Positions 1 to 64,000 of a stretch of DNA of 64,000 nt are shown piece after piece (position 1 is the first letter of the stretch; each line of letters opens with the position of its first letter). Location of the stretch: assembly GCA_045537815.1 (NCBI GenBank), contig JAZSQD010000127.1, positions 28,949 through 92,948 on the forward strand, read 5' to 3'. The translations under genes and the position numbers were made by a program. The notes beneath the pieces are model-generated. The model worked only from the letters and a program-made list of their open reading frames with translations, was not told where the DNA came from and searched no databases. Source of the stretch: Acutalibacteraceae bacterium (GTDB lineage Bacteria > Bacillota > Clostridia > Oscillospirales > Acutalibacteraceae).

Positions 1-3000
1 CAACTTCGCCGTCCTTAGTTTCAGCAACATAGATTGTGTTGCCGTCAATCTTAAGAACTTCTGCGCCTTCAGCTGCAGCCTTAGTATAGTATGTTGTGCC
101 GTAAGCATCTGTAATAGCTACTGCGTCTGCTGCTGCGGGGATGTTGTTACCGTCCTTATCAGTTGCAAGAGCGATAACGGGAACAGTCTTATAAAGCTTG
201 TTACCTTCATCGTCTGAGCCGTCTTCAACCTGCATGGTTGCAAGAAGGTTTGTGCCGTTGTTGAAGTAAGGAGTCTTTGTGCCGTCTTCTGCTTCTGTAT
301 AGTGAACAGTTGCATCATATGCATCGGGAGTGAAGAACTTATTGTATGCAGCTTCCCATGTGTCGCAGCCTGCGAATACAGTATTAAATGTTGCATTCTG
401 CTGCTTGAAGTACTTGAGAGTGAGGTTGACACCGCCGTCAGCACCGCCTGTGAGCTCGTAAACAAGGTCAAGGATTGAGTCAATCTTGTTCTTGCCGAAG
501 AGGTTTACAAGAGCAGTGAAGATTGTGGTAGCAAGGCCTGCCTTATCTTCTGTATCCTTGAAGAGTGAGGTGAGAAGGTTTTCTACAACTGCTTCAACAG
601 TGTCACCCTTAAGGTCGATAGTAAGGTTCACGCCAAGTGCGGGAAGAAGTTCACCTACGAGAGGAAGAACTGCTGTAATAAGGCTGTCAAGCTGAGTGGG
701 AAGGTTATTGAGTTCAGCCTTATTGAGAGGAACGTTATCCCAATCGATTTCGGTATCTTCTGTGATACCTGTCAAGCCTTCGGGAGCGGTACGTGCATCT
801 TCATATACGATGTTATACCATGAAAGAAGGTTGATAAGGAGAGCTTCAATAGCCTGAGGATCGTTGAATACGCCGTAAACGAGTACGCTGAGGAGACCGT
901 TAAGGTTGATTTCGCCTGCTTCGTTCTGGAATTCGTAAGCCTTGAGTGATTCGTCGCTGAAGTCGAACATATCAACAAACTTAGCGAGGAGATCACGTAC
1001 TGCGGGCTGGAATACGATTGTTTCGAGAACTGTGAGGAGAACTGTCTCACGGTCAACAACATATTCTGCTGCAACTACCTTGTTTTCAGTGTAGCTGTCG
1101 TCAAGGTCTGTTGTGTTGAATACGGGGCTCTTGATAGTAACATTACCGTCGCCGGTTACATCGTACCAAGCGCAGGAAGCGATTGTCTTGAAGAGTGTAT
1201 CAGTGATGATATCCTTAAGCCAGATAGCTTCCTTAACACCGTTTTCGTCAGCTTCGCCGACTTCAATCTTAACATTCTTGATGAGATCCCAAACGATATC
1301 CATAAATGTAAGCTTATCGAAGTCAACACCGGTGTTGTTACCGATTTCGGGTGCATCGCCTGTATCGATAACTGCGATGCCTGCAGCTGCGTTTGCGGCC
1401 TGAGCTTCGTTAATCTGCTGCTCAAGATATGCAGCGGCTGTCTGTGCTGCATTTGAGGCTTCCATATCTCTTGCGAGATTATAGAGAAGACCCTTAATGA
1501 GACCCATAAGATCAAGGTCATAGATGTTCTTGATAAGGTCTGTGAGTGCTGTTACGGGTGAAAGAAGGTTGCCGAGGATTGTATCAACACCGTCGCTTTC
1601 AAGGAAGCGTGCAAGGTAGGGAAGTACTGTTGCAAGAGTTGATACGGGACGCTCGCAGAGTGAATCAACGAGAGCGAAGAGTGCATCAGCGATTGACTGA
1701 AGCATCACCTTCTTGCCTGTTACACCTACAGCCATATTATCGGGATCGTCTGAGCCGTAAACTGCTGCCTCAAATGATGCCTGATCTCTGTAGTAGCCTG
1801 CAAGGTAGGGATAACCTTCATTATCCTTGAGTACGGGTACACCGAGAGCCTCAATGATGGGAAGGATTACACCCTGATAGCCTGCAAAGCCCTTAATTGT
1901 GATTTCGTCATAGATTGTGATTGAACCGTTGAGAAGGAAGAGCTCGAGAACCATTGAGAGAGGTGAAACGATATCCCAGAGAACATTTACAAAGTTTTCT
2001 CTTGACTGCATTCTTGCGATAAGGTCTGCATTAGCCTTTTCAGCGTCAGTCATACCGTCTGCGTACTGAGGTTCTGCTACGATGTTCCATTCTGCATCGA
2101 ACTTAATTGCTGTCTTCTGGTTGTCCTCATCGGGAACCATTTCGGGAGCAAGCTGATATTCGATTGCATTGCCTTCTTCGTCGAATTCTGTTGTTGATGT
2201 GTAAGTTGTCTTGCCTGTTTCTTCAAATTCAACGGTGTGCTTGGTTGTTACATCTTCGCCGTCACCATTCTTGGAAACAGTGTTGTAATAATAGGTGTAG
2301 TATGTCTTTTCTACGCCGTCAACTGTATCAGTTCTTGACTGCTGCTTTTCGTTGTAAACTGCGATAAGAGTTACAACATCATCCTTATCGCCGTCATTGT
2401 CAGCGTCAACAGTTACAGTTGTGCCGTCAAGAGCATCGCTCTTATTGAAGTAGGAGGCATAGATAACCTGACCCTTATCATCTGTTGCTGTTTCGAGGGT
2501 TTCACCGTCTTCAGCGAGTGTAAGAGTTGCATACTTGTATTCGTACTGCTTGTTAGCTTCGCCAACTTCCTTCCAGGTCTTAGCGTCGCCGATAAGCTCT
2601 GCAAGTGTATCGTTGTTCTTGAATGCTGAGGGATTGATGTTGAGAACATTACCGTTAGCATCCTTAACGTTGTCAAGAATATCAGCAACGATGCCGAGAA
2701 TGTTGTCAACGTTGTCAGTTGCGAGTAAGCCAACGAGCATACCGAGAAGTTCGTTGAGTATATCGTCTGTGAAGAGATAGCCTTCAAGAAGAGTGTTAAC
2801 AAGGTTGTTGAGAGTAAGGTCTGCATCAGCGTCAACGATACCGTTGAGAAGTGCGCCTTCCTTGGTAAGGTCTGCCTTGAAGAGGTTAAGGATTGTACCA
2901 ACGAGCTTGTCAAGGTTATCAATAGCGTATGATGTCTTTGTACGAGCGATGACTGAGCCGCTGTAACCGTCTGCAGTTACGTCGTCGTATGTGAGGCCTG

Positions 3001-6000
3001 CATCGTCGTAGAAGTCGTAGTGATACTCTTCGATAGCCATAAGCTCAACATTTTCTGTGCCGGCTACTGAGTAATCTGTGAAGAGTGTTACGATAAGGTC
3101 AACAACTTCGTCAGGATTGCGGAATACGCCTGTGAGGATGTTGTCGAGAAGGTCTGCATCTGTACCGTTTTCATCGGTGATGTCATAACCGAGAGCTGAG
3201 CCGAGAACTTCCTTGAGAGTTGTATTTGTGAATACAAAGTCGAGGATGAACATAAGAACGTCAGCCTTTGAAACTGTAAGCTGGCCGTTAACCTCGTCAA
3301 TCTTAACAAGGTCTTTTTCAGCTACATTCTTAGTTGTTTCAGTGATTTCAGCCTTTGTAATCTTACCTGCAACATCCTTTGTTACGGTTACTGATTCGGT
3401 TGTAAGGCTGTATGAAGTTGTATCATTGCCGCCGATGGGATCACCGAGAGCTGCAAGAGATGTGAGCCAATCAGTGAGAGCTACTGAACGGAGCTTTCTT
3501 GCTTCTTCAAGCTTTGCTTCGTCAGTTACACCGTTTGCATCGGTGTTAGCATTGATGATATCCCATGCTGCATTTTCAACATCTGCATCAATAAATGCAG
3601 TGATTGTTCTGTAGTAGGGTTCGTCATAACCGTAGATGCCTGCCATATCAATCTTGATATTTGAAACGAAGGAGATAAGTGCCTCTGTAAGAGAGATGTT
3701 AGCTTCTTCAGCAGGTACGGGAGTTCTGATAATATTGCCGCTTTCGTCATAGGTAATTTCGTCGAAGTACTTGTTGCCGTCCTTACCTTCATAGAACTTG
3801 AAGATTTCCTGGAAGGATGTCCATGTCTTTGTTCCGAGGTAGTCGATGAGACCTGCGCCGAGGTCGTTAACATCAACTGCGAGAACGGGACCGAGTCTTT
3901 CAATAAGTACCATTACGAAGGTGAGAAGGTTGGAAACAACTTCGTTGAGACCGTCACCTACGATGAAATATGCAAGTGTGGGAAGCATATTTGTAAGAGT
4001 AGCGATGGGATATTCAGCAAGAACTTCTACGAAATAGAATACGTAGTTAACAACGATCTGGAGGAATTTTTCCATATCGTAATCTGTGCCTGTTGTGCCC
4101 ATTGCTGCCTGCATGCCTGCGTTATCGCCGATAAGAGTGTTGGGGATTTCAGCGGCGCCGTACTTCTGACCACGCTTTTCATTAAGAGCCTGAAGATATG
4201 TCTTGTCTGTTTCGTTACCTCTTTCATCAAGAACCTTATTGGTGTCAAGATATGTAAGGATAGCGTCAAGACCGAAGCCGCGGAGAAGGGGAAGGATAGT
4301 TTCTGTATATGTATCCTGACCTTCGATATTAAGTGTATCAAATGCCTTGATAGCTGTATTTGTTGTCTTACCGAAGAAGAGACCTACAAGAATGCTTTCA
4401 AGCTGGCTGATGAAATCCCAGAGTGAAGATACGAATGTGTCAAGGTTATTATAGAAGTTTTCGCTGCCCTCTAAGAAACCGAAGGACCATGTAACTTCAG
4501 GATTCTGTGTTTCAGTGTATACGGGAGCAAGGTCGTACTTCTTGTATACGTCCTTCTCTACTTCGATTTCATTGCCCTCTTCGTCCTTTTCTTTAACAGT
4601 TTCAGTGCCTGTTACAACTGCGAAGGACTTGAGGTTTGCGAGTTCTGAAGTGTATTCAACAGTTTCACCGTTTGCATTGGTGTAAGTGTAGACATACTTG
4701 CCTTCAGCATCTGTCTTCTGTGTGTAGAATGCTACGGTTGAATCGTAAACGGGCGCTCCGTCTTCGGACACAGCAAGCTTAGCCTCGCCGTCTTCAATGA
4801 CAACGTTGCCGTTTTCATCATATTCGTAGCCCTGGATTGAGTGAGCCTTCTTGATCATTTCCCAAGTAAGGTCTTCACCGTTAACTGTACCGTCTGCAGC
4901 GATGTTAAGGTTATAATCCATGTAAGCCTTAAGGCCTGCACCGATTGCCTCTTCACCTGTTGCAGTGTAAAGGGTCTTAGCTGTAAAGTCGAAGCCTGCT
5001 TCCTTAGCAACGTCACGGAAGCTACTTACGCCACCACCGAAGACGCCCATAAGAAGGTCGTAAATTGTTGTCATCATCTCATCGTTGAATACAAGGTCAC
5101 CAAGGAGACCTGCAACGATATCGAAGAGACCTGAGCTGCCTGCCTTAAGCTCAACACCGAGCTTTGAAAGGTCAAGAGTACCTGTTGAGGTAAGAATATT
5201 GAGAATGTCGGGAATTGCCTTTGAGAGAACGATATCAAGGCTGTCCATTGTCTGGTTAACCTCAGCTTTTGTGAAGAGAGGATCACCTGTGGGATTGCCG
5301 TCTGCATCCTTAACCTTTGTTACTGAATCCCAATCGTAGCCAACGTGCTCAACAGCGTACTTGTTAACGATAGCTGCTGCGTCGGCAGTGTTACCGTTAA
5401 GAGCTTCACCGAGTGTTTCATAGAACATGGGAACACTTGAGCCGGGCTCATAGTCAGTGAGAAGGTCTACAAGGATGCCAACGATGATATCAACAGCAGT
5501 ACCGTTGTAGTTGCCGTTTGCATCGAGGTTGGGAGTCTTACAACGGTCAACAAGGCCGTTAGCAATGTTTGTAAGCTTAACGATTTCTGCAGGATCCTTA
5601 GCTGTACCGTCGATACCGCCCTTAGCGATGAAGTTCTCATAGAGACTGCTGAAGAGCTTGAGCATATCTTCAGTAAGAACGGAACGTACAAGTGTTACAA
5701 ATGCCTGACCTGCAACGCCCTCTGAGCGATAAATTGTGTTAATTGCGCTGGAGAAGGTCAGTGCATCAGCGTTCGAATTGTATGTCTTCATGTTACCGCC
5801 GAGAGCTGCAAGAGCACCGAAGTCAATGAAGGAGCTGATGTTAATTGCGTTTTCATCCATGCCTTCCTTAGCAAGAGCCTTGGAAATTGCTGCGTTGATT
5901 GTTGTTTCAAGGTCGAGGAAGTCACTGATAAGCTGAGCAACGTCAAGCTCGAGGATCTTTGAAAGAACGGGATCAACGATGTCAAGAATCTTAAGAACAG

Positions 6001-9000
6001 GACCGATAAGGTTCTTAACAGACTGTGCAAGGTTAGATGTTCTGATGGGAAGTCCTGCTTCGTCCTTTTCGCCTGTATCGTATGTATACATAAAGTATGC
6101 GATGTTGGGAATTCTTTCAAGAAGAACTGTAAGAGGACTGTCAAGAAGACCTGTGAAGTTTGTTCCTGTGTCACCAACGAGAAGAGCTCTGATAGCAACA
6201 AAGAGAGGATCGAGAGGTGAGTTTACTGATATCCAGTTTCTGCTGCCGCCCTGGTTAGCCGACGGATCAGATCTGCTGAATACGTATTCCATGAAGTCTG
6301 CTTTGCTCATTGAAGCAGTATATTTCTTGGTTGCGTCGAGCTTGACATTGCCGACACCGAGAGCTTCAATAATCATTACAAGACCTGTGGAGTAACCGTT
6401 ACCGCCTTCAAGTGTAAGCTTGTCGAAATAGGTAAGGTCTTCACCGCAGAGGATGAGTGAGAAAATAACATTAAGGGGTGAAAGAAGGTCTGAAATAATC
6501 TTGAAGAATGCGTCTACCTTCTGTTCGTTTGTTGAGGTTGCGGTAATTGACGGGAACCAATCGTGCTTAACTGTACCGTCAGCGTTACGTGCGGGAGCGT
6601 GTACGGTTGCCCATGTTGTATTCTGGTTGTTTGCGCCCTGACCGGCAAGCCATGATGAAAGACCTGCATTGCTGAAGTTGCCGGTTGTGTTGGACCAGAA
6701 CTTATAAGGTCTGATATCAATACCGAGATCGGTGAATACGGGAAGGAACTTGCCGATATCATCACCGCCGAGGATGCCGCCGAGAAGACCGCTGTCAACA
6801 ACTGTTGATACAGTGCCGTCGTCGTTTTCAACCTGTGATTGAGCACCTGTACCGAAGAGGAGCTCAATGAGAACCTGTACAAGCTCGTCTGAGGTTACAA
6901 GGTTAGCAACGATGGTTGAAAGATCCCACTTGTTTGCAACTGCCTCGTCAAGGATATCCTTAACAAAGCCAAGATCAAGCTCATTGCCGAGAAGGTTGAG
7001 AGGCTTGCCGAGGAAGCCGTCAATTGTATCTCCGAGGAGATTGAGAATTGTGGGAATAAGTGTGGGAATAAGATTATCTACATTCTTAAGAGCAGCATTG
7101 ATCTTATCAACGCCTGTCTTGCCTTCATAAGCGGCAGATGTTGATTCAGTGAGGTATTCACCGAGAACGAAGGATTTTACGTCGTATTCATCCTTGAGCA
7201 CCCATGACATCTTGTCGTTGCTTGCGTCGTTGTCAAGAGTTGTGGAATATGTGTCAAGGTAAGTATAAAGGTCAACATTATATGTGTTAAGAAGTGATAC
7301 GAGGATACCTGCGATATTATCTGCCTGACCTGTAAGGGCACCGAGAATAGTACCGAGTGTACCTTCTGCACCGAGGAGATTACCTACGGTTGTAAGAACA
7401 CCGTCGTTCATAAGCCAACGGAGAAGTACAAGAAGTACATCTGCGGGCTCAGCGTTAAGGTGGTAAACATGGTGTGTATAGTCAACACCGGCGGCTGTTT
7501 TATATGAAGCATCGCACATTGCCATTATGCGGTTTATGGGTATAACCAATCTCAATGTTCCCACACCGTTTTTCCAAGTGAACGCTTCTTGGATTCCTTC
7601 ACCTGCAAGATCGAACAATATCTGTGAAAGAACACCGTTTGCAAGGTAGAAGTTTCCGCTTTCGTCCTTATATGCAACCTTTTTGGTTACTTTTGAATTA
7701 TCCTCATTCTGTTTTGTTGTCGGATTAGTATACTTTGCATCATAATTTGAGGCATTCTCATTATAGTCATAATAGAGAACTTCACCCTTGTTGTTTTTCT
7801 CATCCTCCAACAAATAGTTCGTATAATAGTTTGATGGCGCTGAACCGTCAGAATTCAGATTATATGCGGGTTGATCTTTTGTTCTTGTAGTTTTGGTAAG
7901 GCTGTCAAGAAGACCTTCTATACCCTTTGTAAGAGTAAGGTTGTTATCTGTAAGAAGACCTGAAATCATATCCTTGTAAAGGTCCATAGACTGGTCATCC
8001 TTAGCGATGCCGCCAAGAACGTCGTAGAAATAACGAAGCTGGAGACCTTCGATCTTGGGAAGAATCTGGTTGTATTCAAGTGCTGCAAGAAGGTTGGGGA
8101 GAAGGCTAAGGATTGTTTCTACAGGATTTGCAAATAATGTACCTTCGAGCCAATTGAAGAGGGGATCAAGAAGAAGTGACCAAAGGTTATAACCATAGTT
8201 GGGAAGACATTTAACGTCGCCACGCTGACCGCCGCCGTTAACGTCACCGGCAGTAGCAATTTCAGAGGCGGGTGCATAGTCTGTAATTCCAAGAAGCTCA
8301 TAAAGAGGAATAAGGAGCATGTCATAAAGACAGTCATTCTTTGCTGTGAAAGTAATATCACCGTCAATAGGTACGTCACCTATAAGTATAATGTTAATAG
8401 CAACTTTCAGAATATAGGGTGTTTCGGAGCCGGAAATGAGACCGCCGAGAATAGGCTGATAACCGCAAACTGCAGCGGAAAGAGCCTTGTAGAATTCGTC
8501 TTTATTTTCAATGTTCCAAGCAGCCTTGCTGTCTAAGTTATCCCATGCAGACTGAGGAATACCGGCAAGGGGGTTATCTGCAGAGTTGGAAACTTCTGTG
8601 TAGTTAGGAAGAACTGTCTCTGTCTTCCAGTAAGATCTGGTCCAGAATCCGTCTGCGCCCTGAGTACGGGAATCTTCCTTGAAGCGGGGAGCCTGATTAC
8701 AAACTTCGAGAATCTTTTCGTAATGCTGATCACTCCAGATAGCACCGGTAAACCAATCACTGAATCTTACACCGTTCTGGCCAAGATTATAGCTGTTGCC
8801 TGACCAACCTTCTGTGTACCACTGAGGCATAGTGGCAAGAGCAGTACGAAGGAAAGAGGGGAACATCTTAGCATTTGAACCCTGTACTCTTGCAACATAG
8901 TAGTTCATATCTATTTTACCTTCAAGGTTATAGATAAGCTCACCGACCATCTCGTTAAGAAGCTTAAAGAGCATGGTGTGTAATTCACCGCTGTAAAGAT

Positions 9001-11884
9001 AGTTCATGATAAGTGCAATCAGGAACTCTTTAAGGTCTTTACATTTATCACCCTTACTTACAGAAATGGTGCCACCCTTTCCATCAGGATAGGTGTAATC
9101 GATTTCCCAATAATCAAGGGCATTGTCTCTTTTGATAACCTTTGTGAAATACTTGCTCTGACCCTTAATTGTGATATATTGAGCTGATTCAGAAGCAAGA
9201 TTTTCATTTTCGTGGTAGAAGAAGGTAATATCATCACCGTTGTAACCGATATAACCATATGTTACTTTACCGGTGTTTTTGTCGGTCTTTGTCTTCTGCT
9301 TATTACCCATAATGAGAGCACCGAGGAGTGAACCCATATCTTCTGAGATGAGCATTGCGTCAATAGAATCAACAGCGGCCGCCATGAGCTGTCTTGCTGT
9401 CTGGTTTGTCACAACGCCAACAGCATCAAGGATTTCCTGAATAAAGCCATAGTCAAGAGTGTCGAACCCTTCATCAAAGATATACTTATACATTGTTGCA
9501 TCGGTATATGACTCGCTATTGTATTTATCAAAAAGCATATGACGAATTATTAAATCAGCATCGCCGCTTGCACCGTCTCTGAGCTGCTTGAGCATATCAC
9601 GGTATGTTTCAGCCTGTGCTACAATTGAAGTCTGACCGTTCTGGTCTGCTGTAACGCTGTCGTAGTAATCGGAAACAACTGAGAACTCTCTTGCATAGTT
9701 GGGATCCTGAGCCTTGTTGTCTGCAAACTGCTCTGCGTTTTCATCATAAGCAGGAGCAGCGTTGAGGAACTTAAGAAGCACGCCGGGAAGAGCCTCACCG
9801 GCAACTGCACTGTAAGCACCGAGGATAGCTTCAAAGTTATGGTAAGCAACGACACCCTTGCCATCGTTTATGTTGCCGTCGCCTTCGTTGTAGTAGTAAT
9901 AAACCTGATCTATAAGGTCATAAATACGGTTAACTGCACGACGCTTAAGGTCGTTGATGAATTCATCGTAGGGCTTCATGCCTTCATCGCCGAAAATCTT
10001 AGCGAAAAGGTCTTTGGTACCTGCGTTTGTTGAAAGATCCTTACAGGACTTATAACCCATAGCGAGCATGTCGTCAACCATACCGGAAATCTGAGCATAT
10101 GTCATGCTACCGGTAAGAATTGCAGAACTCATATAGGCATCCATCTGTGCCTTGTATTCCTTGTATGTAGCACCGTTAACATCAAGGTTAACTACACCGG
10201 CTGCGTTGTAATACTTGAGCCAGTTTTCTTCGTTAAGTGTGATGAAAGTAGATGTACCTGCAAGTGAGCTGTCCTTACCAACGTTAGTGAGATAACCCCA
10301 CTGAACATTGCCTGCAGCATCTGTAATGTAGGGGAATACATTCTGCTCAAAAACTGCAACAACGTCAGCTACACCGACCTTGTCGCCAGTGCCGAAATAT
10401 AAATCTTCTGCGTAGTTATAGTTGTCGTGAACACAGTGCTCACCAAGCTGAGTACATGTGTACTCAACGTCATTGCCGTTTTCATCCTTTGCAGTGTAGG
10501 TGAAGCCTATGATTGTTCCGTCAGCAGCCTCAGTTACCTTGCCGCTGGCAGGGCACTTCTCGCTGCAGTTACCGTCACAGGAAACTTCCCACTTATGACC
10601 CATAGCTAAAGCTTCAGCTGATGTAACATAAGTGTGGGTTGTTGTAGCAGTGTCAACCATAGCCATAAACTGCTCAACGAAAGCTTCAAACTGCTCATTT
10701 GCAAAAGCTTCTGCAAGCTTGTGGCCGAGTGACTCGTGGCGAGCGACAACATCTTTATAATACTTAAAGCCTGAAAGACCATCTCTTCCGGCAAATGCCT
10801 CGATGATCAAATCTGTAATATTAACTGTTTCGTCACCGTTATAAGCGGTCTGCTCGTCCATATTATCAAATTCAAGCTGAATAAGCTTATATGTTTCAAG
10901 AAGATCTGCACCTGCAGTCTGCGTGCCCGCTGTTGTAAAGAGAGCTTCAAGGGCAGACTGATACTGGGTAGCATAAGCATCTGCTATATAGCCAACGATG
11001 TTGGTCTTATACCACTGCTTAACCTCTGCCCATTTTCTGTTACCTGTGATAGCAGGAGCAACGTATGCGTCCCATACTTCTTCATAGTTACCGACGGTAA
11101 CTGCAAGCTCATATGTAACGATATCTTCTGAAATGCTCCTAACTGTTTCGTTAAGTGTAGCAATATCCAGAGCTGAATAGTCTGTATTGAACCAAGTGTC
11201 GGCCTTTGTCTTAAAGTCAGCGATAGCTTCCTTTACCATAGCCATATTGGCAGCAAGTGACTCTGAGTCCTGCTGCTCATTCTTGAATTCAACGCCTGTA
11301 ACCTTACCGCCTGTTACGCTAAAGGTTGCAGTAGCACTGTAAAGCTGAAGATCGTTTTCACTTTCAGGGATAGCGTCAGCATCGGGAGCCCACTGAAGAA
11401 TATCAAAGCCTTCACCGATATAAAGGGTTGTGCTTGTGGTGGGAGCACCTAAAGCAAAGTAATCGAGAACCTCGTTATACTGAGCTTCGGTGAGAACCAT
11501 TGCACCGCTGTTCTTTACATCAGTTTTAACGGCATCATTGATTTCCTTTATGGACTTTGAACCGTCTGCATAGAACTCGGCTAAAGCCATGTATGCAGCG
11601 GTAACCCAGTGCCATGATGATGTGGATGAGTCAAGCTCAACTTCCCACACACCTGTAGTACTGGATTTGGGGACCTTCTTCAGATCGTCAGCCGTAGCGC
11701 CGCTCGCCTTGGCTGCAAGAATATAGTCCGCCAGTGTACCGTGGTGTAATTCGATACGTGTCATAAGGTTCTGGATAAGGGTAGGCTTATCAGCAGCACC
11801 TAAAACACCGAAGCACACCGACATGCTCGATACGATCATAACGACTGCGAGCACGATACTAAGTACTTTCTTTCCAACTTTCAT
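1..11884 (-). CDS. Giant secreted repeat protein. The 5' end is complete and the 3' end runs off the window (at least 3961 codons in the window). It is not listed in the supplied ORF track.
   Basis: ATG at 11884-11882 follows AAGGAGG (complement of 11893-11899). Hand translation gives MKVGKKVLSIVLAVVMIVSSMSVCFGVLGAADKPTL..., a Sec-type signal peptide. I checked this frame (first codon base = 1 mod 3) by hand and found it open at 11884-10030, 8520-8042, 6540-6122, 4500-4202, 2040-1802 and 800-2. Every short minus-strand ORF the track lists here lies in another frame and is S/L/T-rich shadow sequence. No stop-bounded ORF is listed in this frame, as expected for an ORF that leaves the window. 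Confidence 0.85.
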   Translation of the reverse strand, partial: MKVGKKVLSIVLAVVMIVSSMSVCFGVLGAADKPTLIQNLMTRIELHHGTLADYILAAKASGATADDLKKVPKSSTTGVWEVELDSSTSSWHWVTAAYMALAEFYADGSKSIKEINDAVKTDVKNSGAMVLTEAQYNEVLDYFALGAPTTSTTLYIGEGFDILQWAPDADAIPESENDLQLYSATATFSVTGGKVTGVEFKNEQQDSESLAANMAMVKEAIADFKTKADTWFNTDYSALDIATLNETVRSISEDIVTYELAVTVGNYEEVWDAYVAPAITGNRKWAEVKQWYKTNIVGYIADAYATQYQSALEALFTTAGTQTAGADLLETYKLIQLEFDNMDEQTAYNGDETVNITDLIIEAFAGRDGLSGFKYYKDVVARHESLGHKLAEAFANEQFEAFVEQFMAMVDTATTTHTYVTSAEALAMGHKWEVSCDGNCSEKCPASGKVTEAADGTIIGFTYTAKDENGNDVEYTCTQLGEHCVHDNYNYAEDLYFGTGDKVGVADVVAVFEQNVFPYITDAAGNVQWGYLTNVGKDSSLAGTSTFITLNEENWLKYYNAAGVVNLDVNGATYKEYKAQMDAYMSSAILTGSMTYAQISGMVDDMLAMGYKSCKDLSTNAGTKDLFAKIFGDEGMKPYDEFINDLKRRAVNRIYDLIDQVYYYYNEGDGNINDGKGVVAYHNFEAILGAYSAVAGEALPGVLLKFLNAAPAYDENAEQFADNKAQDPNYAREFSVVSDYYDSVTADQNGQTSIVAQAETYRDMLKQLRDGASGDADLIIRHMLFDKYNSESYTDATMYKYIFDEGFDTLDYGFIQEILDAVGVVTNQTARQLMAAAVDSIDAMLISEDMGSLLGALIMGNKQKTKTDKNTGKVTYGYIGYNGDDITFFYHENENLASESAQYITIKGQSKYFTKVIKRDNALDYWEIDYTYPDGKGGTISVSKGDKCKDLKEFLIALIMNYLYSGELHTMLFKLLNEMVGELIYNLEGKIDMNYYVARVQGSNAKMFPSFLRTALATMPQWYTEGWSGNSYNLGQNGVRFSDWFTGAIWSDQHYEKILEVCNQAPRFKEDSRTQGADGFWTRSYWKTETVLPNYTEVSNSADNPLAGIPQSAWDNLDSKAAWNIENKDEFYKALSAAVCGYQPILGGLISGSETPYILKVAINIILIGDVPIDGDITFTAKNDCLYDMLLIPLYELLGITDYAPASEIATAGDVNGGGQRGDVKCLPNYGYNLWSLLLDPLFNWLEGTLFANPVETILSLLPNLLAALEYNQILPKIEGLQLRYFYDVLGGIAKDDQSMDLYKDMISGLLTDNNLTLTKGIEGLLDSLTKTTRTKDQPAYNLNSDGSAPSNYYTNYLLEDEKNNKGEVLYYDYNENASNYDAKYTNPTTKQNEDNSKVTKKVAYKDESGNFYLANGVLSQILFDLAGEGIQEAFTWKNGVGTLRLVIPINRIMAMCDASYKTAAGVDYTHHVYHLNAEPADVLLVLLRWLMNDGVLTTVGNLLGAEGTLGTILGALTGQADNIAGILVSLLNTYNVDLYTYLDTYSTTLDNDASNDKMSWVLKDEYDVKSFVLGEYLTESTSAAYEGKTGVDKINAALKNVDNLIPTLIPTILNLLGDTIDGFLGKPLNLLGNELDLGFVKDILDEAVANKWDLSTIVANLVTSDELVQVLIELLFGTGAQSQVENDDGTVSTVVDSGLLGGILGGDDIGKFLPVFTDLGIDIRPYKFWSNTTGNFSNAGLSSWLAGQGANNQNTTWATVHAPARNADGTVKHDWFPSITATSTNEQKVDAFFKIISDLLSPLNVIFSLILCGEDLTYFDKLTLEGGNGYSTGLVMIIEALGVGNVKLDATKKYTASMSKADFMEYVFSRSDPSANQGGSRNWISVNSPLDPLFVAIRALLVGDTGTNFTGLLDSPLTVLLERIPNIAYFMYTYDTGEKDEAGLPIRTSNLAQSVKNLIGPVLKILDIVDPVLSKILELDVAQLISDFLDLETTINAAISKALAKEGMDENAINISSFIDFGALAALGGNMKTYNSNADALTFSSAINTIYRSEGVAGQAFVTLVRSVLTEDMLKLFSSLYENFIAKGGIDGTAKDPAEIVKLTNIANGLVDRCKTPNLDANGNYNGTAVDIIVGILVDLLTDYEPGSSVPMFYETLGEALNGNTADAAAIVNKYAVEHVGYDWDSVTKVKDADGNPTGDPLFTKAEVNQTMDSLDIVLSKAIPDILNILTSTGTLDLSKLGVELKAGSSGLFDIVAGLLGDLVFNDEMMTTIYDLLMGVFGGGVSSFRDVAKEAGFDFTAKTLYTATGEEAIGAGLKAYMDYNLNIAADGTVNGEDLTWEMIKKAHSIQGYEYDENGNVVIEDGEAKLAVSEDGAPVYDSTVAFYTQKTDAEGKYVYTYTNANGETVEYTSELANLKSFAVVTGTETVKEKDEEGNEIEVEKDVYKKYDLAPVYTETQNPEVTWSFGFLEGSENFYNNLDTFVSSLWDFISQLESILVGLFFGKTTNTAIKAFDTLNIEGQDTYTETILPLLRGFGLDAILTYLDTNKVLDERGNETDKTYLQALNEKRGQKYGAAEIPNTLIGDNAGMQAAMGTTGTDYDMEKFLQIVVNYVFYFVEVLAEYPIATLTNMLPTLAYFIVGDGLNEVVSNLLTFVMVLIERLGPVLAVDVNDLGAGLIDYLGTKTWTSFQEIFKFYEGKDGNKYFDEITYDESGNIIRTPVPAEEANISLTEALISFVSNIKIDMAGIYGYDEPYYRTITAFIDADVENAAWDIINANTDANGVTDEAKLEEARKLRSVALTDWLTSLAALGDPIGGNDTTSYSLTTESVTVTKDVAGKITKAEITETTKNVAEKDLVKIDEVNGQLTVSKADVLMFILDFVFTNTTLKEVLGSALGYDITDENGTDADLLDNILTGVFRNPDEVVDLIVTLFTDYSVAGTENVELMAIEEYHYDFYDDAGLTYDDVTADGYSGSVIARTKTSYAIDNLDKLVGTILNLFKADLTKEGALLNGIVDADADLTLNNLVNTLLEGYLFTDDILNELLGMLVGLLATDNVDNILGIVADILDNVKDANGNVLNINPSAFKNNDTLAELIGDAKTWKEVGEANKQYEYKYATLTLAEDGETLETATDDKGQVIYASYFNKSDALDGTTVTVDADNDGDKDDVVTLIAVYNEKQQSRTDTVDGVEKTYYTYYYNTVSKNGDGEDVTTKHTVEFEETGKTTYTSTTEFDEEGNAIEYQLAPEMVPDEDNQKTAIKFDAEWNIVAEPQYADGMTDAEKANADLIARMQSRENFVNVLWDIVSPLSMVLELFLLNGSITIYDEITIKGFAGYQGVILPIIEALGVPVLKDNEGYPYLAGYYRDQASFEAAVYGSDDPDNMAVGVTGKKVMLQSIADALFALVDSLCERPVSTLATVLPYLARFLESDGVDTILGNLLSPVTALTDLIKNIYDLDLMGLIKGLLYNLARDMEASNAAQTAAAYLEQQINEAQAANAAAGIAVIDTGDAPEIGNNTGVDFDKLTFMDIVWDLIKNVKIEVGEADENGVKEAIWLKDIITDTLFKTIASCAWYDVTGDGNVTIKSPVFNTTDLDDSYTENKVVAAEYVVDRETVLLTVLETIVFQPAVRDLLAKFVDMFDFSDESLKAYEFQNEAGEINLNGLLSVLVYGVFNDPQAIEALLINLLSWYNIVYEDARTAPEGLTGITEDTEIDWDNVPLNKAELNNLPTQLDSLITAVLPLVGELLPALGVNLTIDLKGDTVEAVVENLLTSLFKDTEDKAGLATTIFTALVNLFGKNKIDSILDLVYELTGGADGGVNLTLKYFKQQNATFNTVFAGCDTWEAAYNKFFTPDAYDATVHYTEAEDGTKTPYFNNGTNLLATMQVEDGSDDEGNKLYKTVPVIALATDKDGNNIPAAADAVAITDAYGTTYYTKAAAEGAEVLKIDGNTIYVAETKDGEV

Positions 11885-12288
11885 AAAATTTTCCTCCTTA
11901 AATGAAAGAATTATATATTACAAATAGGATTCCCTATAATAATACCGAGGCCTCAGACCCTAAAAAAGGGTGCAATATGCCCATAGAGACACCTATAACT
12001 ATAGGTAGTATATCATATGGATTGCAAGTTTTTCAATATATTTTTTAATTTTTTTTCAATTCTACATTTTGCATATATATAAAAAGTTTAATTTGGTAAG
12101 TTTAACAATGGTTTATTTTGGGCTTTTTTTTAGCAAATCTGTATGTTGGATTTGTCTGAAATCAAACCACAATATATTGGATTTTATTCTTTTTGTGTCT
12201 CCTTCTATGTAAAAATTTGTTTTTTCATTCAGGGAGCCTCCGTTTGTATCTGTCATGCTTTCACTTCTGCCAACTTTGCCGGCTTAGC

Positions 12289-12328
12289 AAAAAAACTGTC
12301 GGGTATCCGTGAGGGATACCCGACAGTT
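12289..12328 (-). terminator. Rho-independent terminator of the 2596-aa gene
   Basis: About 15-bp stem aactgtcgggtatcc / gggatacccgacagtt with loop gtga, followed on the minus strand by a T7 run. Confidence 0.8.
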
Positions 12329-12362
12329 GAGCTGTCAGATGTTTATTCTGATATTATATCTG

Positions 12363-15300
12363 TCAGATCCTTGAATCAGGACATGCGCAGCATGAAGGCT
12401 TGCCTGCGAAGAACTTAATGATCTTCTGGATAAGTCTGTAGAGGATACCCCAGAAATTATCCTTATGGCATGAGCACTTACATGATTCGTCAACGGGATT
12501 GTTTTCGGGCTGAGCAGTAATGTCACCGCCTGCAACTGAGCCGTCTTCGTTAACTGTAGTATCGTAATGAGTCTTTGTGCTGGTTACGTATACTCTGTAA
12601 TCACCGGGTTCAAGACCTGAGAAGATTACAACACCGTTAGCATCGGTTTCCTTATGTGTAAGGTATGTGTATGCACCGTCTGCCTGCTTTCTGAGAAGCT
12701 CAACTCTTACGTTTGCTGAAGGATTACCGTTTTCATCCTTAACAGTTGCCTTAACTGTGTAGCTGTCGCCGGGAATTTCTTCAGTCTTTGTTACGCCGCA
12801 GCGTGAACATGTGTATGTCATTACACCGGGAGTCTGAGTCTCATATATGGGAGGTGTTGTAACTACGCCGTTACCCCAAGCGTGACCGAGTGCGGGCTGA
12901 GTTGCGTTCACTGATGCATGATATGCACAGCCTGTACATGTGATGGACTGACCGCCTGCAGTTGTACATGTAGGATCAGTATATGCTGTCTGCTTGTTGT
13001 GATCTTCGAGCTCAAGAACGGGTCTTACAGTTGTGTCGCCCTTAACAACATATGTTGCATCCTTGTCCCATTCGCCGCTGAATACATAGTGTCCGTCTTC
13101 AGTGTAGTTATCCTTATAGTCAGTACCGATAATGGTAATTTCGTCTGTTTTACCAACATAAGCGGGAAGTGTTGCACCGTACTTAACCTCAACTGTGTAA
13201 AGAGCTACATCACCCTTATAGCTGAGATATGATACCTTAAACATCTTGTCTGTTGCAGTGAACTTAGCAACGAATGTGATGTCTGCAGTAGCCTTGCCGA
13301 GAACGGTAACTATTGTCTGAGTGTCGTCACCCTTAACAAACCAACCTGCGAATGTATATGTGCTTGCGTTGTCGTCAGGCTTAACGGGTGTTGTTGTGGG
13401 AGCAACGATATCTTCACCAAGCTGATAGTTCTTTGTGCCGAGGCTGAGGCCGTTGTAGTTTTCGAACTTAACGGTTACAGAAACCTTGTTTCTGCTGAGC
13501 TCTTCGCCGCAAACCGAGCACTTGACTACATAGTATGCAACGCCGTCCTTGTCAGTAACTGTTTCGCCGTTTTCAACCTTTTCGCCGTCTACGAGAACAT
13601 ATGAGCCGTCAGCATTCTTCTTGTATGCATCGTGGCCGAGTGCTGCCTTTGTTTCTACTTCGATTTCATCACCACAAGAGCAAATCTTTGCAGTAATTTC
13701 GGGAAGTACGCAATCAGCCTTCTGAATGATACCGTCCTTAACTTCCGGGTTAGCCTCGTCAACAACTGTACCAACCTTGGTATTTACAGCATATGTGTGA
13801 GCTGTAGCTGTAAAGCCTGCATAAAGTCTGGTCTTTTCTGTGATAGCACCTGACTTGATTGAGCCGTCAGCATTGAACTCGACTACGTATTCTTTTTCAC
13901 ATGCTGCATCGGTATACCACTTACCGCTGAATGCATAGTGGTATTCAGCATCATATGCCTTTCCAGGAAGAATGAGAACGTCGTCAGCTTCATCCTCTGT
14001 GCCCTTATTATCGATGTTAGCATATTCTACTACAGCACCGCCGTCAACCTTTGTTGTCCAGATAACCTCTGAGCCGTTGTAGAAGATTACTTCATACTCA
14101 ACAGGCACTGCAACGAAGTATGCTGTAAATGTTGCACTGTCTTCAACTGTGAAGTCTGTAACAAGAACACCTGCTGCATTCTTCCAGCCTCTGAATTCGA
14201 AGGTGTAAAGCTTCTTAAGTCTTGCATCTTCATTTGCATCCTTGTGCTTGAATACGGGAGTACCTGCAGGTACTCTTTCATCACCGTAAGCACCGACAAG
14301 GGTTGCATATACTGTTGTGTCTGATGTGCCGTCTGCAAGAGTCTCAGTCCATGTTGTGGGAACAACAAACTGATGTGTGTAGAGAATCTTGGTTGCCTTA
14401 TAGCTTGCCTTGAGGGTCATATCCTTTGTAACCTCAAGAGGAAGCTTGTATGTAGCACCTGCAGTCTCTTTACCGTCTTCGCCCTTGATTACTTCTACCC
14501 AACCTGCAAAGCTGTATCTGTTTTCCTTAGTTGCAGCCTTTTCGGGAGCGGTAACGTCGGTGTTAGCGATGTATTCGCCTTCGTCCTTTGTAATCTTTGC
14601 AAGCTCAGTGCCGTCTTCCTTAAGGAATGTAACTGTGAATGCTTCTACCTTATCAAGGTCCTTCTTACCGGTCCAGGGACATCCCTCAGTCTTACAAGCA
14701 TACTTAACATAGCCCTGAGTACCGGGAACTGAGTCAACCTTTTCTGTTACATACTTAACGTGTTCACCTGTTGCGGGAACAAGATAATACTTATAATATG
14801 TCTTGCCGTCAATTTCTTCTGTAACCTTAACTTCGGTTTCGTTTTCTTCGCCTTCGTTTTCAATTCTGGTTACATATGTGTAGTTTGCATCTGCATCCTC
14901 TGTGTAGCCGTATGCAGTTTCTGCAGTGGTGATAGCTGTACATACTGTACACTTTTCAACCATTGTGCCGGGCTGATAGCAGTTAGCTTCCTTAACAACT
15001 TCCCATGCCTTTTCGCCGTGACCCTTAGCTGCATAAATTTCGGGATCTGTTTCGTGGTCCTTATGCTCAATAGTTACACCGCAGGAGCAAGCCTTTGTAT
15101 AATAACCGTTGTTTACACAGTCTGCCTCTACCTCGGTAACTGTTACATCTTCATGATTTTTGTCATCAAGTTCAAGCTCCTTGGTAAGATAGCCGCCTTC
15201 GAGCTCGCCGTTACATTCGGTACAGTAAGCCTCGGCAAGACCGTTAGTCTTACAGGTTGATGCTGTTACTGTTGTGTAAATGATTTCGTCGTTATCGTCC

Positions 15301-18300
15301 TTTGCAAATACGTGACCGAGTGCGGGAATTGCGGGTGTTACGCCGTCTTCCTCAAACTCTGTGATAACTTCTTCACCGCAGTTTTCACACTTAACAACTA
15401 CATAACCGTTATTCACACAGTCTGCAGGAGTAACCTGAGGCTGACCCCATACGTGGTCAAGTGCGGGATATACATCGTCTGTCTTTACATCGCCGCAGAT
15501 GATACATACTTCCTTCTTGTAGCCGGCTGCACCACAGGTTGATGCCTGCTCGGTAAGGAGATATGAGTGATCAGCAACCTTAATCTTCTTTGAATACTTG
15601 TTGCCTGACTTATCTGTTGCAGTGATGATTACGTTGTCGATGCCTTCTGCATATTCGATTTCGTATGTGCCGGTTGTTGCATCTGCTTCGTATTCAACCT
15701 CTACAACTTCACCGTTAACGGTAAGAACAACGTCCTTTTCAATACCTGTTACAGTTGCAACACCGCAATAGGTGGGAACAGCTGCTTCATTTGATTCGCC
15801 CTCAACTGTGAAAGCAGGAGCATCATTATCATAGATGAACTTAGCGGTTCTTACCTTTCTGTTAAGCTGGTTACCGGCCTTATCTGTTACATAGTAGTAA
15901 ATGATATAGGCTTCGCCGCTTTCAAGGCTCTTGTATTTGATGTTGCCTTCTTCATCATACTGAACTTCGCCGTTTTCATCAAGGTCAGCAACAATGATAT
16001 CACCGAGCTTAACTGCAAAGTTGGCGTTATTTGTGAGAGCCTCTGACTCATCAACATAAACGTCGAGTGTGAGCTGCTGAGCTGCGCCGTAGTTTTCAGC
16101 TGTAAGAGTATACTTAGCGGGGAATGCAAAGGCTCTGATATACTTAACGCCCATACCGATACCGGAGGGATTGTAGAGAGCATCTACATCACCTGTATCA
16201 TTTGCTGTAATGATAACGTCAGTATTTGCGTTAACAAAAATGCTGATCTCATCGTTATCTGTAATGTTTGCAGCTTCACCCTCTGAGCTCCAGAACTTGC
16301 CGCCGAGATACATGGTACCTGTGCGGATCTCTTCATCGGTAAGCTTATCAATAGACTCAGTCTTGCTTGTCTTAGTCTTATCACATGAGCACCACTTAGT
16401 CATTTCACCCTCTGCATAGTAGGTGGGAGCTGTCTTAAGTTCACTGTTCTCTTTCGGGAAGACGTGATCGCCTTCTGTAAACTTAGCATAAATCTTAGTG
16501 TCTGCTGTGATAACTGTATCTGCTTCAAATGCTGTTGTGCAATCTGCGTCTGTGTACCAGCCGTCAAATGCGTCGTGCTTTTCTGCATCAACATAGCCTG
16601 CCTGAGGATCGGGAATTTCTGCAGTAGCACCGGAAGCAACGGTATATCTGGTTTCGTCGCCCTTGACAACTGTTGTTACTGTATAAACCTTATTTGTAAG
16701 AGTATAGGTTGCATAGAATTCCATTTCTGCAGTAACAATAATGCCTCTTTCATACTTAACTGCGTTGCCTTCTGCATCGTTGTAGTACCAGCCTGCGAAT
16801 ACGTAGTTCTGGCCCTCGGGAGCAGCTTCAAGGCAGGTGAGGTTATCAACTGCAGGTGTATAGAGCTTGCTGTTATAGGTATGATGTGTAGTTGCAAGAA
16901 GATTTGTTTCAACTTCCTTGCCGTTTTCATCTTCGCCGATAGTCTTGTCAGCAACCCATTCGTCGTTTACAAGTCTTGAGTTATACCACTTAACATTGTA
17001 ATACTTATAAACAGGCTTATACTGAGCGATGAAGGTTACATCGTAGCCTTCGCAGAAGGTGGGAACGGGCTTATCCCAACCGAGGAATACATAGTCGTAT
17101 GTTTCATCGGATGCTCTGCTCTGAGCTCCCACTGTAGCTCTGGCAACAAGTGCTTCAATGTTCTGACCCTTCTGATATTCACCTGCACCAAGCTGAACAG
17201 TGCCGTCGTGGTTCATAAATTTAACGGTAAATGTATCGGGAACGAACTTGAACTGTGAATAAAGTGTAAGATTGCCTGCTACCTTATCGGCAGTTGTAAT
17301 CTTGTTACCGTTTGTTGCGTCGGTATTTACCTGCTTCTGGTCATACCAACCCTGGAATTCATATGTACCGCCTTCACCTTCGTAGTCAGCGGGAACATAT
17401 TCTTCGTTTGTCTCTTCTATTATCCATGCAGGAACATTTGAGCCTTGAAGGATTCTTTCTGAATAGGTGTTTGCACCGTCAATATATGTTACGGTGAAGA
17501 AGGGAACAGGATTAGCATAAACAGCCTTGAAGGTTACGTTTGATGTGGGAGTAAAGCCTGTAAGCTCTGAAGTATAGAGCTTGTCGCCTACCTTCTTCTC
17601 TGCACCGCCGACACCCATAGCACCGGCACCTTCAATGATTTCCCACTGGTCTGCATAGGTGTAAAGCTGATCTTCGTGGTCCCAGTTTTCAGCGGGAGTA
17701 AGAGTCTCTACTGTAGAAGGAAGAATGAGCTCCTCATTCTTAACGGTTGCCTGCTTTGAAACATCTGCGCCCTTACCGTCTACATAATTGAATGTAACTG
17801 TGTAGGGAGTTGCAACAGGTGCACCGTAGGTTGCAGTAAGTGTAATGGGTTCAAGGTCTGCATTGCCGTCAAGGGCTGCTTCCTGAATTGAGATGTATTC
17901 GTTTGTGAAGGGGATGGTTGCTGCATAGCCAAGCTTTGCATCGCCGTCCTTGTTTGTGTATGTCCAACCGTCAAAGGTGTAGCCGAAGCCGCCTGTAACA
18001 TATGTATAAGGAACATAGTCTGTGGGAGGTACAAGGCTTGCACCGTACTTAACCTTGAGCTGTCTTGTTGCGTCAGCGCCTGTAGCGTCCTTATAGTTGA
18101 AGTTTACAACATAGGTCTTGGTGTGTCTTCTGTAAACTGCATAGTAGGTTGCATCGTTTCTTACAACCCAGTCGCTGTTAAGACCGATAGCAGTACCGTT
18201 TACGTCAAAGTCTGCATCCTCAAGAAGCACGTGGTAGTTCTTGCCTGTTGTGGGAACTACGCTTGACCAGCCGAGAAGCTCATAACTGAACTGAAGGTCG

Positions 18301-20153
18301 CCGTCAACATCACTGGGAGTTGCCGCAATCTTATCCTTTGCCTCATTCGCACGGTCTGTTATATTCTGACGGTAATCATAAATACCGCCTTCTGTACCAA
18401 CTAAAACAGAATTACCGTTGTTGGGGTTTGTAAACTTAACGTCATACTTATCAACAAAGCCACCGTCAGCAAGCACGATTTCAGGAGTAAGAATAAGAGT
18501 ATCCTTTGTGAAGGTATAGTTGTTGTTTGCTACCTTTTCACCGGTACCGTTATCAATCCATACATTGCGGTTAACATTATATGTGAAAGCACCGCTGGTA
18601 TAAGTTGTATAAGCAGATACAGGCCATTCGATGTCTGCCTGTGTCTGACCGTACTTAACAACCTTCTGGCCGAGGAACTTACCGTCAACATCATAGAACT
18701 TAACGCTGAGATCCTTTGAACACCACCAGCCGTACCATACCTTGTCTGCGCTAATGGTCTTTTCGTTTGCGTCATATTTCGTTCCTGCGTTATAATACTT
18801 TTCAACTGCGCCGTCACCGTCGGAATCTACGGTAACTACCTTGTCGCTTTCTGAAACAACGGCACCTGACATAGCCTTATATGATGTAAAGTCATCATTT
18901 GAACAAGGCTGAGCAAAGTCAGCTGTCTTGTTATAGAACCAGCCTGAGCCTGATGTGGGCTGAGGAGCTGACCAGAATCCGTAGAAGGTATAGCCTTCAG
19001 CTGATGCCTTCTCGTTTGAAGGAGCTGTAAAGCTCTTGCCGTAATATCCTTCTGCTACATATTTGCCTGTGCCGGCAGCACTGAGAGTGTTGCCGCTGCT
19101 ATCCTTAACAGCAGGGTCAAAGGTTGCATCGTTAACGGTACCCTTACCGTCAAAGGTTACTTCATACACAGGATATTTAACGTTGATTGCAGCTGAAGCC
19201 TTTGAAGACTGTGAACCGCCGAAGCCGTCAGATAAGGTATAGGTTCTTACAAGATAGTAATTAGCTGTACCGTTATTGCCGTTAGGCTTACTTGCCTGAA
19301 GGTTAGCCTTAACGATTACATTGTCCTTATCGTTGCCTTCTGCATAGATATCTGCTGCATCATCACCCTCAAGTGCAGAACCGTTGTCAGTAGCTGAAAC
19401 ATGAGTGGTTGTGCTGTCTATGGTGCAATACTTACCGTTATTGATTATATAACTGCTTGCCGCAACACCGTAGTTATCATAAAGTGTATATTTTGAAATA
19501 TCGTAGGTAGTGCCTTTTTTTACATCTGCACCGCCAATCTTGTTAATTTCAACATTGATGGCAGGGTTCTTTCCGCCGGCAGCTGATGCCGTATTGTCAG
19601 TAAAACCGTAGATGTGAGGTCTCGGCCAGGTATAAGTACCCGACCAGTTACCTGATGTGCCTAAATCAGGCTTTTCACCGGTGTTGTAATTAGGATAAAT
19701 TTCACCCTTGTTTGCACCGTTCCAACCTGCATCACCTGTCCAAACCTGTTTACCGTTAATTTTTATCCAGTTAACATCACAGCGGGCCTGGTTATTACCG
19801 CTGCCGCCACCGGTTGTTTCAAGATAAATATAAGTAGGGAAGGCTGATGTTGTAAAGCTTTTGGTATACTCACCCTGTTTGTTGCAGCCCTCTGTTGAGA
19901 AAGAGTTTATGGCAATTTGATTTGCGCTTTGATTTCCTTCCCAACCGTTACCTGTGGTTCTGTACTGAAGGTTACCACTGTTATAGTCATTGTTTGAGAT
20001 GGTAAAGTGAACTTCAACAGTATACTGTGTCTTAACCTCAACATTAGCAGCCTCTGCCTCAGGTGCAAGCCACACCCAACAGGACATAAGCATAAGCACT
20101 GCTAAAAACAGTGACACAGATTTCTTTGCTTGCAATTTTAAATAGTTTTTCAT
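12363..20153 (-). CDS. 2596-aa secreted surface protein with Listeria-Bacteroides-type repeats, Cys-rich modules, a prealbumin-like beta-sandwich and a Cys-flanked amphipathic C-terminal tail
   Basis: Complete ORF with SD AAGGAGG and signal peptide MKNYLKLQAKKSVSLFLAVLMLMSCWVWLAPEAEA. There are many Y-x-F-x-G-W motifs (YTFYGFW, YTFDGWT, YEFQGWY, YVFLGWD, YVFAGWY, YSFAGWV, FEFRGWK, YTFAGWF), typical of Listeria-Bacteroides repeat (Flg_new) domains. H..C...G.....C..C modules lie at about 14930-15580, 13490-13720 and 12790-13010. The segment YTVKATVKDENGNPSANVRVELL...GDYRVYV resembles a carboxypeptidase-regulatory fold. Confidence 0.9.
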   Translation of the reverse strand: MKNYLKLQAKKSVSLFLAVLMLMSCWVWLAPEAEAANVEVKTQYTVEVHFTISNNDYNSGNLQYRTTGNGWEGNQSANQIAINSFSTEGCNKQGEYTKSFTTSAFPTYIYLETTGGGSGNNQARCDVNWIKINGKQVWTGDAGWNGANKGEIYPNYNTGEKPDLGTSGNWSGTYTWPRPHIYGFTDNTASAAGGKNPAINVEINKIGGADVKKGTTYDISKYTLYDNYGVAASSYIINNGKYCTIDSTTTHVSATDNGSALEGDDAADIYAEGNDKDNVIVKANLQASKPNGNNGTANYYLVRTYTLSDGFGGSQSSKASAAINVKYPVYEVTFDGKGTVNDATFDPAVKDSSGNTLSAAGTGKYVAEGYYGKSFTAPSNEKASAEGYTFYGFWSAPQPTSGSGWFYNKTADFAQPCSNDDFTSYKAMSGAVVSESDKVVTVDSDGDGAVEKYYNAGTKYDANEKTISADKVWYGWWCSKDLSVKFYDVDGKFLGQKVVKYGQTQADIEWPVSAYTTYTSGAFTYNVNRNVWIDNGTGEKVANNNYTFTKDTLILTPEIVLADGGFVDKYDVKFTNPNNGNSVLVGTEGGIYDYRQNITDRANEAKDKIAATPSDVDGDLQFSYELLGWSSVVPTTGKNYHVLLEDADFDVNGTAIGLNSDWVVRNDATYYAVYRRHTKTYVVNFNYKDATGADATRQLKVKYGASLVPPTDYVPYTYVTGGFGYTFDGWTYTNKDGDAKLGYAATIPFTNEYISIQEAALDGNADLEPITLTATYGAPVATPYTVTFNYVDGKGADVSKQATVKNEELILPSTVETLTPAENWDHEDQLYTYADQWEIIEGAGAMGVGGAEKKVGDKLYTSELTGFTPTSNVTFKAVYANPVPFFTVTYIDGANTYSERILQGSNVPAWIIEETNEEYVPADYEGEGGTYEFQGWYDQKQVNTDATNGNKITTADKVAGNLTLYSQFKFVPDTFTVKFMNHDGTVQLGAGEYQKGQNIEALVARATVGAQSRASDETYDYVFLGWDKPVPTFCEGYDVTFIAQYKPVYKYYNVKWYNSRLVNDEWVADKTIGEDENGKEVETNLLATTHHTYNSKLYTPAVDNLTCLEAAPEGQNYVFAGWYYNDAEGNAVKYERGIIVTAEMEFYATYTLTNKVYTVTTVVKGDETRYTVASGATAEIPDPQAGYVDAEKHDAFDGWYTDADCTTAFEADTVITADTKIYAKFTEGDHVFPKENSELKTAPTYYAEGEMTKWCSCDKTKTSKTESIDKLTDEEIRTGTMYLGGKFWSSEGEAANITDNDEISIFVNANTDVIITANDTGDVDALYNPSGIGMGVKYIRAFAFPAKYTLTAENYGAAQQLTLDVYVDESEALTNNANFAVKLGDIIVADLDENGEVQYDEEGNIKYKSLESGEAYIIYYYVTDKAGNQLNRKVRTAKFIYDNDAPAFTVEGESNEAAVPTYCGVATVTGIEKDVVLTVNGEVVEVEYEADATTGTYEIEYAEGIDNVIITATDKSGNKYSKKIKVADHSYLLTEQASTCGAAGYKKEVCIICGDVKTDDVYPALDHVWGQPQVTPADCVNNGYVVVKCENCGEEVITEFEEDGVTPAIPALGHVFAKDDNDEIIYTTVTASTCKTNGLAEAYCTECNGELEGGYLTKELELDDKNHEDVTVTEVEADCVNNGYYTKACSCGVTIEHKDHETDPEIYAAKGHGEKAWEVVKEANCYQPGTMVEKCTVCTAITTAETAYGYTEDADANYTYVTRIENEGEENETEVKVTEEIDGKTYYKYYLVPATGEHVKYVTEKVDSVPGTQGYVKYACKTEGCPWTGKKDLDKVEAFTVTFLKEDGTELAKITKDEGEYIANTDVTAPEKAATKENRYSFAGWVEVIKGEDGKETAGATYKLPLEVTKDMTLKASYKATKILYTHQFVVPTTWTETLADGTSDTTVYATLVGAYGDERVPAGTPVFKHKDANEDARLKKLYTFEFRGWKNAAGVLVTDFTVEDSATFTAYFVAVPVEYEVIFYNGSEVIWTTKVDGGAVVEYANIDNKGTEDEADDVLILPGKAYDAEYHYAFSGKWYTDAACEKEYVVEFNADGSIKSGAITEKTRLYAGFTATAHTYAVNTKVGTVVDEANPEVKDGIIQKADCVLPEITAKICSCGDEIEVETKAALGHDAYKKNADGSYVLVDGEKVENGETVTDKDGVAYYVVKCSVCGEELSRNKVSVTVKFENYNGLSLGTKNYQLGEDIVAPTTTPVKPDDNASTYTFAGWFVKGDDTQTIVTVLGKATADITFVAKFTATDKMFKVSYLSYKGDVALYTVEVKYGATLPAYVGKTDEITIIGTDYKDNYTEDGHYVFSGEWDKDATYVVKGDTTVRPVLELEDHNKQTAYTDPTCTTAGGQSITCTGCAYHASVNATQPALGHAWGNGVVTTPPIYETQTPGVMTYTCSRCGVTKTEEIPGDSYTVKATVKDENGNPSANVRVELLRKQADGAYTYLTHKETDANGVVIFSGLEPGDYRVYVTSTKTHYDTTVNEDGSVAGGDITAQPENNPVDESCKCSCHKDNFWGILYRLIQKIIKFFAGKPSCCACPDSRI

Positions 20154-20316
20154 TAAGATTTTCCTCCTTAATAAAAATTAACCGATTGTTTTATATAAAA
20201 ACAATATTATGTGGCTTCTCATACCTTTTAAACTCAGATTTCACCCAACCCCTGACCTGATTGTTAACGGCAAAAAGGGCGCAAAAGGGTATAGAAGGAC
20301 ACTATTAGTCAGTAGC

Positions 20317-20346
20317 ATTATAGCATTGTGAAATCAATAAAGTCAA
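20317..20346 (-). promoter_or_regulatory. Putative sigma-A promoter of the 2596-aa gene
   Basis: On the minus strand: TTGACT (20346-20341), an 18-nt spacer, then TATAAT (20322-17). This leaves a leader of roughly 160 nt before the SD. Confidence 0.5.
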
Positions 20347-20436
20347 TAACGGAATATGAAAACTTTTATAATTATTAAAAATTTGTGTCATTTTACAAAA
20401 AAGGCAGAGGCTCTTTGTTTATTTTGATGTAACCTT

Positions 20437-20465
20437 AAAAATCCCGATTGTAGTCGGGATTTTTT
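20437..20465. terminator. Bidirectional hairpin terminator downstream of the HAD gene
   Basis: Sequence aaaa-atcccga-ttgtag-tcgggat-ttttt. Confidence 0.75.
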
Positions 20466-20527
20466 CATACACAATATATGGTTTTTAAGCTGTATCTATG
20501 GTAGGCGTAACCGATATTTTTATCTTA

Positions 20528-21196
20528 TTACCGGATGTCACGGGCACCGTCACATAAAATGATATTCAATACAGCCTGCGCATCCCCGGCAATATAATCT
20601 GCCCCGGCCTCAATAAGCTCTGCCCTGTCGCGGAAGCCCCAGGTGACACCGATGCAGGGAATTCCTGCATTTTTTGCCGTCTGAACATCAACCTCACTGT
20701 CCCCTATATATATAGTATAGGGTTTTTCACTACCGAGAGCCTCAATAGACCTGAAAGCATTCCTCGGCGAAGGCTTTCTTTCACTCTCATCGCTGACACC
20801 GAGTGCGCAGTCAATAAGTCCCTTAAAATAATCGTCGCATAAGCCCTCAACCGCTGAGTGAAGCTTGTTTGAAACTACTGCAGTTTTAACTCCCCTTATC
20901 CGAAGCTCTGTAAGAAGGCCCGGTATCCCCTCATAGGGTGCAGTGCTGTCTGACATATGCTCAAGATAGTGAGCTCTGAAAGCATCAAGACATTTCTTTT
21001 CCGTTTCTCTGTCCGTTCCCTCAGGCACGGAGCGTTCTATGAGCTTTACGACACCGTTACCTATAAACCGGCGTATTTCCTCAAGAGACCTTTCGGGGAA
21101 GGAAAACTCCCTGAGAGCAAAATTAACCGATGCGTGAAGGTCGGCGAGAGTATCAAGAAGGGTGCCGTCAAGGTCGAATATTGCCGTGTTATACAT
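20528..21196 (-). CDS. HAD-IA family phosphatase (phosphoglycolate phosphatase / PpaX-like)
   Basis: DLDGTLLDT motif I, SNK motif and GDSEVD motif. The track ORF starts at 21223, but the ATG at 21196 (MYNTAIFDLDGT) has an AGGAA SD and matches the usual family N-terminus. Confidence 0.85.
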   Translation of the reverse strand: MYNTAIFDLDGTLLDTLADLHASVNFALREFSFPERSLEEIRRFIGNGVVKLIERSVPEGTDRETEKKCLDAFRAHYLEHMSDSTAPYEGIPGLLTELRIRGVKTAVVSNKLHSAVEGLCDDYFKGLIDCALGVSDESERKPSPRNAFRSIEALGSEKPYTIYIGDSEVDVQTAKNAGIPCIGVTWGFRDRAELIEAGADYIAGDAQAVLNIILCDGARDIR

Positions 21197-21215
21197 TTTA
21201 TCATTCCTTTTATAT

Positions 21216-21737
21216 TCATTCACAGTAAAAGCAATCCGCTTCCCATTTCTGTGCTTTGTGTTCTATATATTCCCATATTTTCAGGTAATCCTTTTCGTCG
21301 CGAATAACGTGGTCGTGAAAAGACCGTTGCCAAACAGGAATATTCCCCATTTTTTCTCTGATCTGTTTTGACGAATTCATTTTAATATAACCCATGACCT
21401 TTGATATCACGGACCGTTTCTGTAGGGGCGATTCACGAATCGCCCGCAATGCCTCTGAATCCTCAATAACAACTATCATATGAAAATGATTTGGCATTAT
21501 TATATATTTCTCGATTTTTACACCCAGTCTTTCCGGCAGGTTTTTTATTACACGGTCGAGAAATTCACCTGCACCCGTCATCACTGTTTCGGGCGATTGG
21601 TGAATCGCCCCTACGGATTTAACGTGACACAACAGCTTTCTCTTGTTATGTGTGCATACTGTTATAAATTATGCGCCGGGGGAGCTGTAATCGTAATTTT
21701 TCAGTCTGTTGGGCTTGCGCTCGGGTAAATCAGTCAC
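21216..21737 (-). pseudogene. RayT-like REP-associated tyrosine (HUH/Y1) transposase, interrupted by an in-frame TAA
   Basis: Hand translation from GTG 21737 gives MTDLPERKPNRLKNYDYSSPGA*FITVCTHNKRKLLCHVKSVGAIHQSP...IIMPNHFHMIVVIE...WQRSFHDHVIRDEKDYLKIWEYI. TAA at 21671-21669 sits where the family has the Tyr of the GAYF motif. The track reports only the downstream 138-aa part (21216-21632). Confidence 0.7.
21422..21614. repeat. Inverted pair of REP-like hairpins (GTAG plus palindrome) inside the RayT-like coding sequence
   Basis: GTAGGGGCGATTCACGAATCGCCC lies on the plus strand at 21422-21445. GTAGGGGCGATTCACCAATCGCCC lies on the minus strand at 21614-21591. They encode RAIRESPLQ and VGAIHQSP respectively and bracket the HUH segment. 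Confidence 0.8.
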
Positions 21738-21930
21738 TTCTACACCTTCTCGATTTCGGCCTTGCGATATATTATACATCAGCCGGCCTTTATTTTCAAT
21801 AAAACCCTATACATATTATATATGGTATTTACAGGTATATCACAGACAGCCGTGAATCGCCCTCCGGTTTCTGCCGCATCACTCCGATTTGCGCGGGCAA
21901 TGCCTTGCTTCTTCCTCCCGCATCGGTACA

Positions 21931-22019
21931 TGACTACTTACTACTTGCTACTGACTACTCGGACGGCCAATGGCCGCCCCTACTCCCTATTCCCTAATCC
22001 CTAATCCCTGATCCCTGAT
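21931..22019 (-). repeat. Composite repeat: (TGACTAC-like)x4, a REP hairpin, then (CCCTNNT)x6
   Basis: Heptamers tgactac ttactac ttgctac tgactac at 21931-21958. REP at 21960-21983 (reverse complement GTAGGGGCGGCCATTGGCCGTCCG). Heptamers ccctact ccctatt ccctaat ccctaat ccctgat ccctgat at 21978-22019. This is the inverted partner of 24574-24663. Confidence 0.9.
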
Positions 22020-22022
22020 AAG

Positions 22023-22050
22023 AAAAAGGACGGCATCAGCCGTCCTTTTT
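22023..22050. terminator. glgP terminator (bidirectional hairpin)
   Basis: Sequence aaaaa-ggacggc-atca-gccgtcc-ttttt, directly abutting the glgP stop at 22052. Confidence 0.85.
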
Positions 22051-22051
22051 C

Positions 22052-24457
22052 TTATCTGATTGTTCCTGTATGCCAGATATCTCTTGCGTAATCGTTGATT
22101 GCACGGTCAGCTGCGAAGCGGCCTGCGCCTGCAATATTCATAAGAGACATTCTGTTCCAGCGGTCTCTGTCCTTCCATACGGTGTCGATATACTTCTGCT
22201 TCTTTCTGTAATCGGCGAAGTCTGCAAGCACCATATAAGGATCGTGATGAATAATTGTGTTTCCGATTTCGGGGAACTGCTTGCCGTTTATACCCTTCTG
22301 AATGAAGTCGATAACCTTGCGAAGCTCAGCGTTGTTGTTATAGTAATTCATGGGCTGATAGCCTCTGTTCTTAAGGTCAACTGCTTCGGGAGTAGTCATA
22401 CCGAAAAGGAACATATTGTCATCACCCACAGCCTCGTGGATTTCTACGTTTGCACCGTCAAGAGTACCGAGAGTGAGTGCGCCGTTTATCATAAACTTCA
22501 TATTACCTGTACCGCTTGCTTCGGTACCTGCAAGAGAAATCTGCTCACTGATGTCTGCGGCGGGCATAAGGGTTTCAGCCATTGATACGTTGTAGTCCTC
22601 GAGATAAACAACCTTGAGTCTGCCTCTCATATCGGGATCGTTGTTGATAAGGTTGCTGAGAGCACAGATCATTTCGATAATCTTCTTTGCAACGAAGTAG
22701 CCTGAAGCAGCCTTTGCGCCGAAGATATATGTGTGAGGTACATAGTCGCCGTCGGGATTTTCCTTGATTTCGAGATATCTTGCGATAATCTGAAGTGCGT
22801 TGAGGTGCTGACGCTTATACTCGTGAAGTCTCTTTACCTGAACGTCAAAAATTGAGTTGGGGTCAAGCTCGATGCCTGTCTTAGCCTTAACGAGCTTGAT
22901 AAGCTTCTTTTTGTTGCTGAGCTTGATTGCTTCAAGCTTGTCAAGTACCTTCTTATCGTCTGCAAACTTCTGTAATTTAAGAAGCTCATCTGCCTTATAA
23001 ACAAAGCCGTCACCGATAAGCTCTGTGATAAGAGCGGTAAGCTCGGGGTTTGACTGACAGAGCCAGCGTCTGTGAGCGATACCGTTTGTAACATTCTTAA
23101 ACTTGTCGGGTGTGAGCTGATAGTAATCGTTGAATACTGTATCCTTAAGAATCTGACTGTGAAGAGCAGATACGCCGTTAACGCTGTGGCAGGCAGCAAC
23201 ACAGAGGTTTGCCATTCTGATAACACCGTTTGAGGTAACTGCCATATTCTCAACCTTACCTGCATCGTGAGTCATTTCCCAGACGTGTGAACGGTAGCGG
23301 TTGTCGATTTCCTTAACAATCTGATGAATTCTGGGAAGAAGGCTCTTGAAGAGGTCCTCGGGCCAGCATTCAAGTGCTTCCTTCATAACGGTGTGGTTGG
23401 TGTAAGCGCAAGCCTTTGATACAATGTTCCATGCATCGTCCCAGCCGTAGCCGCATTCGTCAAGAAGGATTCTCATAAGCTCAGGAATTGCAAGTGTGGG
23501 ATGAGTATCGTTGATGTGTACTGCATTCTTCTCTGCAAAGTTTTCCATTGTGCCGAAGTGGCGAAGATGTCTTGCAACGATATCCTGCACTGAAGCGGAA
23601 ACAAGGAAGTACTGCTGCTTGAGACGAAGGCTCTTACCCTCGTAGTGTCCGTCGGAGGGGTAGAGAATCTTGCTGATAACCTCAGCCATAGCCTGCTGCT
23701 CCATAGCCTTCATATACTGACCCTGGTCAAAGAGTCTCATATCAAGGGCAGGTGCAACGCTCTTCCAGAGACGGAGGATTGAAATACCCTTGCCGTCCTT
23801 ACCGCTGACATACATATCATAGGGAACAGCAACGATTGTCTGTGCATTTCTGTGCTCAACGCCGTGGTAGTGGTTATCCCAGGTGTCAACGATTTCACCG
23901 CCGAACTTAACCTCAACGGTATCCTTTTCTCTTGCCTTGAGCCATACCTCGCCGCCGGGAAGCCAGAAGTCGGGAAGCTCTGTCTGCCAACCGTCTATAA
24001 GCTTCTGCTTGAAGATACCGCATTCGTAAAGAATACTGTAGCCCATACCGTAGTAGCCCTGAGTTGCAAGACCGTCAAGATAGCAGGCTGCAAGTCTTCC
24101 GAGACCGCCCTTGCCAAGACCTGCATCAGGCTCGCACTCATAAAGCTTTTCAAGGCTGATGCCCATATCCTTGAGAGCGGCAGTAAAGGTCTTTGTAAGA
24201 TTAAGATTATAAAGATTATTCTTGAGAGAACGGCCCATAAGGAATTCCATTGAAAGATAATAAATCTTCTTCTGAGTCTGATTGCCCTTTTCTTTTCTGA
24301 ATTCACGAAGACCGTCGTTCATAAGCTCTCTGACAATGAGAGAAACAGCCTTGTAGTACTGCTCGTCGGTAGCCTCGTTGGAATCAACACCGAAATAGTG
24401 TGAAAGCTTACCCTCGATAAGCTCCTTCGCTTGTTTCTTTGTAAGGGAATAATTCAT
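22052..24457 (-). CDS. glgP: Glycogen/alpha-glucan phosphorylase
   Basis: 801 aa with the LSMEFLMGR motif, the PLP-lysine motif EASGTGNMKFMINGALTLGTLDGANVEI, and an SD GGAGG. Confidence 0.95.
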   Translation of the reverse strand: MNYSLTKKQAKELIEGKLSHYFGVDSNEATDEQYYKAVSLIVRELMNDGLREFRKEKGNQTQKKIYYLSMEFLMGRSLKNNLYNLNLTKTFTAALKDMGISLEKLYECEPDAGLGKGGLGRLAACYLDGLATQGYYGMGYSILYECGIFKQKLIDGWQTELPDFWLPGGEVWLKAREKDTVEVKFGGEIVDTWDNHYHGVEHRNAQTIVAVPYDMYVSGKDGKGISILRLWKSVAPALDMRLFDQGQYMKAMEQQAMAEVISKILYPSDGHYEGKSLRLKQQYFLVSASVQDIVARHLRHFGTMENFAEKNAVHINDTHPTLAIPELMRILLDECGYGWDDAWNIVSKACAYTNHTVMKEALECWPEDLFKSLLPRIHQIVKEIDNRYRSHVWEMTHDAGKVENMAVTSNGVIRMANLCVAACHSVNGVSALHSQILKDTVFNDYYQLTPDKFKNVTNGIAHRRWLCQSNPELTALITELIGDGFVYKADELLKLQKFADDKKVLDKLEAIKLSNKKKLIKLVKAKTGIELDPNSIFDVQVKRLHEYKRQHLNALQIIARYLEIKENPDGDYVPHTYIFGAKAASGYFVAKKIIEMICALSNLINNDPDMRGRLKVVYLEDYNVSMAETLMPAADISEQISLAGTEASGTGNMKFMINGALTLGTLDGANVEIHEAVGDDNMFLFGMTTPEAVDLKNRGYQPMNYYNNNAELRKVIDFIQKGINGKQFPEIGNTIIHHDPYMVLADFADYRKKQKYIDTVWKDRDRWNRMSLMNIAGAGRFAADRAINDYARDIWHTGTIR

Positions 24458-24573
24458 AAAAAACCTCCAAAATTGTCTATGAAAAAGTGCTTGTTTTTCA
24501 ATTTATATGGTTATTTTATACTAAAATTGAAGAAAAATCAACAGTAAGAGAGAAAAAAGTTAAGACTTTATGA

Positions 24574-24950
24574 ATTAGGGACCAGGGATTAGAGATTAGT
24601 TGTAAGGGTCAAGGGAGTAGGGGCGGCCATTGGCCGTCCGAGTAGTCAGTAGTCAGTAGTCAGGGAAACGCCCGTTGGGCGTTTAATGGTGTGAGCCGAT
24701 TTATGCACTTAAAATAAAACCTCTCCCGTAGGGGAGGGCCTGTGTGCCCTCCCGGACAACTTGACGGGTAGGTGTATTTAACGGTTAACTCGGACGGTCG
24801 CCGTGGGCGTCGACCGCTACAATCTACCACTTAGATGCTGCACAAAACTTACCTCTGCGGAAAGAAACATAAATCGGTCAACGTAGTTACCCCGCGACCG
24901 CACCTATTCCCTAGTCCCTAATCCCTAGTCCCTAGTCCCAAGCCCCTGAC
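24574..24950. mobile_element. 377-bp non-coding composite element bounded by inverted G-rich/C-rich heptamer arrays (MITE/BIME-like)
   Basis: Left end: attaggg-type heptamers (24574-24623), REP GTAGGGGCGGCCATTGGCCGTCCG (24617-24640) and (AGTAGTC)x3 (24641-24663). The interior carries hairpin aacgccc-gtt-gggcgtt (24667-83), REP GTAGGGGAGGGCctgtgtGCCCTCCC (24728-53) and an inverted REP (24791-24820). Right end: ccctagt ccctaat ccctagt ccctagt (24909-24950). No ORF is present. Confidence 0.75.
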
Positions 24951-24952
24951 TA

Positions 24953-24983
24953 ACAAAAAAATTGCACCCGAAGGTGCAATTTT
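24953..24983. terminator. glgA terminator
   Basis: Sequence aaaaaaa-attgcacc-cgaa-ggtgcaat-ttttt, abutting the glgA stop at 24984. Confidence 0.85.
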
Positions 24984-26411
24984 TTATTCAGCAATAACCT
25001 GCTTATACATCTTGATATATTCACTTGCGCTCTTGCCCCAGCTGTAATCGCATTCGATTGCACGGACAACAAGAGTATCCCAGTATTCTCTGTTCCAATA
25101 AGCGTCAAGACCGCGTCTTATTGCACCGAGCATATCGTGGGCGTTGTAGGTCTTGAAGGTGAAGCCGTTACCCTCGCCGTCGCCGCTGTCTGTGATTGAG
25201 TCACGAAGACCGCCTGTCTCACGGACGATGGGTACAGTGCCGTAACGGAGAGCTACCATCTGCGAAAGTCCGCAGGGCTCACTCTTGGAGGGCATGAGGA
25301 AGAGGTCTGCACCTGCATAAATCTTTCTTGCAAGAGAGGGAACAAAGCCAATCTTCACGCCCATCTTGTCGGGATACTTAGCAGCCATTTCCTTAAAGAA
25401 ATTCTCATACTGCCAGTCACCTGAGCCGACGATAGCAAACTGCACATCTGTTGTGTAAAGAAGCTCGTCAAGAATACCCTTGATAAGGTCGAGTCCCTTG
25501 TGGGAAACAAGTCTTGAAACAAGGCCGATAACGGGTACGTCTGCTCTTTCGGGAAGACCGAGCTCCTTTTGAAGCTCTGCCTTACAAGCCGCCTTGCCTT
25601 TCTTTACATCCTTTACGGTGTAATTCTTTGCAATAGCCTTATCTGTTTCCGGGTCATAGTTGATAACATCGATACCGTTGAGAATACCCTGCAGCTTCCA
25701 CTGACGCTCACGCAGAATAGTATCAAGACCGTGGCTATACCAGGGGTCGAGAATCTCGTTTGCATAAGAAGGAGAAACTGTTGTGACCTTGTTTGCACAT
25801 TCGATTGCGCCCTTCATAAAGTTAACGTCGCCGTCGTATTCAACAAGACCTGCCGCTTCGGGAGTAAGACCGATAACATCGTTTACAAGCTCCATACCGT
25901 AGGTGCCCTGATACTGAATGTTGTGAATGGTGAATACGGTCTTTATGCCGTGGTACCAGGGGTCCTTACTGTAAAAGGCTGAGTAGAACACGGGTGTAAG
26001 TGCGCTCTGCCAGTCATTACAGTGAATAATGTCGGGCTTGAAATCGATAACGGGAAGAATCTCAAGCACGGCACGGGCAAAGAAGGTGAATCTTTCCGCA
26101 TCGTCATAGTGGCCGTAAATGGTATCTCTCTTGAAATAGTACTGATTATCGATAAAGTAGTAGATGACGCCTTCGTGCTTTGCCTGGAAGATACCGCAGT
26201 ACTGTCTTCTCCATGCAACAGGAACCGAAATGTTTGTGATAAATGTCATCTTATCCTTAAGCTCCTGCTTGATTGTGTCATACATCGGCATAACCACTCT
26301 GCAGCCGATGAGTCTTTTTCTTAATGCCTGGGGGAGTGAGCCTGCAACATCACCCAGACCGCCGCTTGCCATAAAGGGCAGGGCTTCGCTGGTTACGTAT
26401 AATACTTTCAT
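24984..26411 (-). CDS. glgA: Glycogen synthase (ADP-glucose type)
   Basis: 475 aa, starting MKVLYVTSEALPFMASGGLGDVAGSLPQAL, with GT5/GT1 C-terminal motifs. Confidence 0.95.
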   Translation of the reverse strand: MKVLYVTSEALPFMASGGLGDVAGSLPQALRKRLIGCRVVMPMYDTIKQELKDKMTFITNISVPVAWRRQYCGIFQAKHEGVIYYFIDNQYYFKRDTIYGHYDDAERFTFFARAVLEILPVIDFKPDIIHCNDWQSALTPVFYSAFYSKDPWYHGIKTVFTIHNIQYQGTYGMELVNDVIGLTPEAAGLVEYDGDVNFMKGAIECANKVTTVSPSYANEILDPWYSHGLDTILRERQWKLQGILNGIDVINYDPETDKAIAKNYTVKDVKKGKAACKAELQKELGLPERADVPVIGLVSRLVSHKGLDLIKGILDELLYTTDVQFAIVGSGDWQYENFFKEMAAKYPDKMGVKIGFVPSLARKIYAGADLFLMPSKSEPCGLSQMVALRYGTVPIVRETGGLRDSITDSGDGEGNGFTFKTYNAHDMLGAIRRGLDAYWNREYWDTLVVRAIECDYSWGKSASEYIKMYKQVIAE

Positions 26412-26434
26412 TTTATTATTTTCCTTTCAGTGAG

Positions 26435-26899
26435 GAGGAAGAAGTAGTCAGTAGCCAGTAGTCAGTAGTCAGGATTCTAGTTTAACTATAAGTGTGTTGA
26501 GCATTCTCGCAACTTCTTTGCATAAATCAAAAGCTCTATCCGCTTGTTCCTGCGTTATAAAACCCTGCCGTATACAAATTATCAATTGTGTTTCAATCTC
26601 AGCTCTTGAGCTTCTTGCCACAGACAAAAACTGACTGTACTCTTTTTTTGATTTTCTCTCATAGCCTTCTGCAATATTTGACGGGATAGAAACTGCTGCT
26701 CTTCTCATCTGATCGGAAAGAGCGAACATTTCTTCTTTTGGCAAAAGTTTTACAATCTTATAAGTTTCGTCCACTAAATCCATAGACCTCTGCCAGACTA
26801 TCAAGTCTTTGCAACCGTTTATATATCTTCACCTCGTCTCAAAATGCACCGTAGGTGCATCTCTGACTACTGACTACTGACTACTGACTACTCTTCCTC
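26435..26899. mobile_element. Inverted-repeat-flanked cassette carrying a four-helix-bundle gene, inserted in the glgD-glgA spacer
   Basis: IR-L is gaggaagaagtagtcagtagccagtagtcagtagtcag (26435-26471). The reverse complement of IR-R (26863-26899) is agaggaagagtagtcagtagtcagtagtcagtagtcag. By hand alignment the two match apart from one indel and about two substitutions. The cassette lies 15 nt after the glgD stop and about 20 nt before the glgA SD. Confidence 0.8.
26469..26804 (-). CDS. Four-helix-bundle protein (23S rRNA intervening-sequence protein / Avd-like family)
   Basis: Carries the family motifs (DL)IVWQRSMDLV...LPKEE...L.DQMRRAAVSIPSNIAEGYER.SKKEY.QFL.VARSS.AEIETQL. The only available start is a TTG inside the conserved DLIVWQ motif, with no clear SD. 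The N-terminus is therefore shorter than the family norm and the gene may be decaying. Confidence 0.75.
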   Translation of the reverse strand: MIVWQRSMDLVDETYKIVKLLPKEEMFALSDQMRRAAVSIPSNIAEGYERKSKKEYSQFLSVARSSRAEIETQLIICIRQGFITQEQADRAFDLCKEVARMLNTLIVKLES

Positions 26900-26916
26900 T
26901 GCGTTATCTGTAAAGA

Positions 26917-28026
26917 TTAAACCGTAATATTCTTTCCGACGTAAATCGGATAGGTTTCTGCGCCGCTGATTTCACGGGCGGGCTTGATTACAACATTCTT
27001 ATCAAGGATAGCACAGTTTACCTTTGCGTTGGCACTGATATAGCAGTCCTGCATAAGAATTGAGTTTTTGACAACTGCACCCTCGGCAACATATACGCCT
27101 CTCGAGAGGATTGAGTTTTCAACAGTACCCTTGATTATGCAGCCGTCGGAAACGAGTGAGCCTGATGCCTTTGAGCATATGCCGTAAATTGCGGGCATAT
27201 CGTCTCTTTCCTTTGTATAAACCGGCTTGTTTGCAGCAAAGAGATCTCTGTATTCACCTGAAAGAAGCTGCATGCTGATATCATAGTAGCTCTGGAGTGA
27301 ATCAATGGTCTTTGCATAGGAGTCAATTTTGTGGCCTCTTATCTTGAGTGTATTGACCTTAGCGGCAATTATATCTCTTTCAAAGCTCTTATATCCAAAA
27401 ATTACTAACTCACGGATAAGCTGAAGAAGGAGTGCTCTTGACATAACAATTATGTTCAGAGAATAGTCGCAGGCACTGTCTGAAGCCTCGCCTACGCTTA
27501 CTGCCGTGATTCTGTCACCGTCAAGTGTAAAGCTCATAGTGTTGTGAAGCTTGGGAGCAACACCTCTCTTATAAGCAACGGTGATATCTGCACCTGAAGC
27601 GATGTGACCGTCGATAATTTCGGTGTAATCGAGATTGCAGACAACGTTACAGTCAGCCAGAAGCACATAATCCTTACCTGACTTTGATATGTATTCGTTA
27701 ATGCCCTTGAGAGCAGCAAGTCTTCCTATGTATCCGTCAGCATATGTTGTGTTGAAGGGAGGAAGGAAGGTAAGACCGTCTCTTTTTCTTGAAAGGTCCC
27801 AGGGCTTGCCTGAGCCGAGATGGTCCATAAGTGACTGGAAGTTTGCCTTTGTGCTTACACCTACCTTGCCTATACCGCTGTTAACCATATTGGAAAGCAC
27901 AAAGTCGATAAGTCTGTATCTGCCTGCAAAGGGTACAGAGCCCATGGTGCGTACACTTGTGAGCTCACTTAAATATTCATCGTATACATTTGAATATACA
28001 ATACCTAAAACATTTGATGCGTACAT
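26917..28026 (-). CDS. glgD: Glucose-1-phosphate adenylyltransferase regulatory subunit GlgD
   Basis: 369 aa, a GlgC paralogue lacking the GGxGxRL motif and followed by left-handed beta-helix repeats. Its start shares a single nucleotide with the glgC stop codon. Confidence 0.9.
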   Translation of the reverse strand: MYASNVLGIVYSNVYDEYLSELTSVRTMGSVPFAGRYRLIDFVLSNMVNSGIGKVGVSTKANFQSLMDHLGSGKPWDLSRKRDGLTFLPPFNTTYADGYIGRLAALKGINEYISKSGKDYVLLADCNVVCNLDYTEIIDGHIASGADITVAYKRGVAPKLHNTMSFTLDGDRITAVSVGEASDSACDYSLNIIVMSRALLLQLIRELVIFGYKSFERDIIAAKVNTLKIRGHKIDSYAKTIDSLQSYYDISMQLLSGEYRDLFAANKPVYTKERDDMPAIYGICSKASGSLVSDGCIIKGTVENSILSRGVYVAEGAVVKNSILMQDCYISANAKVNCAILDKNVVIKPAREISGAETYPIYVGKNITV

Positions 28027-29240
28027 TATTTAACCCCCTCTACGTCTGTGTCGATCATTTCCTTTGCCTTGACTGCGGCACCCTTGCCGATTGTTACCTT
28101 TTCACCGATAACGGTTACGCCCCAGTTATCAAGATTTTCAATTGCCTCGGGGCTTTCACCGATGTGAGCACCCTCTTCGATAACTGCGTTTTCGGCTACG
28201 ATTGCATATTCAACAACCGCGCCCTTCTTTACTGTTGTGCCGGGCATAATGATTGAATATTTAACTGTTGCACCTTCTTCAACATTTACGTTTGAGAAGA
28301 GAATAGAGTAATCAACATTACCTGCTATGTAACAGCCCTCGCCGATCATTGAATTTTCAACCTTGGCGGTTTTGTCTGTGAAGTGGGGAGGTGCAACGGG
28401 ATTTCTTGAATAGATTCTCCAGCTGTCATCGGAAAGGTCAAGGTCAACCTTGGGATTGAGAAGATCAAGGTTTGCTTCCCAGAGACTTTCGATTGTTCCG
28501 ACGTCCTTCCAGTAGCCGTCAAACTTATATGCAAACATTCTCTCGCCTGCCTGATGCATTGCGGGGATAACGTTGTGACCGAAGTCGTTGTGTGATTCGG
28601 GGTCTGCCTCATCGTCGATAAGGTACTGGCGAAGCTTGCTCCAGGTGAAGATGTAAACGCCCATTGAAGCTTTGTTGCTCTTGGGATTCTTGGGCTTTTC
28701 CTCGAAGGCTGTGATTGAGCCGTCATCGTCTACAAACATAAGACCGAAGCGGGAAGCCTCCTCCCAGGGTACCTCAAGCATAGCGATTGTGCAGGCGGCA
28801 TCCTTTTCCTTGTGATAACGGAGCATCTTGTTGTAATCCATCTTATAGATATGGTCACCTGAAAGAACAGCTACGTATTCGGGATTGTATCTGTCGATGA
28901 AGTTGATATTCTGATAAATTGCGTTTGCTGTGCCCTTATACCATTCTGTGCCCTTAATCTGCTGATAGGGTGAAAGCACGTGAACACCGCCGTAGGAACG
29001 GTCAAGATCCCAGGGCTGACCGTTGCCGATGTAATCGTTAAGCTCGAGGGGCTGATACTGAGTAAGTATACCCACAGTTTCGATACCTGAGTTGATGCAG
29101 TTTGAAAGCGGGAAATCGATTATACGGTATTTACCGCCGTAAGGTACGGCAGGCTTTGCGATATTCTTTGTGAGTATGCCGAGTCTGCTGCCCTGTCCGC
29201 CTGCGAGAAGCATTGCGAGACATTCTGTTTTTTTGACCAT
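28026..29240 (-). CDS. glgC: Glucose-1-phosphate adenylyltransferase
   Basis: 404 aa with [43 protein letters not shown]. Confidence 0.95.
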
Positions 29241-29284
29241 TTGAATTTCCTCCTGTCGTTTTTTTATATTGGTTAATTATAAGT

Positions 29285-29480
29285 TAAGTGAGTTTTTCAG
29301 GGGATTAGGTAACCCTCTCCGTCAGATGCCTTGCATCTGCCACCTCTCCCTGAGGGAGAGGCAAGAGTAAAGCAACTTGGTAAGAAGTATCTATCTTGGC
29401 TCTCCCTTTGGGAGAGCTGTCACGAAGTGACTGAGAGGGTATCCCTTGCTACTTGCTACTTACTACTTGCTACTTGCTAC
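29285..29480. repeat. Composite intergenic element: degenerate gggattagg, a multi-hairpin CTCTCCC/GGGAGAG module, then (TTGCTAC)x5
   Basis: Closing stem accctctc (29312-19) / gagagggt (29433-40) encloses four hairpins at 29323-39, 29343-61, 29399-417 and 29419-31. The heptamer array spans 29446-29480. Confidence 0.8.
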
Positions 29481-31368
29481 TTTTCTTAGGCTTATACTTA
29501 AGCAGAGTGAAGCTGAAGCCGGGCAAATCAAGAGTGATGCTGTTATCGAAGCCGTGCATAGGCACCTTCTTTGAGGTCGCTCTCTTACTGCCCTTGCCCT
29601 CGCCGCCGAATTCCTCGGCATCAGAGGAAAGGATAACCTCGTATACACCCTCTCTTTCCACACCGAAGGAGTATTTCTCCCTCATAACCGGCGTGAGATT
29701 ACATACTGCCACAAGCTCGTTGCCTTTTTTGTCTTTTCTTGCGAATGCGATAACACTGTTCTGATTGTCGTCACTCACAAGCCACTTGAAGCCCTCCCAG
29801 CTGTAATCAATTTCCCAGAAGGCGGGATTTTTAAGATAGATGTGATTGAGCTTCTTTACATAAGCCTTGAGCTGACGGTGCTTTTCATAGCCGAGAAGCA
29901 GCCAGTCAAGCTCACTGTCATACTTCCATTCGATAAACTGACCGAATTCCTGACCCATAAAGGTAAGCTTCTTACCCGGGTGAGCCATAAGGTAGCCGAG
30001 GAATGAACGTATGCCGCTGAATTTTTCCTCATATTCTCCCGGCATCTTGCCGATAAGTGAGCATTTTCCGTGAACAACCTCATCGTGTGAAATGGGAAGG
30101 ATAAAGTTTTCGGAAAAAGCATAGAAGAAGGAGAAGGTGAGAAGATTATGGTTATACTTTCTTGAAAGACCGTCCATCGAGAAATATCTCAGGGCGTCAT
30201 TCATCCAGCCCATATTCCATTTGAAGTTGAAGCCGAGGCCGCCGATATCCGTGGGCTTTGTCACAAGAGGCCAGGCAGTGCTTTCCTCGGCAATCATCAG
30301 GGGATTTTTAAACTCGCGGAAGATACCTGAGTTAAGCTTCCTGAGAAATTCAACAGCCTCAAGATTTTCGTTGCCGCCGTACTTGTTGGCAATCCATTCG
30401 CCGTCCTTTCTGCCGTAGTCAAGATAAAGCATTGAAGCAACTGCGTCAACACGAAGTCCGTCAATGTGATATTTATCCATCCAGAAGGCGGCCGATGAGG
30501 TAAGGAAGGAAATAACCTCGTTTCTGCCGAAGTCGAATATCTTTGTGCCCCAATCCTTATGCTCGCCCTTTTTCGGGTCCTTGTATTCGTAGCAGGCTTC
30601 ACCGTCAAAGTCAGCAAGTCCGTGTTCATCTCTCGGGAAGTGGGCAGGCACCCAGTCGAGAATAACGGAAATACCGTTCTGATGACACTTATCAACAAAG
30701 TACATAAGGTCGTCGGGAGTACCGTAGCGGGAGGTTGCGGCAAAGTAGCCGATTACCTGATATCCCCATGAGCCGTCGAAGGGATATTCGCTAAGGGGCA
30801 TAAGCTCAATGTGAGTGTAGCCCATATCCTTGACGTAGGGTACAAGACTTTCGGCAAGATCTCTGTAAGAATAAGGGTTGCCGTCCTCGTGAATTTTCCA
30901 CGAGCCTGCGTGCACCTCATAGATATTCATCGGAGACTCGTAAACGTTTATATTCGCCTTTTCTTTTTGCCATTTGCTGTCCTTCCACTTGTATGATCCC
31001 AGCTCATAAATCTTTGAGGCGGTCTCAGGCCTTGTCTGTGAGTGGAAGGCATAGGGGTCGCACTTGGCTGTTTTTTTGCCCGAGGGTGCCGTAACGAGGA
31101 ATTTGTAGCAGTCATACTGCTTTACTCCTTCAAGATAGCATTCCCACATTCCCGCATCGTTGATTTTTGTCATGGTGCCCTTTGATTCATCCCAGCCGTT
31201 AAAGTCACCTATAACGCTGACCGCCGCGGCGTGGGGAGCCCATACACGGAAAGAGAAAAGCTTATCGGTAACCCTGTGAGCGCCCATGTATTCGTAGGCC
31301 TTCATATTGTTGCCCTGATGAAACAGATAAAGGGCAACATCGTCACCTTTGGGTTTCTTTTCTGTCAT
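29470..31368 (-). CDS. glgB: 1,4-alpha-glucan branching enzyme
   Basis: 632 aa with a GH13 catalytic core ([28 protein letters not shown]). Its last codons, AGT AGC AAG TAG, lie inside the AGTAGCA heptamer array. Confidence 0.95.
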
Positions 31369-31606
31369 TGTTACACCTCTCTTTAAAAAAAGATAGTTCT
31401 ACACATAGTCCATAATATCACTAATGTATCGGGATTTCAATAGTTTTTTGTTATTCTGTTACAAGTTGATAAATCTTCCCCTAAATCTTTTGTATAATTT
31501 TACCTAATATTTTCCACATGGCAGGGGCTGATTCTTGCAAATGACGATGTTGTGTAATATCTAATGGTTTTTTTCTCTCTACTTTTTAATAAAAGGCAAA
31601 ACTAAA

Positions 31607-31639
31607 GAGCCGGTTATCGGTGTTACCCGATCCGGCTCC
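31607..31639 (-). terminator. Terminator of the TIR-domain gene
   Basis: On the minus strand: ggagccgg-atcgggtaacaccgat-aaccggctc, followed by tttagttttgcctttt. Confidence 0.7.
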
Positions 31640-31667
31640 TTAAGCTTTTTAAGCAGATATTCAACTC

Positions 31668-34151
31668 TTAATCAAAAAACATGCGTCCGTCTTCAGAATG
31701 GTTAAGCGCTTTAAAGAATTCATCCTCTGCAATAAGGCTGAGGAATGCTTGATGATCTCTTTCGATTCTTCCGCCCTGGAAAATACCGTAAATGTAGGGA
31801 TATCCTGTTACAGGCTCGTCGCTTGAATACATATATTCAAAGTTCTTTGCAAAGAAGACTCTTGCTCTCTCGTCGCCCTGCTCATTGATGAAATAAATTG
31901 AAACGGTGTCAAAGAAGCAGTTTTCAAAATCAATTGTCTCATAAAGCTTCTTTGAAGCAGCAACCATGTTCTCAGGAAGCTTTTCGTCAACGGCGAAGTC
32001 TAGACCTATTCTGAGATTTCCGCCGATTTCTTCGATAAATCTTACAGGGTAGGCTTCTTCTATTATCTTGCGGGTTTCTTCCTTAAGGAAAACATCTCCG
32101 AATTCCTTGTCTTCCTCGCTGAAGGTGTAGCCCTCAAGAGTGAGATAAATATCAAGACTGTTTTCATATATCGCCAGAGCAAGAGCAGGAAGCCAGCTGC
32201 TGTTTTCCTCAGCACCCTCAAGACAGGTGAAAACAAAGCTGTCACCCTCAACCGCCTTTGCTCTGAGAATGGGCATTGTCGAGGTTTTATCGACTATATA
32301 GATTTCATCCTTGCCCTCTGCCTGTGCCGCCTTGCAGAGATTTGCAAAAAGAGTCTTGTCACCTTCGGTCATGGCAGTGACCTTAAGTGCGGTAACACCG
32401 TCCGCCTCAGTAAGCTCAACATATTTATCCTTGCTGTAGGATATGGGAACAGAAGCCTGGGTATAGCCTGCGATAAAGGAAATTCCCGTTGAGCAAAGCA
32501 CTGAAAGAACACCGTTGTTGAGCTTGTCGGGTGACATCTTTACAACAATGAGATAGGGATCATTGATTCCGTAGCCGAGGGCGTAGGGCTCACCGAAGGT
32601 ATCAAGTCGGTTTTTAAGGCTTGTTAAGGTGTCAAGCCATTTGCCTTCGGATACGTTACCGTATTCTGAGCCACGGTAGCTCACGGAAATGGTTTCACCC
32701 TTGATTTCACTGTAGTTTTTCTGATTTGCACCGAAAAGTGCGCCCTCTTCAGACTTTTCCCAGTGGGCTGCAATATCTATATTTACTATAAGACTTGCGG
32801 CTGGATGCTCTGTGGTCATGTTGTTGATAAGCACCTCGTTGAGAGTGGGATGTCTGTCATCGTTGAGAATATAATATACGCCCTGCTTGTCTGCCTTGTA
32901 GGTGTCAAAATAGTAATAGCTGTCCGTCATTTCCACCTTATCCTGAGCAAACACAAGCTCATCGCCGAAAATCTCTATTTCTTCTTTGTTTTTCTTAAGG
33001 TAATCTGACTTGAGCACTACCTCTATGTATTCATAATTTTCCTTGTCCTGTACATTGTCTTCGTTAATCTCAGGCTCCCCGGGTATTTTACCCTTGAGAA
33101 GCTTAACCGACTCGATGTTTTCGGGGGCTACCTCTATCTGAGCTACCTCGGGAGCTTCGCTTGACCAACGGTTAGTTGTAAGATAAAGCCTTGCGGCTCT
33201 TGAAACATAGCACTTGATCATATCGGTTGCGGTAAGCTCACCGAAAAGCTCAAAGGGAACGATAAGGTCAACCGTATCACCCTCAACCTTTATTGAATAC
33301 CTCTGCCCGTCAGCAATAATATCCATTCTGTCCTTTACGGTTTCAGAGGCGGTCTTGAATTCTGCGGCGGTCATATTTTCGGGTGCGCTGAGAACGATAT
33401 GATATTTATACTCCATATCTGAGTACCAGAGATAATTATCGAGAGCAACCGCACCTGCAGAAACACCGATAACACCGACGAAGGCAAGGGCAACGATGCC
33501 GCCTGCCGTGGTTTTATTAATTCTAAACCCCTTAAGAGCTTTTTTTCTGAAAACAAACAGAGGGATAAAGCCGATTACAGCCGCAATAACAGCCCCGATA
33601 AGCTTAACCGCCATACCGAAGGACGAAAATACAACAAGATAAGCGGCGGCGGCAGCGCAAAGCCAGAGCCAGATAACAGAAAGAGTAAGCTTAAGACCGT
33701 AAAGCGGTTTTTTCGGCTTCTTATCATCTTCTTCGTCATCCTCATCTTCTCTATCAGGCTTAGGCACAGCCTTTTCAATATCGCTTACAAGCTTTGCCAC
33801 TCTGGAAGCATCGTACTGGAACATGCAGTGAATTGTGGCAAGATAATACTTGATGGTATCGCTGTATTCAGAATCGTCAAGCCTTATGGGGATAACGGGC
33901 ACCTGATTTTCAATAGCAAGCTGGATTTCACGGCTGACCTGACCCGAATGGTTTGAGTTGCCGCTTGAAAGGAAAAGAAAAACCGAGGAGTTCATAATAG
34001 CCTTTGAAATTTCACCCGCCCATTCCTTACCGTAGGGAATATCTCTGGGTGCAATCCAGCATTTCATATCGTTACTTTCAAGAGCGTCACAAATTATGGT
34101 TGCCGTTTTCGAATCCTTGCTCGAATGACTGATAAAAATTCTTTTCTCCAT
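31668..34151 (-). CDS. Membrane-anchored TIR-domain protein: N-terminal TIR, acidic linker, three predicted TM helices and a roughly 590-aa C-terminal ectodomain
   Basis: The N-terminus IFISHSSKDSKTATIICDALESNDMKCWIAPRDIPYGKEWAGEISKAIMNSSVFLFLSSGNSNHSGQVSREIQLAIE fits the bacterial TIR_2 pattern (FISxS...W...G..W...I.....S..S..S.W...E), with the candidate catalytic Glu at residue 75. Hydrophobic segments are LKLTLSVIWLWLCAAAAAYLVVF, MAVKLIGAVIAAVIGFIPLFVF and GGIVALAFVGVIGVSAGAVAL. Confidence 0.8.
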   Translation of the reverse strand: MEKRIFISHSSKDSKTATIICDALESNDMKCWIAPRDIPYGKEWAGEISKAIMNSSVFLFLSSGNSNHSGQVSREIQLAIENQVPVIPIRLDDSEYSDTIKYYLATIHCMFQYDASRVAKLVSDIEKAVPKPDREDEDDEEDDKKPKKPLYGLKLTLSVIWLWLCAAAAAYLVVFSSFGMAVKLIGAVIAAVIGFIPLFVFRKKALKGFRINKTTAGGIVALAFVGVIGVSAGAVALDNYLWYSDMEYKYHIVLSAPENMTAAEFKTASETVKDRMDIIADGQRYSIKVEGDTVDLIVPFELFGELTATDMIKCYVSRAARLYLTTNRWSSEAPEVAQIEVAPENIESVKLLKGKIPGEPEINEDNVQDKENYEYIEVVLKSDYLKKNKEEIEIFGDELVFAQDKVEMTDSYYYFDTYKADKQGVYYILNDDRHPTLNEVLINNMTTEHPAASLIVNIDIAAHWEKSEEGALFGANQKNYSEIKGETISVSYRGSEYGNVSEGKWLDTLTSLKNRLDTFGEPYALGYGINDPYLIVVKMSPDKLNNGVLSVLCSTGISFIAGYTQASVPISYSKDKYVELTEADGVTALKVTAMTEGDKTLFANLCKAAQAEGKDEIYIVDKTSTMPILRAKAVEGDSFVFTCLEGAEENSSWLPALALAIYENSLDIYLTLEGYTFSEEDKEFGDVFLKEETRKIIEEAYPVRFIEEIGGNLRIGLDFAVDEKLPENMVAASKKLYETIDFENCFFDTVSIYFINEQGDERARVFFAKNFEYMYSSDEPVTGYPYIYGIFQGGRIERDHQAFLSLIAEDEFFKALNHSEDGRMFFD

Positions 34152-34185
34152 TTTTACTCTCCGTAAAAGTTATTTGATAAACCCG

Positions 34186-34214
34186 ATTATATCACAGTCC
34201 TTCAGGTTTGACAA
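34186..34214 (-). promoter_or_regulatory. Putative sigma-A promoter of the TIR gene
   Basis: On the minus strand: TTGTCA (34214-09), a 17-nt spacer, then TGtgaTATAAT (extended -10; TATAAT at 34191-86). Confidence 0.55.
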
Positions 34215-34225
34215 GTGCTTGAGGA

Positions 34226-34464
34226 GGGATTAGGGATTAGGGATTAGTAGCAAAGGTAAGGGTTTTGATATTAGTAGTCAGTAGCCAGTAGCCAGTAGTC
34301 AGGGGAACGCCCGTCGGGCGTTTAATGGCGTAAGCCAATTCATGCCTCCGAGCAAAAATGATACGGTAGGGACACGGCTCGCCGTGTCCGCAAACCTGAC
34401 CGATAAATATATTTAATTTAACACGGTAGGGGCGTCCGTTGTGTCGTCCGAGTAGTCAGTAGTA
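34226..34464 (+). repeat. Composite repeat: (GGGATTA)x3, (AGTAGTC/AGTAGCC)x4, a conserved backbone, two REP hairpins and a second AGTAGTC stub
   Basis: Coordinates are gggattagggattagggattag at 34226-50 and the AGTAGTC array at 34273-34300. The backbone 34294-34346 matches 24657-24709 with 7 mismatches in 53 nt (hand alignment). REPs are GTAGGGACACGGCtcGCCGTGTCC (34366-90) and GTAGGGGCGTCCGttgtgtCGTCCG (34426-50). The stub agtagtcagtagta is at 34451-64. Confidence 0.85.
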
Positions 34465-34470
34465 AGGAAC

Positions 34471-34540
34471 TAATGGCGTGAGCCAATTCATGCCATAGGC
34501 AATTCATGACAAGGTCAATTCATGGCGTAGCCAATTCATT
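34471..34540 (+). repeat. Mini-hairpin array A: four 11-12-nt hairpins separated by ATTCA
   Basis: Hairpins are tggc-gtga-gcca (34474-85), tgcc-ata-ggca (34491-501), tgac-aag-gtca (34507-17) and tggc-gta-gcca (34523-33). Each is followed by attca. Confidence 0.9.
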
Positions 34541-34576
34541 CCATACAATATTATTGAGGGACCGGCAGCCAACAAC

Positions 34577-34659
34577 TGACCGCAGGTCAATAACACTATG
34601 CGAAGCGTAATATCACTGCATAGCAATAAAACTGCCGAGTGTCCTTGCGGACACTCGGC
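34577..34659 (-). repeat. Mini-hairpin array C (short copy) ending in the MFS gene terminator hairpin
   Basis: Order on the plus strand: tgacc-gca-ggtca, ATAACACT, atgc-gaa-gcgt, AATATCAC, tgc-ata-gca, ATAAAACT, gccgagtgtcc-ttgc-ggacactcggc (34634-59). This is near-identical to 38691-38788. Confidence 0.9.
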
Positions 34660-34676
34660 TAGCAGGGAGCTGTTTA

Positions 34677-36605
34677 TCAGTCTGCGTTTTCTTCTTCAGC
34701 CTTGTCGATGATTTCCTGAGGTACTGCCTCACCGTGCTTAACAAACATAATGAGAATAATTGCAAGCAGGAACATTACCGGACTGTAATAGAACAGCGAC
34801 ATATAGGTTCCGGCAAACATTCTTATAAAGCCGTAAACGATGGGAGAAGCAATCTGTGCTGAGAAGGTAGCGGTGTAGTAGTAGCCTGTGAAGGTGCCGA
34901 CCTTTTCAATACCGCCGATTTCAAGAACGAGGGGAAGGGTGTTAACGGTGATGAACATATTTGCTGCACCGCCGAGAATAAGAACGGGATAGATAAGAAC
35001 TCTGAGAATTGCGGTAACACTGTTGACCGTGTCAACGATTGCGCCGAGAGCAACCTCAAAGGAGTCTGTTTCTGTGCCGAGGATATTATTTGCAACTGCA
35101 ACAAGGTCAGTATAAACGCCCTCACCCTTGGTTTCGATAAGATAAGCGTCATACTTTTCATATGCGGCAACATTGATTACTGCTGCATCAGCATTTACGT
35201 CTGATTCGGTTACTGCGGCTGCAGATGCTGCAGCGGTGCCTTCGCCGTTCTTATATGCGAGATAGCCTTCGATTGAAAGAACCTCGTCGTCTGAAAGCTT
35301 TGTGCCGTTGAGCTGAGCCTCATTACTTCTGTCTGCATTGTATTCGTTGATATTTTCATCAATAACGATATAAGCATTGTTAACGGTAACATAATCCTTG
35401 ATTGCAAGGCCCTTGCTGCCGAGCATGCCTACGAATACGCCAAAGAATACAACAAAAGCTGCAAGGAAGACCGAAAGGCCGGCAATGATGGTCTTCTTTC
35501 TTCCGATCTTCTTGCCCATTTTACCTGCAGGGATAGCGGCAACACCTGAGCATACTGCAAAGATGAGCATGATGAAGGTTGCCTCTGAGGTAATCATGTG
35601 AAGGATTTCCTGAGCGAAGAGTGAGAAGAAGGTTGTAATTGCATTTGATGCGCAGAAAAGGAAGAAGAGTGTGCCGAGCATAAATGCAAGACTTTTTCTT
35701 TCGCCCTTTGAGAGCTTAATAGCCTTAAGCTCAGCTTTTTTCTGCTTTGCAGCTTCCTTCTGAGCTTTTTTGAGTGCCTTCTGGTCTGCGTACTGATTTG
35801 CATCACCCTTGATTCGAATGCTTGTGTCTTCTTCCTTAACAAAGAAGAGAAGCACGAGCATACCGATGATCATAACAAGTGAACCTACGATGAATACATA
35901 GGGGAATGATACTGTTTCGTCAGCCTTGATTTCTGCCTTGCTGTAGCCTGCAAAAAGAGTACAAAGTGCAATACCTATTGTGCCTGCAACCATACCTACA
36001 GCTGAACCGATACCACCCATAAGGTTGATGATTGCATTACCTTCACTGCGAAGCTCCGGAGGAGTAAGGTCAGGCATAAGAGCAACAACAGGGGCTCTCC
36101 ACAGTGACATTGAGAAAACAAAGAGAATAACCACCAGCATTGTAAGAGGAAGCTGGAGTGCGCCGCTTGTGTTAAGCGCAACAATGGGAATAAGAGCAAA
36201 AAGAAGAGCCGAAATCGGAGCGCAGGCAACAATGAAAGGACGGCGCTTACCGAGCTTTGAATGGCAATTATCTGAAAGCTTACCGAAAGTGGGCTGGAAA
36301 ATAACACCGAAGATGTTATCGAAGGTCATAATGATACCGATGAAAAGAGGTACCAGTGAGAAGCCGCCTGATGCGGTAATTGTACTCTGACCCTGAGCCT
36401 CTGCAAACTCGCCTATCCAGGGAACAGCACTTGCAAGCTTGGCACTGAGGTTTGTAACCAGGTCACTTTCCGAAAGTATCTTGTTGAGAATTTTTGTAAT
36501 ATAGGGGTCATAAATTGCCCATGCGATTGATGTTGCCAGGAAACCAAAACCTGTAAGTATGGTCTTTGGCACATTCAGCTTCTGAACATTCTGTTGTTTT
36601 GCCAT
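34677..36605 (-). CDS. MFS-type transporter (glycoside/cation symporter-like) with a charged central loop and a roughly 145-aa soluble insert
   Basis: 642 aa with multiple hydrophobic helices. The central loop is KKAQKEAAKQKKAELKAIKLSKGERK. A non-hydrophobic insert, KDYVTVNNAYIVIDEN...DSFEVALGAIVDTV, lies between late TM helices at about 34973-35402. Confidence 0.7.
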   Translation of the reverse strand: MAKQQNVQKLNVPKTILTGFGFLATSIAWAIYDPYITKILNKILSESDLVTNLSAKLASAVPWIGEFAEAQGQSTITASGGFSLVPLFIGIIMTFDNIFGVIFQPTFGKLSDNCHSKLGKRRPFIVACAPISALLFALIPIVALNTSGALQLPLTMLVVILFVFSMSLWRAPVVALMPDLTPPELRSEGNAIINLMGGIGSAVGMVAGTIGIALCTLFAGYSKAEIKADETVSFPYVFIVGSLVMIIGMLVLLFFVKEEDTSIRIKGDANQYADQKALKKAQKEAAKQKKAELKAIKLSKGERKSLAFMLGTLFFLFCASNAITTFFSLFAQEILHMITSEATFIMLIFAVCSGVAAIPAGKMGKKIGRKKTIIAGLSVFLAAFVVFFGVFVGMLGSKGLAIKDYVTVNNAYIVIDENINEYNADRSNEAQLNGTKLSDDEVLSIEGYLAYKNGEGTAAASAAAVTESDVNADAAVINVAAYEKYDAYLIETKGEGVYTDLVAVANNILGTETDSFEVALGAIVDTVNSVTAILRVLIYPVLILGGAANMFITVNTLPLVLEIGGIEKVGTFTGYYYTATFSAQIASPIVYGFIRMFAGTYMSLFYYSPVMFLLAIILIMFVKHGEAVPQEIIDKAEEENAD

Positions 36606-36829
36606 GTCAAAAGCTCCTTTCTTTTGAAAAAATTGCTGTCATTCAGCAACTTATATTATAGCTTTTAAATCAGTCAAATGCAACCTGAAAAAACAAATTC
36701 GTCAAAGTGTACATTTAAACGCCCTGAAATTATGCAATAAGCCTAACAGTTATATTTTATATTTCTGTTGACGATGAAAAATCTTTGTGATAGAATTTAA
36801 CTGTATATTAATGAAAAGGAGAATTATTT

Positions 36830-38461
36830 ATGAAATTCTTAAAAAAAGTACTTACTCCCCTCATAGCGGTACTCCTTGTTTTTGCTATGACATTTTCAGT
36901 TTTCGCTTCTGTAGGCACTCAGGTAAATGCCCGTGACCTTTTTGTTGCAAACAAAGCAGAACGAGTTTTCTTCGATGCTCTCGATGTTGCCGCCAACGCT
37001 CTTGTCAAAGCAATTGCAAGCTTCTTCCCTACACCCAGATATTGGTTTGACAAAGAAGATGTTCCCGGCTTTATGGAAGGCACTGCCGAATTTCTTGACA
37101 AATCTCAGGCAGGCGCAACATGGTCACTGGGCTATGACTCAAGAAGTCTTCTGCCCGAAAACAAAGAAGATGTTATCGGCAAATATTATGTTGCAGGCTC
37201 AATCGGCATCGACGGCAAGCTCGCTACAGGTGTTGAAGATGACCTTCTTGTAAGAACCGTTGCCCTTAACGATTCAACAGGCAGAGGCACTGCAGTTTTC
37301 ACCGTTCTTGACTCCTACGGTCTTTCACTTGCAGATGTGCGCGAAATCAGAACACGTCTTGCTGACTGGTCAAAGGAAAACGGCATCAACTCCATCACCG
37401 TTTCCGTTCTTCATCAGCACAGCGCAATTGACACCTTCGGTATGAACGGCAATATTTTCCGTATGGTATTTCTCAACCCTGCGCGCACCTTCTTCGGCAT
37501 TGAAACAGAAAACGGCAAAAATGATGAATACATGGAAAATCTCTTCAACAAAACTGTTGACTCAATCAAAGCCGCCTTTGCCGATATGACAGAGGGCGAC
37601 CTTTTCTACGGTACCGCAGATGCACAAAAATATATCTACGACAAGCGTCAGCCCTATATAAATGACCCCAACTTCAACCGTTTCCGTTTTGTACCCGATG
37701 ACGGCTCAGAGGAAACCTGGATTGTTTCCTCACAGATTCACTGCGTAGGCAACGGTGCAGCAGGAACTCTCGTAACAGGCGACTATCCTTACTATGCAGA
37801 GCAGGAAATCAATGCTCACGGCGCAAATGTACTTTTCATTATGGGCGCAGAACAGTCTAACACCCAGGAAAAAGACAAGACCACAGTTATCGACTACACT
37901 CCCAACGAGACAGGCATTGAAAACACAGTTGGCTACGGCAAATCAATTGCAAGAGATTTAATTGCAATCACCGAGGAAACAGAGGTTACTCCCCTTCTCA
38001 ACATCAGATATAAGGAAACTCTCCTTCCCCTGACAAACTCAATTCTTATGCTTGCAGGTAAAGCAAGTCTCTTTGAAAATATCATAAGAATCCAGAAGAC
38101 AGACTACTTCATTCTCACAGAAATCGGTTATATGGAAATGGGCGATAACCTTGCCTTTGCCATTGTACCCGGCGAGATTGCTCCCGAGCTTGCATACGGC
38201 GGTTGCCTGGGCGCTGACTACTCATGGTCAGGCGAAGACTGGCAGTACCCCTCAATGCAGGAAATCGTAACTGCCTCAGGCAACGACAGAGACCTTCACG
38301 TTATCGGCCTTGCCAATGACCAGATAGGCTACATCGTACCCGACAACGACTATATGTCAATGCTTCACGAAGACAGCAAGAGCATCGAGTTTGTTTCTCT
38401 GGGCAAAAACACTGCTTCAAAGCTTATTATGGCATTTGAAGATGTAGTTAATAACAAATAA
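36830..38461 (+). CDS. Secreted hydrolase, possibly related to the neutral/alkaline ceramidase N-terminal domain
   Basis: Has a signal peptide, MKFLKKVLTPLIAVLLVFAMTFSVFA. DDLLVRTVALNDSTGRGTAVFTVLDSYG...ITVSVLHQHSAIDTFG resembles the ceramidase-type L.VRA..l.d..g.r.a.v..D / ..tHtHs.p pattern. The family assignment is tentative. Confidence 0.4.
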   Translation: MKFLKKVLTPLIAVLLVFAMTFSVFASVGTQVNARDLFVANKAERVFFDALDVAANALVKAIASFFPTPRYWFDKEDVPGFMEGTAEFLDKSQAGATWSLGYDSRSLLPENKEDVIGKYYVAGSIGIDGKLATGVEDDLLVRTVALNDSTGRGTAVFTVLDSYGLSLADVREIRTRLADWSKENGINSITVSVLHQHSAIDTFGMNGNIFRMVFLNPARTFFGIETENGKNDEYMENLFNKTVDSIKAAFADMTEGDLFYGTADAQKYIYDKRQPYINDPNFNRFRFVPDDGSEETWIVSSQIHCVGNGAAGTLVTGDYPYYAEQEINAHGANVLFIMGAEQSNTQEKDKTTVIDYTPNETGIENTVGYGKSIARDLIAITEETEVTPLLNIRYKETLLPLTNSILMLAGKASLFENIIRIQKTDYFILTEIGYMEMGDNLAFAIVPGEIAPELAYGGCLGADYSWSGEDWQYPSMQEIVTASGNDRDLHVIGLANDQIGYIVPDNDYMSMLHEDSKSIEFVSLGKNTASKLIMAFEDVVNNK

Positions 38462-38519
38462 TATCACTTAAATGATAAACGCACCCGCCTAAATCGGGCA
38501 AGGTTGCTAAGGACAGAAA

Positions 38520-38559
38520 AGGGGTAATACGGTTAAAAACGTATTACCTCTGTTTTTTT
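38520..38559 (+). terminator. Terminator of the 36830-38461 gene
   Basis: ggtaatacg-gttaaaaa-cgtattacc followed by tctgttttttt. Confidence 0.8.
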
Positions 38560-38590
38560 CTTCTGTGGTAAAAAATGATTATGATAGTTT

Positions 38591-38788
38591 AAGTGATATT
38601 CCGACTGTGTCGGAGTGGTATTATTGCCACAGGCAATAGTAATATTGAAACTTTCAGTTTCAGTTTTATTTTATTCGCAAAAAACTTGCGAAGCAAATAA
38701 CACTATGCGAAGCATAATATCACTGCAAAGCAATAAAACTCGCCGCAAGGCGAATAAAACTGCCGAGTGTCCCGTAAGGACACTCGGC
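38591..38788. repeat. Mini-hairpin array C: eight small hairpins with AGTNNTATT-type spacers, mirrored between convergent genes
   Basis: The left arm reads on the plus strand: ccgac-tgt-gtcgg, gcc-aca-ggc and gaa-act-ttc, each followed by AGTGGTATTATT / AATAGTAATATT / AGTTTCAGTTTTATTTTATT. The centre is cgcaa-aaaac-ttgcg. The right arm reads on the minus strand: atgc-gaa-gcat, tgc-aaa-gca, cgcc-gcaa-ggcg and the 11-bp hairpin at 38762-88, each followed on the minus strand by AGTGTTATT / GTGATATT / AGTTTTAT / AGTTTTATT. Confidence 0.9.
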
Positions 38789-38811
38789 TAAGCGGTTGCG
38801 TATTATTTTGA

Positions 38812-39234
38812 TTATGAGACTACCGGCATTGTTTCCTGAGGCAGAATGTTATAAACGGTGCCGTCAGTAGCCGCCATACTTATAGGCACATCCGGCAAAA
38901 TCAGATGAATGGTGCTTATAAAGTTATTGCTGTTTTCACCGGGAAAACCGGTTACAAGAGTAATAGGCTTTATTTTTGCAGTATGGGCGCTGACCGTGAG
39001 AATGGGATCGTCACTGAAATAAATAGCCATTTCTCCGCCGTTGTTTTTAGCTGTCTGCCATAGGTTTTCCAATATATCCGGTTCGATTTTATATTCCCCC
39101 TGCTCAAAGGGCAGGACTGATATTACTTCCAATTCTGCGCCGTGTTTTACGGCAATTGCTTTACCTGCTTTCACAAGCTGCTTTGAAGACTCCTGCGGTG
39201 TTATACAAACAAGTACAGTTTTAGCCTTTTTCAT
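38812..39234 (-). CDS. Universal stress protein (Usp/KdpD-Usp-like) domain protein
   Basis: 140 aa with the alpha/beta pattern VLVCITPQESSKQLVKAGKAIAVKHGAELEVISV...ITLVTGFPG. Confidence 0.6.
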   Translation of the reverse strand: MKKAKTVLVCITPQESSKQLVKAGKAIAVKHGAELEVISVLPFEQGEYKIEPDILENLWQTAKNNGGEMAIYFSDDPILTVSAHTAKIKPITLVTGFPGENSNNFISTIHLILPDVPISMAATDGTVYNILPQETMPVVS

Positions 39235-39474
39235 GGAAAATTTACCTCCTTTTCCATCTGTAGTATATACCCTCTGCCTAAAGCAGACTTAAAAGCCCCG
39301 GAATTTACCCTCTATACATTTATATTCACACCTCATGGGAATATTAACCCGCACCGCACTTTAAATAAAAAAGCAAGCCACAAAATCTGTGACCTGCTCA
39401 GACTGTCGATAAAGGCACAAGAACACACAAAAGTCATAAAAATAAAAAAAGATGTGACCTGCTCAACTTAATTC

Positions 39475-40017
39475 TTACATAAATTTATATTTGCCGTAGT
39501 ATTCTTTATATCTCTCTATAGCTTCAGCAATAATTCTTATTGCTTCTTCTCTGCCCTTGGCTTCATCTATAACCGTTGTTTTGTTTTCAAGGGTTTTATA
39601 AACAGAAAAGAAATGGGTCATTTCATCGAATATATGCTTGGGAAGCTGTGATATATCAGTGTAACCGTTATATGTTGGGTCACCTGCATGAATTGCAATA
39701 ATCTTATCATCGGCAGCGCCGCCGTCAAGCATGGTGATTACACCTATGGGATAGCACTCCGCAAGCACAAGAGGGTCAATTCTCTCAGAGCAAAGCACCA
39801 ACACATCAAGAGGGTCATCGTCGGCGGCAAAGGTCAGAGGGATAAATCCGTAGTTGGCGGGATAATGAGTTGATGTGTGCAAAACCCTGTCCAGACGCAG
39901 AAGACCTGTTTTCTTATCAAATTCATATTTCATCTTACTGCCCTTGCTGATTTCAATAACAGCATCAAAGCAGGTGGTTGATATTCTGTCAGAGCCAATG
40001 TCATGCCATATGTTCAT
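39475..40017 (-). CDS. ppa: Inorganic pyrophosphatase, family I
   Basis: 180 aa with IEISKGSKMKYEFDKKTGLLRLDRVL...YPANYGFIP.T...DDDPLDVLVL. Confidence 0.95.
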   Translation of the reverse strand: MNIWHDIGSDRISTTCFDAVIEISKGSKMKYEFDKKTGLLRLDRVLHTSTHYPANYGFIPLTFAADDDPLDVLVLCSERIDPLVLAECYPIGVITMLDGGAADDKIIAIHAGDPTYNGYTDISQLPKHIFDEMTHFFSVYKTLENKTTVIDEAKGREEAIRIIAEAIERYKEYYGKYKFM

Positions 40018-40110
40018 ATAAATTTACCTCCATATTCATTATAGTATAATGATATCACAAACCGATAAAAAAATCAGCCCTTCAGTCTAAAAAATATTTT
40101 TCCAAAACTA

Positions 40111-40139
40111 TTGATTATGAACGCTCTTTTGAGTATAAT
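40111..40139 (+). promoter_or_regulatory. Putative promoter of tRNA-Thr
   Basis: TTGATT (40111-16), a 17-nt spacer, then TATAAT (40134-39), 13 nt upstream of the tRNA 5' end. Confidence 0.6.
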
Positions 40140-40152
40140 AATATTCACATCT

Positions 40153-40228
40153 GCTGGAATAGCTCAGTTGGTAGAGCAGCGCATTCGTAATGCGCAGGTC
40201 GCGTGTTCGAGTCACGTTTCCAGCTCCA
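40153..40228 (+). tRNA. tRNA-Thr (anticodon CGT), CCA encoded
   Basis: Cloverleaf folded by hand: acceptor GCTGGAA/TTCCAGC, D arm GCTC/GAGC, anticodon stem GCGCA/TGCGC with loop TTCGTAA, T arm GCGTG/CACGT with TTCGAGT, discriminator T plus CCA. Confidence 0.9.
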
Positions 40229-40231
40229 GAT

Positions 40232-40259
40232 AAGCCGTCCTTAAAGGGCGGCTTTTTTA
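40232..40259 (+). terminator. Terminator after tRNA-Thr
   Basis: aagccgtcc-ttaaa-gggcggctt followed by tttt. Confidence 0.7.
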
Positions 40260-40335
40260 ACATATCAAAACTATTGTAAAAAAGAAAAAACCGTGATATA
40301 ATAACTTTATCTATGAGTTTCAGGAGGTGCAGAGC

Positions 40336-41184
40336 TTGTCACTGAAGGTTAAAGCAGTCGGTGCTTATACCGAAAAGTTTATGAAATACCGCCACCTTTT
40401 GCGTGAGCTTGTTATAAAAAAAATAAAGCTGCAATACAGAAATTCCGTTCTCGGTGTTTTCTGGACTTTTCTGCAGCCTCTTCTTACAATGATAGTTCTC
40501 ACCGTTGTTTTCAGCAACCTTTTCGGCAGAGATTCAAAAGAGGTTGTGAACTATCCCGTTTATCTGCTTGCAGGCAGACTGCTCTATGAATTTTTCACCC
40601 ATAGTACAAAGAAGGCTATGAAATCAATAAGAGGCAGTGCCTCAATTATCAAGAAGGTCTATGTGCCGAAATATATCTATCCCCTGTCGGTTGTGCTTTC
40701 CACCTTTGTTACCTTCCTGATTTCACTTTCCGTGCTGGTACTGGTTATAATTTTCTTCAACCTGACAGGCAAAGACCCTATCCCCATGACCCCTTATGTT
40801 GCCTTCGCAGTGGTACCCATAATAATTCTCTTTGTTATGTGCCTGGGTATCGGTATGCTTCTTGCAACCCTTGATGTTTTCTTCAAGGATATAGAAAATC
40901 TCTATGATGTTTTCACAATGCTTCTTTTCTATGTTACACCTATTGTTTACACTATAGATAAGCTTGGCTTTGCCGCAGGCTCATGGCAGGCTATGATTCT
41001 GAGGCTCAACCCTCTTTGCGGAATAATTGATATGTTCCGCGCGGCAGTGCTTCACAGCGCAGAGTTTACGGCATATTTTGACCCGTTTGCTCTGGCCTAC
41101 TGTAGCGGCTTTGCCATAGTTATGCTTCTTGTGGGTACTGCTCTTTTCTATAAGCTGCAGGATAAGTTCATTCTTCACATTTAA
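40336..41184 (+). CDS. ABC-2 type polysaccharide/teichoic-acid export permease (TagG/Wzm-like)
   Basis: Has the LRELVIKKIKLQYRNSVLGVFWTFLQPLL signature and six hydrophobic helices. The track start, GTG 40327, lies inside the SD AGGAGG (40322-27), so TTG 40336 is the better-spaced start. Confidence 0.85.
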   Translation: MSLKVKAVGAYTEKFMKYRHLLRELVIKKIKLQYRNSVLGVFWTFLQPLLTMIVLTVVFSNLFGRDSKEVVNYPVYLLAGRLLYEFFTHSTKKAMKSIRGSASIIKKVYVPKYIYPLSVVLSTFVTFLISLSVLVLVIIFFNLTGKDPIPMTPYVAFAVVPIIILFVMCLGIGMLLATLDVFFKDIENLYDVFTMLLFYVTPIVYTIDKLGFAAGSWQAMILRLNPLCGIIDMFRAAVLHSAEFTAYFDPFALAYCSGFAIVMLLVGTALFYKLQDKFILHI

Positions 41185-41201
41185 GAAAGGCGGCTGATTT
41201 T

Positions 41202-41945
41202 TTGAAAGAATATGCAATTGAAGTAAATCATGTCAGCATGCTTTTCCGTCTTAACCGTGAAAGAGTTGACAGTGTAAAAGAATATTTCATAAGACTGCTC
41301 ACGAGAAAGCTCACCTATACTGAATTCTGGGCGCTGAAGGATGTTTCCTTCAAGGTTGAAAAAGGTGACCGTGTAGGTGTTATGGGCTTTAACGGTGCAG
41401 GCAAAAGCACCCTGCTCAAAACAATTGCCGGGGTACTCAAGCCCACAATGGGCAACTGCAAGGTTGTGGGTACGGTTGCACCTATGCTTGAGCTTGGCGC
41501 AGGCTTTGACCCCAACTATTCAGGCAAAGAGAACATCTATCTTTACGGTACAACAATGGGCTTTTCAAGAAAGTTCATCGATGAAAAATTTGACGAGATA
41601 GTTGAGTTTTCCGAACTCGAGGAATTCATCAACGCCCCCCTCAAGAGCTATTCATCGGGTATGAAGTCAAGACTTGGCTTTGCAATTGCAACAGCCGTCA
41701 AGCCTGATGTGCTTATTCTTGACGAGGTTCTCAGCGTAGGCGATGCTGCCTTCAAGGAAAAGAGTGAGCAGAGAATCCTCGATATGATGGATGACGGTGT
41801 TACGGTGCTTTTTGTTTCTCACAGCACCGACAGAGTAAAGAAGCTCTGCAATAAGGCTATAATTCTCACCAAGGGTCAGGTTGTGGCTCACGGCGAGGTT
41901 AACGAAATCTGCGATATGTACACCGAAATGGTCAACAGCAAATAA
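41202..41945 (+). CDS. ABC transporter ATP-binding protein (TagH/Wzt-like)
   Basis: Walker A GFNGAGKST, signature YSSGMKSRL, Walker B VLILDE. Confidence 0.9.
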   Translation: MKEYAIEVNHVSMLFRLNRERVDSVKEYFIRLLTRKLTYTEFWALKDVSFKVEKGDRVGVMGFNGAGKSTLLKTIAGVLKPTMGNCKVVGTVAPMLELGAGFDPNYSGKENIYLYGTTMGFSRKFIDEKFDEIVEFSELEEFINAPLKSYSSGMKSRLGFAIATAVKPDVLILDEVLSVGDAAFKEKSEQRILDMMDDGVTVLFVSHSTDRVKKLCNKAIILTKGQVVAHGEVNEICDMYTEMVNSK

Positions 41946-42071
41946 AAATTCAGTTGAAAGGAAGACAGAAAAAAATGACATTATGGACATACCGTTACTA
42001 TGAAAACAATAAGAAAATTTCTGTTCCGACATGCTGATTGAAACTGATTTTTTATAAATAAAAATCTTTTA

Positions 42072-42102
42072 TCCGTCGGAATATCTCCGACGGAATTTTT
42101 TT
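42072..42102 (+). terminator. Terminator after the TagGH-like pair
   Basis: Perfect 9-bp stem tccgtcgga-atatc-tccgacgga followed by attttttt. Confidence 0.8.
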
Positions 42103-42115
42103 GGAGGTGATTATT

Positions 42116-43942
42116 TTGTGGAGACCGCCAAGGGACCCCAATGTGAAGGTCCCTGTGTTTAAAAATATCGTTTACGCTCTGAAACTTGTCTGGCAGTGTG
42201 ATAAAAGACTGCTCATAGGATACATAATCAATGGCTTTTCAGCTAATATTTTCACTTTGTTTGTTCAGAATATACTTTTCCTTAAGGTGCTTCTGAGCGT
42301 ACTGGACAAGGGCAGCAGCTTTGAAAGCTATTTTTCTACTCTTGTAACATTCCTTGTTCTTTCCCTTGTGCTTCTTGCCGTAAGCTGGGGTTCACACTAC
42401 ATTGTCAGTGCCTCAACGAAAAATGTACTCAAGGTACTCAACAACAAAATATTCAACAAGGCTATAACCCTGGATGTGGAATGTTATGAAAATCCCGAAT
42501 TTTATGACAAATATCAGAGAGCCACAAATGTCCTTGCATGGTCATATTTTGACTTTGTGTGTCACGCAGTTGCAAGCATTATAACCTGCATTATATCTCT
42601 GGGACTTGTTATAGGCACGGTGACCACCATTAACCCAACTTATCTTCTGTTTCTTTTGCCTGTTGTTTTTGTTTTTCTTATTGAAACGGCAAAGAGTAAG
42701 CTTGTCTATAAGCGTGATATGGAAATGACAAAAAACAACAGAATAAAGGCATATATTCAGCGCACTGTTTTCCTCAAGGATTTTTCCAAGGATATGCGCA
42801 CATCAAATATTTTTGCCGTACTTATGCACCGCTTCAGGGCGGCAATTGACGGTAATGTTGAAATACTCAGAAGCTACGGTGTAAAGCTCTTTATTTACAG
42901 CACCGTCAGCTCACTTTTCAGCGAGTTCATCCCCATTATCGGCACCTATGCCTTTGCTACATATCAGTTTGTCTATACAAACGCCCTGACTGTTTCAGGC
43001 TTTTCCGTTGTGCTTTCCTCGATTAATGCTGTAAGGGAATCCACTCTGAGCATTGCAAGAAACTTTGACAGCCTTGTGAGTATGGCACTTTATTTTCAGA
43101 ATCTCAGAGAATTTTTCGACTATGAGCCGAAAATCACTTCAGGTGAAAAAATGCCGGAAGGGCTTGAAAGTCTTGAATTCAGAAATGTGAGCTTCAAGTA
43201 CCCCTCGGCAGAAAAGTTTGCCCTTAAGGATATTTCCTTCACAATAAACAAGGGAGAAACTCTTGCCCTCGTAGGCGTAAACGGTGCAGGCAAATCTACT
43301 CTCGTGAAGCTTCTGCTTCGTTTCTATGATGTGACGGAAGGCGAAATTCTCTATAACGGCATCAATATCAAGGAATATGACCTGAATGCTTATCGCAATG
43401 TTTTCGGCGCAGTTTTTCAGGATTACAAAAACTTTGCCGTTTCCGTTTATGAAAATGTTATCTGCCACGAATGCAGTGACGAAGAAAAGGCTAAGGCCGA
43501 GGACGCGCTTAAAAGAAGCGGTATCTGGGAAAAAATCTCCGCCTTCCAAAAGGGCGGCGACACTGTGCTGACAAAGGAATTTGACAAAAACGGTGCAGGT
43601 CTTTCAGGCGGTGAAAATCAGAAGGTTTCAGCGGCAAGGCTTTTTGCAAAGGACTTTCAGTTTGCTGTCCTTGACGAGCCTTCCTCTGCCCTTGACCCTA
43701 TAGCCGAATATAAAATGTATGAAAACCTTATTGACGTAACCAAGGATAAGACCGTTATGTATATATCTCACCGTCTGTCAAGCGCAGTGCTTTCAGACAG
43801 GATTATCGTTATAGGCGGCGGCAGGGTACTGCAGCAGGGAAGCCATAAGGAGCTTATGGAATGTGAGGGCAACTATAAAGAGATGTTTACTCTGCAGGCT
43901 TCAAGCTACAACGGTGAAAAGGAGGTAAGTGACAATGACTGA
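42116..43942 (+). CDS. ABC exporter, fused permease/ATPase (first half of a heterodimer)
   Basis: Six-TM ABC_membrane region followed by Walker A GVNGAGKST, signature LSGGENQK and Walker B AVLDEPSSALD. The track start at 42101 lies in the terminator T-run. TTG 42116 follows the SD GGAGGTGA. Confidence 0.85.
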   Translation: MWRPPRDPNVKVPVFKNIVYALKLVWQCDKRLLIGYIINGFSANIFTLFVQNILFLKVLLSVLDKGSSFESYFSTLVTFLVLSLVLLAVSWGSHYIVSASTKNVLKVLNNKIFNKAITLDVECYENPEFYDKYQRATNVLAWSYFDFVCHAVASIITCIISLGLVIGTVTTINPTYLLFLLPVVFVFLIETAKSKLVYKRDMEMTKNNRIKAYIQRTVFLKDFSKDMRTSNIFAVLMHRFRAAIDGNVEILRSYGVKLFIYSTVSSLFSEFIPIIGTYAFATYQFVYTNALTVSGFSVVLSSINAVRESTLSIARNFDSLVSMALYFQNLREFFDYEPKITSGEKMPEGLESLEFRNVSFKYPSAEKFALKDISFTINKGETLALVGVNGAGKSTLVKLLLRFYDVTEGEILYNGINIKEYDLNAYRNVFGAVFQDYKNFAVSVYENVICHECSDEEKAKAEDALKRSGIWEKISAFQKGGDTVLTKEFDKNGAGLSGGENQKVSAARLFAKDFQFAVLDEPSSALDPIAEYKMYENLIDVTKDKTVMYISHRLSSAVLSDRIIVIGGGRVLQQGSHKELMECEGNYKEMFTLQASSYNGEKEVSDND

Positions 43943-45722
43943 AAAGAAAAAGCACCACTCCACCTTTTCTAATATATTCTTTTTTATCCGTCTGCTGTTT
44001 AAGATTTCACCCACATTGGTTATAGGCGAATTTATAATGGGCATTCTCACCACACTGCCTACAAGACTTGTAAGCGTTGTGGGTCTTAAGTATATAATTG
44101 ATGTTGTGACCGAAGGCGAAAATGTAAAGCGCATTTTCTATGCCGTAGCAATTATTGCGGCAGTGCTTATTTTCAGCAAGCTTTTCGCATGGATTTTTCA
44201 GGAGTTTTTCTGGAATATGGCAAGGGAAAGAGTTTACTACGGACTTAACAGCATTCTCTATGAAAAGGCGAGACAGCTTGACCTTGAAAGCTATGACAAC
44301 CCCGAATTCTACAACAGCTTCATCCTCACCATTGAGTCCTCGTCGGATAATATCACAAACCTTTTAGGTCTTGTGAGAAACTATGTGGGCAATCTCATTT
44401 CATTTTTCACTATTGCAGGTGTACTGCTGACAATTGACCCCATTTGTCTTGTTATTATTCTTGTGTTTATAGGTGTCTTTCTGCCTCTTAGCAACAAAAG
44501 AGGCGATCTGCAGATGGCAAGACGCAGAGATAACACGGAGTACCACAGACGAAGCGACTACTTCCAGAGAATTTTCTATCTGCAGGACTATGCCAAGGAA
44601 GTGCGTATGAACAATATTCACCCTCTGCTTATGGCAAGGTACAACGACGCGGCTGACGATGTTATAGCAAACCAGAAAAGATATTGGAAGAAAATTTCTG
44701 CAGTGTCATTTCTGCAGGAGGCAGGTGTGCAGAGCCTCGGCTTTATGTTTGTGCTGCCTCTTTATCTCGGTTACTGTGTACTTGTGAAGGAAACTCTGTC
44801 GGCAGGCGATTTCGTTGCCGCCTTCAACGGTGCTTCATCTATTGCCATGTCTATTAACTTCCTGACGGTATGGGCAGTTGCAGTTTTCTCCGAAAGAGGC
44901 AAAATGATTGAGAAGTACCGCGAGTTTTTAGCTTGCGACTTTAAAATAAAAGACGGCGAAAAAACCGCCGCAGTAACTGAGCCTAAGGAAATCACCGTGA
45001 AGGATATGAGCTTCACCTATCCCGGTAACAGTGAGCCGACACTTAAAAACATAAATCTCACCATAAAGCCCTATGAAAAAATTGCCCTTGTAGGCTATAA
45101 CGGTGCAGGCAAGACAACCCTTACAAATCTGCTTATGCGCCTTTACGATGTGAGTGACGGAGCAATTCTCATTGACGGTGAAGATATAAGAGATTTCACG
45201 GTTTCATCTCACCGTGACCGCTTTGCAGCAGTTTTTCAGGATTTTCAGCTTTTTGCCTGTACGGCAAGAGAAAATGTTGCTCTGTCAGATGACGGCGACG
45301 AAGAAAGAGTAGAACAGGCACTGCGAAACAGCGGCTTTGACAAGAAGCTCAAGCACGGCGTGGATACGGAAATGCTCCGTGAATTTGACGATGAGGGCAG
45401 AATGCTATCCGGCGGTGAAAGTCAGAAAATTGCCATAGCAAGAGCCTTCTATAAGAATTGTCCCTATGTTATTCTCGATGAGCCTTCTGCAAACCTTGAC
45501 CCCATAGCCGAATATAATCTCAATCAGGCTATGATTGAAGCTGCAAAGCATAAGACGGTTATATTTATTTCTCACAGACTTTCCACCACTGTTGGTGCAG
45601 ACAGAATTTATGTAATGGAAAAGGGAGAGATAATAGAAAGCGGCAGCCATGAAGAGTTGATGAAGATGAAGGGTACATATGCATATATGTTTAATCTTCA
45701 GGCAGAAAAGTATAAGGAATAA
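43935..45722 (+). CDS. ABC exporter, fused permease/ATPase (second half of the heterodimer)
   Basis: Walker A GYNGAGKTT, signature LSGGESQK, Walker B VILDEPSANLD. ATG 43935 lies 9 nt after GGAGG and overlaps the upstream stop. Confidence 0.85.
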   Translation: MTEKKKHHSTFSNIFFFIRLLFKISPTLVIGEFIMGILTTLPTRLVSVVGLKYIIDVVTEGENVKRIFYAVAIIAAVLIFSKLFAWIFQEFFWNMARERVYYGLNSILYEKARQLDLESYDNPEFYNSFILTIESSSDNITNLLGLVRNYVGNLISFFTIAGVLLTIDPICLVIILVFIGVFLPLSNKRGDLQMARRRDNTEYHRRSDYFQRIFYLQDYAKEVRMNNIHPLLMARYNDAADDVIANQKRYWKKISAVSFLQEAGVQSLGFMFVLPLYLGYCVLVKETLSAGDFVAAFNGASSIAMSINFLTVWAVAVFSERGKMIEKYREFLACDFKIKDGEKTAAVTEPKEITVKDMSFTYPGNSEPTLKNINLTIKPYEKIALVGYNGAGKTTLTNLLMRLYDVSDGAILIDGEDIRDFTVSSHRDRFAAVFQDFQLFACTARENVALSDDGDEERVEQALRNSGFDKKLKHGVDTEMLREFDDEGRMLSGGESQKIAIARAFYKNCPYVILDEPSANLDPIAEYNLNQAMIEAAKHKTVIFISHRLSTTVGADRIYVMEKGEIIESGSHEELMKMKGTYAYMFNLQAEKYKE

Positions 45723-45788
45723 TTTGACACCTGAAAAAAATTGCTATATAATTTTTAAAAAATATTTATCAAATGTGAGGAGATTCAT

Positions 45789-47222
45789 ATGAAAAAAACA
45801 ACAACCGTAATTTTTTCTTTTGTTTTAGCTTTTTTAATGTTCTGCTCGTGTTGCAGTGTTTCCGTCTTTGCACAAGAGGATGCTTTCAAACCGGTGCTTC
45901 GCTTTATCGCATCAAGCGATACACATATACAGACCTCATCAAATAAAAATGAACAGCGTATCGCCGCAATGATGGATTTAGGCTATGCCGTTGCCGAAGA
46001 GGACCCGCATTATAAGGCACTTGATGCTCTCCTTGTTTGCGGTGATCTTACCGAAAGCGGAACAACCAAGCAGTTTGACAAATTTCAGAGTGCAATAGAT
46101 AGCTCATTGCGGGACGGCACCCGTTTTCTCGGCGTTGTTGCCCACGGACACGACGGCAAAACAATGACTCATGCACAAACTAGAGAATATTATTCCCAAA
46201 TCAGCGGTAATACCCCTGATTTTCATACAGTCATAAACGGTTTTCACTTTATCGGCATCTCCGTTTCTCCCAATCAGACAGGCCCTTGGAATGATGAAAA
46301 TCAGGTTCGTTGGCTTGACACACAGCTTGCTCAGGCTGCTGCAGACGATCCGGACAAACCGATTTTTGTTATTCATCACGAACATGTTCTCGGCACGGTT
46401 TACGGCAGCAACGAGGGCTGGGGCCTTTCCTGTTTCGCTGATGTTCTCAGCAAATATCCGCAGGTTGTTGATTTTTCCGGACATTCACACTACCCCCTTA
46501 ATGACCCCCGTTCACTTTGGCAAGGCGAATTTACGGCAATCGGTACCGGCGCACTCCACTATGCCGAATTCTTCATTGACGGCGAAACCGTTCATCCTTC
46601 GGGATACAAAGATGTTGCTACCTGCTGGATTGTAGAGGTAGACGCACAAAACAAAATCAGACTCAGAGGTATGGACATCCTTTCGGAGGAATGTTTGTGC
46701 GAATATATTCTGGATAATCCTGCAAAAGCCGAAAACAGACCCTACACACCGGAAAAGAGAGCCGAAGCCTCAAAAGCTCCCGTCTTTTCCCCCGATGCCG
46801 GAATTAAGATTTCTTCTCAGGATAACAATGCCGAGTTGACCGTTTCTGCCGCACAGTCAACAGACGGAATGCCCGTTGTTCTTTATCGGGCTTTTGCCAT
46901 AGATAAGCAGGGCAGAACTGTCTCGTCTGCATGGACACTTCCCCAATATTATGTTGCAGGGGAGCAAAAGGAGATAACTCTGAATTTAACCGGTCTTGAT
47001 AACGGTATATATACTGTCCGCGTAATTGCGCAAACGGCTTATGACGTTAGCTCCGCACCTCTGGATGCTACCTTGATTGTCGGCAACGTCAGCGAAGATG
47101 CGCCGCAGGATAAAGAGGATGACACAGAGGATAACGGCAACGAAAATGCCTTTACGGAGTTCTTCCGCCGCATTGGCGATTGGTTCCGCAGCATCTTTGA
47201 ATGGTTCAAAAACCTGTTCTGA
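45789..47222 (+). CDS. Secreted calcineurin-like metallophosphoesterase with an aromatic amphipathic C-terminal tail
   Basis: Signal peptide MKKTTTVIFSFVLAFLMFCSCCSVSVFA. Metallophosphoesterase motifs SDTH, GDLTE, HHEH and GHSH. The tail is ENAFTEFFRRIGDWFRSIFEWFKNLF. Confidence 0.8.
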   Translation: MKKTTTVIFSFVLAFLMFCSCCSVSVFAQEDAFKPVLRFIASSDTHIQTSSNKNEQRIAAMMDLGYAVAEEDPHYKALDALLVCGDLTESGTTKQFDKFQSAIDSSLRDGTRFLGVVAHGHDGKTMTHAQTREYYSQISGNTPDFHTVINGFHFIGISVSPNQTGPWNDENQVRWLDTQLAQAAADDPDKPIFVIHHEHVLGTVYGSNEGWGLSCFADVLSKYPQVVDFSGHSHYPLNDPRSLWQGEFTAIGTGALHYAEFFIDGETVHPSGYKDVATCWIVEVDAQNKIRLRGMDILSEECLCEYILDNPAKAENRPYTPEKRAEASKAPVFSPDAGIKISSQDNNAELTVSAAQSTDGMPVVLYRAFAIDKQGRTVSSAWTLPQYYVAGEQKEITLNLTGLDNGIYTVRVIAQTAYDVSSAPLDATLIVGNVSEDAPQDKEDDTEDNGNENAFTEFFRRIGDWFRSIFEWFKNLF

Positions 47223-47282
47223 GCTAAAGAAAATAACCTCCGCATAAAACCAAAAAAAGACATAGAAACAGTGTAACTGAAG

Positions 47283-47326
47283 GGGACAGGTTCAACCGAG
47301 CAGCCATGCTCGGTTGAACCTGTCCC
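47283..47326. terminator. 19-bp perfect hairpin between convergent genes
   Basis: gggacaggttcaaccgagc-agccat-gctcggttgaacctgtccc. The U-tract is only modest (ttgacttttg on the plus strand). Confidence 0.6.
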
Positions 47327-47365
47327 TTGACTTTTGCGTAAAATGCAGAAAAACTCTGTATGAAC

Positions 47366-48688
47366 TCATCTTCTGAGCATTTTTATTGCTTTTATCTTCG
47401 CCTTCTTTGCCGTGGGCATAAGCTTGGCATAGGAATAATACTTCAGAGCATTTCCCACAAGTATATATTCACCTATAAACTCATGATAGTCTGCAGAGAA
47501 GCTCTTTTTGAAATCGAAAATTCCCTTGAAATTATCCTGGGGAATAAGCTCGCCGAGAGTGCCGTCACCCTGAAGCTCGGGAGTTTTTACAATAATATAG
47601 CCAAGGTCGTGCACCTTACAACCGCGCTTTACGCTTTCACAAAGTCTGAGATAGTTGAGGTAGTGGCTTGAACGGGTGTTGTTTCTTATTACATTTCTTG
47701 TTCCGCCGAAAAGGCATGAACCCATGCCTGCATAATAAATTGAAAGACCGCCTGCAACGCAAATGCGTCTGTCTTTTGTGAACTCCTCAGCCTCAGACAT
47801 TCTCTTTTCGTAATGCTCTGTCTGCTTGTCCACGCTGTCAATAATTTCACGAAGCTGTCTTGCCTTCTTTTCGTGAGCAGTGGCAAGCTCAGCCAGAGCC
47901 TTTTCTTTCTTTTCGAGACGCTCCGCCTGAAGCTTCTCGTCAATATCCTTATCGTAATAAACAAGCTTCAGGTCACTGTTGTCTTTAAATTCACGAAGAA
48001 GCTTTGTGCAGTAATCACCGTTTCTTTCAACAAAGCTGTCTCTTTCACTTGTGTCACGCATAACCGCCATAAAGTCATCCATAAGTGCCGGATTTTTCTC
48101 TATATCCTCATATGTATAGCTTTCAGCCACAAGACCGCGCTGTTCGCCTATACGGATACTGTATCTGACACCCTTATCGCACTTTTTGAGAATTTTATCG
48201 GCAGTGAGCTGCACATCGCCCTCATAAAGAGGAATGAAAAGCTGTACCGGCTGCTTGTAGGTGTAATTTTCAATTGAGGGGTTCAGCTCATAGCCCATAT
48301 CTGTGAACACCTTGTGCATTCTGTGACCCTCATCCTTTTCTTCGCCGTTAATGCGAAGGGATACGGGCGGGTCCATAATAAGGCAGGTAGCGCCGCCTTT
48401 TTTCATTTCAGTCTTCATAAAATCGGTGAACTCTCTGAGAAGCTCTCTGTTACCGTAGTCGCAGACTGCACCGCCCGATGCGTACCAGATTTTGCCTGCA
48501 ACGGGAAGCGAACGCTCCATAATGAGTACGGCAAGAACTCTCTTTTCACCCTCGAAGCCGCAATAGTAGGTGCATTTCCATGTGGTTTTTACATTCTGCC
48601 ATGCACTGCACTGAATATACTGTCCGCCGTTTTCCTCTATAAATTTATCATATGCCTTCAGGTCGGTTTCCACTCTGAATGTATACAT
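47366..48688 (-). CDS. FemAB-family peptidoglycan interpeptide aminoacyltransferase (FemX/MurM-like)
   Basis: 440 aa with two GNAT-like halves separated by a coiled-coil insert (EKLQAERLEKKEKALAELATAHEKKARQLREI). The start codon directly abuts the murE stop. Confidence 0.85.
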   Translation of the reverse strand: MYTFRVETDLKAYDKFIEENGGQYIQCSAWQNVKTTWKCTYYCGFEGEKRVLAVLIMERSLPVAGKIWYASGGAVCDYGNRELLREFTDFMKTEMKKGGATCLIMDPPVSLRINGEEKDEGHRMHKVFTDMGYELNPSIENYTYKQPVQLFIPLYEGDVQLTADKILKKCDKGVRYSIRIGEQRGLVAESYTYEDIEKNPALMDDFMAVMRDTSERDSFVERNGDYCTKLLREFKDNSDLKLVYYDKDIDEKLQAERLEKKEKALAELATAHEKKARQLREIIDSVDKQTEHYEKRMSEAEEFTKDRRICVAGGLSIYYAGMGSCLFGGTRNVIRNNTRSSHYLNYLRLCESVKRGCKVHDLGYIIVKTPELQGDGTLGELIPQDNFKGIFDFKKSFSADYHEFIGEYILVGNALKYYSYAKLMPTAKKAKIKAIKMLRR

Positions 48689-50158
48689 TTATATACCTTC
48701 TTTCTTTTCTTTCAATGCTCTGAGTACCTCTGCCTTTTCGTTGAAGGGTACTTTTTCGCCCTTGATTTTCATATATTGCTCGTGACCCTTACCTGCAAGG
48801 ATAAGAATGTCACCTTTTTCTGCCTTTTTCACTGCGAAACCCACAGCCTCGGCTCTGTCGGGGATAATCACATATTCGCCCCCTGCCTTTTCGCAGTAGG
48901 ATGCAATTTCCTCGCAGATGCTTCTCGGGTCTTCAAAGTCAGGATCGTCACTTGTTATGACGGTGAAATCACTCATATGCCCCGAAACGGTACCCAGCTC
49001 TTCACGGCGACATTCTGTGCGTCCACCAACGCTGCCGAAAAGGGTTATGATTTTATTATGCTCATATTCCTTTGCAGTGTCAATTATACTCTTAAGGCTT
49101 ATGCCGTTGTGGGCATAGTCGATGATAACTGTCACATCCTCGCTTTCGCGTACCAGCTCGCCTCTGCCTCTGACGAAAACATCTCTGAGACCCTTAGCGA
49201 TATCATTATCCTTTACGCCGAAGCCTTCTGCAAGAGCTACTGCAATAAGAGCATTATGGGCATTAAACTCACCGGGCATTGCAATAGTGAAGCTTTTGTT
49301 TTTGCCCTTGGACTTCATATCGAAAGCAACTGCAAGCAGGTTGCCGTCTTTTTTCTTTTCTGCGTTTTCCAGCACATAGTCTGCATTGTTGTCATAGCCG
49401 TAGGTGATGACTTCGCCCTTGCAATATTTCAGCACTTCCTCACTGAATGGGTCGTCAATGTTTATGATAGCCTTGTCACACATAGGAAAAAGCTGAGTTT
49501 TCCAATAGGCGTATTCCTCGAAGCTGTCGTGCTCGTTGGTACCGATATGGTCGGGATAAAGATTTATAAACACGCCGTAGCCAAAGTGTATGCCCTCAAC
49601 ACGGTGATGCTTAAGCCCGAGGGATGAAACCTCCATGGCAACTGCCTTGCAGCCTCCCTCAACCATCTGACGCAGCATTTTCTGCAGCTCATAGCTTTCA
49701 GGAGTAGTGTTGACAGTGGGCAGCTGTGTGTTGCCGTAAAATGCACCTACAGTGCCGATTATGCCCGTTTTTATACCGCCTGCTTCAAGTGCAAACTTCA
49801 CAAGGTGTGCCGAGGTGGTTTTTCCCTTTGTGCCGGTGATGCCGATAACACACAGCTCCTCAGAGGGATTGCTAAAGAAATTACAGCTTATCTTTGCAAG
49901 GGCGCTTCGGGTGTTTTCGGTTATTATAACAAGTGCATCGTCGGGAAGCTCAACCTTTTTTTCGCAAAGGAAGACACGGCTGCCCTTTTCGTAGGCGCTC
50001 AAGGCGTACTTGTGACCGTCTGTGAAAGCACCCACAAGGCACACAAAAAGTATGCCCTCACCGCTTTTTCTTGAATCGTAGGCTATATCTTTTATTTCCA
50101 CATCGCAGAAATTTTCCGCAGTGTAGTCAAGACCTTTTAATATTTCGGAAAGTTTCAT
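48689..50158 (-). CDS. murE: UDP-MurNAc-L-Ala-D-Glu : diamino-acid ligase
   Basis: 489 aa with GITGTKGKTT, the DYAHN motif and a C-terminal Mur ligase domain. The specificity motif reads DDPD (48938-48949) rather than DNPR. Confidence 0.9.
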   Translation of the reverse strand: MKLSEILKGLDYTAENFCDVEIKDIAYDSRKSGEGILFVCLVGAFTDGHKYALSAYEKGSRVFLCEKKVELPDDALVIITENTRSALAKISCNFFSNPSEELCVIGITGTKGKTTSAHLVKFALEAGGIKTGIIGTVGAFYGNTQLPTVNTTPESYELQKMLRQMVEGGCKAVAMEVSSLGLKHHRVEGIHFGYGVFINLYPDHIGTNEHDSFEEYAYWKTQLFPMCDKAIINIDDPFSEEVLKYCKGEVITYGYDNNADYVLENAEKKKDGNLLAVAFDMKSKGKNKSFTIAMPGEFNAHNALIAVALAEGFGVKDNDIAKGLRDVFVRGRGELVRESEDVTVIIDYAHNGISLKSIIDTAKEYEHNKIITLFGSVGGRTECRREELGTVSGHMSDFTVITSDDPDFEDPRSICEEIASYCEKAGGEYVIIPDRAEAVGFAVKKAEKGDILILAGKGHEQYMKIKGEKVPFNEKAEVLRALKEKKEGI

Positions 50159-50883
50159 TTTGTCTCTCCTGACTGCTCCTCAAGAGCCTTTAAACGCATT
50201 TTTTCTTTTTTGACTTCTGCACGCTGAGCAAGATATGCCGCACGCTTTTCGTGGCGGTCTTTTCCGCCGATGATGCCTACTCTGCGGAAGGCTTCAATAA
50301 ACATAGCTGCCAGTGCGCCGCCCGTACCCAGCATAATGTCTGCCATTGTGTCTGTCAGACCGTGACTGTAAGGGGTCTGACCGTGCTGCATGGTAAAGCC
50401 GTAAAGCCTGTCCATAGTGAACTCGTAATACTCCCAGCCCACAAGTATGGAAACAGCGAAGCCCAGAGAAAAAAGAGCCTGAACAGAAATTTTGATAGGA
50501 TGCTTGTCACCCTGCATTATCTCGGAAAGCACATAGGCTCCCGTGCAGGCAAGGTACCCTGCAAAAATATGCTCGGGGATGTCAACTCCCGTAAAGTCGG
50601 TGCGGGTGTTGAGGGTAGTGCCTACAACACAGCCGAAGCAGATAAAAACATTCAGCAGAGTCTGCATATAGGCAGGCATTTTTGTTATGAAGCTCCTGCC
50701 GCCGAAAAGCTGAAACATATCCCACAGGTGGGTGAAGATAATTGCAAAGGTTGCCTGCACAAATTCTGATGTGTAGCCGTGGAGCATACCCCACACACCC
50801 CATATAAAGAGAAGCCCTCTGCAAACCCACCAGATTATTTTATGCCATTTCCCGATAGCGGGAATTCTGTTGAGCTTTTTCAT
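50155..50883 (-). CDS. Integral membrane protein of unknown function, translationally coupled to murE
   Basis: 242 aa with about six hydrophobic helices and a charged C-terminal tail. An ATGA overlap joins it to the murE start. Confidence 0.6.
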   Translation of the reverse strand: MKKLNRIPAIGKWHKIIWWVCRGLLFIWGVWGMLHGYTSEFVQATFAIIFTHLWDMFQLFGGRSFITKMPAYMQTLLNVFICFGCVVGTTLNTRTDFTGVDIPEHIFAGYLACTGAYVLSEIMQGDKHPIKISVQALFSLGFAVSILVGWEYYEFTMDRLYGFTMQHGQTPYSHGLTDTMADIMLGTGGALAAMFIEAFRRVGIIGGKDRHEKRAAYLAQRAEVKKEKMRLKALEEQSGETK

Positions 50884-51142
50884 TTATATATACTGTATCC
50901 TTTCACGGTTATTATACATAATAAATTATTATAGCACATTATTAAGATTTTTACCATATGTAAGCGGAATTTCTTGAAAAAACCTTTCATTTGAGTTTTA
51001 CATGAAAAATATCTTAAAAAAAACTTAAAAAAATCTGAAATATTTATATTTTAATACTTGAAGAATGGAATAAAATGTACTATAATGATAAAAAATTATG
51101 CGTTCATATATCTGCGCGCAAAAAAGGAAAGGAAATCAGGTC

Positions 51143-52057
51143 ATGGAAAACAATTCAAATAACTCATGGAGCTTCTTAAAAGATGATGTTATGAAGGGCC
51201 TTGCAATTGCTCTTGTTGTCGTCTTTCTCTTCTCAACAGGTAACATTCTCGGTTCTCTTATGAATGTTAAGACAACAAGCACAGACGTTGATGCAGAGGT
51301 TACAACAACTGCACCTACAACTGCTCCCACAACAGCTCCTACAACCGCTCCCACAACAGCGCCTACACAGGCTCCCACAGACGCTCCCTCAGGCGGCGAC
51401 ACAACAGCTCCCACACAGGCTCCCACAGATGCTCCCTCAACAGGCGCACCTCAGTCAAAGGCTGAAATCATTGCTTACTTCAATGAAAGCGCAGACAAGG
51501 TTAAGACAGATGCAACAAAGGTTGTAAGAAACTACGAAGACCTTCGTCACAATGCTGATAAGCTTGTTCTTCCCAAAGCTCTTCAGTCAATCGGTGAAGG
51601 CCTTATCTCAAGCTTCCTCAAGAAGAACGAAACTCCCGTTGAATATGCAACAAACGCTGATATCGTTGCTTCATATCCCGTTGCAGGTCAAACATGGTCA
51701 AGTAAGCTCACAGAAGCTGATGTTGCTGAAGCTACCTGCAATGACAACGGCACTGAATATGAAATCATGATTAAGCTCAACACATCAACAGACCCCGCTG
51801 CAGGCACAGGCGCAGCAGCAGCTTTATCAACAATTAAGACTGAAGATGTTATGGATGCAGCAGGCTTCGTTGTTCAGAGCTTCTCCGCTGAATATTATGA
51901 TTCTGTAATCAAGTGCAAGATTGACAAGGCTACAGGCCGCACCACATGGTCAAACTACACACTTCCCATCCTTCTCAGAGTTGAAGCTAAGCTCTTCGGC
52001 ACACTCCATGCAGAAGTTGGTATGACCTTTGAACACGACTACACAATTACATACTAA
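51143..52057 (+). CDS. Membrane-anchored extracellular protein with a (T/Q)APT-rich linker
   Basis: ATG 51143 follows AAAGGAAAGGAAA. The N-terminal anchor is GLAIALVVVFLFSTGNILGSL. The linker is TTAPTTAPTTAPTTAPTTAPTQAPTDAP..TTAPTQAPTDAP, then a globular domain of unknown family. Confidence 0.65.
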   Translation: MENNSNNSWSFLKDDVMKGLAIALVVVFLFSTGNILGSLMNVKTTSTDVDAEVTTTAPTTAPTTAPTTAPTTAPTQAPTDAPSGGDTTAPTQAPTDAPSTGAPQSKAEIIAYFNESADKVKTDATKVVRNYEDLRHNADKLVLPKALQSIGEGLISSFLKKNETPVEYATNADIVASYPVAGQTWSSKLTEADVAEATCNDNGTEYEIMIKLNTSTDPAAGTGAAAALSTIKTEDVMDAAGFVVQSFSAEYYDSVIKCKIDKATGRTTWSNYTLPILLRVEAKLFGTLHAEVGMTFEHDYTITY

Positions 52058-52191
52058 GATTAATATAACCCATACGGCACTGCTCAGGCAGTGCCGTTAT
52101 ATTTTCATCAAATATAACCTTACATCTTGATTTTTAAGTCTTATTTGTTGTATTATTATATGGTAAGATTTTTAACAAAAGGAGAAAGATT

Positions 52192-53679
52192 ATGATAAGC
52201 AAAAGTGTAAAGAAACTTGTTAATTACGGCCTTGCAACGGAGCTTATTTCCAAAGCTGATGAAATTTATGCAAGAAACCGCATACTTGAGATATTGCATA
52301 TTGACGAGTACAAAGAAAGTGAAGATAAGTGTGCAGGCACCAACCTTGAAGAAATACTTTCAGAGCTTCTGAGTTATGCAGTGGAAAAGGGTATCATTGA
52401 TGACAATATCACTGACAGAGATTTATTTGACACCAAGCTCATGAGTGCATTGGTACCAAGACCTAGTGAAGTAATAAATAAGTTCTATTCAATTTATAAG
52501 ACTTCACCCAAAGAAGCAACGGAATATTACTACAAGCTCAGCAGGGACACAGACTACATAAGACGCTACCGTATAGCTAAGGACCTTAAGTGGACAACGG
52601 ACACAGACTACGGCGTAATTGACATCACCGTAAATCTTTCCAAACCCGAAAAAGACCCAAAGGCTATTGAAGCGGCAAAGAATGCTCCCCAGAGCGCATA
52701 TCCCAAATGTATGCTCTGTGTTGAAAATGAAGGCTACGCCGGCAGAGGCAATCACCCTGCAAGACAGAACCACAGAATTATCCCCGTTCAGATTGACGGC
52801 GGAAAGTGGGGCTTCCAGTATTCACCTTATGTTTACTATAATGAGCATTGCATAGTTTTCAACTCACAGCACACGCCTATGGTAATCAACAAGGGTGCTT
52901 TCAAAAAGCTATTTGATTTTGTCAAGCTCTTCCCTCACTATTTTGTGGGTTCAAATGCTGACCTTCCTATCGTTGGCGGCTCCATTCTTGCTCACGAGCA
53001 TTTCCAGGGCGGCAACTATGAATTTGCCATGGCGAAGGCACCTTGCGAAGAGTGTTTCACCGTAGAAGGCTTTGAAGATGTAAACGTCGGCATAGTCAAA
53101 TGGCCTATGTCAGTTATCAGACTCAGCAGCGCAGACACAGACCGTCTTGTTGAGTTGGGCGATAAAATTCTCACAAAGTGGCGAGCTTACACTGATGAAG
53201 ATGCCTTCATTTTTGCCGAGACCAAGGGTACACCCCACAACACCATAACACCTATTGCAAGAAAGCGCGGCGACAAATATGAGCTTGACCTTGTGCTTCG
53301 CAACAACATCTGCACCGAGGAGCATCCCTTAGGTGTCTACCATCCTCACGAGGAGCTGCACAACATCAAAAAGGAAAACATCGGTCTTATAGAGGTTATG
53401 GGTCTTGCCGTACTGCCCTCAAGACTTAAGTCAGAGCTGAAAATGGTTTGCGACTGCCTTGTTTCAGGTGAAGACCTGACGAAAAACGAAGCCACTGCAA
53501 AGCATGCTGACTGGGTTGCAACCTTCAAGGACAATTACACCTTCACCGAAGAAAATGCTGATGCCATTATCAAAAATGAGACCGGCAAGGTCTTCCTGAA
53601 GTGCCTTGAACACGCAGGTGTTTACAAGCGTGACGAAAAGGGTATGGCAGCATTCAGAAAGTTTATTGCAACAATATAA
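52192..53679 (+). CDS. galT: Galactose-1-phosphate uridylyltransferase, type 2
   Basis: 495 aa with the HEHFQGG motif and the long Firmicutes-type GalT architecture. Confidence 0.9.
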   Translation: MISKSVKKLVNYGLATELISKADEIYARNRILEILHIDEYKESEDKCAGTNLEEILSELLSYAVEKGIIDDNITDRDLFDTKLMSALVPRPSEVINKFYSIYKTSPKEATEYYYKLSRDTDYIRRYRIAKDLKWTTDTDYGVIDITVNLSKPEKDPKAIEAAKNAPQSAYPKCMLCVENEGYAGRGNHPARQNHRIIPVQIDGGKWGFQYSPYVYYNEHCIVFNSQHTPMVINKGAFKKLFDFVKLFPHYFVGSNADLPIVGGSILAHEHFQGGNYEFAMAKAPCEECFTVEGFEDVNVGIVKWPMSVIRLSSADTDRLVELGDKILTKWRAYTDEDAFIFAETKGTPHNTITPIARKRGDKYELDLVLRNNICTEEHPLGVYHPHEELHNIKKENIGLIEVMGLAVLPSRLKSELKMVCDCLVSGEDLTKNEATAKHADWVATFKDNYTFTEENADAIIKNETGKVFLKCLEHAGVYKRDEKGMAAFRKFIATI

Positions 53680-53680
53680 T

Positions 53681-53959
53681 ACAAGCTTTGCAGAAGCTTG
53701 TATATCATATTTGCCCACGGCAAATATATCATTGGGCATCAGCCCTATATCATGTCGCGTCAGCGATACATCATTAATTCTTTTGCATTACAATTATGCA
53801 AAAAGGAGCAGACTCAGAGTCTGCTCCTTTGATTTTATTCTGACTTGCAGATTTTTTTGAATGATATATCGCCTTAGGCGATATGATATACAGCTAAAGC
53901 TGTATGATATATTTCCAATGCGCGAAATATGATATACGGAGCTGCCCACGACAGCTCCG
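53681..53959. repeat. Mini-hairpin array B: two mirrored arms of hairpins spaced by TATATCAT around a central bidirectional terminator
   Basis: Left arm (plus strand): acaagctt-tgcag-aagcttgt, ttgcc-cac-ggcaa, gggc-atca-gccc and tcgc-gtca-gcga, each followed by TATATCAT(A/T), ATATATCAT, TATATCAT or TACATCATT. Centre: ggagcagact-cag-agtctgctcc (about 53804-53830). Right arm: tcgcc-tta-ggcga, cagc-taaa-gctg, tttc..gaaa and cggagctg-cccacga-cagctccg, each preceded on the plus strand by (A/T)ATGATATA, the reverse complement of TATATCAT. Confidence 0.9.
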
Positions 53960-53970
53960 TATCTTATTTA

Positions 53971-55185
53971 TTAAAGACTGTTAATCATACTCAGATGCTC
54001 AACATACAATGTTTTGACATCATTCATCTTTGTCATACCGCCCTGAAGTGACATATGGTCAGCGCAATAAACAGGCATTACATTCCAGATGCCGGGATTT
54101 ACGCTTCCTTCAACATAATCTGTCCAGGGTGCGCTTGAGGGAGCCATAGCTGAAATTGTGTTTACGAGACCGTCATTTTCAAGCCATGTTTCGTCGATTA
54201 CATATCCGCCCTTTGTTACACCTGTGTATGCGCCCATTGCTGCTGAGGATGAAACAAAGAGTGATTCCATCTTGCTCTTTATGGGAGCATAGGTGCCGTC
54301 TGCCTGCTTTTCTGTTGCTGAGCATGGAATTGCAAAATAATATGTATCCTTATAGGTGATAATTGTCTTGTTAAGCTCAAGGGCATTATCTATATACATA
54401 TCATAGGACGCGTAGTCGCTTTCGATTCTGCCGTCTTTCTCACCGCCGGTGAAGGTACTCATAAGCTCATTCATTACCGAGCTGAGCTTATCCTTTATGG
54501 GGTTGCTCTTTTCAGGTTCTTCTTCGGGTGCTTCTTCAGGCTTTTCTTCGTGTTCATCCACATTATATGTTGAAGTGCCGTTACTGGGTGCTGCAAGAGC
54601 GGTTACGGAATAAATCCAATCTCCCTTGCCTCCCTTGAAGTAATCTGAAAGCTCACCCTTAGGTGTAGCCGCAATTTCTTCGGCACTGCCCTTTTCCATT
54701 ATGCTTGCAAAAAGTCTGACTGTTGCACCGCCGAAGGAGTGTCCTAAAAGGTTGATTTTATCCTTTTCGCTGAAAGAATCGATAAGGGCTCTGCCTGTGA
54801 AGTCCTCGCCGTATCTTTCGTGGTTGCATCTTTCGCTGTGTGCCTTGCCGTAGTCTGTCTTTGTACCTGTCAGCTGTGCATAAAGCTCGCAGGCTCTGTC
54901 CCAGGCGCTGTTTGTGGGGGCAACGGAAGCAGCCGCCACATCAAAACCCTTATCTCTGAGATATTCCATAAGGTCGCCGCCGAACATACCCCAATAAGGC
55001 ATAATCTTATAGATGTCATCATACTCGCCCCAACCCGAAAGGCCGTGAACGAAAACATAGGTGTAATTTGTGTTCCAATTAGTGTCATCAGCTTTGAGCA
55101 GTTCAAGGTTTATGCCGAAAAGCATAGCCACTGACATTACAAGGCTTGTAAGTTTGTAGATAATCTGATGAAGGATAGCTGCCAT
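53971..55185 (-). CDS. Secreted triacylglycerol lipase/esterase (alpha/beta hydrolase, family I.5/I.6-like)
   Basis: Has VFVHGLSGWGE, SAWDRACELYAQLTG, KTDYGKAHSE and the nucleophile elbow GHSFGG. Confidence 0.8.
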   Translation of the reverse strand: MAAILHQIIYKLTSLVMSVAMLFGINLELLKADDTNWNTNYTYVFVHGLSGWGEYDDIYKIMPYWGMFGGDLMEYLRDKGFDVAAASVAPTNSAWDRACELYAQLTGTKTDYGKAHSERCNHERYGEDFTGRALIDSFSEKDKINLLGHSFGGATVRLFASIMEKGSAEEIAATPKGELSDYFKGGKGDWIYSVTALAAPSNGTSTYNVDEHEEKPEEAPEEEPEKSNPIKDKLSSVMNELMSTFTGGEKDGRIESDYASYDMYIDNALELNKTIITYKDTYYFAIPCSATEKQADGTYAPIKSKMESLFVSSSAAMGAYTGVTKGGYVIDETWLENDGLVNTISAMAPSSAPWTDYVEGSVNPGIWNVMPVYCADHMSLQGGMTKMNDVKTLYVEHLSMINSL

Positions 55186-55355
55186 AATGTTTCCTCGTTT
55201 CTTAATATGATATTTTCATTCTATCATAAAGAAAAAAGAAAAACAATAAGGTATATAATTTTTAATGAGAAAGACGCAATATTTTTTGCCGGATAATGTA
55301 TATAACATCTCATTTCAGCCAAAACTTCAAACAGTAAAAATAAGGAGGAAAAAAT

Positions 55356-55787
55356 ATGAACAAAGATACCACCGAACTTCTCAAGGAATGTGATGCCGGC
55401 ACAAAAACAGCCGTCAACTCCATTAAAGAGGTGCTGGACAATGTTCAGTCACAGGAACTGATGAACCTTCTGCAGGAAAGTCTTCAGGAGCATCAGAGCA
55501 TAGGCGACGAGCTTCACGCAATTTTAGACAGTGAGGGTGAAAGCGGTAAGGATCCTAATCCCATGGCAAGAGCAATGTCCTGGATGAAAATCAATTTCAA
55601 AATGATGGAAAAGCCCAACGACAAAACCATAGCAAACCTGATGTTTGACGGCTGCTCAATGGGCGTAAAGCAATTAAGCGAATATCTCAATGAGTACTCT
55701 GCTGCTGATGAAAGGGCTGTAACACTTGCCAAAAGGCTCATAAAAGAGGAAGAAAAGCTGGGAAAAGACCTGAAAAATTATCTATAA
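55356..55787 (+). CDS. Helical cytoplasmic protein of unknown function
   Basis: 143 aa with a strong SD AAGGAGG and no signal peptide. I recognise no motif. Confidence 0.6.
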   Translation: MNKDTTELLKECDAGTKTAVNSIKEVLDNVQSQELMNLLQESLQEHQSIGDELHAILDSEGESGKDPNPMARAMSWMKINFKMMEKPNDKTIANLMFDGCSMGVKQLSEYLNEYSAADERAVTLAKRLIKEEEKLGKDLKNYL

Positions 55788-55809
55788 TTAATTTTTTGTA
55801 CATTTTTGC

Positions 55810-55837
55810 TTGACAAAAAATTAAAAATAATTATAAT
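55810..55837 (+). promoter_or_regulatory. Near-consensus sigma-A promoter of the 50-codon ORF
   Basis: TTGACA (55810-15), a 16-nt spacer, then TATAAT (55832-37). Confidence 0.65.
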
Positions 55838-55872
55838 GAGGTAACAAACAAAATTTCAGGAGGTATATATCA

Positions 55873-56025
55873 ATGGAAAACTTCGATATCGATAAGTTCG
55901 AATCAGATGTAACAGGATTATTCGCAAAGGTTAAGGAAATCATCGCTTTAATTCACAACCTTGTTGGTGGCATCATGGGTACTCTTGATAAGGAATGTGC
56001 TTTCTGCGGAGAAATCCACGAATAA
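55873..56025 (+). CDS. 50-aa small protein (below the ORF-track cutoff)
   Basis: ATG lies 10 nt after AGGAGG. The product is MENFDIDKFESDVTGLFAKVKEIIALIHNLVGGIMGTLDKECAFCGEIHE. A terminator follows at 56048-56080. Confidence 0.6.
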   Translation: MENFDIDKFESDVTGLFAKVKEIIALIHNLVGGIMGTLDKECAFCGEIHE

Positions 56026-56047
56026 TTAACCCACACAAAAAAATGAA

Positions 56048-56080
56048 GGACACTGCAAAATCTGCAGTGTCCCGTTTTTT
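56048..56080. terminator. Bidirectional terminator shared by the small ORF and the histidine kinase gene
   Basis: ggacactgca-aaatc-tgcagtgtcc followed by cgtttttt on the plus strand and by ttcattttttt on the minus strand. Confidence 0.85.
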
Positions 56081-56100
56081 ATTTCCGAGAAGAAAAAGGA

Positions 56101-58839
56101 TTATTTTTTCTCAAGCTCAACCTTAGCTATAAACAAATCTCCCACAATATCAATATCAAGCTTGCCACCCTGAAGCAGACAGAGATTTTCCGCTATACTA
56201 AGACCGAGTCCGTTGCCCTCTGTTGTTCTTGAGGCGTCGCCTCTGACGAAACGCTGCTTAAGCTCTTCGGGAGTAATATTAAGAGGTGCTGCCGAAATAT
56301 TCTTGAAGGTGATAATACCCTTGCCCTCTTTTTCTTCAGCTGAGATATAAACTCTCGTAGCGGGCATAGCGTATTTATTGATGTTGCCTGTCAGATTTTC
56401 AAGCACTCTGTAAAGGAGCTTGCTGTCTGCTCTGACGATAATGTCATTTTCGGGTATGTCGCAGACTATAGTCAGCTGCTTTTTATCGAAGGTATCGCTT
56501 TGTTCACCTGTTATCTGTGCAATAATTTCTTTAAGGCTCACATCTACAATATTCACATCTATGTTGCCCGTTGCCGCTTTTGAAGCTTCAACTAAATCGG
56601 AAATGAGATATTTAAGTCTGTCGCTCTTTTCGCCGAGTACATCAAGATATGAAAGGGCAGTTTCATTCTGAATGTCACAGTGCTTGAGAAGCTCCACATA
56701 GTTGATGATGCTTGTCAGGGGAGTTTTCAGGTCATGGGAGATATTCGTGATAAGCTCCGTCTTTGTGGTTTCCTGCTTTACTGCCTCTTCAACTGCAAGG
56801 CGGATACCGTCGCCAAGCTCTTCTAAATCCTCTGCGGCAGGGATGAGATAATCGGGCAGAGCCGCGCGGTTGATATAGGTGTCAAGGTTGCCTTTACGGT
56901 ACGCGTTAAGGACCTCCAGGAGTCTGTCAACACCGCCCACCAGCCTGAGTCCTCTGAGGATTGCAAACACATCTGCAAAAACTGCAGGTGCAGCAAAAAT
57001 GAGCAGCAGGAAAAATTCTCCAAAATGGTCAACACCGCCCCACCACTGAAGTGAACCGGCACACCAAAAGACGGAAATAACATTAAGTGCAACAAGTATA
57101 GAGGTTTTTATAACAACAATTTTCTTTATATTTCTTGTATAAGTGTATTTTTCCTTTATGTCTTTATAGAGGCTGACCAGTGCTTTTATGGGTGCAGCAA
57201 GCAAAGAGAAAAGCTTCCTTATCATTTTAACAATAAATTTAACAGGCTTTTTCATAAGCCAGACAATAAACAGACTTTTTATAAATCTCTTTGCCTTTAT
57301 GATTTTTGTCACACTCAGGATGAACTCCATGAGTATGCCTGCCACAACAGAAGCTAAAACCGGCAGACAGCCAAGGAAGAACTGAGCGAGGGAATAGCTG
57401 ATATGGCGATATTCGTCTATAATCAATATTACAGCGCCAAAAGCAAGTGTAATAAGGCCTGCACTTATAAGAAGCTTGATTTCAATGAAAATTTTATCTG
57501 TCGGCAGAAGATAAACTGTGTCGTCATCACTCTTTCGTCTGCCTGCAAGAACACATAAAATCACAAGCGCAACAAGATAAATTCCAAGACCTAAAGCCAC
57601 ATTCACTATTGCCTCTCGTGCGAAAGCGCCTGCGTTAAGAATAGTTGTCTGCATTTCGGCGACACTCTTTTCACCAAAGAAAACAGCATCCCTATTGAAA
57701 TAAACAGCAAGGTCATAGCTGTCTGCGGTGTTAGTAGAGCTGTTTGTGCGCGAGGAAGCATGATAGGTTGTTTCCTGGGTGGGATGAGTAACCTCCGGCA
57801 TGGTTGTCATCACCGTTACATTCTGCACCTGATTGGTTGCAGGACGGTGCTCAACTCTCATATAAAAGTCCTGATATCCGTTATAAAATCTTGAGCCTTC
57901 GTCATAATAGACTGAGCCTTTGTTGGAAACATATCTTCCGTCTGAGCCAACTATATTAAAGTAGTAGTCCGAAACGGGAACAGTCTGCTTTTTATCGTTG
58001 GTTATAACGGTGCCGTCAGCTGAAGTAACCCTGTAATAAATATTTTTATAGGCTGTTCTGAAGTTATCTTCCCTAAGAGCCTCTTTATATTCCTCATAGG
58101 TGCCAAAATAGCCTGTGAGACCGTAGTCTATAAGCACCTGCTTCATAAGTTCTTCGTTTACTGAGAGAATGTATATACCTGCCTCAAAAGAGATCTTGTG
58201 ATTACTTTGTTCAATTTCTAACTTAGGCAGCTTGACAACAAGCTCACCGCCGAGATTCTTTGCCTTTTTAGCATTAGCTTCAAAATTGATTTTGTTATAT
58301 TTGCTGCTTTCGTCTTCACAATAGGAATAAAGTTCCCATTCTTCGTTAGTATCAAACAGATGCACATAAACCTCTTCATCTTCCTCTTCCGGCAGTGCTT
58401 TCTCGTGAAGCTTAAAGTCAACAACTCCCATGCTGACAAGACTGAGCATAGATTCCGAATAGACTTCGTTTTCAACTATTTCGCGGTAAAGGTTTGTCAG
58501 CAGATTATGCTTGTAGGTCTCATATTTGGCTTTGTTTTCCGCGTTGCGCTTTTCAAAGCTCGCCTTAGTGCCGTCGCCGTAAACAGTCAGATATCTGTTA
58601 AGATCATAGAAATAGTTTCTCATGCACGAATCAAAAACATCCGAGGTGAAAAAATCTCTGTCCTCCTTAACGAAAATTCCTTCTAAATAGTATTCGGCGT
58701 CAATATCCTCCTGATTAACTATATAGAGAAAATCGTTAAGTGCGCCCTTTGCCGTCAGTCCTACAACCGTCAGAGCTAAAATGACTGCTATTATTTTGAC
58801 AATAAGTCTCCCTTTAAATTTTGTCGACTTTGTATCCAA
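56101..58839 (-). CDS. Sensor histidine kinase with a roughly 370-aa extracytoplasmic domain and a multi-TM block
   Basis: 912 aa. It has an N-terminal TM helix, a large ectodomain and about six TM helices. The HisKA H-box is ITNISHDLKTPLTSI, and the HATPase N and G boxes are NINKYA and GNGLGLSI. Confidence 0.9.
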   Translation of the reverse strand: MDTKSTKFKGRLIVKIIAVILALTVVGLTAKGALNDFLYIVNQEDIDAEYYLEGIFVKEDRDFFTSDVFDSCMRNYFYDLNRYLTVYGDGTKASFEKRNAENKAKYETYKHNLLTNLYREIVENEVYSESMLSLVSMGVVDFKLHEKALPEEEDEEVYVHLFDTNEEWELYSYCEDESSKYNKINFEANAKKAKNLGGELVVKLPKLEIEQSNHKISFEAGIYILSVNEELMKQVLIDYGLTGYFGTYEEYKEALREDNFRTAYKNIYYRVTSADGTVITNDKKQTVPVSDYYFNIVGSDGRYVSNKGSVYYDEGSRFYNGYQDFYMRVEHRPATNQVQNVTVMTTMPEVTHPTQETTYHASSRTNSSTNTADSYDLAVYFNRDAVFFGEKSVAEMQTTILNAGAFAREAIVNVALGLGIYLVALVILCVLAGRRKSDDDTVYLLPTDKIFIEIKLLISAGLITLAFGAVILIIDEYRHISYSLAQFFLGCLPVLASVVAGILMEFILSVTKIIKAKRFIKSLFIVWLMKKPVKFIVKMIRKLFSLLAAPIKALVSLYKDIKEKYTYTRNIKKIVVIKTSILVALNVISVFWCAGSLQWWGGVDHFGEFFLLLIFAAPAVFADVFAILRGLRLVGGVDRLLEVLNAYRKGNLDTYINRAALPDYLIPAAEDLEELGDGIRLAVEEAVKQETTKTELITNISHDLKTPLTSIINYVELLKHCDIQNETALSYLDVLGEKSDRLKYLISDLVEASKAATGNIDVNIVDVSLKEIIAQITGEQSDTFDKKQLTIVCDIPENDIIVRADSKLLYRVLENLTGNINKYAMPATRVYISAEEKEGKGIITFKNISAAPLNITPEELKQRFVRGDASRTTEGNGLGLSIAENLCLLQGGKLDIDIVGDLFIAKVELEKK

Positions 58840-59506
58840 TGCCCCACACCACCTTTATATATTTTGGGTTTTTAGTGTCGATTTCGATTTTCTCTCGAAT
58901 TCGTCTGATGTGAACGGTTATGATTTTATCTGAGCCTATTGCAACCTCGTTCCACACATTTTCATAAATCTGTGTTGAAGAGAGAGTTCTGCCCATATTG
59001 AGCATGAGATATTCCAATATTCGGTACTCCGTGGCGGTAAGTCTCACCTCATCGCCGTCGAGAGTGACAGCCCTTGCCTCAATATCCAGCTCCAGTCCGC
59101 CGGTTCTCAGTACCTTGCCATTACCTGAGGGCGCAGTGCCTAAGGCAGTGTAGCGTCTTATCTGTGATTTTACTCTTGCCGTCAGCTCAAGAGGGTTGAA
59201 GGGCTTTGTAACATAGTCGTCACCGCCTATGCCAAGACCTGCAATTTTATCTGCATCTTCGCTTTTTGCCGATAGGAAGATTATGGGGACGTTGCTTCGC
59301 TCTCTGATTTTCAGTGTAGCGGAAATACCGTCCATATGCGGCATCATAATATCCATAATAATGCAGTGGATTTCATTTTCCATAAGGATGTTCACAGCCT
59401 CAACACCGTCATAGGCTAAAAAGGTATTGTAGCCGTCAGCCTTCAGGTAAATTTCAATTGAGCGCACAATAGCTGTATCGTCATCACAGACCAGAACATT
59501 GTACAT
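58814..59506 (-). CDS. OmpR-family response regulator
   Basis: Receiver domain VLVCDDD...DIMMP and a winged-helix C-terminus ending IKVVWGIGYKV. ATG 59506 is better spaced from the SD GAGAGG than the track GTG at 59515. Confidence 0.9.
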   Translation of the reverse strand: MYNVLVCDDDTAIVRSIEIYLKADGYNTFLAYDGVEAVNILMENEIHCIIMDIMMPHMDGISATLKIRERSNVPIIFLSAKSEDADKIAGLGIGGDDYVTKPFNPLELTARVKSQIRRYTALGTAPSGNGKVLRTGGLELDIEARAVTLDGDEVRLTATEYRILEYLMLNMGRTLSSTQIYENVWNEVAIGSDKIITVHIRRIREKIEIDTKNPKYIKVVWGIGYKVDKI

Positions 59507-59685
59507 AATATACACCTCTCTCTTTCATAACCGATTCACGTGACAGTGACGACACTTCCCACTGTCACCTATAGTGTAAGGGCAAAAAATTACAACTTTC
59601 TTTAGAAATTATAACAAATGAATTACATTTTGAAAAGGTTGAATATCTTAAAAAATTGTGATATTATCGAAAGCGGTGATTTATT

Positions 59686-60702
59686 ATGATTTTGCGTATG
59701 CCAACTTATTGCAGAAACTTTAAATGCAGTGCCGACAAATGCTCAGATAACTGCTGCATCGGCTGGGAAATCGACATCGATACCTCTTCGGCAGAGTACT
59801 ATAAAAATGTGAAGGGCGACTTCGGAATGCGCCTTCGTGAAAACATAAACTTCGGCGAGGTCTGCTCATTTAAAATGAACGGGGAAAGGTGCGCCTTTCT
59901 GGGTGAAAACAACCTTTGCGATATAATAATCAATCTTGGCGAAGATGCACTTTGCCAGATCTGCCGTGATCATCCGCGCTATTTTGAGTGGTATGAAAAT
60001 GTGAAGGAAGGCGGTGTAGGTCTTTGCTGTGAGGAGGGCGCAAGGCTTATTCTTTCGCAGACTGAGGCTTTTGATACTTACGATACACCCTGCGACGATG
60101 AGGGGGATGACGACTATGACAAGGAATTGTATGATTATCTCCTTTGGGCGAGGGAAGAGATAATATCTCTGCTTGAAAATGAGAGTACTCCTCTCGACAG
60201 AAAGCTTTTTTCTGCGCTGTTTTTTGCACTCAGAGTTCAATATAATGCGGAAAAGGCTCAATATGAAAAATTTGAACCTGACATAGTCCCTGTAAAAATA
60301 ACATTGGATATGGAAAAAATCATCCGCGACTTCAAATCCCTTGAAATCATAGATGAAAAATGGGGCGACTACATAAACAGACTTTCGGATAACGCTTCAA
60401 GAACCGAAATATTTGTAAGGCGCTGCAAAGAAGAATACGGGGCAGTCGACTTATACCTTAAGAATATTGCCGTCTATTTTATATGGCGCTATTTTATGAA
60501 AAGTGTTTTTGATTATGAGGTTTATGAGAAGGTGTGGCTTGCTGTTGTCAGCACCTTATTTATTGAAAGAATGTTTACCTTGGCATCTCTTGACGGTAAG
60601 CCTCTTACCCTGCACAGGTGCAGTATTCTTGCAAAAAACTACTCAAAAGAAATAGAATACAGCGAGGATAATCTCTCAGCTGTTATGAATTACAAATTAT
60701 AA
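59686..60702 (+). CDS. FliB-like / YkgJ-type Cys-cluster protein (flagellin lysine-N-methylase family)
   Basis: The N-terminus CRNFKCSADKCSDNCCIGWEIDID...CAFL...NLCDI...CQICRDHPR matches the CxxxCxxCC zinc/iron-chelating cluster pattern. Confidence 0.6.
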   Translation: MILRMPTYCRNFKCSADKCSDNCCIGWEIDIDTSSAEYYKNVKGDFGMRLRENINFGEVCSFKMNGERCAFLGENNLCDIIINLGEDALCQICRDHPRYFEWYENVKEGGVGLCCEEGARLILSQTEAFDTYDTPCDDEGDDDYDKELYDYLLWAREEIISLLENESTPLDRKLFSALFFALRVQYNAEKAQYEKFEPDIVPVKITLDMEKIIRDFKSLEIIDEKWGDYINRLSDNASRTEIFVRRCKEEYGAVDLYLKNIAVYFIWRYFMKSVFDYEVYEKVWLAVVSTLFIERMFTLASLDGKPLTLHRCSILAKNYSKEIEYSEDNLSAVMNYKL

Positions 60703-60797
60703 ATTCTTTCTCTGACTATATCTTGTGGTCGCTGAATTTTGCGCCACAACTCAGAAGAAATAAACTGCCGTGAGAAAAGAAAAAACATTAAAAATCA

Positions 60798-60827
60798 TTG
60801 ACAAATTAAAGAGGTTTGATATATAAT
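60798..60827 (+). promoter_or_regulatory. Putative promoter of the rpmH operon
   Basis: TTGACA (60798-803), an 18-nt spacer, then TATAAT (60822-27). This gives a leader of roughly 140 nt with a long hairpin, ctgcaag...cttgcag, at about 60834-60872. Confidence 0.55.
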
Positions 60828-60971
60828 GGTTTTCTGCAAGTTATGGCTTGCTTTATATAGCTATGCCTTGCAGGCGATTAAGAAAGCGTCGGACAACCTA
60901 TTGCGTCACTTCAACTACTCCTTGCAATATGTCCCGTTTTAATAGAAAATTTATAAAGGAGGTTAATCGCA

Positions 60972-61106
60972 ATGAAAAGAACTTATCAACCCAAGAAGCG
61001 CCACAGAAAGATGGAACACGGTTTCCGCAAGAGAATGGCAACAAAGAACGGCCGTAAGGTTCTCGCACGCAGACGTGCAAAGGGCAGAAAGCAGCTCACA
61101 TACTAA
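60972..61106 (+). CDS. rpmH: 50S ribosomal protein L34 (below the ORF-track cutoff)
   Basis: The product is [44 protein letters not shown], following the SD AAGGAGG. Confidence 0.97.
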
Positions 61107-61224
61107 TAATAACAATTAAACAATTCTTTGACACGAATCGTTCAATTGTTATGCTTTGAAAAACTTCTGTGACTGCTTTTTTGCGGTGCATGACTGACCG
61201 CGAAGTGCAGTCAACCACGCTATA

Positions 61225-61590
61225 TTGCCACGGGATTTGATTTATTTGCAGAAATACCTATCTTTAAATCAGAATACGGACTTTCAGCGTACTTATCATC
61301 GCGGCAAGTCCTGTGCGAGACCTGCACTGGTTGTTTACGCTATGAAAAACCGTGTGGGTATTTGTCGTGTAGGCATTACTACAAGTAAAAAAATCGGCAA
61401 CGCAGTAGAGCGCAATCGCTCCCGTAGGATTATTAGAGCTGCTTATCAGTCAGTTTTTTCACAGTACAGCCTTAAGGGCAACTACGATATTATTTTTGTT
61501 GCGCGCACAAAGACCAAATATCTTAAAAGCACAGACATAGAAAAAGCTATGCTCTCATGCCTTAAAGAGGTAGGTGTTTTAGAGCAATGA
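61225..61590 (+). CDS. rnpA: Ribonuclease P protein component
   Basis: Has [10 protein letters not shown]...[26 protein letters not shown]. The start is uncertain, with in-frame TTG candidates at 61225, 61237 and 61246. Confidence 0.9.
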
Positions 61591-61823
61591 AAAAAATACT
61601 TCTGGCAGTTATCCGCTTTTACAGACGGCATATCTCGCCTCATCTGCCCCCTATGTGCAAGTACTATCCAACTTGTTCCTGTTATGCAATTGAAGCTATT
61701 GAAATACACGGAGCTTTTAAAGGCTCGGTGCTTGCTGCTTTGCGCATTTTAAGGTGCAACCCTCTTTTTCCGGGTGGATACGACCCCGTGCCGCCTAAAA
61801 AAGACCGAACTAATAAGTCATAA
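61587..61823 (+). CDS. yidD: Membrane protein insertion efficiency factor YidD
   Basis: Has [51 protein letters not shown], with an ATGA overlap with rnpA. Confidence 0.95.
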
Positions 61824-61867
61824 GCAACCTTTAATAGAAACGGAATAATTTTACGGAGGAACATTAA

Positions 61868-62866
61868 ATGAACACTTTTTTCGAATACCTTTATGTCCCC
61901 TTCGGTTTTCTGTTCAGAATTCTTTTTGACTTTGTTGGAAATTACGGACTTGCTCTTGTAATTTTCACACTCTTTTTCCGTGTAATTCTCCTTCCCTCTG
62001 CTGTTAAACAGCAGAAGAGTTCAGCTAAGACAGTGCGTCTTCAGCCCAAGCTCAAGCGTATCCGTGAAAAGTATCAGGACTACGCTCCCCAGGAAAGACA
62101 GCAGAGAATACAGGCGGAAACCAGTGAGCTTTATCAGAAGGAAGGCTACAGCGCCATGGGCGGCGGCTGTGCACCTCTTCTTTTCCAGCTCCCCATTCTC
62201 TGGGGTCTTTACGGCATTATCCGTATGCCCCTGACACACGTTCTCAACATTTCAAAAGAAGCAGTAACAGCTCTCACAGGCGCTCTTCAGTCTCTTCCCG
62301 AGTTTGCTGAACAGTCAGCAAGAAGCGTTGCCTATGCAGAAAGCTATGTCATCACATTCATCGACAAAATTGTTGCTGCAAACCCCGAAATCGCTGCAAC
62401 TTATGCAGACGCTGTTGCTAAAATTGAAGGCTTTGACTTCACAATTTTCGGCATCAACCTGGGTACAATCCCCGATATTGGTGTATTCAAGGCATGGGCA
62501 GCTTCAACAACAGAAGCAAAGCTTCTTGTTTTTATTCCCATAATTTCAGCTCTTACTTCTCTTCTTACAAGTGTACTTACACAGTACAGACAGAAGAAGG
62601 CTAACCCCAATATGGAAAATCAGCAGATGATGGGCTGCATGATGCTTTCAATGCCCCTTATGTCATTATGGTTTACATTCCAATTCCCTGCAGGTATGGG
62701 TATGTATTGGATTCTTTCAAACCTTCTCGCTTTCTTCCAGACTCTTATCGTGGGCCACTTCTATGCTCCGAGAAAGACTATTGCAAAGCTTATGGTTGAT
62801 GAAACAATCTACAGACGCAGCTACGAGAACACAAAGAAGGTCCGCGCTGATATAGCCGAAGACTAA
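61868..62866 (+). CDS. yidC: YidC/Oxa1-family membrane insertase
   Basis: 332 aa with LPILWGLY, the PAGMGMYW motif and five TM segments. Confidence 0.9.
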   Translation: MNTFFEYLYVPFGFLFRILFDFVGNYGLALVIFTLFFRVILLPSAVKQQKSSAKTVRLQPKLKRIREKYQDYAPQERQQRIQAETSELYQKEGYSAMGGGCAPLLFQLPILWGLYGIIRMPLTHVLNISKEAVTALTGALQSLPEFAEQSARSVAYAESYVITFIDKIVAANPEIAATYADAVAKIEGFDFTIFGINLGTIPDIGVFKAWAASTTEAKLLVFIPIISALTSLLTSVLTQYRQKKANPNMENQQMMGCMMLSMPLMSLWFTFQFPAGMGMYWILSNLLAFFQTLIVGHFYAPRKTIAKLMVDETIYRRSYENTKKVRADIAED

Positions 62867-62926
62867 ACAAAAAGAACACATCAGAAACCACGAAACTTAT
62901 ATTTATAATAAACGGTGGTGAAACTA

Positions 62927-63922
62927 ATGATACATGAAGCTATTGCAACAGGCGCTACAATAGACGAAGCTCTTGCAAATGCAAAGAAAGAGCTTGGCGC
63001 ACCTGCTGATGCCGATGTCCGCACTGAGATCATTGCTATGCCTCAGAAGAAGATTCTCGGTCTTTTCGGCGGTTCACCTGCAAAAGCAAAGGCATGGTAT
63101 GAAACACCCGATGCTCCTGCTAAGAAGCCTGCCCCCGAAAAGAAGGCTCCCAAGGCAGAAAAAGCTCCCGCACCCAAGGCCGAAAAGCCTCAGGCTGCAG
63201 AAAAGAGCTGCGATGCGCCAGAGGTTGTTACAGTACCCGCTGACGACAGACAGCCTGTTGATATAAAGAGCAGTGCTTCACTTACAAGTGCTGCAGATTA
63301 TCTTGCATCCGTTCTCAAAGGAATGGGTGTAGCAAGTCTTACTATTGATGCTTTCCGCACAGCAGAAGACGAAATTATTTTTGAGCTTGACTGCGGTGAT
63401 GACTACGGTGTTGTTATCGGCAGACGCGGCGACACTCTTGATTCAATTCAATATCTGACAAGACTTGTTGCCAACAAGCAGAAAAAAGAAAACGAGTATC
63501 TGAGAATTTCCATTAATGTAGGCAACTACAGAGAAAAGAGAAAGAATACTCTCAGAGAGCTTGCAAAGAAAAATTCCGAAAAGGTACTCAAGTACGGAAG
63601 AAACGTTACTTTTGAGCCGATGAATCCCTATGAGCGCCGTATTATCCATACAGCAGTTCAGGAAATTGAAGGCGTAACATCATATTCCGTTGGCGCAGAT
63701 GCCGGCAGACGTGTTGTTATCTCTCTTGCTGAAGGCGTAAAGCCTACACATCCCTCAAAGGGCAGCTACGGCCGTGGCAGAGGCGGTAAGGGTGGCTACA
63801 ACAAAGGCGGTAAAAACAGAGGAAACAACCGTTCATCAAACACAGTGAACGCTGCTCCCACAAGAGCGCCCAGAACTGATGCAGGTGCTGAAAAGGTTTC
63901 CCTTTACGGCAAAATCAACTAA
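62927..63922 (+). CDS. jag: Jag/KhpB RNA-binding protein (Jag_N, KH and R3H domains)
   Basis: Has MIHEAIATGATIDEALANAKKELG, GRRGDTLDSIQYL (KH) and FEPMNPYERRIIHTAV (R3H). ATG 62927 follows the SD GGTGGTGA. Confidence 0.9.
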   Translation: MIHEAIATGATIDEALANAKKELGAPADADVRTEIIAMPQKKILGLFGGSPAKAKAWYETPDAPAKKPAPEKKAPKAEKAPAPKAEKPQAAEKSCDAPEVVTVPADDRQPVDIKSSASLTSAADYLASVLKGMGVASLTIDAFRTAEDEIIFELDCGDDYGVVIGRRGDTLDSIQYLTRLVANKQKKENEYLRISINVGNYREKRKNTLRELAKKNSEKVLKYGRNVTFEPMNPYERRIIHTAVQEIEGVTSYSVGADAGRRVVISLAEGVKPTHPSKGSYGRGRGGKGGYNKGGKNRGNNRSSNTVNAAPTRAPRTDAGAEKVSLYGKIN

Positions 63923-64000
63923 GTACTGCCGATAAAGGCGCAAGAGCAACAACGCTTAGTTCAAAAAACATGAAATAGAAAAAGGGGCTGTAAAAAACCG

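Follow-up and report, generated by a model that had tools for sequence, protein, structure and literature searches.

Bacterial heptanucleotide tandem arrays have been on record since 1990 and still have no accepted function; to our knowledge none has been described in Clostridia or Oscillospiraceae. Four-helix-bundle proteins of the PF05635 family are abundant and uncharacterised, and we know of no nucleic-acid binding by free-standing members. In many prokaryotes, no other class of long simple sequence repeat is as abundant as the heptanucleotides, and the polymerase footprint has been put forward to explain them (Mrazek 2007, as related in PMC4679880 and PMC4692102). The best-studied heptamer families, GGGAATC and GGGGACT, have no stop on either strand, related GGGNATC arrays form G-quadruplexes in vitro, and Xanthomonas carries 70-75 inverted GGGAATC pairs; in the supplementary table of the same study, array #15 coincides with the start of XCC0516 (PMC4692102). 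For TAACTGA arrays, the occurrence of stops in all frames has already been treated as a constraint on where they lie (PMC4679880). A further described system is the intervening sequence (IVS) of the Coxiella 23S rRNA, which encodes S23p, has a 28-bp terminal stem with tandem GACAGAT heptamers of strain-variable copy number and is cut by RNase III at the first repeat (PMC4990558). The Xanthomonas four-helix-bundle protein is a homopentamer (PMC4990558). The statement in the first-pass annotation that no bacterial family of this kind had been described was therefore mistaken, since intergenic heptanucleotide arrays are known (PMC4679880, PMC4692102, PMC4990558).

Period-7 arrays in the glg block

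The window analysed here is a stretch of 64,000 nucleotides from an Acutalibacteraceae bacterium. TRF reports nine period-7 arrays in it (21933-59, 21978-22016, 24641-63, 24903-47, 26443-72, 26863-92, 29445-82, 34225-47 and 34273-302). A separate scan of the window found eight strong period-7 arrays and none with periods of 4-6 or 8-11, against 0.0 arrays per dinucleotide shuffle (n = 100), and 2067 nt of local intergenic DNA hold seven arrays against 0.0 per shuffle (300 shuffles). Thus, the tandem heptamers are real, and their period is not expected from composition. The scan also bears out their reported confinement to 21.9-34.5 kb, inside which all period-7 arrays of the window lie. Two of the arrays originally listed are weak: 24574-623 is degenerate and absent from the TRF list, though it belongs to an inverted repeat of 81 nt with 21937-22017 (85% complementary), and 34451-64 consists of two units only. 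The features of the block are as follows.

21216-21745, minus strand: RAYT-like (IS200/Y1 HUH) gene with an in-frame TAA (Pfam Y1_Tnp)
21931-21959, minus strand: about four AGTAGTC-type units (AGTAGTC, AGTAGCA, AGTAGTA; TRF and repeat comparison), the outer part of an 81-nt composite module downstream of glgP
21961-21983, minus strand: REP-like hairpin GTAGGGGCGGCCATTGGCCGTCC with a GTAG head and an 8-bp GC stem, between two arrays
21978-22019, minus strand: (ATYAGGG)6, with six G3 tracts on the minus strand (TRF)
22017-22056: glgP terminator hairpin, directly followed by the array 21978-22019
24574-24663, plus strand: inverted copy of the composite module, enclosing glgP together with 21937-22017; its parts are degenerate ATTAGGG units (24574-623), a GTAG hairpin (24617-39) and (AGTAGTC)3.3 (24641-63)
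24664-24902, no strand assigned: hairpin-rich non-coding core of about 240 nt between the G-rich and the C-rich arm; REP-like hairpins lie at 24728 (plus) and 24820 (minus)
24903-24950, plus strand: (CCCTAGT)6, inverted partner of 24574-623, abutting the glgA terminator (TRF, inverted repeats)
26443-26472, plus strand: (AGTAGYC)4.3, the 3' arm of the four-helix-bundle cassette, 30 nt and 97% complementary to its partner arm, holding the TGA of the ORF (26469-71) and lying just upstream of the glgA ribosome-binding site
26469-26804, minus strand: four-helix-bundle cargo gene (PF05635 23S_rRNA_IVP / TIGR02436, Avd-like)
26845-26859, minus strand: small hairpin just inside the 5' arm, TGCACC/GGTGCA
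26863-26892, plus strand: (GACTACT)4.3, the 5' arm, with AGTAGTC on the sense strand, 25 nt past the glgD stop
29445-29482, minus strand: (AGTAGCA)5.4, no inverted partner (TRF)
34225-34302, plus strand: (ATTAGGG)3.3 and (AGTAGYC)4.3 in direct order, upstream of a TIR-domain gene
34366-34464, plus strand: GTAG REP-like hairpin (34366-90), a second degenerate hairpin and a two-unit AGTAGTC stub (34451-64)

Three array pairs are inverted, each enclosing a cargo, and 29445-82, 34225-302 and 34451-64 have no inverted partner in the window. In RNA folds, the arms of the 240-nt core pair as its closing stem (z = -4.5), as do the cassette arms over about 38 bp (z = -8.1). Rfam at gathering thresholds returned one tRNA only for the whole window, and the modules match no known RNA family.

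The arrays had also been placed at the edges of other repeats, and GTAG-headed GC hairpins indeed adjoin them. Such hairpins, with stems of 8-9 bp, occur in the window only at 21422, 21614, 21983, 24617, 24728, 24820 and 34366; all seven are REP-like and lie within 21.4-34.4 kb. REP/BIME elements number tens to hundreds per genome, and the count of seven applies to the 64 kb of the window. The RAYT-like gene, about 200 nt from the first array, is flanked by one of them on one side and contains two in inverted orientation within its ORF (21419-49 and 21587-617). It scores 71 bits against NF047646 (REP-associated tyrosine transposase), below the cutoff of 80. One other locus, L081 of a Desulfobacca MAG, has a RAYT-like ORF and a cassette within 2 kb, but RAYT-like ORFs occur in only 3 of 208 loci and a local linkage of arrays to RAYT genes was rejected.

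G-rich arrays with six G3 tracts and 4-nt loops on the minus strand are found at 21978-22019 and 24903-50, and 34225-50 has only three tracts, one fewer than the minimum of four for arrays of the GGGNATC type. The suggested G-quadruplex potential fits the published in-vitro data for related units (PMC4692102), but concerns only these G-rich arrays.

Reading frames and stop codons

Every window array is either between genes or at the very last codons of an ORF, and the description of the arrays as wholly intergenic is mostly correct but fails for two stops. The glgB ORF (29470-31368, minus strand) runs 13 nt into the array 29445-82 and takes its TAG from it, its natural end having been replaced by the array (KKK-TAA in the relative L124, KKSSK-TAG here), and the TGA of the four-helix-bundle ORF (26469-26471) lies inside 26443-72. 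ORFs of relatives (L122) and of 4/21 metagenomic cassettes likewise take their stop from an array. In a larger set of 391 arrays, long open frames contain 12%, compared with 73% of random segments; thus, arrays are not frequent in coding regions.

The first-pass annotation had read the arrays as closing all frames, on the grounds that a stop triplet in a 7-nt unit rotates through the three frames. For perfect units this is right, but some real arrays fall short of it: 21931-59 leaves two plus frames open, 26443-72 one minus frame, and 34273-302 two minus frames because AGTAGCC has no TGA on the other strand. With letter-permuted units as baseline, stop-bearing units are over-represented among those flanking PF05635 genes, both on the G-rich strand (52/69, 37.2 expected) and on the other (27/69, 17.3 expected). 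Among non-seed arrays (n = 258), 76 carry stops on both strands (46 expected) and 59 fall in the 'no stop' class (98 expected). However, TAG (34, 15.8 expected) is accompanied by the non-stop triplet CAG, enriched still more strongly (20, 6.3 expected), and TGA (15 against 15.8) and TAA (6 against 6.9) are not enriched in the units. A YAGK core is present in 50/69 units, and ATG is nearly missing from the G-rich strand, with one occurrence for 15.8 expected and a depletion on that strand only. The excess over permuted units is thus an enrichment for YAG and not for stops. Stop-free arrays are also mostly outside ORFs (43/61), and a stop-free (AAGGGCC)4/(GGCCCTT)4 inverted pair occupies the same glgD-glgA spacer in the relatives L124 and L125. 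The arithmetic of a stop design, the two window ORFs that end on array stops, the over-representation of stop-bearing units and the avoidance of coding DNA all stand, but the enrichment of CAG above TAG, the flat TGA and TAA and the stop-free arms in the same spacer weaken the claim, and the stop triplets look like a side effect rather than a purpose.

Insertion and copy-number variation among relatives

Comparison with close relatives reveals that the spacers are polymorphic for these elements. In L127 and L128, whose GlgA is 90% identical, the corresponding spacers are 31 nt and 34 nt, and 21 kb hold no arrays. The same four-helix-bundle cassette with AGTAGYC arms is present in L121-123 and L211, a different insert of 180 nt with AAGGGCC arms stands at the same glgD-glgA spacer in L124 and L125, and L209 has hairpin elements there instead. 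Downstream of an identical GlgA, L124 carries 6.5 TAGGGAY units and L125 carries 2.5, in agreement with copy-number slippage; across 10 contigs of the cassette P0165 population, no copy-number change was seen. At the array stretch 34225-34302, synteny with close relatives breaks off. Since these relatives have the spacers empty, filled with something else or with another copy number, the arrays are parts of inserted, fast-changing modules. Of the two marks of a MITE, inverted arms are present, and no target-site duplication is recognisable between filled and empty glgD-glgA and glgB-glgC spacers, where the flanks are diverged enough to obscure one; no transposition signature could be defined at the modules.

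The PF05635 cassette

The cargo at 26469-26804 matches PF05635 (5.5e-39) and TIGR02436 (1.4e-38), and its closest solved homologue is XCC0516 (PDB 2GSC, 2e-22); solved homologues have crystallised with five chains (PDB). Its arms (26443-26472 and 26863-26892) are 30 nt long and 97% complementary, and the hairpin at 26845-26859 still pairs in relatives with a changed sequence, for example as ATTCCC/GGGAAT in L121. The cassette lies between glgD and glgA and not in helix 25 or 45 of a 23S rRNA gene. No rRNA is present in the window, and 23S and 16S signature words are absent from 80 homologous loci, so that a location of the homologous cassettes in rRNA genes was rejected.

The 80 PF05635 loci form a metagenome sample chosen by protein similarity alone, of which 63 have flanks of 150 nt or more on each side. 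Within 200 nt of the gene, a period-7 array occurs in 36/63 and arrays occur on both sides in 18/63, with 27/63 showing no array at the threshold used; beside 125 other ORFs of the same loci, an array is found 18 times and arrays on both sides once. Array density next to PF05635 genes is 2.65 per kb, 15-fold above the 0.17 per kb elsewhere, and the four-helix-bundle loci hold 90 period-7 arrays compared with six or fewer for any other period. The association crosses phyla: in L081, a four-helix-bundle gene of 50% identity has inverted (AGTAGYC)7 arms on its two sides, oriented as in the window.

Unit sequences vary from locus to locus, and the arms co-vary. Arrays on both sides occur in 21/80 loci, and in 18/21 the units of the two sides are reverse complements of each other, one mismatch being the most allowed, whereas shuffling of partners (n = 1000) yields about 2 such pairs and never more than 7. 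Complementarity of the flanks lies above the 99th percentile of mismatched controls in 21/57 loci and above the 95th in about 45/57. Judged from these comparisons, PF05635 genes bracketed by inverted heptamer arms that stay complementary despite differing units carry the signature of a selected stem.

The cassette is co-oriented with its neighbours in 77% and 74% of cases, values that we take to be close to the usual bacterial background; co-orientation is therefore uninformative on dependence on host transcription, and a tie between the two was dropped. The triple unit (AGTAGTC)3 is present at no fewer than 120 loci from many phyla, and in Microcoleus and Tychonema CAACAGT (STRR3-like) arrays lie interleaved among those of AGTAGTC. 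By HMM, a four-helix-bundle gene is present in only 2 of 120 AGTAGTC-seeded loci. This rejects the notion that every AGTAGTC array adjoins such a gene and indicates that the array class is much broader than the cassette.

Discussion

On balance, we think that the arrays are register-tolerant stem arms of small inserted modules, local members of a widespread heptanucleotide class, and that their stops are incidental. In such a module, two arrays of the same unit stand in inverted orientation around a cargo, here the promoter-less PF05635 gene, the 240-nt hairpin-rich non-coding core or glgP. The arms, once transcribed, would pair into a stem of 30-38 bp tolerant of register shifts. Since the arms resemble the S23p IVS stem cut by RNase III in Coxiella, a module of this architecture could be excised from the host transcript or insulated inside it, and we infer that the stem forms in vivo and is cleaved by RNase III. 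Copy number would shift via replication slippage. The units have the YAGK core in common, from which the stop triplets follow. As a frame entering an arm ends within 21 nt, the modules can sit directly on gene ends.

Selection for stops in every frame, by which the arrays would be translational insulators ending ribosomes from truncated or read-through ORFs, seems to us rather unlikely. Three-frame stops are indeed built into engineered interposons, and the ends of glgB, the four-helix-bundle ORF and the four metagenomic cassettes, together with the excess of stop-bearing units on both strands, the shrunken 'no stop' class and the scarcity of ATG, are what insulators would lead one to expect. 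However, CAG is enriched above TAG with TGA and TAA flat, ATG is depleted on one strand only, several window arrays leave frames open, the stop-free AAGGGCC arms share the spacer and the architecture, GGGAATC and GGGGACT arrays do without stops, and stop-free arrays are likewise kept out of ORFs. Equally improbable, in our view, is that the arrays are neutral by-products, with heptamers as the units likeliest to suffer polymerase slippage and kept only where harmless, with functionless inverted pairs arising via local palindromic duplication. The abundance of heptanucleotides and the polymerase-footprint proposal (Mrazek 2007, as summarised in the studies cited above), the copy-number differences between near-identical strains and the high turnover at the same spacers agree with it, but it does not account for the 15-fold concentration beside one gene family, complementary arms kept though units differ between loci, the recurrent YAGK core or the same 21-mer in at least 120 loci across phyla.

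Recognition at the DNA level, in which YAGK every 7 nt would be bound or cut by a module-moving trans-acting protein, is a decidedly unlikely reading, with a RAYT-type HUH enzyme (given the GTAG heads) or the pentameric four-helix-bundle protein itself as candidates. AGTAGTC, AGTAGCA and AGTAGGG contain GTAG and arrays run in register into GTAG hairpins, a RAYT-like gene lies close to the first array here and to the cassette in L081, the YAGK core is conserved, and the five chains of solved homologues and the Xanthomonas homopentamer (PMC4990558) compare with 4-5 units in typical arrays. Yet the RAYT-like gene is a pseudogene below the family cutoff, such ORFs are rare across the loci, most units have TAG or CAG without GTAG, target-site duplications and cleavage signatures were not found in the comparisons above, and no nucleic-acid binding by free-standing PF05635 proteins is known to us. 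Regulation of neighbouring genes by G-rich arrays through a G-quadruplex or i-motif is highly improbable; the six G3 tracts at each of two sites and the in-vitro folding of GGGNATC favour it, but it cannot apply to the AGTAGTC, AGTAGCA and AAGGGCC arrays of the same architecture, and the published study found no regulatory role (PMC4692102). A telomerase-like or integron attC-like origin of the units was considered on paper and dropped without a supporting feature.

Beyond the stem-arm reading that we prefer, one conceivable, though quite unlikely, way in which the modules might spread is that array, PF05635 gene and inverted array constitute a self-contained selfish cassette, with its pentameric Avd-like protein or a RAYT-type enzyme recognising YAGK at every seventh nucleotide and ORF-less derivatives giving rise to the arrays scattered across phyla. 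If true, this would give a common biology to unexplained heptamer repeats and an uncharacterised four-helix-bundle family. For annotation, ORF ends and starts beside arrays, such as that of glgB here, may be remodelled and call for caution.

Comparison with known systems

As far as the accounts of the STRR/LSSR class (STRR being cyanobacterial) cited here go, the window arrays resemble it in the 7-nt unit, 2 to about 10 copies, intergenic bias, mixed related units and copy-number variation; the PF05635 link and the arm co-variation were found unstated in a limited search of the heptamer-repeat literature. The GGGAATC and GGGGA(C/T)T arrays of Xanthomonas and Nostoc are likewise G-rich heptamers no more than about 50 nt from ORF ends, many of them in convergent (inverted) pairs and most commonly four units long, but their units have no stop codon and the window also has units that are not G-rich (PMC4692102). 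The TAACTGA arrays of Beggiatoaceae, Cyanobacteria and Bacteroidetes share stops in all forward frames, ORF-end overlaps of only a few codons, a patchy cross-phylum distribution and rearranged intergenic regions, but differ in unit, for the most part closely precede start codons in a single orientation and rarely form inverted pairs (PMC4679880). REP/BIME elements with RAYT (PMC3116915) have in common with the block GTAG-headed GC-rich hairpins in alternating orientation, intergenic clusters and an adjoining RAYT-like gene, though the linkers here are tandem heptamers and the RAYT-like gene is degraded and below cutoff. The S23p IVS of Coxiella burnetii and Leptospira differs from the window cassette in lying in helix 45 or 25 rather than in a glgD-glgA mRNA spacer, in having arms that are not, as here, almost wholly heptamers, and in its RNase III processing, known for Coxiella. 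The likenesses are a PF05635/S23p ORF with no promoter of its own, terminal inverted repeats that pair over about 28 bp, tandem GACAGAT in the 5' arm immediately before the ORF and a unit number that varies by strain (PMC4990558). These comparisons tie heptamer arrays to the PF05635 four-helix-bundle / 23S rRNA IVS proteins and match the one IVS that has been studied experimentally.

Heptamer arrays and genes of the block

Tandem Repeats Finder identified period-7 arrays at 21933-59, 21978-22016, 24641-63, 24903-47, 26443-72, 26863-92, 29445-82, 34225-47 and 34273-302 of the window, with the sequences reported in the first-pass annotation, and a self-match scan of the window recovered eight arrays of period 7 and none of periods 4-6 or 8-11. 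Shuffling with dinucleotide content preserved yielded 0.0 arrays per shuffle in either case, the whole window (100 shuffles) and the local intergenic DNA (300 shuffles), in which seven arrays are observed. The period-7 arrays are thus confirmed as real and are not expected from composition. The array at 24574-623 is weak, being degenerate, yet it is part of an 81-nt inverted repeat with 21937-22017; that at 34451-64, with two units only, is likewise weak. Every gene of the array-bearing glg/TIR block (21.9-34.5 kb) is on the minus strand.

Genes of the block and its edges
20528-21223, -, HAD hydrolase
21216-21745, -, IS200/Y1-type gene resembling a REP-associated tyrosine transposase (RAYT; NCBIfam match of 71 bits, below the cutoff of 80), with an in-frame TAA
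22052-24457, -, glgP
24984-26411, -, glgA
26469-26804, -, PF05635 four-helix-bundle gene, 111 aa
26917-28026, -, glgD
28026-29240, -, glgC
29470-31368, -, glgB
31668-34151, -, TIR-domain protein
34677-36605, -, MFS transporter

The arrays had been described as entirely intergenic, which holds for most of them, but two overlap open reading frames: the glgB ORF runs 13 nt into array 29445-82 and ends on the array's TAG, and array 26443-72 contains the TGA of the four-helix-bundle ORF. The TIR-domain protein beside the glg operon (827 aa, with an N-terminal TIR_2 domain) is conserved in relatives and shows weak matches to TIR domains of anti-phage proteins.

Inverted pairs and their predicted folds

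Three array pairs of the window are inverted, while the arrays at 29445-82, 34225-302 and 34451-64 are partnerless.

Inverted pairs of the window
26443-72 and 26863-92, around the four-helix-bundle gene (30 nt, 97% complementary)
24574-623 and 24903-50, around a hairpin-rich non-coding core
21937-22017 and 24583-24663, 81-nt composite modules around glgP

In predicted RNA folds the arms form the closing stem of both the four-helix-bundle module (-160 kcal/mol vs -115 in shuffles, z = -8.1) and the hairpin-core module (-152 vs -125 kcal/mol, z = -4.5).

The association was tested in reverse on 80 metagenomic loci chosen solely by similarity to the four-helix-bundle protein (45-59% identity). 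These contain 90 period-7 arrays, against at most six of any other period; their density is 2.65 per kb up to 200 nt from the four-helix-bundle gene and 0.17 per kb elsewhere. Flanks reach at least 150 nt on each side in 63 loci, of which 18 have arrays on both sides, 18 on one side and 27 on neither; among other ORFs of the sampled loci, 18/125 have an array and 1/125 has arrays on both sides. Over all 80 loci 21 are two-sided, and 18 of these have an upstream unit that matches the reverse complement of the downstream one (≤1 mismatch), though the units vary among loci; partner shuffling gives about two complementary pairs, with a maximum of seven in 1000 trials. Against mismatched controls, flank complementarity lies above the 99th percentile in 21/57 loci and above the 95th in about 45/57.

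Stop codons in the units

The first-pass annotation proposed that stop triplets within the units close the reading frames. Translation of the actual window sequences shows that five arrays shut all six frames, but others keep one or two open on one strand; on the plus strand the AGTAGCA array leaves the frames open, as claimed. The predicted avoidance of coding DNA is also observed, with 12% of 391 arrays from all loci lying in long open frames vs 73% of random segments, though stop-free arrays are likewise mostly outside such frames (18/61 inside). In the 69 units flanking four-helix-bundle genes, stops exceed the expectation from letter-permuted units on the G-rich strand (52 vs 37.2) and on the other strand (27 vs 17.3). 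However, the excess sits in YAG, with TAG found 34 times against 15.8 expected and the non-stop CAG 20 times against 6.3, while TGA (15 vs 15.8) and TAA (6 vs 6.9) are not enriched. YAG is present in 50/69 units, and in 44 of these 50 the next base is G or T; ATG is depleted in these units on the G-rich strand only. Moreover, stop-free AAGGGCC arms exist. The stop-codon reading is therefore partly supported: closure is a true consequence of the arrays, yet not the best account of their existence. TAACTGA arrays, with stops in every forward frame, have been discussed in terms of a constraint on array location (PMC4679880).

Insertion and turnover in relatives

Clostridia/Oscillospiraceae metagenome-assembled genomes contain abundant GlgA homologues (87-100% identity). 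Two of their loci (L127, L128) are empty sites with a compact operon, a glgB-glgC spacer of 31 nt, a glgD-glgA spacer of 34 nt and no period-7 arrays across 21 kb. The glgD-glgA spacer holds the four-helix-bundle gene with AGTAGYC arms in L121-123 and L211, 180 nt of inserted non-coding DNA with (AAGGGCC)4 arms in inverted orientation, a unit stop-free on both strands, in L124 and L125, and hairpin elements in L209; in L210 it is almost empty. GlgB ends in KKK-TAA in L124, KKKQSV-TAA in L125, KKSSK-TAG in the window and KKK-TAG in L122, with this last TAG belonging to the first unit of the array. The comparison between strains proposed earlier does reveal differing unit counts: 6.5 TAGGGAY units follow glgA in L124 and 2.5 in L125, which encode identical GlgA. 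The copy number slips; in the favoured reading, slippage is the source of this variation.

Window positions 20440-24960, about 4.5 kb with the HAD gene, the RAYT-like pseudogene and glgP, are missing from close relatives; since glgA there directly precedes the promoter region of a ~2500-aa gene, the segment is an insertion. Arrays form one of its boundaries, the array-rich end abutting the glgA terminator. The empty sites, alternative inserts and varying copy number therefore show that the arrays are parts of inserted modules with fast turnover.

Hairpins and other small repeats

Seven GTAG-headed GC hairpins (stems of 8-9 bp) all lie within the block, adjoining arrays. Two REP-like GTAG hairpins of 31 nt, mutually 90% complementary, lie within the RAYT-like ORF (21419-21449 and 21587-21617; in-frame translations GAIHQSPE and RAIRESPLQ), giving the impression that the transposase gene has taken up REP sequences. 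A further family of small hairpins, CTCTCC-loop-GGAGAG followed by GTCAC-AAA-GTGAC-AGAGAGGTATCC, fills glg spacers of different relatives (L209 5850-5990, L127 11430-11520) and of the window (29300-29445), where it adjoins the AGTAGCA array. A 16-nt unit (CAATTCATGCCATAGG) occurs four times in tandem at 34484-34545, with single copies adjoining AGTAGTC arrays at 24690-24707 and 34333-34349. A dispersed repeat of ~80 nt (34590-34662 and 38690-38792, the latter outside the block) consists of tandem 19-20-nt units (TGCGAAGCATAATAACACTA-like) with a terminal hairpin GCCGAGTGTCC-loop-GGACACTCGGC. The 12/24/48-nt periodic repeat (ACAACAGCTCCT) at 51305-51441, within ORF 51098-52057, is probably a Thr/Pro-rich linker with no relation to the heptamers.

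AGTAGTC arrays across bacteria

For (AGTAGTC)3 there are at least 120 matching loci, with fewer than one expected by chance. The matches listed come from Cyanobacteria, Acidobacteriota, Chloroflexota, Planctomycetota, Bacillota, Bacteroidota, Verrucomicrobiota and other groups. In these matches the arrays are as a rule intermingled with units of related sequence, the STRR3-like CAACAGT among them, and neighbouring array pairs are inverted in 41 cases, direct in 10 and unrelated in 39. The cores of inverted pairs are mostly 50-85 nt and resemble GC hairpins or terminators; a few are 300-420 nt. Only 2/120 of the loci listed carry a four-helix-bundle gene, and inverted arrays flank both. In an Anaerolineae MAG (L092, 2155-2820) long inverted AGTAGTC-type arrays, with GACAGAG and ATTGCGT arrays alongside, flank an ordinary HIT-family gene (HLHLHLL motif), so a host gene, like glgP in the window, can lie between paired arrays. 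In a Pyrinomonadaceae MAG (L050, 2480-2790) four palindrome copies GTCCCGTAGGGAC lie between inverted AGTAGTC arrays, a REP-like mosaic in a phylum other than that of the window.

Comparison with known systems

Heptanucleotide repeats are the most abundant class of long simple sequence repeats in many prokaryotes (summarised in PMC4679880). GGGAATC and GGGGA(C/T)T arrays lie between genes, often in inverted pairs, with four units preferred, and form G4 in vitro (PMC4692102). Among the papers open to search and reading, none was found that generalises the connection of heptamer arrays with PF05635 genes. X. campestris XCC0516 is the closest solved structure to the window's four-helix-bundle protein, and GGGAATC array #15 is placed on its annotated start (PMC4692102, supplementary table).

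The evidence best supports a reading of the arrays as register-tolerant arms of stem-loop modules like the intervening sequence (IVS) of 23S rRNA, together with ORF-less relatives, within a REP/BIME-like mosaic. The Coxiella IVS encodes an S23p protein and has a terminal stem of 28 bp; tandem GACAGAT heptamers, variable in number among strains, lie 5' of its ORF, and RNase III cuts at the first repeat (PMC4990558).

Follow-up and report, generated by a model that had tools for sequence, protein, structure and literature searches.

A four-helix-bundle gene between inverted heptamer arrays in a bacterial glycogen operon and its likeness to the intervening sequences of 23S rRNA

The DNA analyzed here (the window, a stretch of 64,000 nucleotides from an Acutalibacteraceae bacterium) carries glycogen genes, and its glgD-glgA spacer is filled by a minus-strand open reading frame for a four-helix-bundle (4HB) protein lying between two inverted arrays of four heptamers. 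Proteins of this family are known from intervening sequences (IVSs) of 23S rRNA. What kind of element, then, is found here in an mRNA operon? The original prediction, made from the sequence alone, described an IVS-like cassette that might be a mobile unit or an RNase III processing site. Our results suggest that it is probably, although well short of certainly, a promoter-less cassette that belongs with the ORF-bearing 23S rRNA IVSs but resides in an mRNA operon.

The gene order on the minus strand is glgB, glgC, glgD, the 4HB ORF, glgA and glgP, and the cassette is oriented with its host operon. In the direction of transcription, the cassette (~465 nt) consists of a 5′ array of four heptamers, a Shine-Dalgarno sequence, the 4HB gene and a 3′ array of complementary heptamers (Table 1). 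The inverted arms proper were located at positions 26443-26472 (AGTAGTC, 4.3 copies) and 26863-26892 (CTGACTA, 4.3 copies). Each arm is 30 nt, the two are 97% complementary, and 390 nt lie between them. Both arms contain more than the three intergenic 7-nt units that define a tandem-heptamer array. When the extension of 8 bp (GAGGAAGA/TCTTCCTC) is included, the arms pair over ~37 bp on the minus (transcribed) strand, where a single base is bulged and one pair is G.U, and the complementary termini would thus close the element in a long stem, as in IVS elements. The inverted heptamer arms around the gene were therefore found as predicted, and the stop codon of the gene is indeed the first TGA of the 3′ array. 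The predicted distances were less accurate. The cassette adjoins both glg genes; however, the glgD stop codon is 17 nt from the 5′ arm and not 15 nt, and the Shine-Dalgarno sequence of glgA starts ~8 nt past the stem and not ~20 nt, with the glgA ATG 24 nt past the stem. UAG recurs every 7 nt in the 5′ arm, closing all three frames, and UGA recurs every 7 nt in the 3′ arm. No in-frame ATG was found at the canonical start position of the window 4HB gene; the candidate ATA start codon aligns with the residue after the initiator Met of the homologues.

Table 1. Features of the glg region of the window (columns: feature, position, strand, remarks)
glgB	29470-31368	-	
glgC	28026-29240	-	
glgD, host gene upstream	26917-28026	-	TIGR02092, 340 bits
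5′ arm of transcript	26863-26899	-	GAGGAAGAG + (UAGUCAG)x4; right-hand repeat of the original prediction
GC hairpin just inside 5′ arm	26844-26860	-	AUGCAC-C UACG G-UGCAU
Shine-Dalgarno-like GAGGUGA	26829-26835	-	6 nt 5′ of the ATA codon
4HB gene (PF05635/TIGR02436)	26469-26822	-	candidate starts ATA 26822-26820 and TTG 26804-26802; stop TGA 26471-26469
3′ arm of transcript	26435-26472	-	(CUGACUA)x4 + CUUCUUCCUC; contains the 4HB stop codon; left-hand repeat of the original prediction
glgA, host gene downstream	24984-26411	-	NF001898, 642 bits; Shine-Dalgarno 26421-26428
glgP	22052-24457	-	
Gene-less array, same heptamer type (TGACTAC-like)	21931-21959	+	belongs to a composite element that also has a REP-like hairpin and a CCCTAAT array (to 22019)
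Gene-less (AGTAGTC)x3 array	24641-24663	-	in an inverted copy of the composite element (24583-24663)
Gene-less AGTAGYC array	34271-34302	-	beside an AGGGATT array (34221-34247); short further copy 34452-34465

The RNA of the 501-nt spacer was folded, and the arms formed the closing stem of the predicted structure (MFE -162 kcal/mol, z = -7.5). The ungapped inverted-repeat score was 27 at the cassette, whereas the maximum around 122 same-size pseudo-genes placed elsewhere in the window was 12. The 14-mer TGACTACTGACTAC, with up to two mismatches allowed, occurred 14 times against 0.28 expected. No consensus promoter was detected between glgD and the 4HB ORF. Matches to rRNA were absent from window positions 20000-36000, and the element is not located in helix 9, 25 or 45 of a 23S rRNA. 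No Rfam family covered the arms or the inner hairpin, either here or at 40 homologue loci. The PADLOC defence-system models gave no match.

The 4HB ORF was analyzed by profile search. It matched PF05635 ("23S rRNA-intervening sequence protein", S23p) at 5.5e-39 (133.1 bits, cut-off 33.8) and TIGR02436 ("four helix bundle protein") at 1.4e-38 (131.5 bits, cut-off 24), so the family assignment made from the translation alone was correct. The protein has 111-117 aa, in line with the ~110-125 aa expected, and its relatives by sequence among the solved four-helix-bundle pentamers of the PDB are 2GSC (Xanthomonas XCC0516, 2.2e-22) and 2RLD (5e-07). An invariant SxPSNIAEG motif is common to the window protein and 23 homologues. 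Compared with L083, a cassette in the same spacer of a relative, the dN/dS of the 4HB gene is 0.075, and its dS is 1.63 against 0.39-0.68 for the flanking genes, that is, 2.4-4 times the dS of its flanks. Based on these values, the 4HB protein is under strong purifying selection and functional, and the history of its gene differs from that of its neighbours.

The relationship to Avd, the accessory protein of diversity-generating retroelements (DGRs) that the original prediction placed in the same family, is distant. Weak matches, below the cut-offs, were obtained with Avd-related models (PF22296, 1.7e-08; PHROG "Avd protein of DGR", 2.3e-10), and the two proteins share the four-helix-bundle fold superfamily. 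However, the score with the Avd family model NF033474 was 34.1 bits, below the cut-off of 80, and the surrounding genes, glgB, glgC, glgD, glgA and glgP, include no adjacent reverse transcriptase gene. DGRs are not known to have inverted heptamer arms. By analogy with Avd, our guess is that the 4HB protein may bind nucleic acid, possibly its own arms.

Homologues were sought in one genome per species, which gave 80 loci (42-63% identity) in Clostridia, Bacteroidota, Planctomycetota, Acidobacteriota, Chloroflexota, Proteobacteria, candidate phyla radiation lineages and others. As the arm score, we took the highest-scoring ungapped inverted repeat formed by the 250 nt on one side of the gene with the 250 nt on the other, and 285 shifted controls were scored in the same way. 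In 52 of 79 loci, the score was above the maximum of all 285 controls. Thus, further copies flanked by inverted repeats, the lack of which would have counted against the original prediction, are the rule. The arms were nearly always period-7 arrays, and their median length was 24.5 nt. Although the heptamer varies by locus (TAGTGGT, TAGGGAC, CAGATGC, TAGGCAA and others), the two arms within one locus match; complementarity averaged 15.9 between a locus's own arms and 7.7 when arms were swapped between loci (p = 5e-36). This locus-specific matching can be read as covariation at the level of the whole repeat unit. AG was present in 43 of the 45 typed heptamers, and TAG in 25.

The position of the homologues relative to their neighbours was also analyzed. 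In 52 loci the 4HB gene ran in the same direction as both of its neighbours, and in 6 both neighbours were opposed to it. The 5′ array contained the stop codon of the upstream gene in 20 of 46 loci, and in 12 more this codon was no more than 10 nt away (32 of 46 in total); it was TAG in 20 of 46. Since TAG or TGA every 7 nt closes three frames, the 5′ array can end any frame that it interrupts. None of 40 homologue loci was in an rRNA gene. Three of four inspected cyanobacterial plasmid copies had arms, and the copy of Anabaena sp. 90, which lies between cas6 and cas4, has a 5′ array of ~340 nt. Arms were also detected on viral contigs; viruses as the main reservoir were rejected, with 21 matches against more than 593 in genomes. 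Overall, the comparison indicates that a bracket of inverted, locus-specific heptamer arrays surrounds most of the sampled homologues in many phyla.

These results bear on the simplest reading, in which ordinary slippage-prone repeats flank a small gene by chance and their inverted arrangement is meaningless. Heptamer arrays are common in this region (eight between 21.9 and 34.3 kb of the window), and heptamer repeats are over-represented in some bacteria (PMC4692102, PMC4679880). However, this reading is contradicted by the control scores, both in the window and at the independent loci, by the locus specificity of the complementarity, and by a copy number that is constant across saturated synonymous divergence (see below). 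We consider it extremely improbable.

The glgD-glgA spacers of relatives were then retrieved and compared with the GlgD+GlgA tree. In L119 (GlgD 89%), the spacer is empty and only 29 nt long, TAAGGCAAAACCCGGAAAGGAAAACATTTACTATG. In ~70 relatives with GlgD at 45-55%, glgA follows 7-53 nt after glgD and no 4HB gene is present. Because the start of the L119 spacer, TAA(A)GGCA, is common to distant relatives, this spacer is the ancestral empty site and the window cassette a derived insertion. The cassette thus entered a formerly ~30-nt spacer, directly behind the stop codon of glgD and directly ahead of the Shine-Dalgarno sequence of glgA. The content of the spacer is not conserved in all relatives, as the comparison proposed in the original prediction was meant to reveal.

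Two types of cassette were found at this site. Type A (AGTAGNC arms; proteins 73-99% identical) is in the spacer of the window, L081-84 and L091-97, and it is retained across GlgD divergence down to ~76%. Type B (T[C/A]GGAAT arms) is in the spacer of L085 and L088, and its PF05635 protein is 25% identical to that of type A. The two types alternate in both clades of the GlgD+GlgA tree; therefore, at least two replacements or independent gains would be required. The spacer of L086 has neither type, yet type A is present between recF and remA/gyrB of the same genome (the recF-gyrB locus, L090). L120 and L122 have gene-less heptamer inverted repeats of other types in the glgD-glgA spacer. These patterns indicate that the cassette turns over at the glgD-glgA site and is also present at a second locus.

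No target-site duplication was visible between the filled site of the window and the empty site of L119, the flanks of which have diverged, and no transposase or integrase is encoded in the cassette. For this reason, "mobile" is used here only in the sense of these comparative patterns. In that sense, the "mobile unit" of the original prediction is supported by the empty sites in L119 and ~70 relatives, by the two alternating unrelated 4HB cassettes and by the recF-gyrB copy. The cassette does not seem to move often, since it is retained in many relatives in two clades. The high identity of the cassette to that of L081 was considered as a sign of recent transfer; this was rejected because it lies within a larger recombination tract of 97-100% identity.

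Instead of a cassette that still moves, the element could be a regulatory module of the glg operon that has become domesticated, is inherited vertically and is no longer mobile, the stem and perhaps the protein being used by the host to set the glgBCD:glgA ratio. The persistence of type A in the same spacer over the GlgD divergence given above fits this, as does the constraint on arms, inner hairpin and protein. However, a close relative has the empty ancestral spacer, an unrelated second 4HB cassette substitutes in L085 and L088, and the dS of the 4HB gene far exceeds that of its flanks. Furthermore, the cassette family is also present in unrelated operons (recF-gyrB, cas6-cas4 and bccP-XCC0516) and, in the literature, in 23S rRNA. 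A domesticated module is thus quite unlikely.

The type-A cassettes allowed the constraint on the arms to be compared with that on the gene. The type-A arms are exactly 30 nt and 27-30 of the 30 positions are identical, whereas third codon positions of the gene are 51-56% identical. The 5′ array of the window was compared with five further type-A cassettes, four from the glgD-glgA spacer and L090 from recF-gyrB, and 28-30 of 30 positions are identical. The sole variable position is the sixth base of AGTAGNC, and variant units recur in complementary form on the opposite arm, often one unit off-register (L083, L090, L091 and L094). These comparisons indicate purifying selection on the arms, the sequence and copy number of which are conserved far beyond the needs of pairing alone. 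Sense-strand wobble pairs were not in excess among the arm mismatches (G.U 48 against A.C 59, p = 0.33). This test gives no support to selection at the RNA level, yet does not exclude it. Because the mismatches have no wobble bias, complementarity could be kept by a copying process at the DNA level or by recognition of the sequence itself.

The hairpin inside the 5′ arm has compensatory variants at the equivalent position in L083 (GCCC-UUCG-GGGC), L092 (GGUCGGC-GGA-GCCGACC) and L094 (GGUGCC-UUUC-GGCACC). It was rejected as a family-wide feature because it is limited to the type-A clade, and as an intrinsic terminator because relatives have no U-tract.

Heptamer arrays are not confined to the cassette. 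Every intergenic spacer of the glg cluster is filled by them, which the first reading of the sequence had missed, and in the window no further 4HB genes or remnants were found under the gene-less arrays. Among gene-less arrays near cassettes, 6 of 22 were of the same type as the local cassette (3.9% expected). A RAYT-like Y1 transposase ORF, 5 kb from the cassette, and REP-like GTAG hairpins were observed beside arrays in the window.

Do the arrays act mainly as DNA? They could be terminal inverted repeats or tandem binding sites, recognised by a trans-acting recombinase or transposase or by the 4HB protein; the cassette and its derivatives without a gene would be moved or copied by that factor, with the RNA stem being incidental. 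Such a role is compatible with the reading that we prefer, and as the main function of the arrays we regard it as possible but not probable. The lack of a G.U over A.C bias in the arm mismatches, the retention of arm sequence and of a copy number of exactly 30 nt while synonymous sites are saturated, and the AG/CT dinucleotide in nearly all heptamer types are in its favour, and the complementary variant units offset by one unit on the other arm fit templated copying. The gene-less arrays of the same type nearby, the turnover of cassettes at one site, and the RAYT-like ORF and REP-like hairpins that adjoin arrays in the window also agree with it. However, no recombinase gene was noticed beside the cassette at the loci that were inspected with annotation or gene calls, a set separate from the 80 genome loci of the scan, and no target-site duplication is visible between the filled and empty sites, the flanks of which have diverged. 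In addition, the orientation bias (52 against 6) would be unexpected for a symmetric DNA element, and the 4HB fold is without known catalytic activity. Finally, heptamer type hardly follows the similarity of the proteins sampled, the identities of which range only from 45 to 60% (Mantel r = 0.075, p = 0.055). This signal is too weak to argue from co-evolution that the protein recognises its arms, and we do not claim so.

The reading that we prefer, a promoter-less cassette of the IVS kind, takes its mechanism from the operon context. Since the cassette family is co-oriented with its neighbours and no consensus promoter was found, read-through from the glg promoter would transcribe the cassette together with glgBCD and place both arms on one transcript. 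The arrays would pair in this transcript into a duplex of ~37 bp, closing a 390-nt loop that holds the ORF. A near-perfect RNA duplex of 37 bp is a canonical substrate of RNase III. By analogy with the homologous Coxiella IVS in vitro, RNase III would probably cut this predicted stem; cleavage would free a 4HB mRNA with paired ends and split glgBCD from glgA. Stem formation and cleavage at the glg locus are predictions, and any effect on glg expression would follow from them. The stem would also draw the flanks of the insertion together, and UAG or UGA every 7 nt would halt translation in all three frames. In combination, these two properties could allow the insertion to be tolerated within a helix of rRNA or after nearly any gene, and the tandem-repeat design may let pairing tolerate slippage.

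The IVS-like geometry noted in the original prediction matches that of the Coxiella burnetii element, which is the only one of the ORF-bearing 23S rRNA IVSs to have been examined in detail (PMC4990558). That IVS, of 428-444 nt, is located in helix 45 of 23S rRNA and contains an S23p (PF05635) ORF; it is closed by a stem of 28 bp, within which RNase III cuts in vitro, and the heptamer GACAGAT is repeated two or three times ahead of the ORF (PMC4990558). An ORF-bearing 23S rRNA IVS of Leptospira is cited in the same paper (PMC4990558). The glg cassette belongs to the same protein family and is of similar size (~465 nt). It is likewise closed by a terminal inverted repeat, here of ~37 bp, has heptamer direct repeats on the 5′ side of the stem (UAGUCAG in place of GACAGAT), and has a Shine-Dalgarno-like sequence near the repeats. 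In the Coxiella IVS, the repeat copy number varies between strains. The two elements differ in their host RNA, which is a glycogen-operon mRNA here and helix 45 of 23S rRNA there, and RNase III cleavage is predicted for the glg cassette, whereas it was shown for the Coxiella element. Furthermore, the Coxiella ORF is described as decaying and its authors consider that S23p is probably not made in vivo (PMC4990558), whereas the glg 4HB protein is under strong purifying selection.

Other known systems share some of these features. Integron cassettes have a single 3′ attC site and need the IntI integrase and an attI platform. Like them, the glg cassette is a small promoter-less ORF that is co-oriented, would be expressed from upstream transcription and has imperfect inverted-repeat boundaries; in contrast, no integrase or cassette array is present at the glg locus. 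The Correia repeat-enclosed elements (CREE) of Neisseria are 100-150 bp long, found in one genus and with a TA target duplication. They are intergenic, bounded by inverted repeats and co-transcribed with their neighbours, and their hairpin can be bound and cut by RNase III, which alters the expression of adjacent genes (PMC2649163). As in CREE, an element bounded by inverted repeats occupies an intergenic spacer here. However, CREE are non-coding and have unique terminal repeats, whereas the glg cassette has a conserved gene, tandem-repeat arms and a family that crosses phyla.

As for the arms, they are of the same sequence class as known intergenic tandem heptamers. Cyanobacterial STRR heptamer arrays were reportedly described by Mazel et al. 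in 1990. Arrays have also been found in Xanthomonas (GGGAATC) and Nostoc (GGGGA(C/T)T) (PMC4692102) and in Beggiatoaceae (TAACTGA) (PMC4679880). In Xanthomonas, they often form convergent pairs (70-75 pairs), and the supplement of the same paper places a GGGAATC array across the start of XCC0516, which encodes the crystallised 4HB protein (PDB 2GSC) and lies beside bccP (PMC4692102). Unlike the arms of the glg cassette, the arrays are treated in both papers as G-quadruplex or translational-control motifs with no link to a 4HB gene (PMC4692102, PMC4679880), and most heptamer arrays in those genomes are gene-less.

ORF-bearing rRNA IVSs, the 4HB fold and heptamer arrays are each already known separately. 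In the literature outside subscription journals, we found no paper that links heptamer arrays to the 4HB gene family, and none that describes PF05635 genes outside rRNA as generally bracketed by inverted heptamer arrays. Our results suggest that three separate puzzles, namely the ORF-bearing 23S IVSs, the role of the 4HB/S23p protein and the abundance of tandem heptamers, are facets of one element: a small gene in inverted heptamer arrays, inserted right behind the stop codons of expressed operons and oriented with transcription. A wider proposal, which we offer as doubtful, is that PF05635 genes with inverted heptamer arrays form an unrecognised pan-bacterial class of mobile operon cassette. 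The 23S rRNA IVS would then be the special case that landed in rRNA, and scattered heptamer arrays (cyanobacterial STRR, Xanthomonas GGGAATC, Beggiatoa TAACTGA and the gene-less arrays of the window) would be non-autonomous derivatives or footprints, which an Avd-like 4HB protein would process or spread at the level of RNA or DNA.

These questions become testable in tractable organisms, for example with XCC0516-bccP of Xanthomonas, the cas6-cas4 copy of Anabaena sp. 90 and the copies of Nostoc. Such cassettes also matter for genome annotation: they interrupt operons and lead to spurious ORFs over the arrays. In a large-scale CRISPR screen, the array-associated proteins include "23S rRNA IVP" (PMC10910872). 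This association may stem from such cassettes, as the array-flanked copy of Anabaena sp. 90 is inside a cas operon.

The canonical ATG of the four-helix-bundle (4HB) gene was absent in the window (26820-26822) and in two relatives carrying a cassette of the same type in the glgD-glgA spacer, L083 (3042) and L092 (spacer). Where the N-terminus of the homologues begins, an Ile codon was found: the window has ATA, L083 has ATT and L092 has ATT ATA. In the window and L083, this codon lies at SD distance. Nevertheless, the gene without a canonical ATG is under strong purifying selection (dN/dS 0.075). Taken together, these features suggest a non-canonical start and low-level translation of the 4HB gene.

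Eight heptamer arrays were detected in the 64-kb window, all of them located between 21.9 and 34.3 kb. On both sides of glgP (22052-24457), an 81-nt inverted repeat with 85% complementarity was observed, each copy combining two arrays, one of TGACTAC type and one of CCCTAAT type, with a REP-like GC hairpin (GGACGGCCAATGGCCGCCCC). In L081, a contig of the same species, glgA is followed by another gene, not glgP. Thus, a synteny break coincides with the arrays at glgP. The glgB-glgC spacer also contains hairpins of the 'CCTCTCCC...GGGAGAGG' kind.

Features in the window and at other loci (window coordinates unless a locus is named)
Feature	Location	Strand	Remarks
ORF of 138 aa resembling REP-associated tyrosine transposase	21216-21632	minus	NF047646 and PF01797 matches
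Composite repeat copies around glgP	21937-22017 and 24583-24663		inverted to each other
Third copy of composite element	34215-34310		without hairpin
GTAG-flanked GC hairpins (examples)	24617-24640 and 34436-34452
CCCTAGT array	24903-24947		glgA-glgP spacer
CTTGCTA array	29445-29482		glgB-glgC spacer
AGGGATT array	34221-34247		~34.2 kb, upstream of glg genes
Gut-1 RNA (RF01706), sub-threshold match	34570-34634	minus	36.3 bits vs gathering score 50; E = 5e-4
12/24/48-nt tandem repeat (ACAACAGCTCCT and variants)	51305-51441
4HB cassette	L199, Anabaena sp. 90 plasmid pANA02, NC_019429.1 43680-45209		between cas6 and cas4
Small ORF, ~82 aa, differing from 4HB	L154 2245-2608		glgD-glgA spacer, distant relative

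The transposase-like ORF matched NF047646 at 1.5e-16, below the cut-off, and PF01797 at 3e-08; it adjoins heptamer arrays and the GTAG-flanked hairpins. GTAG is also contained within AGTAGTC, the heptamer of type-A cassettes (AGTAGNC arms, as in the window).

At other loci, the 5' array of the L199 cassette consists of ~340 nt of CAGGTGA/CAGGGAA heptamers. The '23S rRNA IVP' has been given as CRISPR-associated (PMC10910872); this association may derive from such cas-operon insertions and from arrays mistaken for CRISPR repeats. In L154, AATTCAT/AATGCAT heptamers precede the small ORF, for which no Pfam match was found. This arrangement suggests that heptamer arrays can accompany small genes other than 4HB.

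The tandem repeat listed last for the window is presumably a low-complexity coding linker and is unconnected with the 4HB cassette. The Gut-1-like match adjoins a 16-nt tandem repeat (34484-34545) and heptamer arrays.

Follow-up and report, generated by a model that had tools for sequence, protein, structure and literature searches.

The window (the whole stretch of 64,000 nucleotides analysed here) carries, in the spacer between an MFS transporter gene and a TIR-domain gene, a row of short hairpins with changing stems and an unchanging spacer. Does this locus, array A, record a local expansion by slippage, or is it one copy of a wider element, and if so, is DNA or RNA the form that is read? 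We found array A to be a solitary member, canonical in length, of a dispersed family of non-coding repeats in Oscillospirales-type gut Clostridia and some of their phages.

Structure of array A

On the + strand, array A reads TAA-TGGCgtgaGCCA-ATTCA-TGCCataGGCA-ATTCA-TGACaagGTCA-ATTCA-TGGCgtaGCCA-ATTCA-TTCC and has the following parts:

34471..34475, + strand: degenerate first linker TAATG, overlapping the first two bases of hairpin 1
34474-34538, + strand: array A, four perfect 4-bp hairpins with the invariant spacer ATTCA (fuller linker CAATTCATG)
34474..34485, + strand: hairpin 1, TGGC-gtga-GCCA (TGGCgtgaGCCA), holding GCGTGAGC, which fits the DNA mini-hairpin consensus GCGNNAGC
34486..34490, + strand: linker ATTCA, copy 1; with the neighbouring stem ends it forms CAATTCATG
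34491..34501, + strand: hairpin 2, TGCC-ata-GGCA; a TGCC..GGCA stem recurs at the second array position in many genomes
34502..34506, + strand: linker ATTCA, copy 2
34507..34517, + strand: hairpin 3, TGAC-aag-GTCA; its homologue in the closest available relative (locus L105) is TGAT-gta-ATCA
34518..34522, + strand: linker ATTCA, copy 3
34523..34533, + strand: hairpin 4, TGGC-gta-GCCA, holding GCGTAGC, which fits the DNA mini-hairpin consensus GCGNAGC
34534..34540, + strand: terminal linker ATTCATT (ATTCA itself at 34534-38)

An earlier note on this DNA had described four 4-bp hairpins with a constant ATTCA, and both the sequence and three independent detections bore this out. Tandem Repeats Finder, run on the window, reported 34484-34545 with a period of 16 and 3.9 copies; a repeat search placed four copies at 16-nt spacing at array A; and a generic hairpin-chain finder returned precisely 34474-34533. 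The pattern ATTCATGNCNNNGNCAATTCA matched three times in the window, always within array A (mean of 0.05 in shuffles, 0 of 100 reaching three). The compensatory inner-stem differences around an invariant outer pair, also described in the note, were likewise present: the outer T-A and G-C pairs are constant, and the inner pairs vary between hairpins and are always complementary. Two of the four hairpins (GCGTGAGC and GCGTAGC) fit the C-G-closed GNA/GNNA mini-hairpin motif; hairpins 2 and 3, with loops ATA and AAG, fall outside this rule.

The minimum-energy fold of array A as DNA consists of the four hairpins (z -1.55 for the + strand, -1.02 for the - strand); as RNA it is a different pairing. 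Stems of 4 bp are thermodynamically marginal, and nearest-neighbour models, from which mini-hairpin bonuses are absent, gave no clear preference for the ATTCA strand, nor for DNA over RNA. Because the folding energy is weak, significance rests on the pattern statistics and on the comparison of copies. In a head-to-head element, the linkers of opposite arms pair with each other and the fold resembles a ladder (z -5.3 as DNA, -4.8 as RNA).

The spacer around array A

The surrounding spacer contains four further features:

34186..34214, - strand: TIR-domain gene's promoter-like site, TTGTCA-17-TATAAT, in which TG precedes the second hexamer
34451..34470, + strand: heptamer remnant AGTAGTC AGTAGTA AGGAAC, directly 5' of array A; the GC leader hairpin of other copies is missing
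34570..34634, - strand: mini-hairpin array of another linker class, matched by Rfam Gut-1 below threshold (36.3 bits against a gathering score of 50; E 1e-5)
34634..34659, - strand: MFS transporter gene's intrinsic terminator, with an 11-bp stem and then AGTTTTATTG

The MFS terminator is on one side of array A and the predicted TIR-gene promoter on the other. The site at 34634-34659 is the only terminator-like one in the spacer, and no + strand promoter was predicted at the array A spacer. Read on the + strand, the array at 34570..34634 runs in the same direction as array A.

Several familiar identities were considered for array A and rejected. It is not a cis-regulator of the TIR gene, being upstream of the promoter and on the other strand, and its family is not gene-specific. 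Nor is it a series of tandem intrinsic terminators, since neither strand of the linker (ATTCA, TGAAT) forms a T tract, or a coding repeat, since its 16-nt period is not a multiple of 3. CRISPR arrays have identical repeats of 23-50 nt with unique spacers of similar length, usually near cas genes; here only 5-9 nt stay constant, palindromes of 9-20 nt make up the variable portions, there are only four units, and no CRISPR match fell on array A. MITEs have terminal inverted repeats and target-site duplications; the composite of ~260 bp found in loci L108, L040, L048 and L090 ends in unrelated hairpins and has no flank duplication.

Sister copies and the closest relative

The earlier note had proposed that array A arose by local expansion of a one-hairpin founding unit, followed by stem diversification. 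Two sister copies in the window bear on this proposal:

34302..34346, + strand: truncated copy with leader AACGCCC-gtc-GGGCGTT, TAATG, hairpin 1 and CAATTCATG, then hairpin 2 cut off after its 5' arm (TGCC)
24641..24707, + strand: decayed copy with (AGTAGTC)x3, leader hairpin and TAATGGTGTGAGCCGATTTATGCA; the hairpin is broken and the linker mutated

The element thus recurs within the window, as the note had stated. Its founding unit is intact at 34323-34346 (0 mismatches) and 34471-34494; the third occurrence claimed, at 24684-24707, is decayed, with 4 mismatches and a broken hairpin, and was missed by a search allowing at most 3 mismatches. The supposed founder at 34323-34346 ends in ...CAATTCATGCC, with TGCC kept before unrelated sequence; because the 5' arm of hairpin 2 is still present, it is a truncated array.

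The closest available relative was the MAG JAZNIH, the source of L105, whose MFS orthologue is 93% identical in amino-acid sequence. At a different locus, L105 carries TGGCgtaaGCCA-TGCCataGGCA-TGATgtaATCA-TGGCgtaGCCA after the same heptamer and GC-hairpin leader. Hairpins 1, 2 and 4 match those of array A, apart from one loop base in hairpin 1, and hairpin 3 differs by a compensatory T-A to C-G change. This near-identity indicates that the four-hairpin array predates the split of the window genome and JAZNIH. Alignment of array A with L105 and with the copy at 34273 showed that array A has lost its leader by deletion of GGGAACGCCC..GGGCGTT, which leaves GGAAC joined directly to TAATG. Local expansion from a founder fails on three points: the L105 array, the fact that four hairpins are the commonest length in the family (see below), and the truncation of the founder itself.

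The note had also allowed that a pattern unique to this locus and missing from close relatives would be a neutral product. The closest relative does lack array A in its orthologous MFS-TIR spacer, but the pattern is not unique to the locus: it was recovered in dozens of Clostridia genomes. Individual copies probably turn over fast while the family persists. Exact-protein look-ups of the window MFS and TIR proteins returned no record, and the comparison is limited to JAZNIH. An exact search of JGI metagenomes for a window-type array with any third-hairpin core gave 0 matches, and an all-against-all BLAST of the loci yielded no useful pair of orthologous filled and empty sites besides the window and L001.

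A dispersed repeat family

A pattern scan of one genome per species detected at least 118 loci, against roughly 17 expected by chance (an estimate from pattern length and database size). Among the matches listed, ~60 loci were hairpin arrays, nearly all in Clostridia MAGs; the carriers are Acutalibacteraceae, Oscillospiraceae, Ruminococcus and relatives. The set of genomes and viral contigs contained 81 distinct arrays in 55 loci among the matches listed, and a second, independent metagenome scan added 85 further distinct arrays. Four hairpins (three units between linkers plus the first) was the commonest length in both sets, accounting for 60 of the 81 arrays among the matches listed and 50 of the 85 from metagenomes.

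The order within a module is a leader hairpin, (C/T)TTAATG, usually four different mini-hairpins joined by CAATTCATG, and the end CAATTCAT(T/C). The mini-hairpins have TG...CA ends and stems of 3-8 bp, giving palindromes of 9-20 nt. The first linker has the consensus (C/T)TTAATG or TTCATG, and ~80 array 5' flanks end in TAATG, TCATG or CAATG. At the 3' end, T follows ATTCA in 71 of 77 arrays, and the next base is mostly T or C.

These modules lie in intergenic spacers beside unrelated housekeeping genes, in either orientation. Near-identical copies occur in differing flanks (L040, L048 and L090; two in L108; two each in L084, L018, L032 and L070), the two L084 copies differing by one hairpin. 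Some 8-kb pieces carry several arrays, and of 35 adjacent pairs 33 are inverted. Convergent genes flank an array in 15 cases and divergent genes in 5; in tandem-gene spacers, 17 are sense and 15 antisense. Several end 6-25 nt before a ribosome-binding site and must therefore be transcribed within operons. Only 11 of 75 arrays are followed by a terminator on their own strand. The density is roughly one array per 15 kb in the examined loci, a sample chosen for arrays. All of the genomes are represented by MAG fragments, so that copy number and the orientation of arrays with respect to replication are approximate; in these fragments, array orientation showed no bias with respect to GC skew or majority-gene strand.

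The 104 flanking ORFs are diverse housekeeping genes with no enriched family, and no transposase, HUH-nuclease or RAYT (Y1 HUH) gene was seen among them. Neither a target-site duplication nor a clean empty site was found among the array copies examined. In phages, only the three closest of 80 loci with related portal genes carry arrays. The family is tied to host lineage, not to a gene. Literature searches on the linker sequence, Gut-1, REP in Clostridia and heptamers found no description of it.

Stems and loops point to one strand

We used positional statistics on the units in place of a four-hairpin covariance model, because only the window and L105 arrays have four hairpins of comparable length. 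The perfect stems of the genome-scan arrays contain 998 Watson-Crick pairs and 62 distinct 5' arms among the matches listed. In 11-nt units, inner pairs are complementary in 96% of cases among the matches listed, versus 26% in shuffles, and the stem mismatches comprise three internal G:T and no A:C. Identical stems within one array occur in 4 of the 81 arrays among the matches listed, where 13.4 were expected (p ~0.001). A generic search for chains of three hairpins was noisy: 583 kb of phage DNA yielded 66 chains, and in nearly all of them the linker was not constant. What marks the family is its constant linker and not the chain of hairpins.

The loops are strongly asymmetric between strands. 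On the ATTCA strand of the genome set, among the matches listed, GNA occurs 74 times and TNC 0, GNNA 31 times and TNNC 0, and CTTG 10 times and CAAG once, with a C-G closing pair in 152 of 185 hairpins. The metagenome set replicated this pattern (GNA 90 versus TNC 3, GNNA 54 versus TNNC 0, C-G closing 199 of 230). Together, GNA and GNNA make up 105 of 185 hairpins among the matches listed and 144 of 230 in the metagenomes, and the reverse-complement classes 0 and 3. These observations suggest that one strand is read. Among tetraloops, GNYA is as frequent as GNRA (11 versus 15 among the matches listed; 28 versus 26 in the metagenomes), which fits the GNNA rule of DNA and not the GNRA rule of RNA.

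Single-stranded DNA, RNA or duplex

With confidence a little short of even, we propose that the module is a REP/BIME-type element recognised in single-stranded form, most likely as DNA. The palindromes of the ATTCA strand would snap into very stable C-GNA-G and C-GNNA-G mini-hairpins, and the identical A/T-rich linkers between them would stay unpaired, offering a series of single-stranded sites to a putative trans-acting protein that would copy, cut or bind the element. One candidate would be a single-strand-specific DNA nuclease or transposase; RAYTs (REP-associated transposases) have this specificity for REPs. Differing stems in one array would make each hairpin fold locally and prevent deletion by slippage, and copies would be gained, truncated and lost quickly while the design was maintained. 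As far as the sequence patterns go, the GNA loop rule, the parity of GNYA and GNRA, the few G:T pairs, the random orientation, the few terminators and the untranscribed spacer suggest DNA over RNA. Several points count against a single-stranded DNA form: GNRA and CUUG are stable loops that suit RNA too; several arrays must be transcribed within operons; Gut-1, the nearest known family, was classed as an RNA; no transposase or HUH-nuclease gene was seen in the flanks, nor a target-site duplication or clean empty site among the copies; the energy models clearly favour neither strand nor molecule, and 4-bp stems are marginal; and templated palindrome correction, not selection, could also give perfect stems.

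The main rival, on the unlikely side in our estimate, is a structured RNA module of the Gut-1 type, in which the array would sit in a neighbouring mRNA or in a small RNA of its own, and the row of stable hairpins with exposed AAUUCAU linkers would shield the transcript from exonucleases, mark RNase processing sites or titrate an RNA-binding protein. The design matches RF01706, which its authors rated a likely RNA; the Gut-1 model matches two L124 arrays weakly (31.5 and 25.3 bits) and also the window neighbours of array A (36.3 and 48.3 bits); GNRA and CUUG loops are well known for their stability in RNA; a good RNA fold (z -4.8) was obtained for the head-to-head element; and many arrays lie just 5' of a ribosome-binding site and start codon or just 3' of a stop codon, hence inside transcripts. 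Yet orientation in tandem-gene spacers is random (17 versus 15) although the loops are strictly strand-specific, there is no consistent own-strand terminator, and no promoter was predicted at the window copy. Triloops dominate, GNYA is as common as GNRA, and G-U pairs are nearly absent; moreover, the Gut-1 model matches the strand opposite to that of the GNA loops, and the window array as RNA takes another fold.

The two remaining explanations place the array in duplex DNA or deny it a function. Strand asymmetry of the loops would be meaningless in an iteron-like duplex array, where CAATTCATG would provide sites for a putative regulator or nucleoid protein, with the palindromes serving either as dimer sites or as spacers of no significance. 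A 9-bp motif repeated four to five times at a regular 16-bp spacing in the window, palindromes (TGNC-N3-GNCA) resembling the sites of dimeric proteins, and a position in an untranscribed spacer upstream of a promoter speak for such an array. Across the family, however, stems of 3-8 bp and spacings of 14-25 bp between and within arrays leave no helical phasing, complementarity alone is conserved and the palindrome sequences are not, and arrays lie beside unrelated genes and in phages; we consider this explanation very improbable. Neutral slippage, in which in-place duplication of a one-hairpin founder would have been followed by drift of the stems, has in its favour the tandem units with a 16-nt period, the gain and loss of units (as between the L084 copies) and the lack of the array in the orthologous spacer of the closest relative. 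It is extremely improbable, because the sister genome has this four-hairpin array too, at another locus, arrays of the family most often have four hairpins, the founder keeps part of hairpin 2, and drift is unable to explain 96% complementarity and loops restricted to GNA/GNNA over more than 400 hairpins.

Gut Oscillospirales are abundant, mostly uncultured and poorly understood in genome architecture, and the family appears to be one of their commonest non-coding elements, reaching phages as well. The statistical argument is that the family may be active as single-stranded DNA, folded into hairpins of the most stable kind known for DNA. A cognate protein, if there is one, would have a new, tool-like specificity for a short single-stranded linker framed by arbitrary hairpins, and would also account for the fast intergenic turnover in carrier genomes. 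In practice, the arrays can serve as markers that vary between strains, and they are likely to cause difficulties in assembly and PCR.

Comparison with known systems

Gut-1 (RF01706) is the closest known family to array A. It was classed as an RNA from covariation and rated a likely RNA by its authors (PMC2864571). Both comprise about three or four short hairpins with covarying stems and a conserved A/U-rich linker, occur in uncultured gut bacteria just 3' of a gene and its terminator, and often (in the Gut-1 seed alignment) form two inverted arms. In the orientation opposite to that of Rfam, the Gut-1 loops are GAA and GCAA with C-G closing, the loop rule of array A. The linkers differ, CAATTCATG in array A (AUGAAUU on the Gut-1 strand) and GUGAAAU or GUGAUAU in Gut-1, as do the outer stem pairs, TG...CA in array A, both Watson-Crick, and AU...GU with a U-G wobble in Gut-1. 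An Rfam covariance search of array A matched no family, and Gut-1 gave nothing even at E up to 10; array A is not a Gut-1 member, as the gathering score is not reached and the linker GUGAAAU is absent. The model did score 36.3 and 48.3 bits on other arrays of the window, one of them 30 nt from array A and both below the 50-bit gathering score, and 31.5 bits (E 0.009) and 25.3 bits (E 0.33) on the opposite strand of two array-A-type arrays in L124. Gut-1 was described as one arm, as RNA and from human gut metagenomes only (PMC2864571), whereas the array A family occurs in named Clostridia MAGs from ruminant and human guts and in phages. The comparison joins an orphan Rfam motif of 2010 to a broader design principle with named host lineages.

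It is possible, though unlikely, that array A, Gut-1 and the other linker classes of the window form one superfamily with a shared linker of ~AWWTCAY that acts as single-stranded DNA, rows of Hirao-type ultra-stable mini-hairpins presenting the linkers to a dedicated putative enzyme or binding protein in gut Clostridia and their phages. In that case, both the strand and the type of molecule under which Gut-1 is catalogued would be wrong, and Bacillota would have a REP/RAYT-like system with a new recognition logic, a constant linker between freely varying hairpins.

Tandem heptamers (AGTAGTC, AGGGATT) are joined to the arrays found in intergenic spacers of the window and of its closest relatives. 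Intergenic heptamer direct repeats are described as abundant in Beggiatoaceae and cyanobacteria (PMC4679880); those belong to other organisms and have other sequences, and the parts of that work available to us report no hairpin arrays with constant linkers.

The C-GNA-G and C-GNNA-G loops of the family match the DNA mini-hairpin rule, the stability of the core motifs being taken from the literature. Among 64 triloops, GNA alone forms a DNA mini-hairpin; d(GCGNAGC) melts at 70-76 C and r(GCGAAAGC) at 39 C (PMC13037366). Both d(GCGNAGC) and d(GCGNNAGC) are extraordinarily stable and nuclease-resistant in vitro (Hirao and colleagues; PMC13037366). That work concerned single hairpins, at phage and plasmid single-strand origins and in engineered aptamers, whereas array A is a genomic array.

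Like the REP, BIME and REPIN elements of Proteobacteria, the family consists of short extragenic palindromes in many copies between unrelated housekeeping genes (81 arrays in 55 loci among the matches listed). As in REP/BIME, 3' ends and convergent spacers are favoured, the elements are mosaics with conserved linkers, and neighbours (here whole arrays) are usually inverted; both are strand-specific, which is consistent with recognition as single-stranded DNA (PMC3333891, PMC3116915). REPs are 20-40 nt long, with one conserved palindrome per family and a GTAG or CGTC tag (PMC3733652). The array A family has no GTAG or CGTC tag, and its palindromes, of 9-20 nt, are perfect and all different, the linker being what is conserved. 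REPs alternate in direction, whereas array units within an arm are direct and it is whole arrays that are inverted (33 of 35); and the hosts of REPs are Proteobacteria, whereas those of array A are Bacillota.

Array A in its spacer

Array A is located within a 525-bp spacer separating two minus-strand genes, an MFS transporter gene and a gene encoding an 827-aa protein with an N-terminal TIR_2 domain (E 1.4e-19). No other Pfam match was obtained for the latter, which is possibly a defence gene. The closest match of the MFS protein (93% identity) is in the Acutalibacteraceae MAG JAZNIH, and the TIR gene also adjoins the MFS gene in a relative (locus L001), indicating a conserved neighbourhood.

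Features of the spacer and its flanking genes
34677-36605, minus strand: MFS transporter gene
34659-34634, minus strand: MFS terminator (predicted)
34570-34634, minus strand: second mini-hairpin array, of another linker class
34302-34346: one-hairpin copy of the element
Same spacer: tandem heptamers AGGGATT and AGTAGYC, with GC hairpins
34214-34186, minus strand: strong promoter-like site of the TIR gene, TTGTCA-17-TATAAT (predicted)
31668-34151, minus strand: TIR-domain protein gene

Given the positions of the terminator and the promoter-like site, array A has a terminator on one side and the next promoter on the other. Its ATTCA strand (the strand on which the linker reads ATTCA, here the plus strand) is antisense to both the MFS and TIR genes, and no plus-strand promoter was predicted at the spacer.

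On the plus strand, 34471-34540 reads TAA TGGCgtgaGCCA ATTCA TGCCataGGCA ATTCA TGACaagGTCA ATTCA TGGCgtaGCCA ATTCA TT. The hairpins and invariant ATTCA described in the earlier note are borne out by this sequence, by a 16-nt period (3.9 copies, 34484-34545; Tandem Repeats Finder) and by shuffle statistics: ATTCATGNCNNNGNCAATTCA has three matches in the whole window, every one in array A, against a mean of 0.05 in shuffled controls (0/100 shuffles with three matches). A repeat search of array A returned four in-register copies, and the 64 kb contain exactly five copies of the complete linker CAATTCATG, four of them in this spacer. The folding energy is unremarkable: the minimum-energy fold consists of the four mini-hairpins for DNA (-10.9 kcal/mol, z -1.55) and of an alternative pairing for RNA. 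The structure is real and non-random, and the evidence for this comes from pattern statistics and other copies rather than from thermodynamics.

A widespread intergenic repeat family

Scanning one genome per GTDB species with ATTCAT-N9-10-AATTCAT-N9-10-AATTCA yielded at least 118 loci, where we estimate about 17 chance matches from pattern length and database size. Among the matches listed, roughly half, spread over many phyla, are simple tandem repeats unrelated to array A, and the remainder have the exact array A hairpin design, nearly all in Clostridia MAGs from ruminant and human guts; the design is thus not unique to the window locus, a point on which the earlier note had suggested a genome-wide search. 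Carriers include Acutalibacteraceae, Oscillospiraceae, Ruminococcus, Faecousia, Oscillibacter, Christensenella and unclassified 'Clostridia bacterium' bins, with three or four arrays on some 8-kb pieces. An independent scan of metagenome contigs added 85 distinct arrays at 69 loci. A satellite in six WLWD/WLWI contig loci (L222, L228, L230, L260, L263, L288) was excluded from the metagenome statistics; its unit, CAATTCATGGTCACTGTACTTTACC, forms long arrays without compact hairpins and is unrelated to the family.

Arrays were also found in IMG/VR, some in true phage DNA adjoining terminase and portal genes. Phage contigs L134 (9595-9735) and L124 (five arrays in 5.1 kb) carry array-A-type arrays between these genes and beside other phage genes. 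Of 80 phage loci whose portal genes are related, the closest three (89-100% identity) alone have arrays; the more distant ones lack them. The arrays follow host lineage, not a gene.

A module starts with a leader hairpin followed by (A/T)CCTTAATG, TTCATG or TAATG, continues with hairpins 1-2-3-4, each neighbouring pair joined by CAATTCATG, and ends with a terminal CAATTCAT, then T or C. Hairpins begin with TG in 181/200 units and end with CA in 184/200; stems range from 3 to 8 bp, with a mode of 4 bp in the genome and viral-contig set and 6 bp in the metagenome set. The commonest length is three inter-linker units, that is, four hairpins (60/81 arrays, and 50/85 in the metagenome set). The order [variable long hairpin]-TGCC..GGCA-TGGC..GCCA-[variable long hairpin] recurs in many lineages, and a penultimate hairpin TGAT..ATCA is common to Acutalibacteraceae arrays; arrays of different genomes are therefore homologous and not independently grown.

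The perfect stems comprise 998 Watson-Crick pairs and 62 distinct 5' arms. The two inner pairs are complementary in 96% of 11-nt units, versus 26% (maximum 42.5%) with shuffled 3' partners, and internal mismatches are very rare (G:T, 3; A:C, 0). Arrays avoid repeating a stem: only 4 of 81 contain identical stems, versus 13.4 expected under random reassortment (p ~0.001). The hairpins of the family are under constraint, and this constraint is strand-specific.

Loss of hairpins from a four-hairpin array

The earlier note took array A for a local expansion from a one-hairpin founder, with copies of the founding unit at 34323-34346 and 24684-24707. This reading fails, since a four-hairpin array already exists in the closest relative, four is the canonical length of the family, and the supposed founder is truncated. 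L105 is on another contig of that relative, in a locus without similarity to the window, yet has its heptamers, GGGAACGCCC..GGGCGTT leader and four-hairpin array. Hairpins 1, 2 and 4 have equal stems in both, and hairpin 3 shows a compensatory change (TGAC..GTCA in the window, TGAT..ATCA in L105). Both founder copies are present, but the one at 34323-34346 still retains the 5' arm of hairpin 2 (TGCC) and is thus a truncated array, and the one at 24684-24707 is decayed: it has four substitutions, its stem is broken and its linker is mutated. Array length does vary in the family (two copies in locus L084 are one hairpin apart; locus L008 has six hairpins); here the direction of change is loss, not gain.

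The earlier note also proposed comparing the locus between strains. The relative's orthologous MFS-TIR spacer has no array and carries quite different repeats; the relative's four-hairpin array is at another locus, L105. Single insertions are short-lived at about 90% nucleotide identity. Array A is a solitary, canonical-length copy of a widespread, fast-turnover intergenic repeat family.

Gut-1 and other linker classes

Array A matched no Rfam family at threshold and gave no score even at E up to 10. Other arrays matched Gut-1 (RF01706), in which GUGAAAU links three hairpins whose stems covary and which in 2010 was rated a likely RNA, was known only from human gut metagenomes and had no function assigned (PMC2864571). 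Our literature search found no later paper on Gut-1.

Gut-1 matches and other arrays
34570-34634, minus strand: Gut-1 match, 36.3 bits (below the gathering score of 50)
38692-38762, minus strand: Gut-1 match, 48.3 bits (below the gathering score of 50)
L040 (comparison locus): full Gut-1 match, 68.4 bits
L124, opposite the ATTCA strand of two array-A-type arrays: weak Gut-1 matches, 31.5 bits (E 0.009) and 25.3 bits (E 0.33)
38600-38662, plus strand: partner arm of three hairpins, linkers GTGGTAT and GTAATAT
53679-53766, plus strand: four hairpins of a third linker class, TATATCAT, linker form (T)ATATCAT(G/T)

The two Gut-1-like arrays in the window each lie directly 3' of the strong terminator hairpin of a minus-strand gene, and their plus-strand linkers are A/T-rich (ATAACAC, ATATCAC, ATAAAAC). 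The hairpins at 38600-38662 (TCCGAC.tgt.GTCGGA, TATTGCC.aca.GGCAATA, TGAAACT.ttc.AGTTTCA) form the inverted partner of the array at 38692-38762, so the spacer 38461-38812 holds a two-armed element. The 53679-53766 array begins at the stop codon of the 52192-53679 gene and is followed by a terminator-like hairpin near 53805-53830.

The Gut-1 seed alignment shows the same context as the window, namely stop codon, terminator, then array, and at least one of its sequences has an inverted second arm. On its reverse strand, Gut-1 has GAA and GCAA loops and C-G closing pairs. Since the linkers of every class, read on the GNA-loop strand, roughly fit AWWTCAY, we regard array A as a sister family of Gut-1 within one design, not as a member of RF01706.

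The strand and the molecule

Loops were counted on the ATTCA strand.

Loop and closing-pair counts (genome and viral-contig set; metagenome set)
GNA versus TNC triloops: 74 versus 0; 90 versus 3
GNNA versus TNNC tetraloops: 31 versus 0; 54 versus 0
CTTG versus CAAG: 10 versus 1; 3 versus 0
C-G closing pair: 152/185; 199/230

A function at the duplex level cannot give such asymmetry; therefore, a single strand is read on its own. The main rival to a DNA strand is a role as RNA, such as has been assumed for Gut-1. GNRA and CUUG loops suit RNA as well, and transcription is certain for many arrays because they end 6-25 nt upstream of a ribosome-binding site. Energy models gave no separation of DNA from RNA. 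When all 64 GCNNNGC sequences were tested, only GNA triloops gave extraordinarily stable DNA mini-hairpins, melting at 70-76 °C; GNNA tetraloops are similar in DNA, and r(GCGAAAGC) melts at just 39 °C (PMC13037366). Hairpins 1 and 4 of array A are exactly GCGTGAGC and GCGTAGC. GNYA loops are as frequent as GNRA loops, which fits the DNA rule and not the RNA rule, and the near absence of wobble pairs in stems likewise counts in favour of DNA.

In tandem-gene spacers, 17 arrays are sense and 15 antisense; array polarity has no bias relative to GC skew or majority-gene strand, and a terminator 3' of the array on its own strand (11/75) is no commoner than the three other configurations. Polarity thus ignores transcription and replication. 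Taken together, the loop, wobble and polarity data favour single-stranded DNA, short of proving it.

Other repeats in the window and in relatives

The window, from an uncultured Clostridia bacterium, contains a Firmicute-type glgP-glgA-(IVP)-glgD-glgC-glgB cluster, with tandem heptamers (AGTAGTC, AGGGATT/CCCTAAT, CCTAGTC, CTTGCTA) in nearly all of its spacers. These resemble intergenic heptamer repeats of cyanobacteria and Beggiatoaceae. The orthologous place in L001 has other heptamers, GGAATCG and CCGAATT.

Heptamer sites
21933-22016, 24641-24663, 24903-24947, 26443-26472, 26863-26892, 29445-29482, 34225-34302

An 81-nt inverted repeat (21937-22017 / 24583-24663; 85% complementary), composed of (AGGGATT)n, the hairpin GGGGCGGCCATTGGCCGTCC and (AGTAGTC)n, brackets the entire glgP gene outside its terminator. 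Between glgA and glgD, a gene of the 23S-rRNA-IVP / bAvd-like family (111 aa, 26469-26804) is flanked by a 30-nt inverted repeat of AGTAGTC heptamers (26443-26472 / 26863-26892; 97% complementary) and resembles an inserted cassette. The minus strand carries a very large ORF (2596 aa) at 12363-20153, and nested tandem repeats of 12, 24 and 48 nt (ACAACAGCTCCT...) at 51305-51441 are probably a low-complexity coding repeat. In L002, a locus of another relative, tandem repeats of about 120 nt by eye lie 3' of the MFS orthologue (6990-7383); rich in GC hairpins (GGTGCAACTGC..TAGCC..GGGGGAAGGTGGC..), they belong to another repeat family that occupies a spacer of the same kind.

Genomic behaviour of the family

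The 104 array-flanking ORFs represent 133 Pfam families (E <= 1e-5), each in at most two ORFs; those listed are housekeeping enzymes (e.g. PGK, TIM, GlnA, PurD, IlvD, RhaA), and no transposase family is enriched among these ORFs. Convergent-gene spacers hold 15 arrays and divergent-gene spacers 5. Where neighbouring arrays are less than 250 nt apart, 33/35 pairs are inverted (23 head-to-head, 10 tail-to-tail). Some of these pairs are 200-260-bp composites, nearly unchanged in different flanks (comparison loci L108, twice, L040, L048 and L090); no target-site duplications were found. A composite single strand folds as a ladder (z -5.3 as DNA, -4.8 as RNA), in which CATGAATTG linkers in one arm are base-paired to CAATTCATG linkers in the other, leaving the mini-hairpins as side branches.

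This genomic behaviour is of the same type as that of REP/BIME/REPIN. With moderate confidence, we propose that the family acts in the manner of REP/BIME elements and in the form of single-stranded DNA. The invariant linker would serve as the recognition site for a putative protein.
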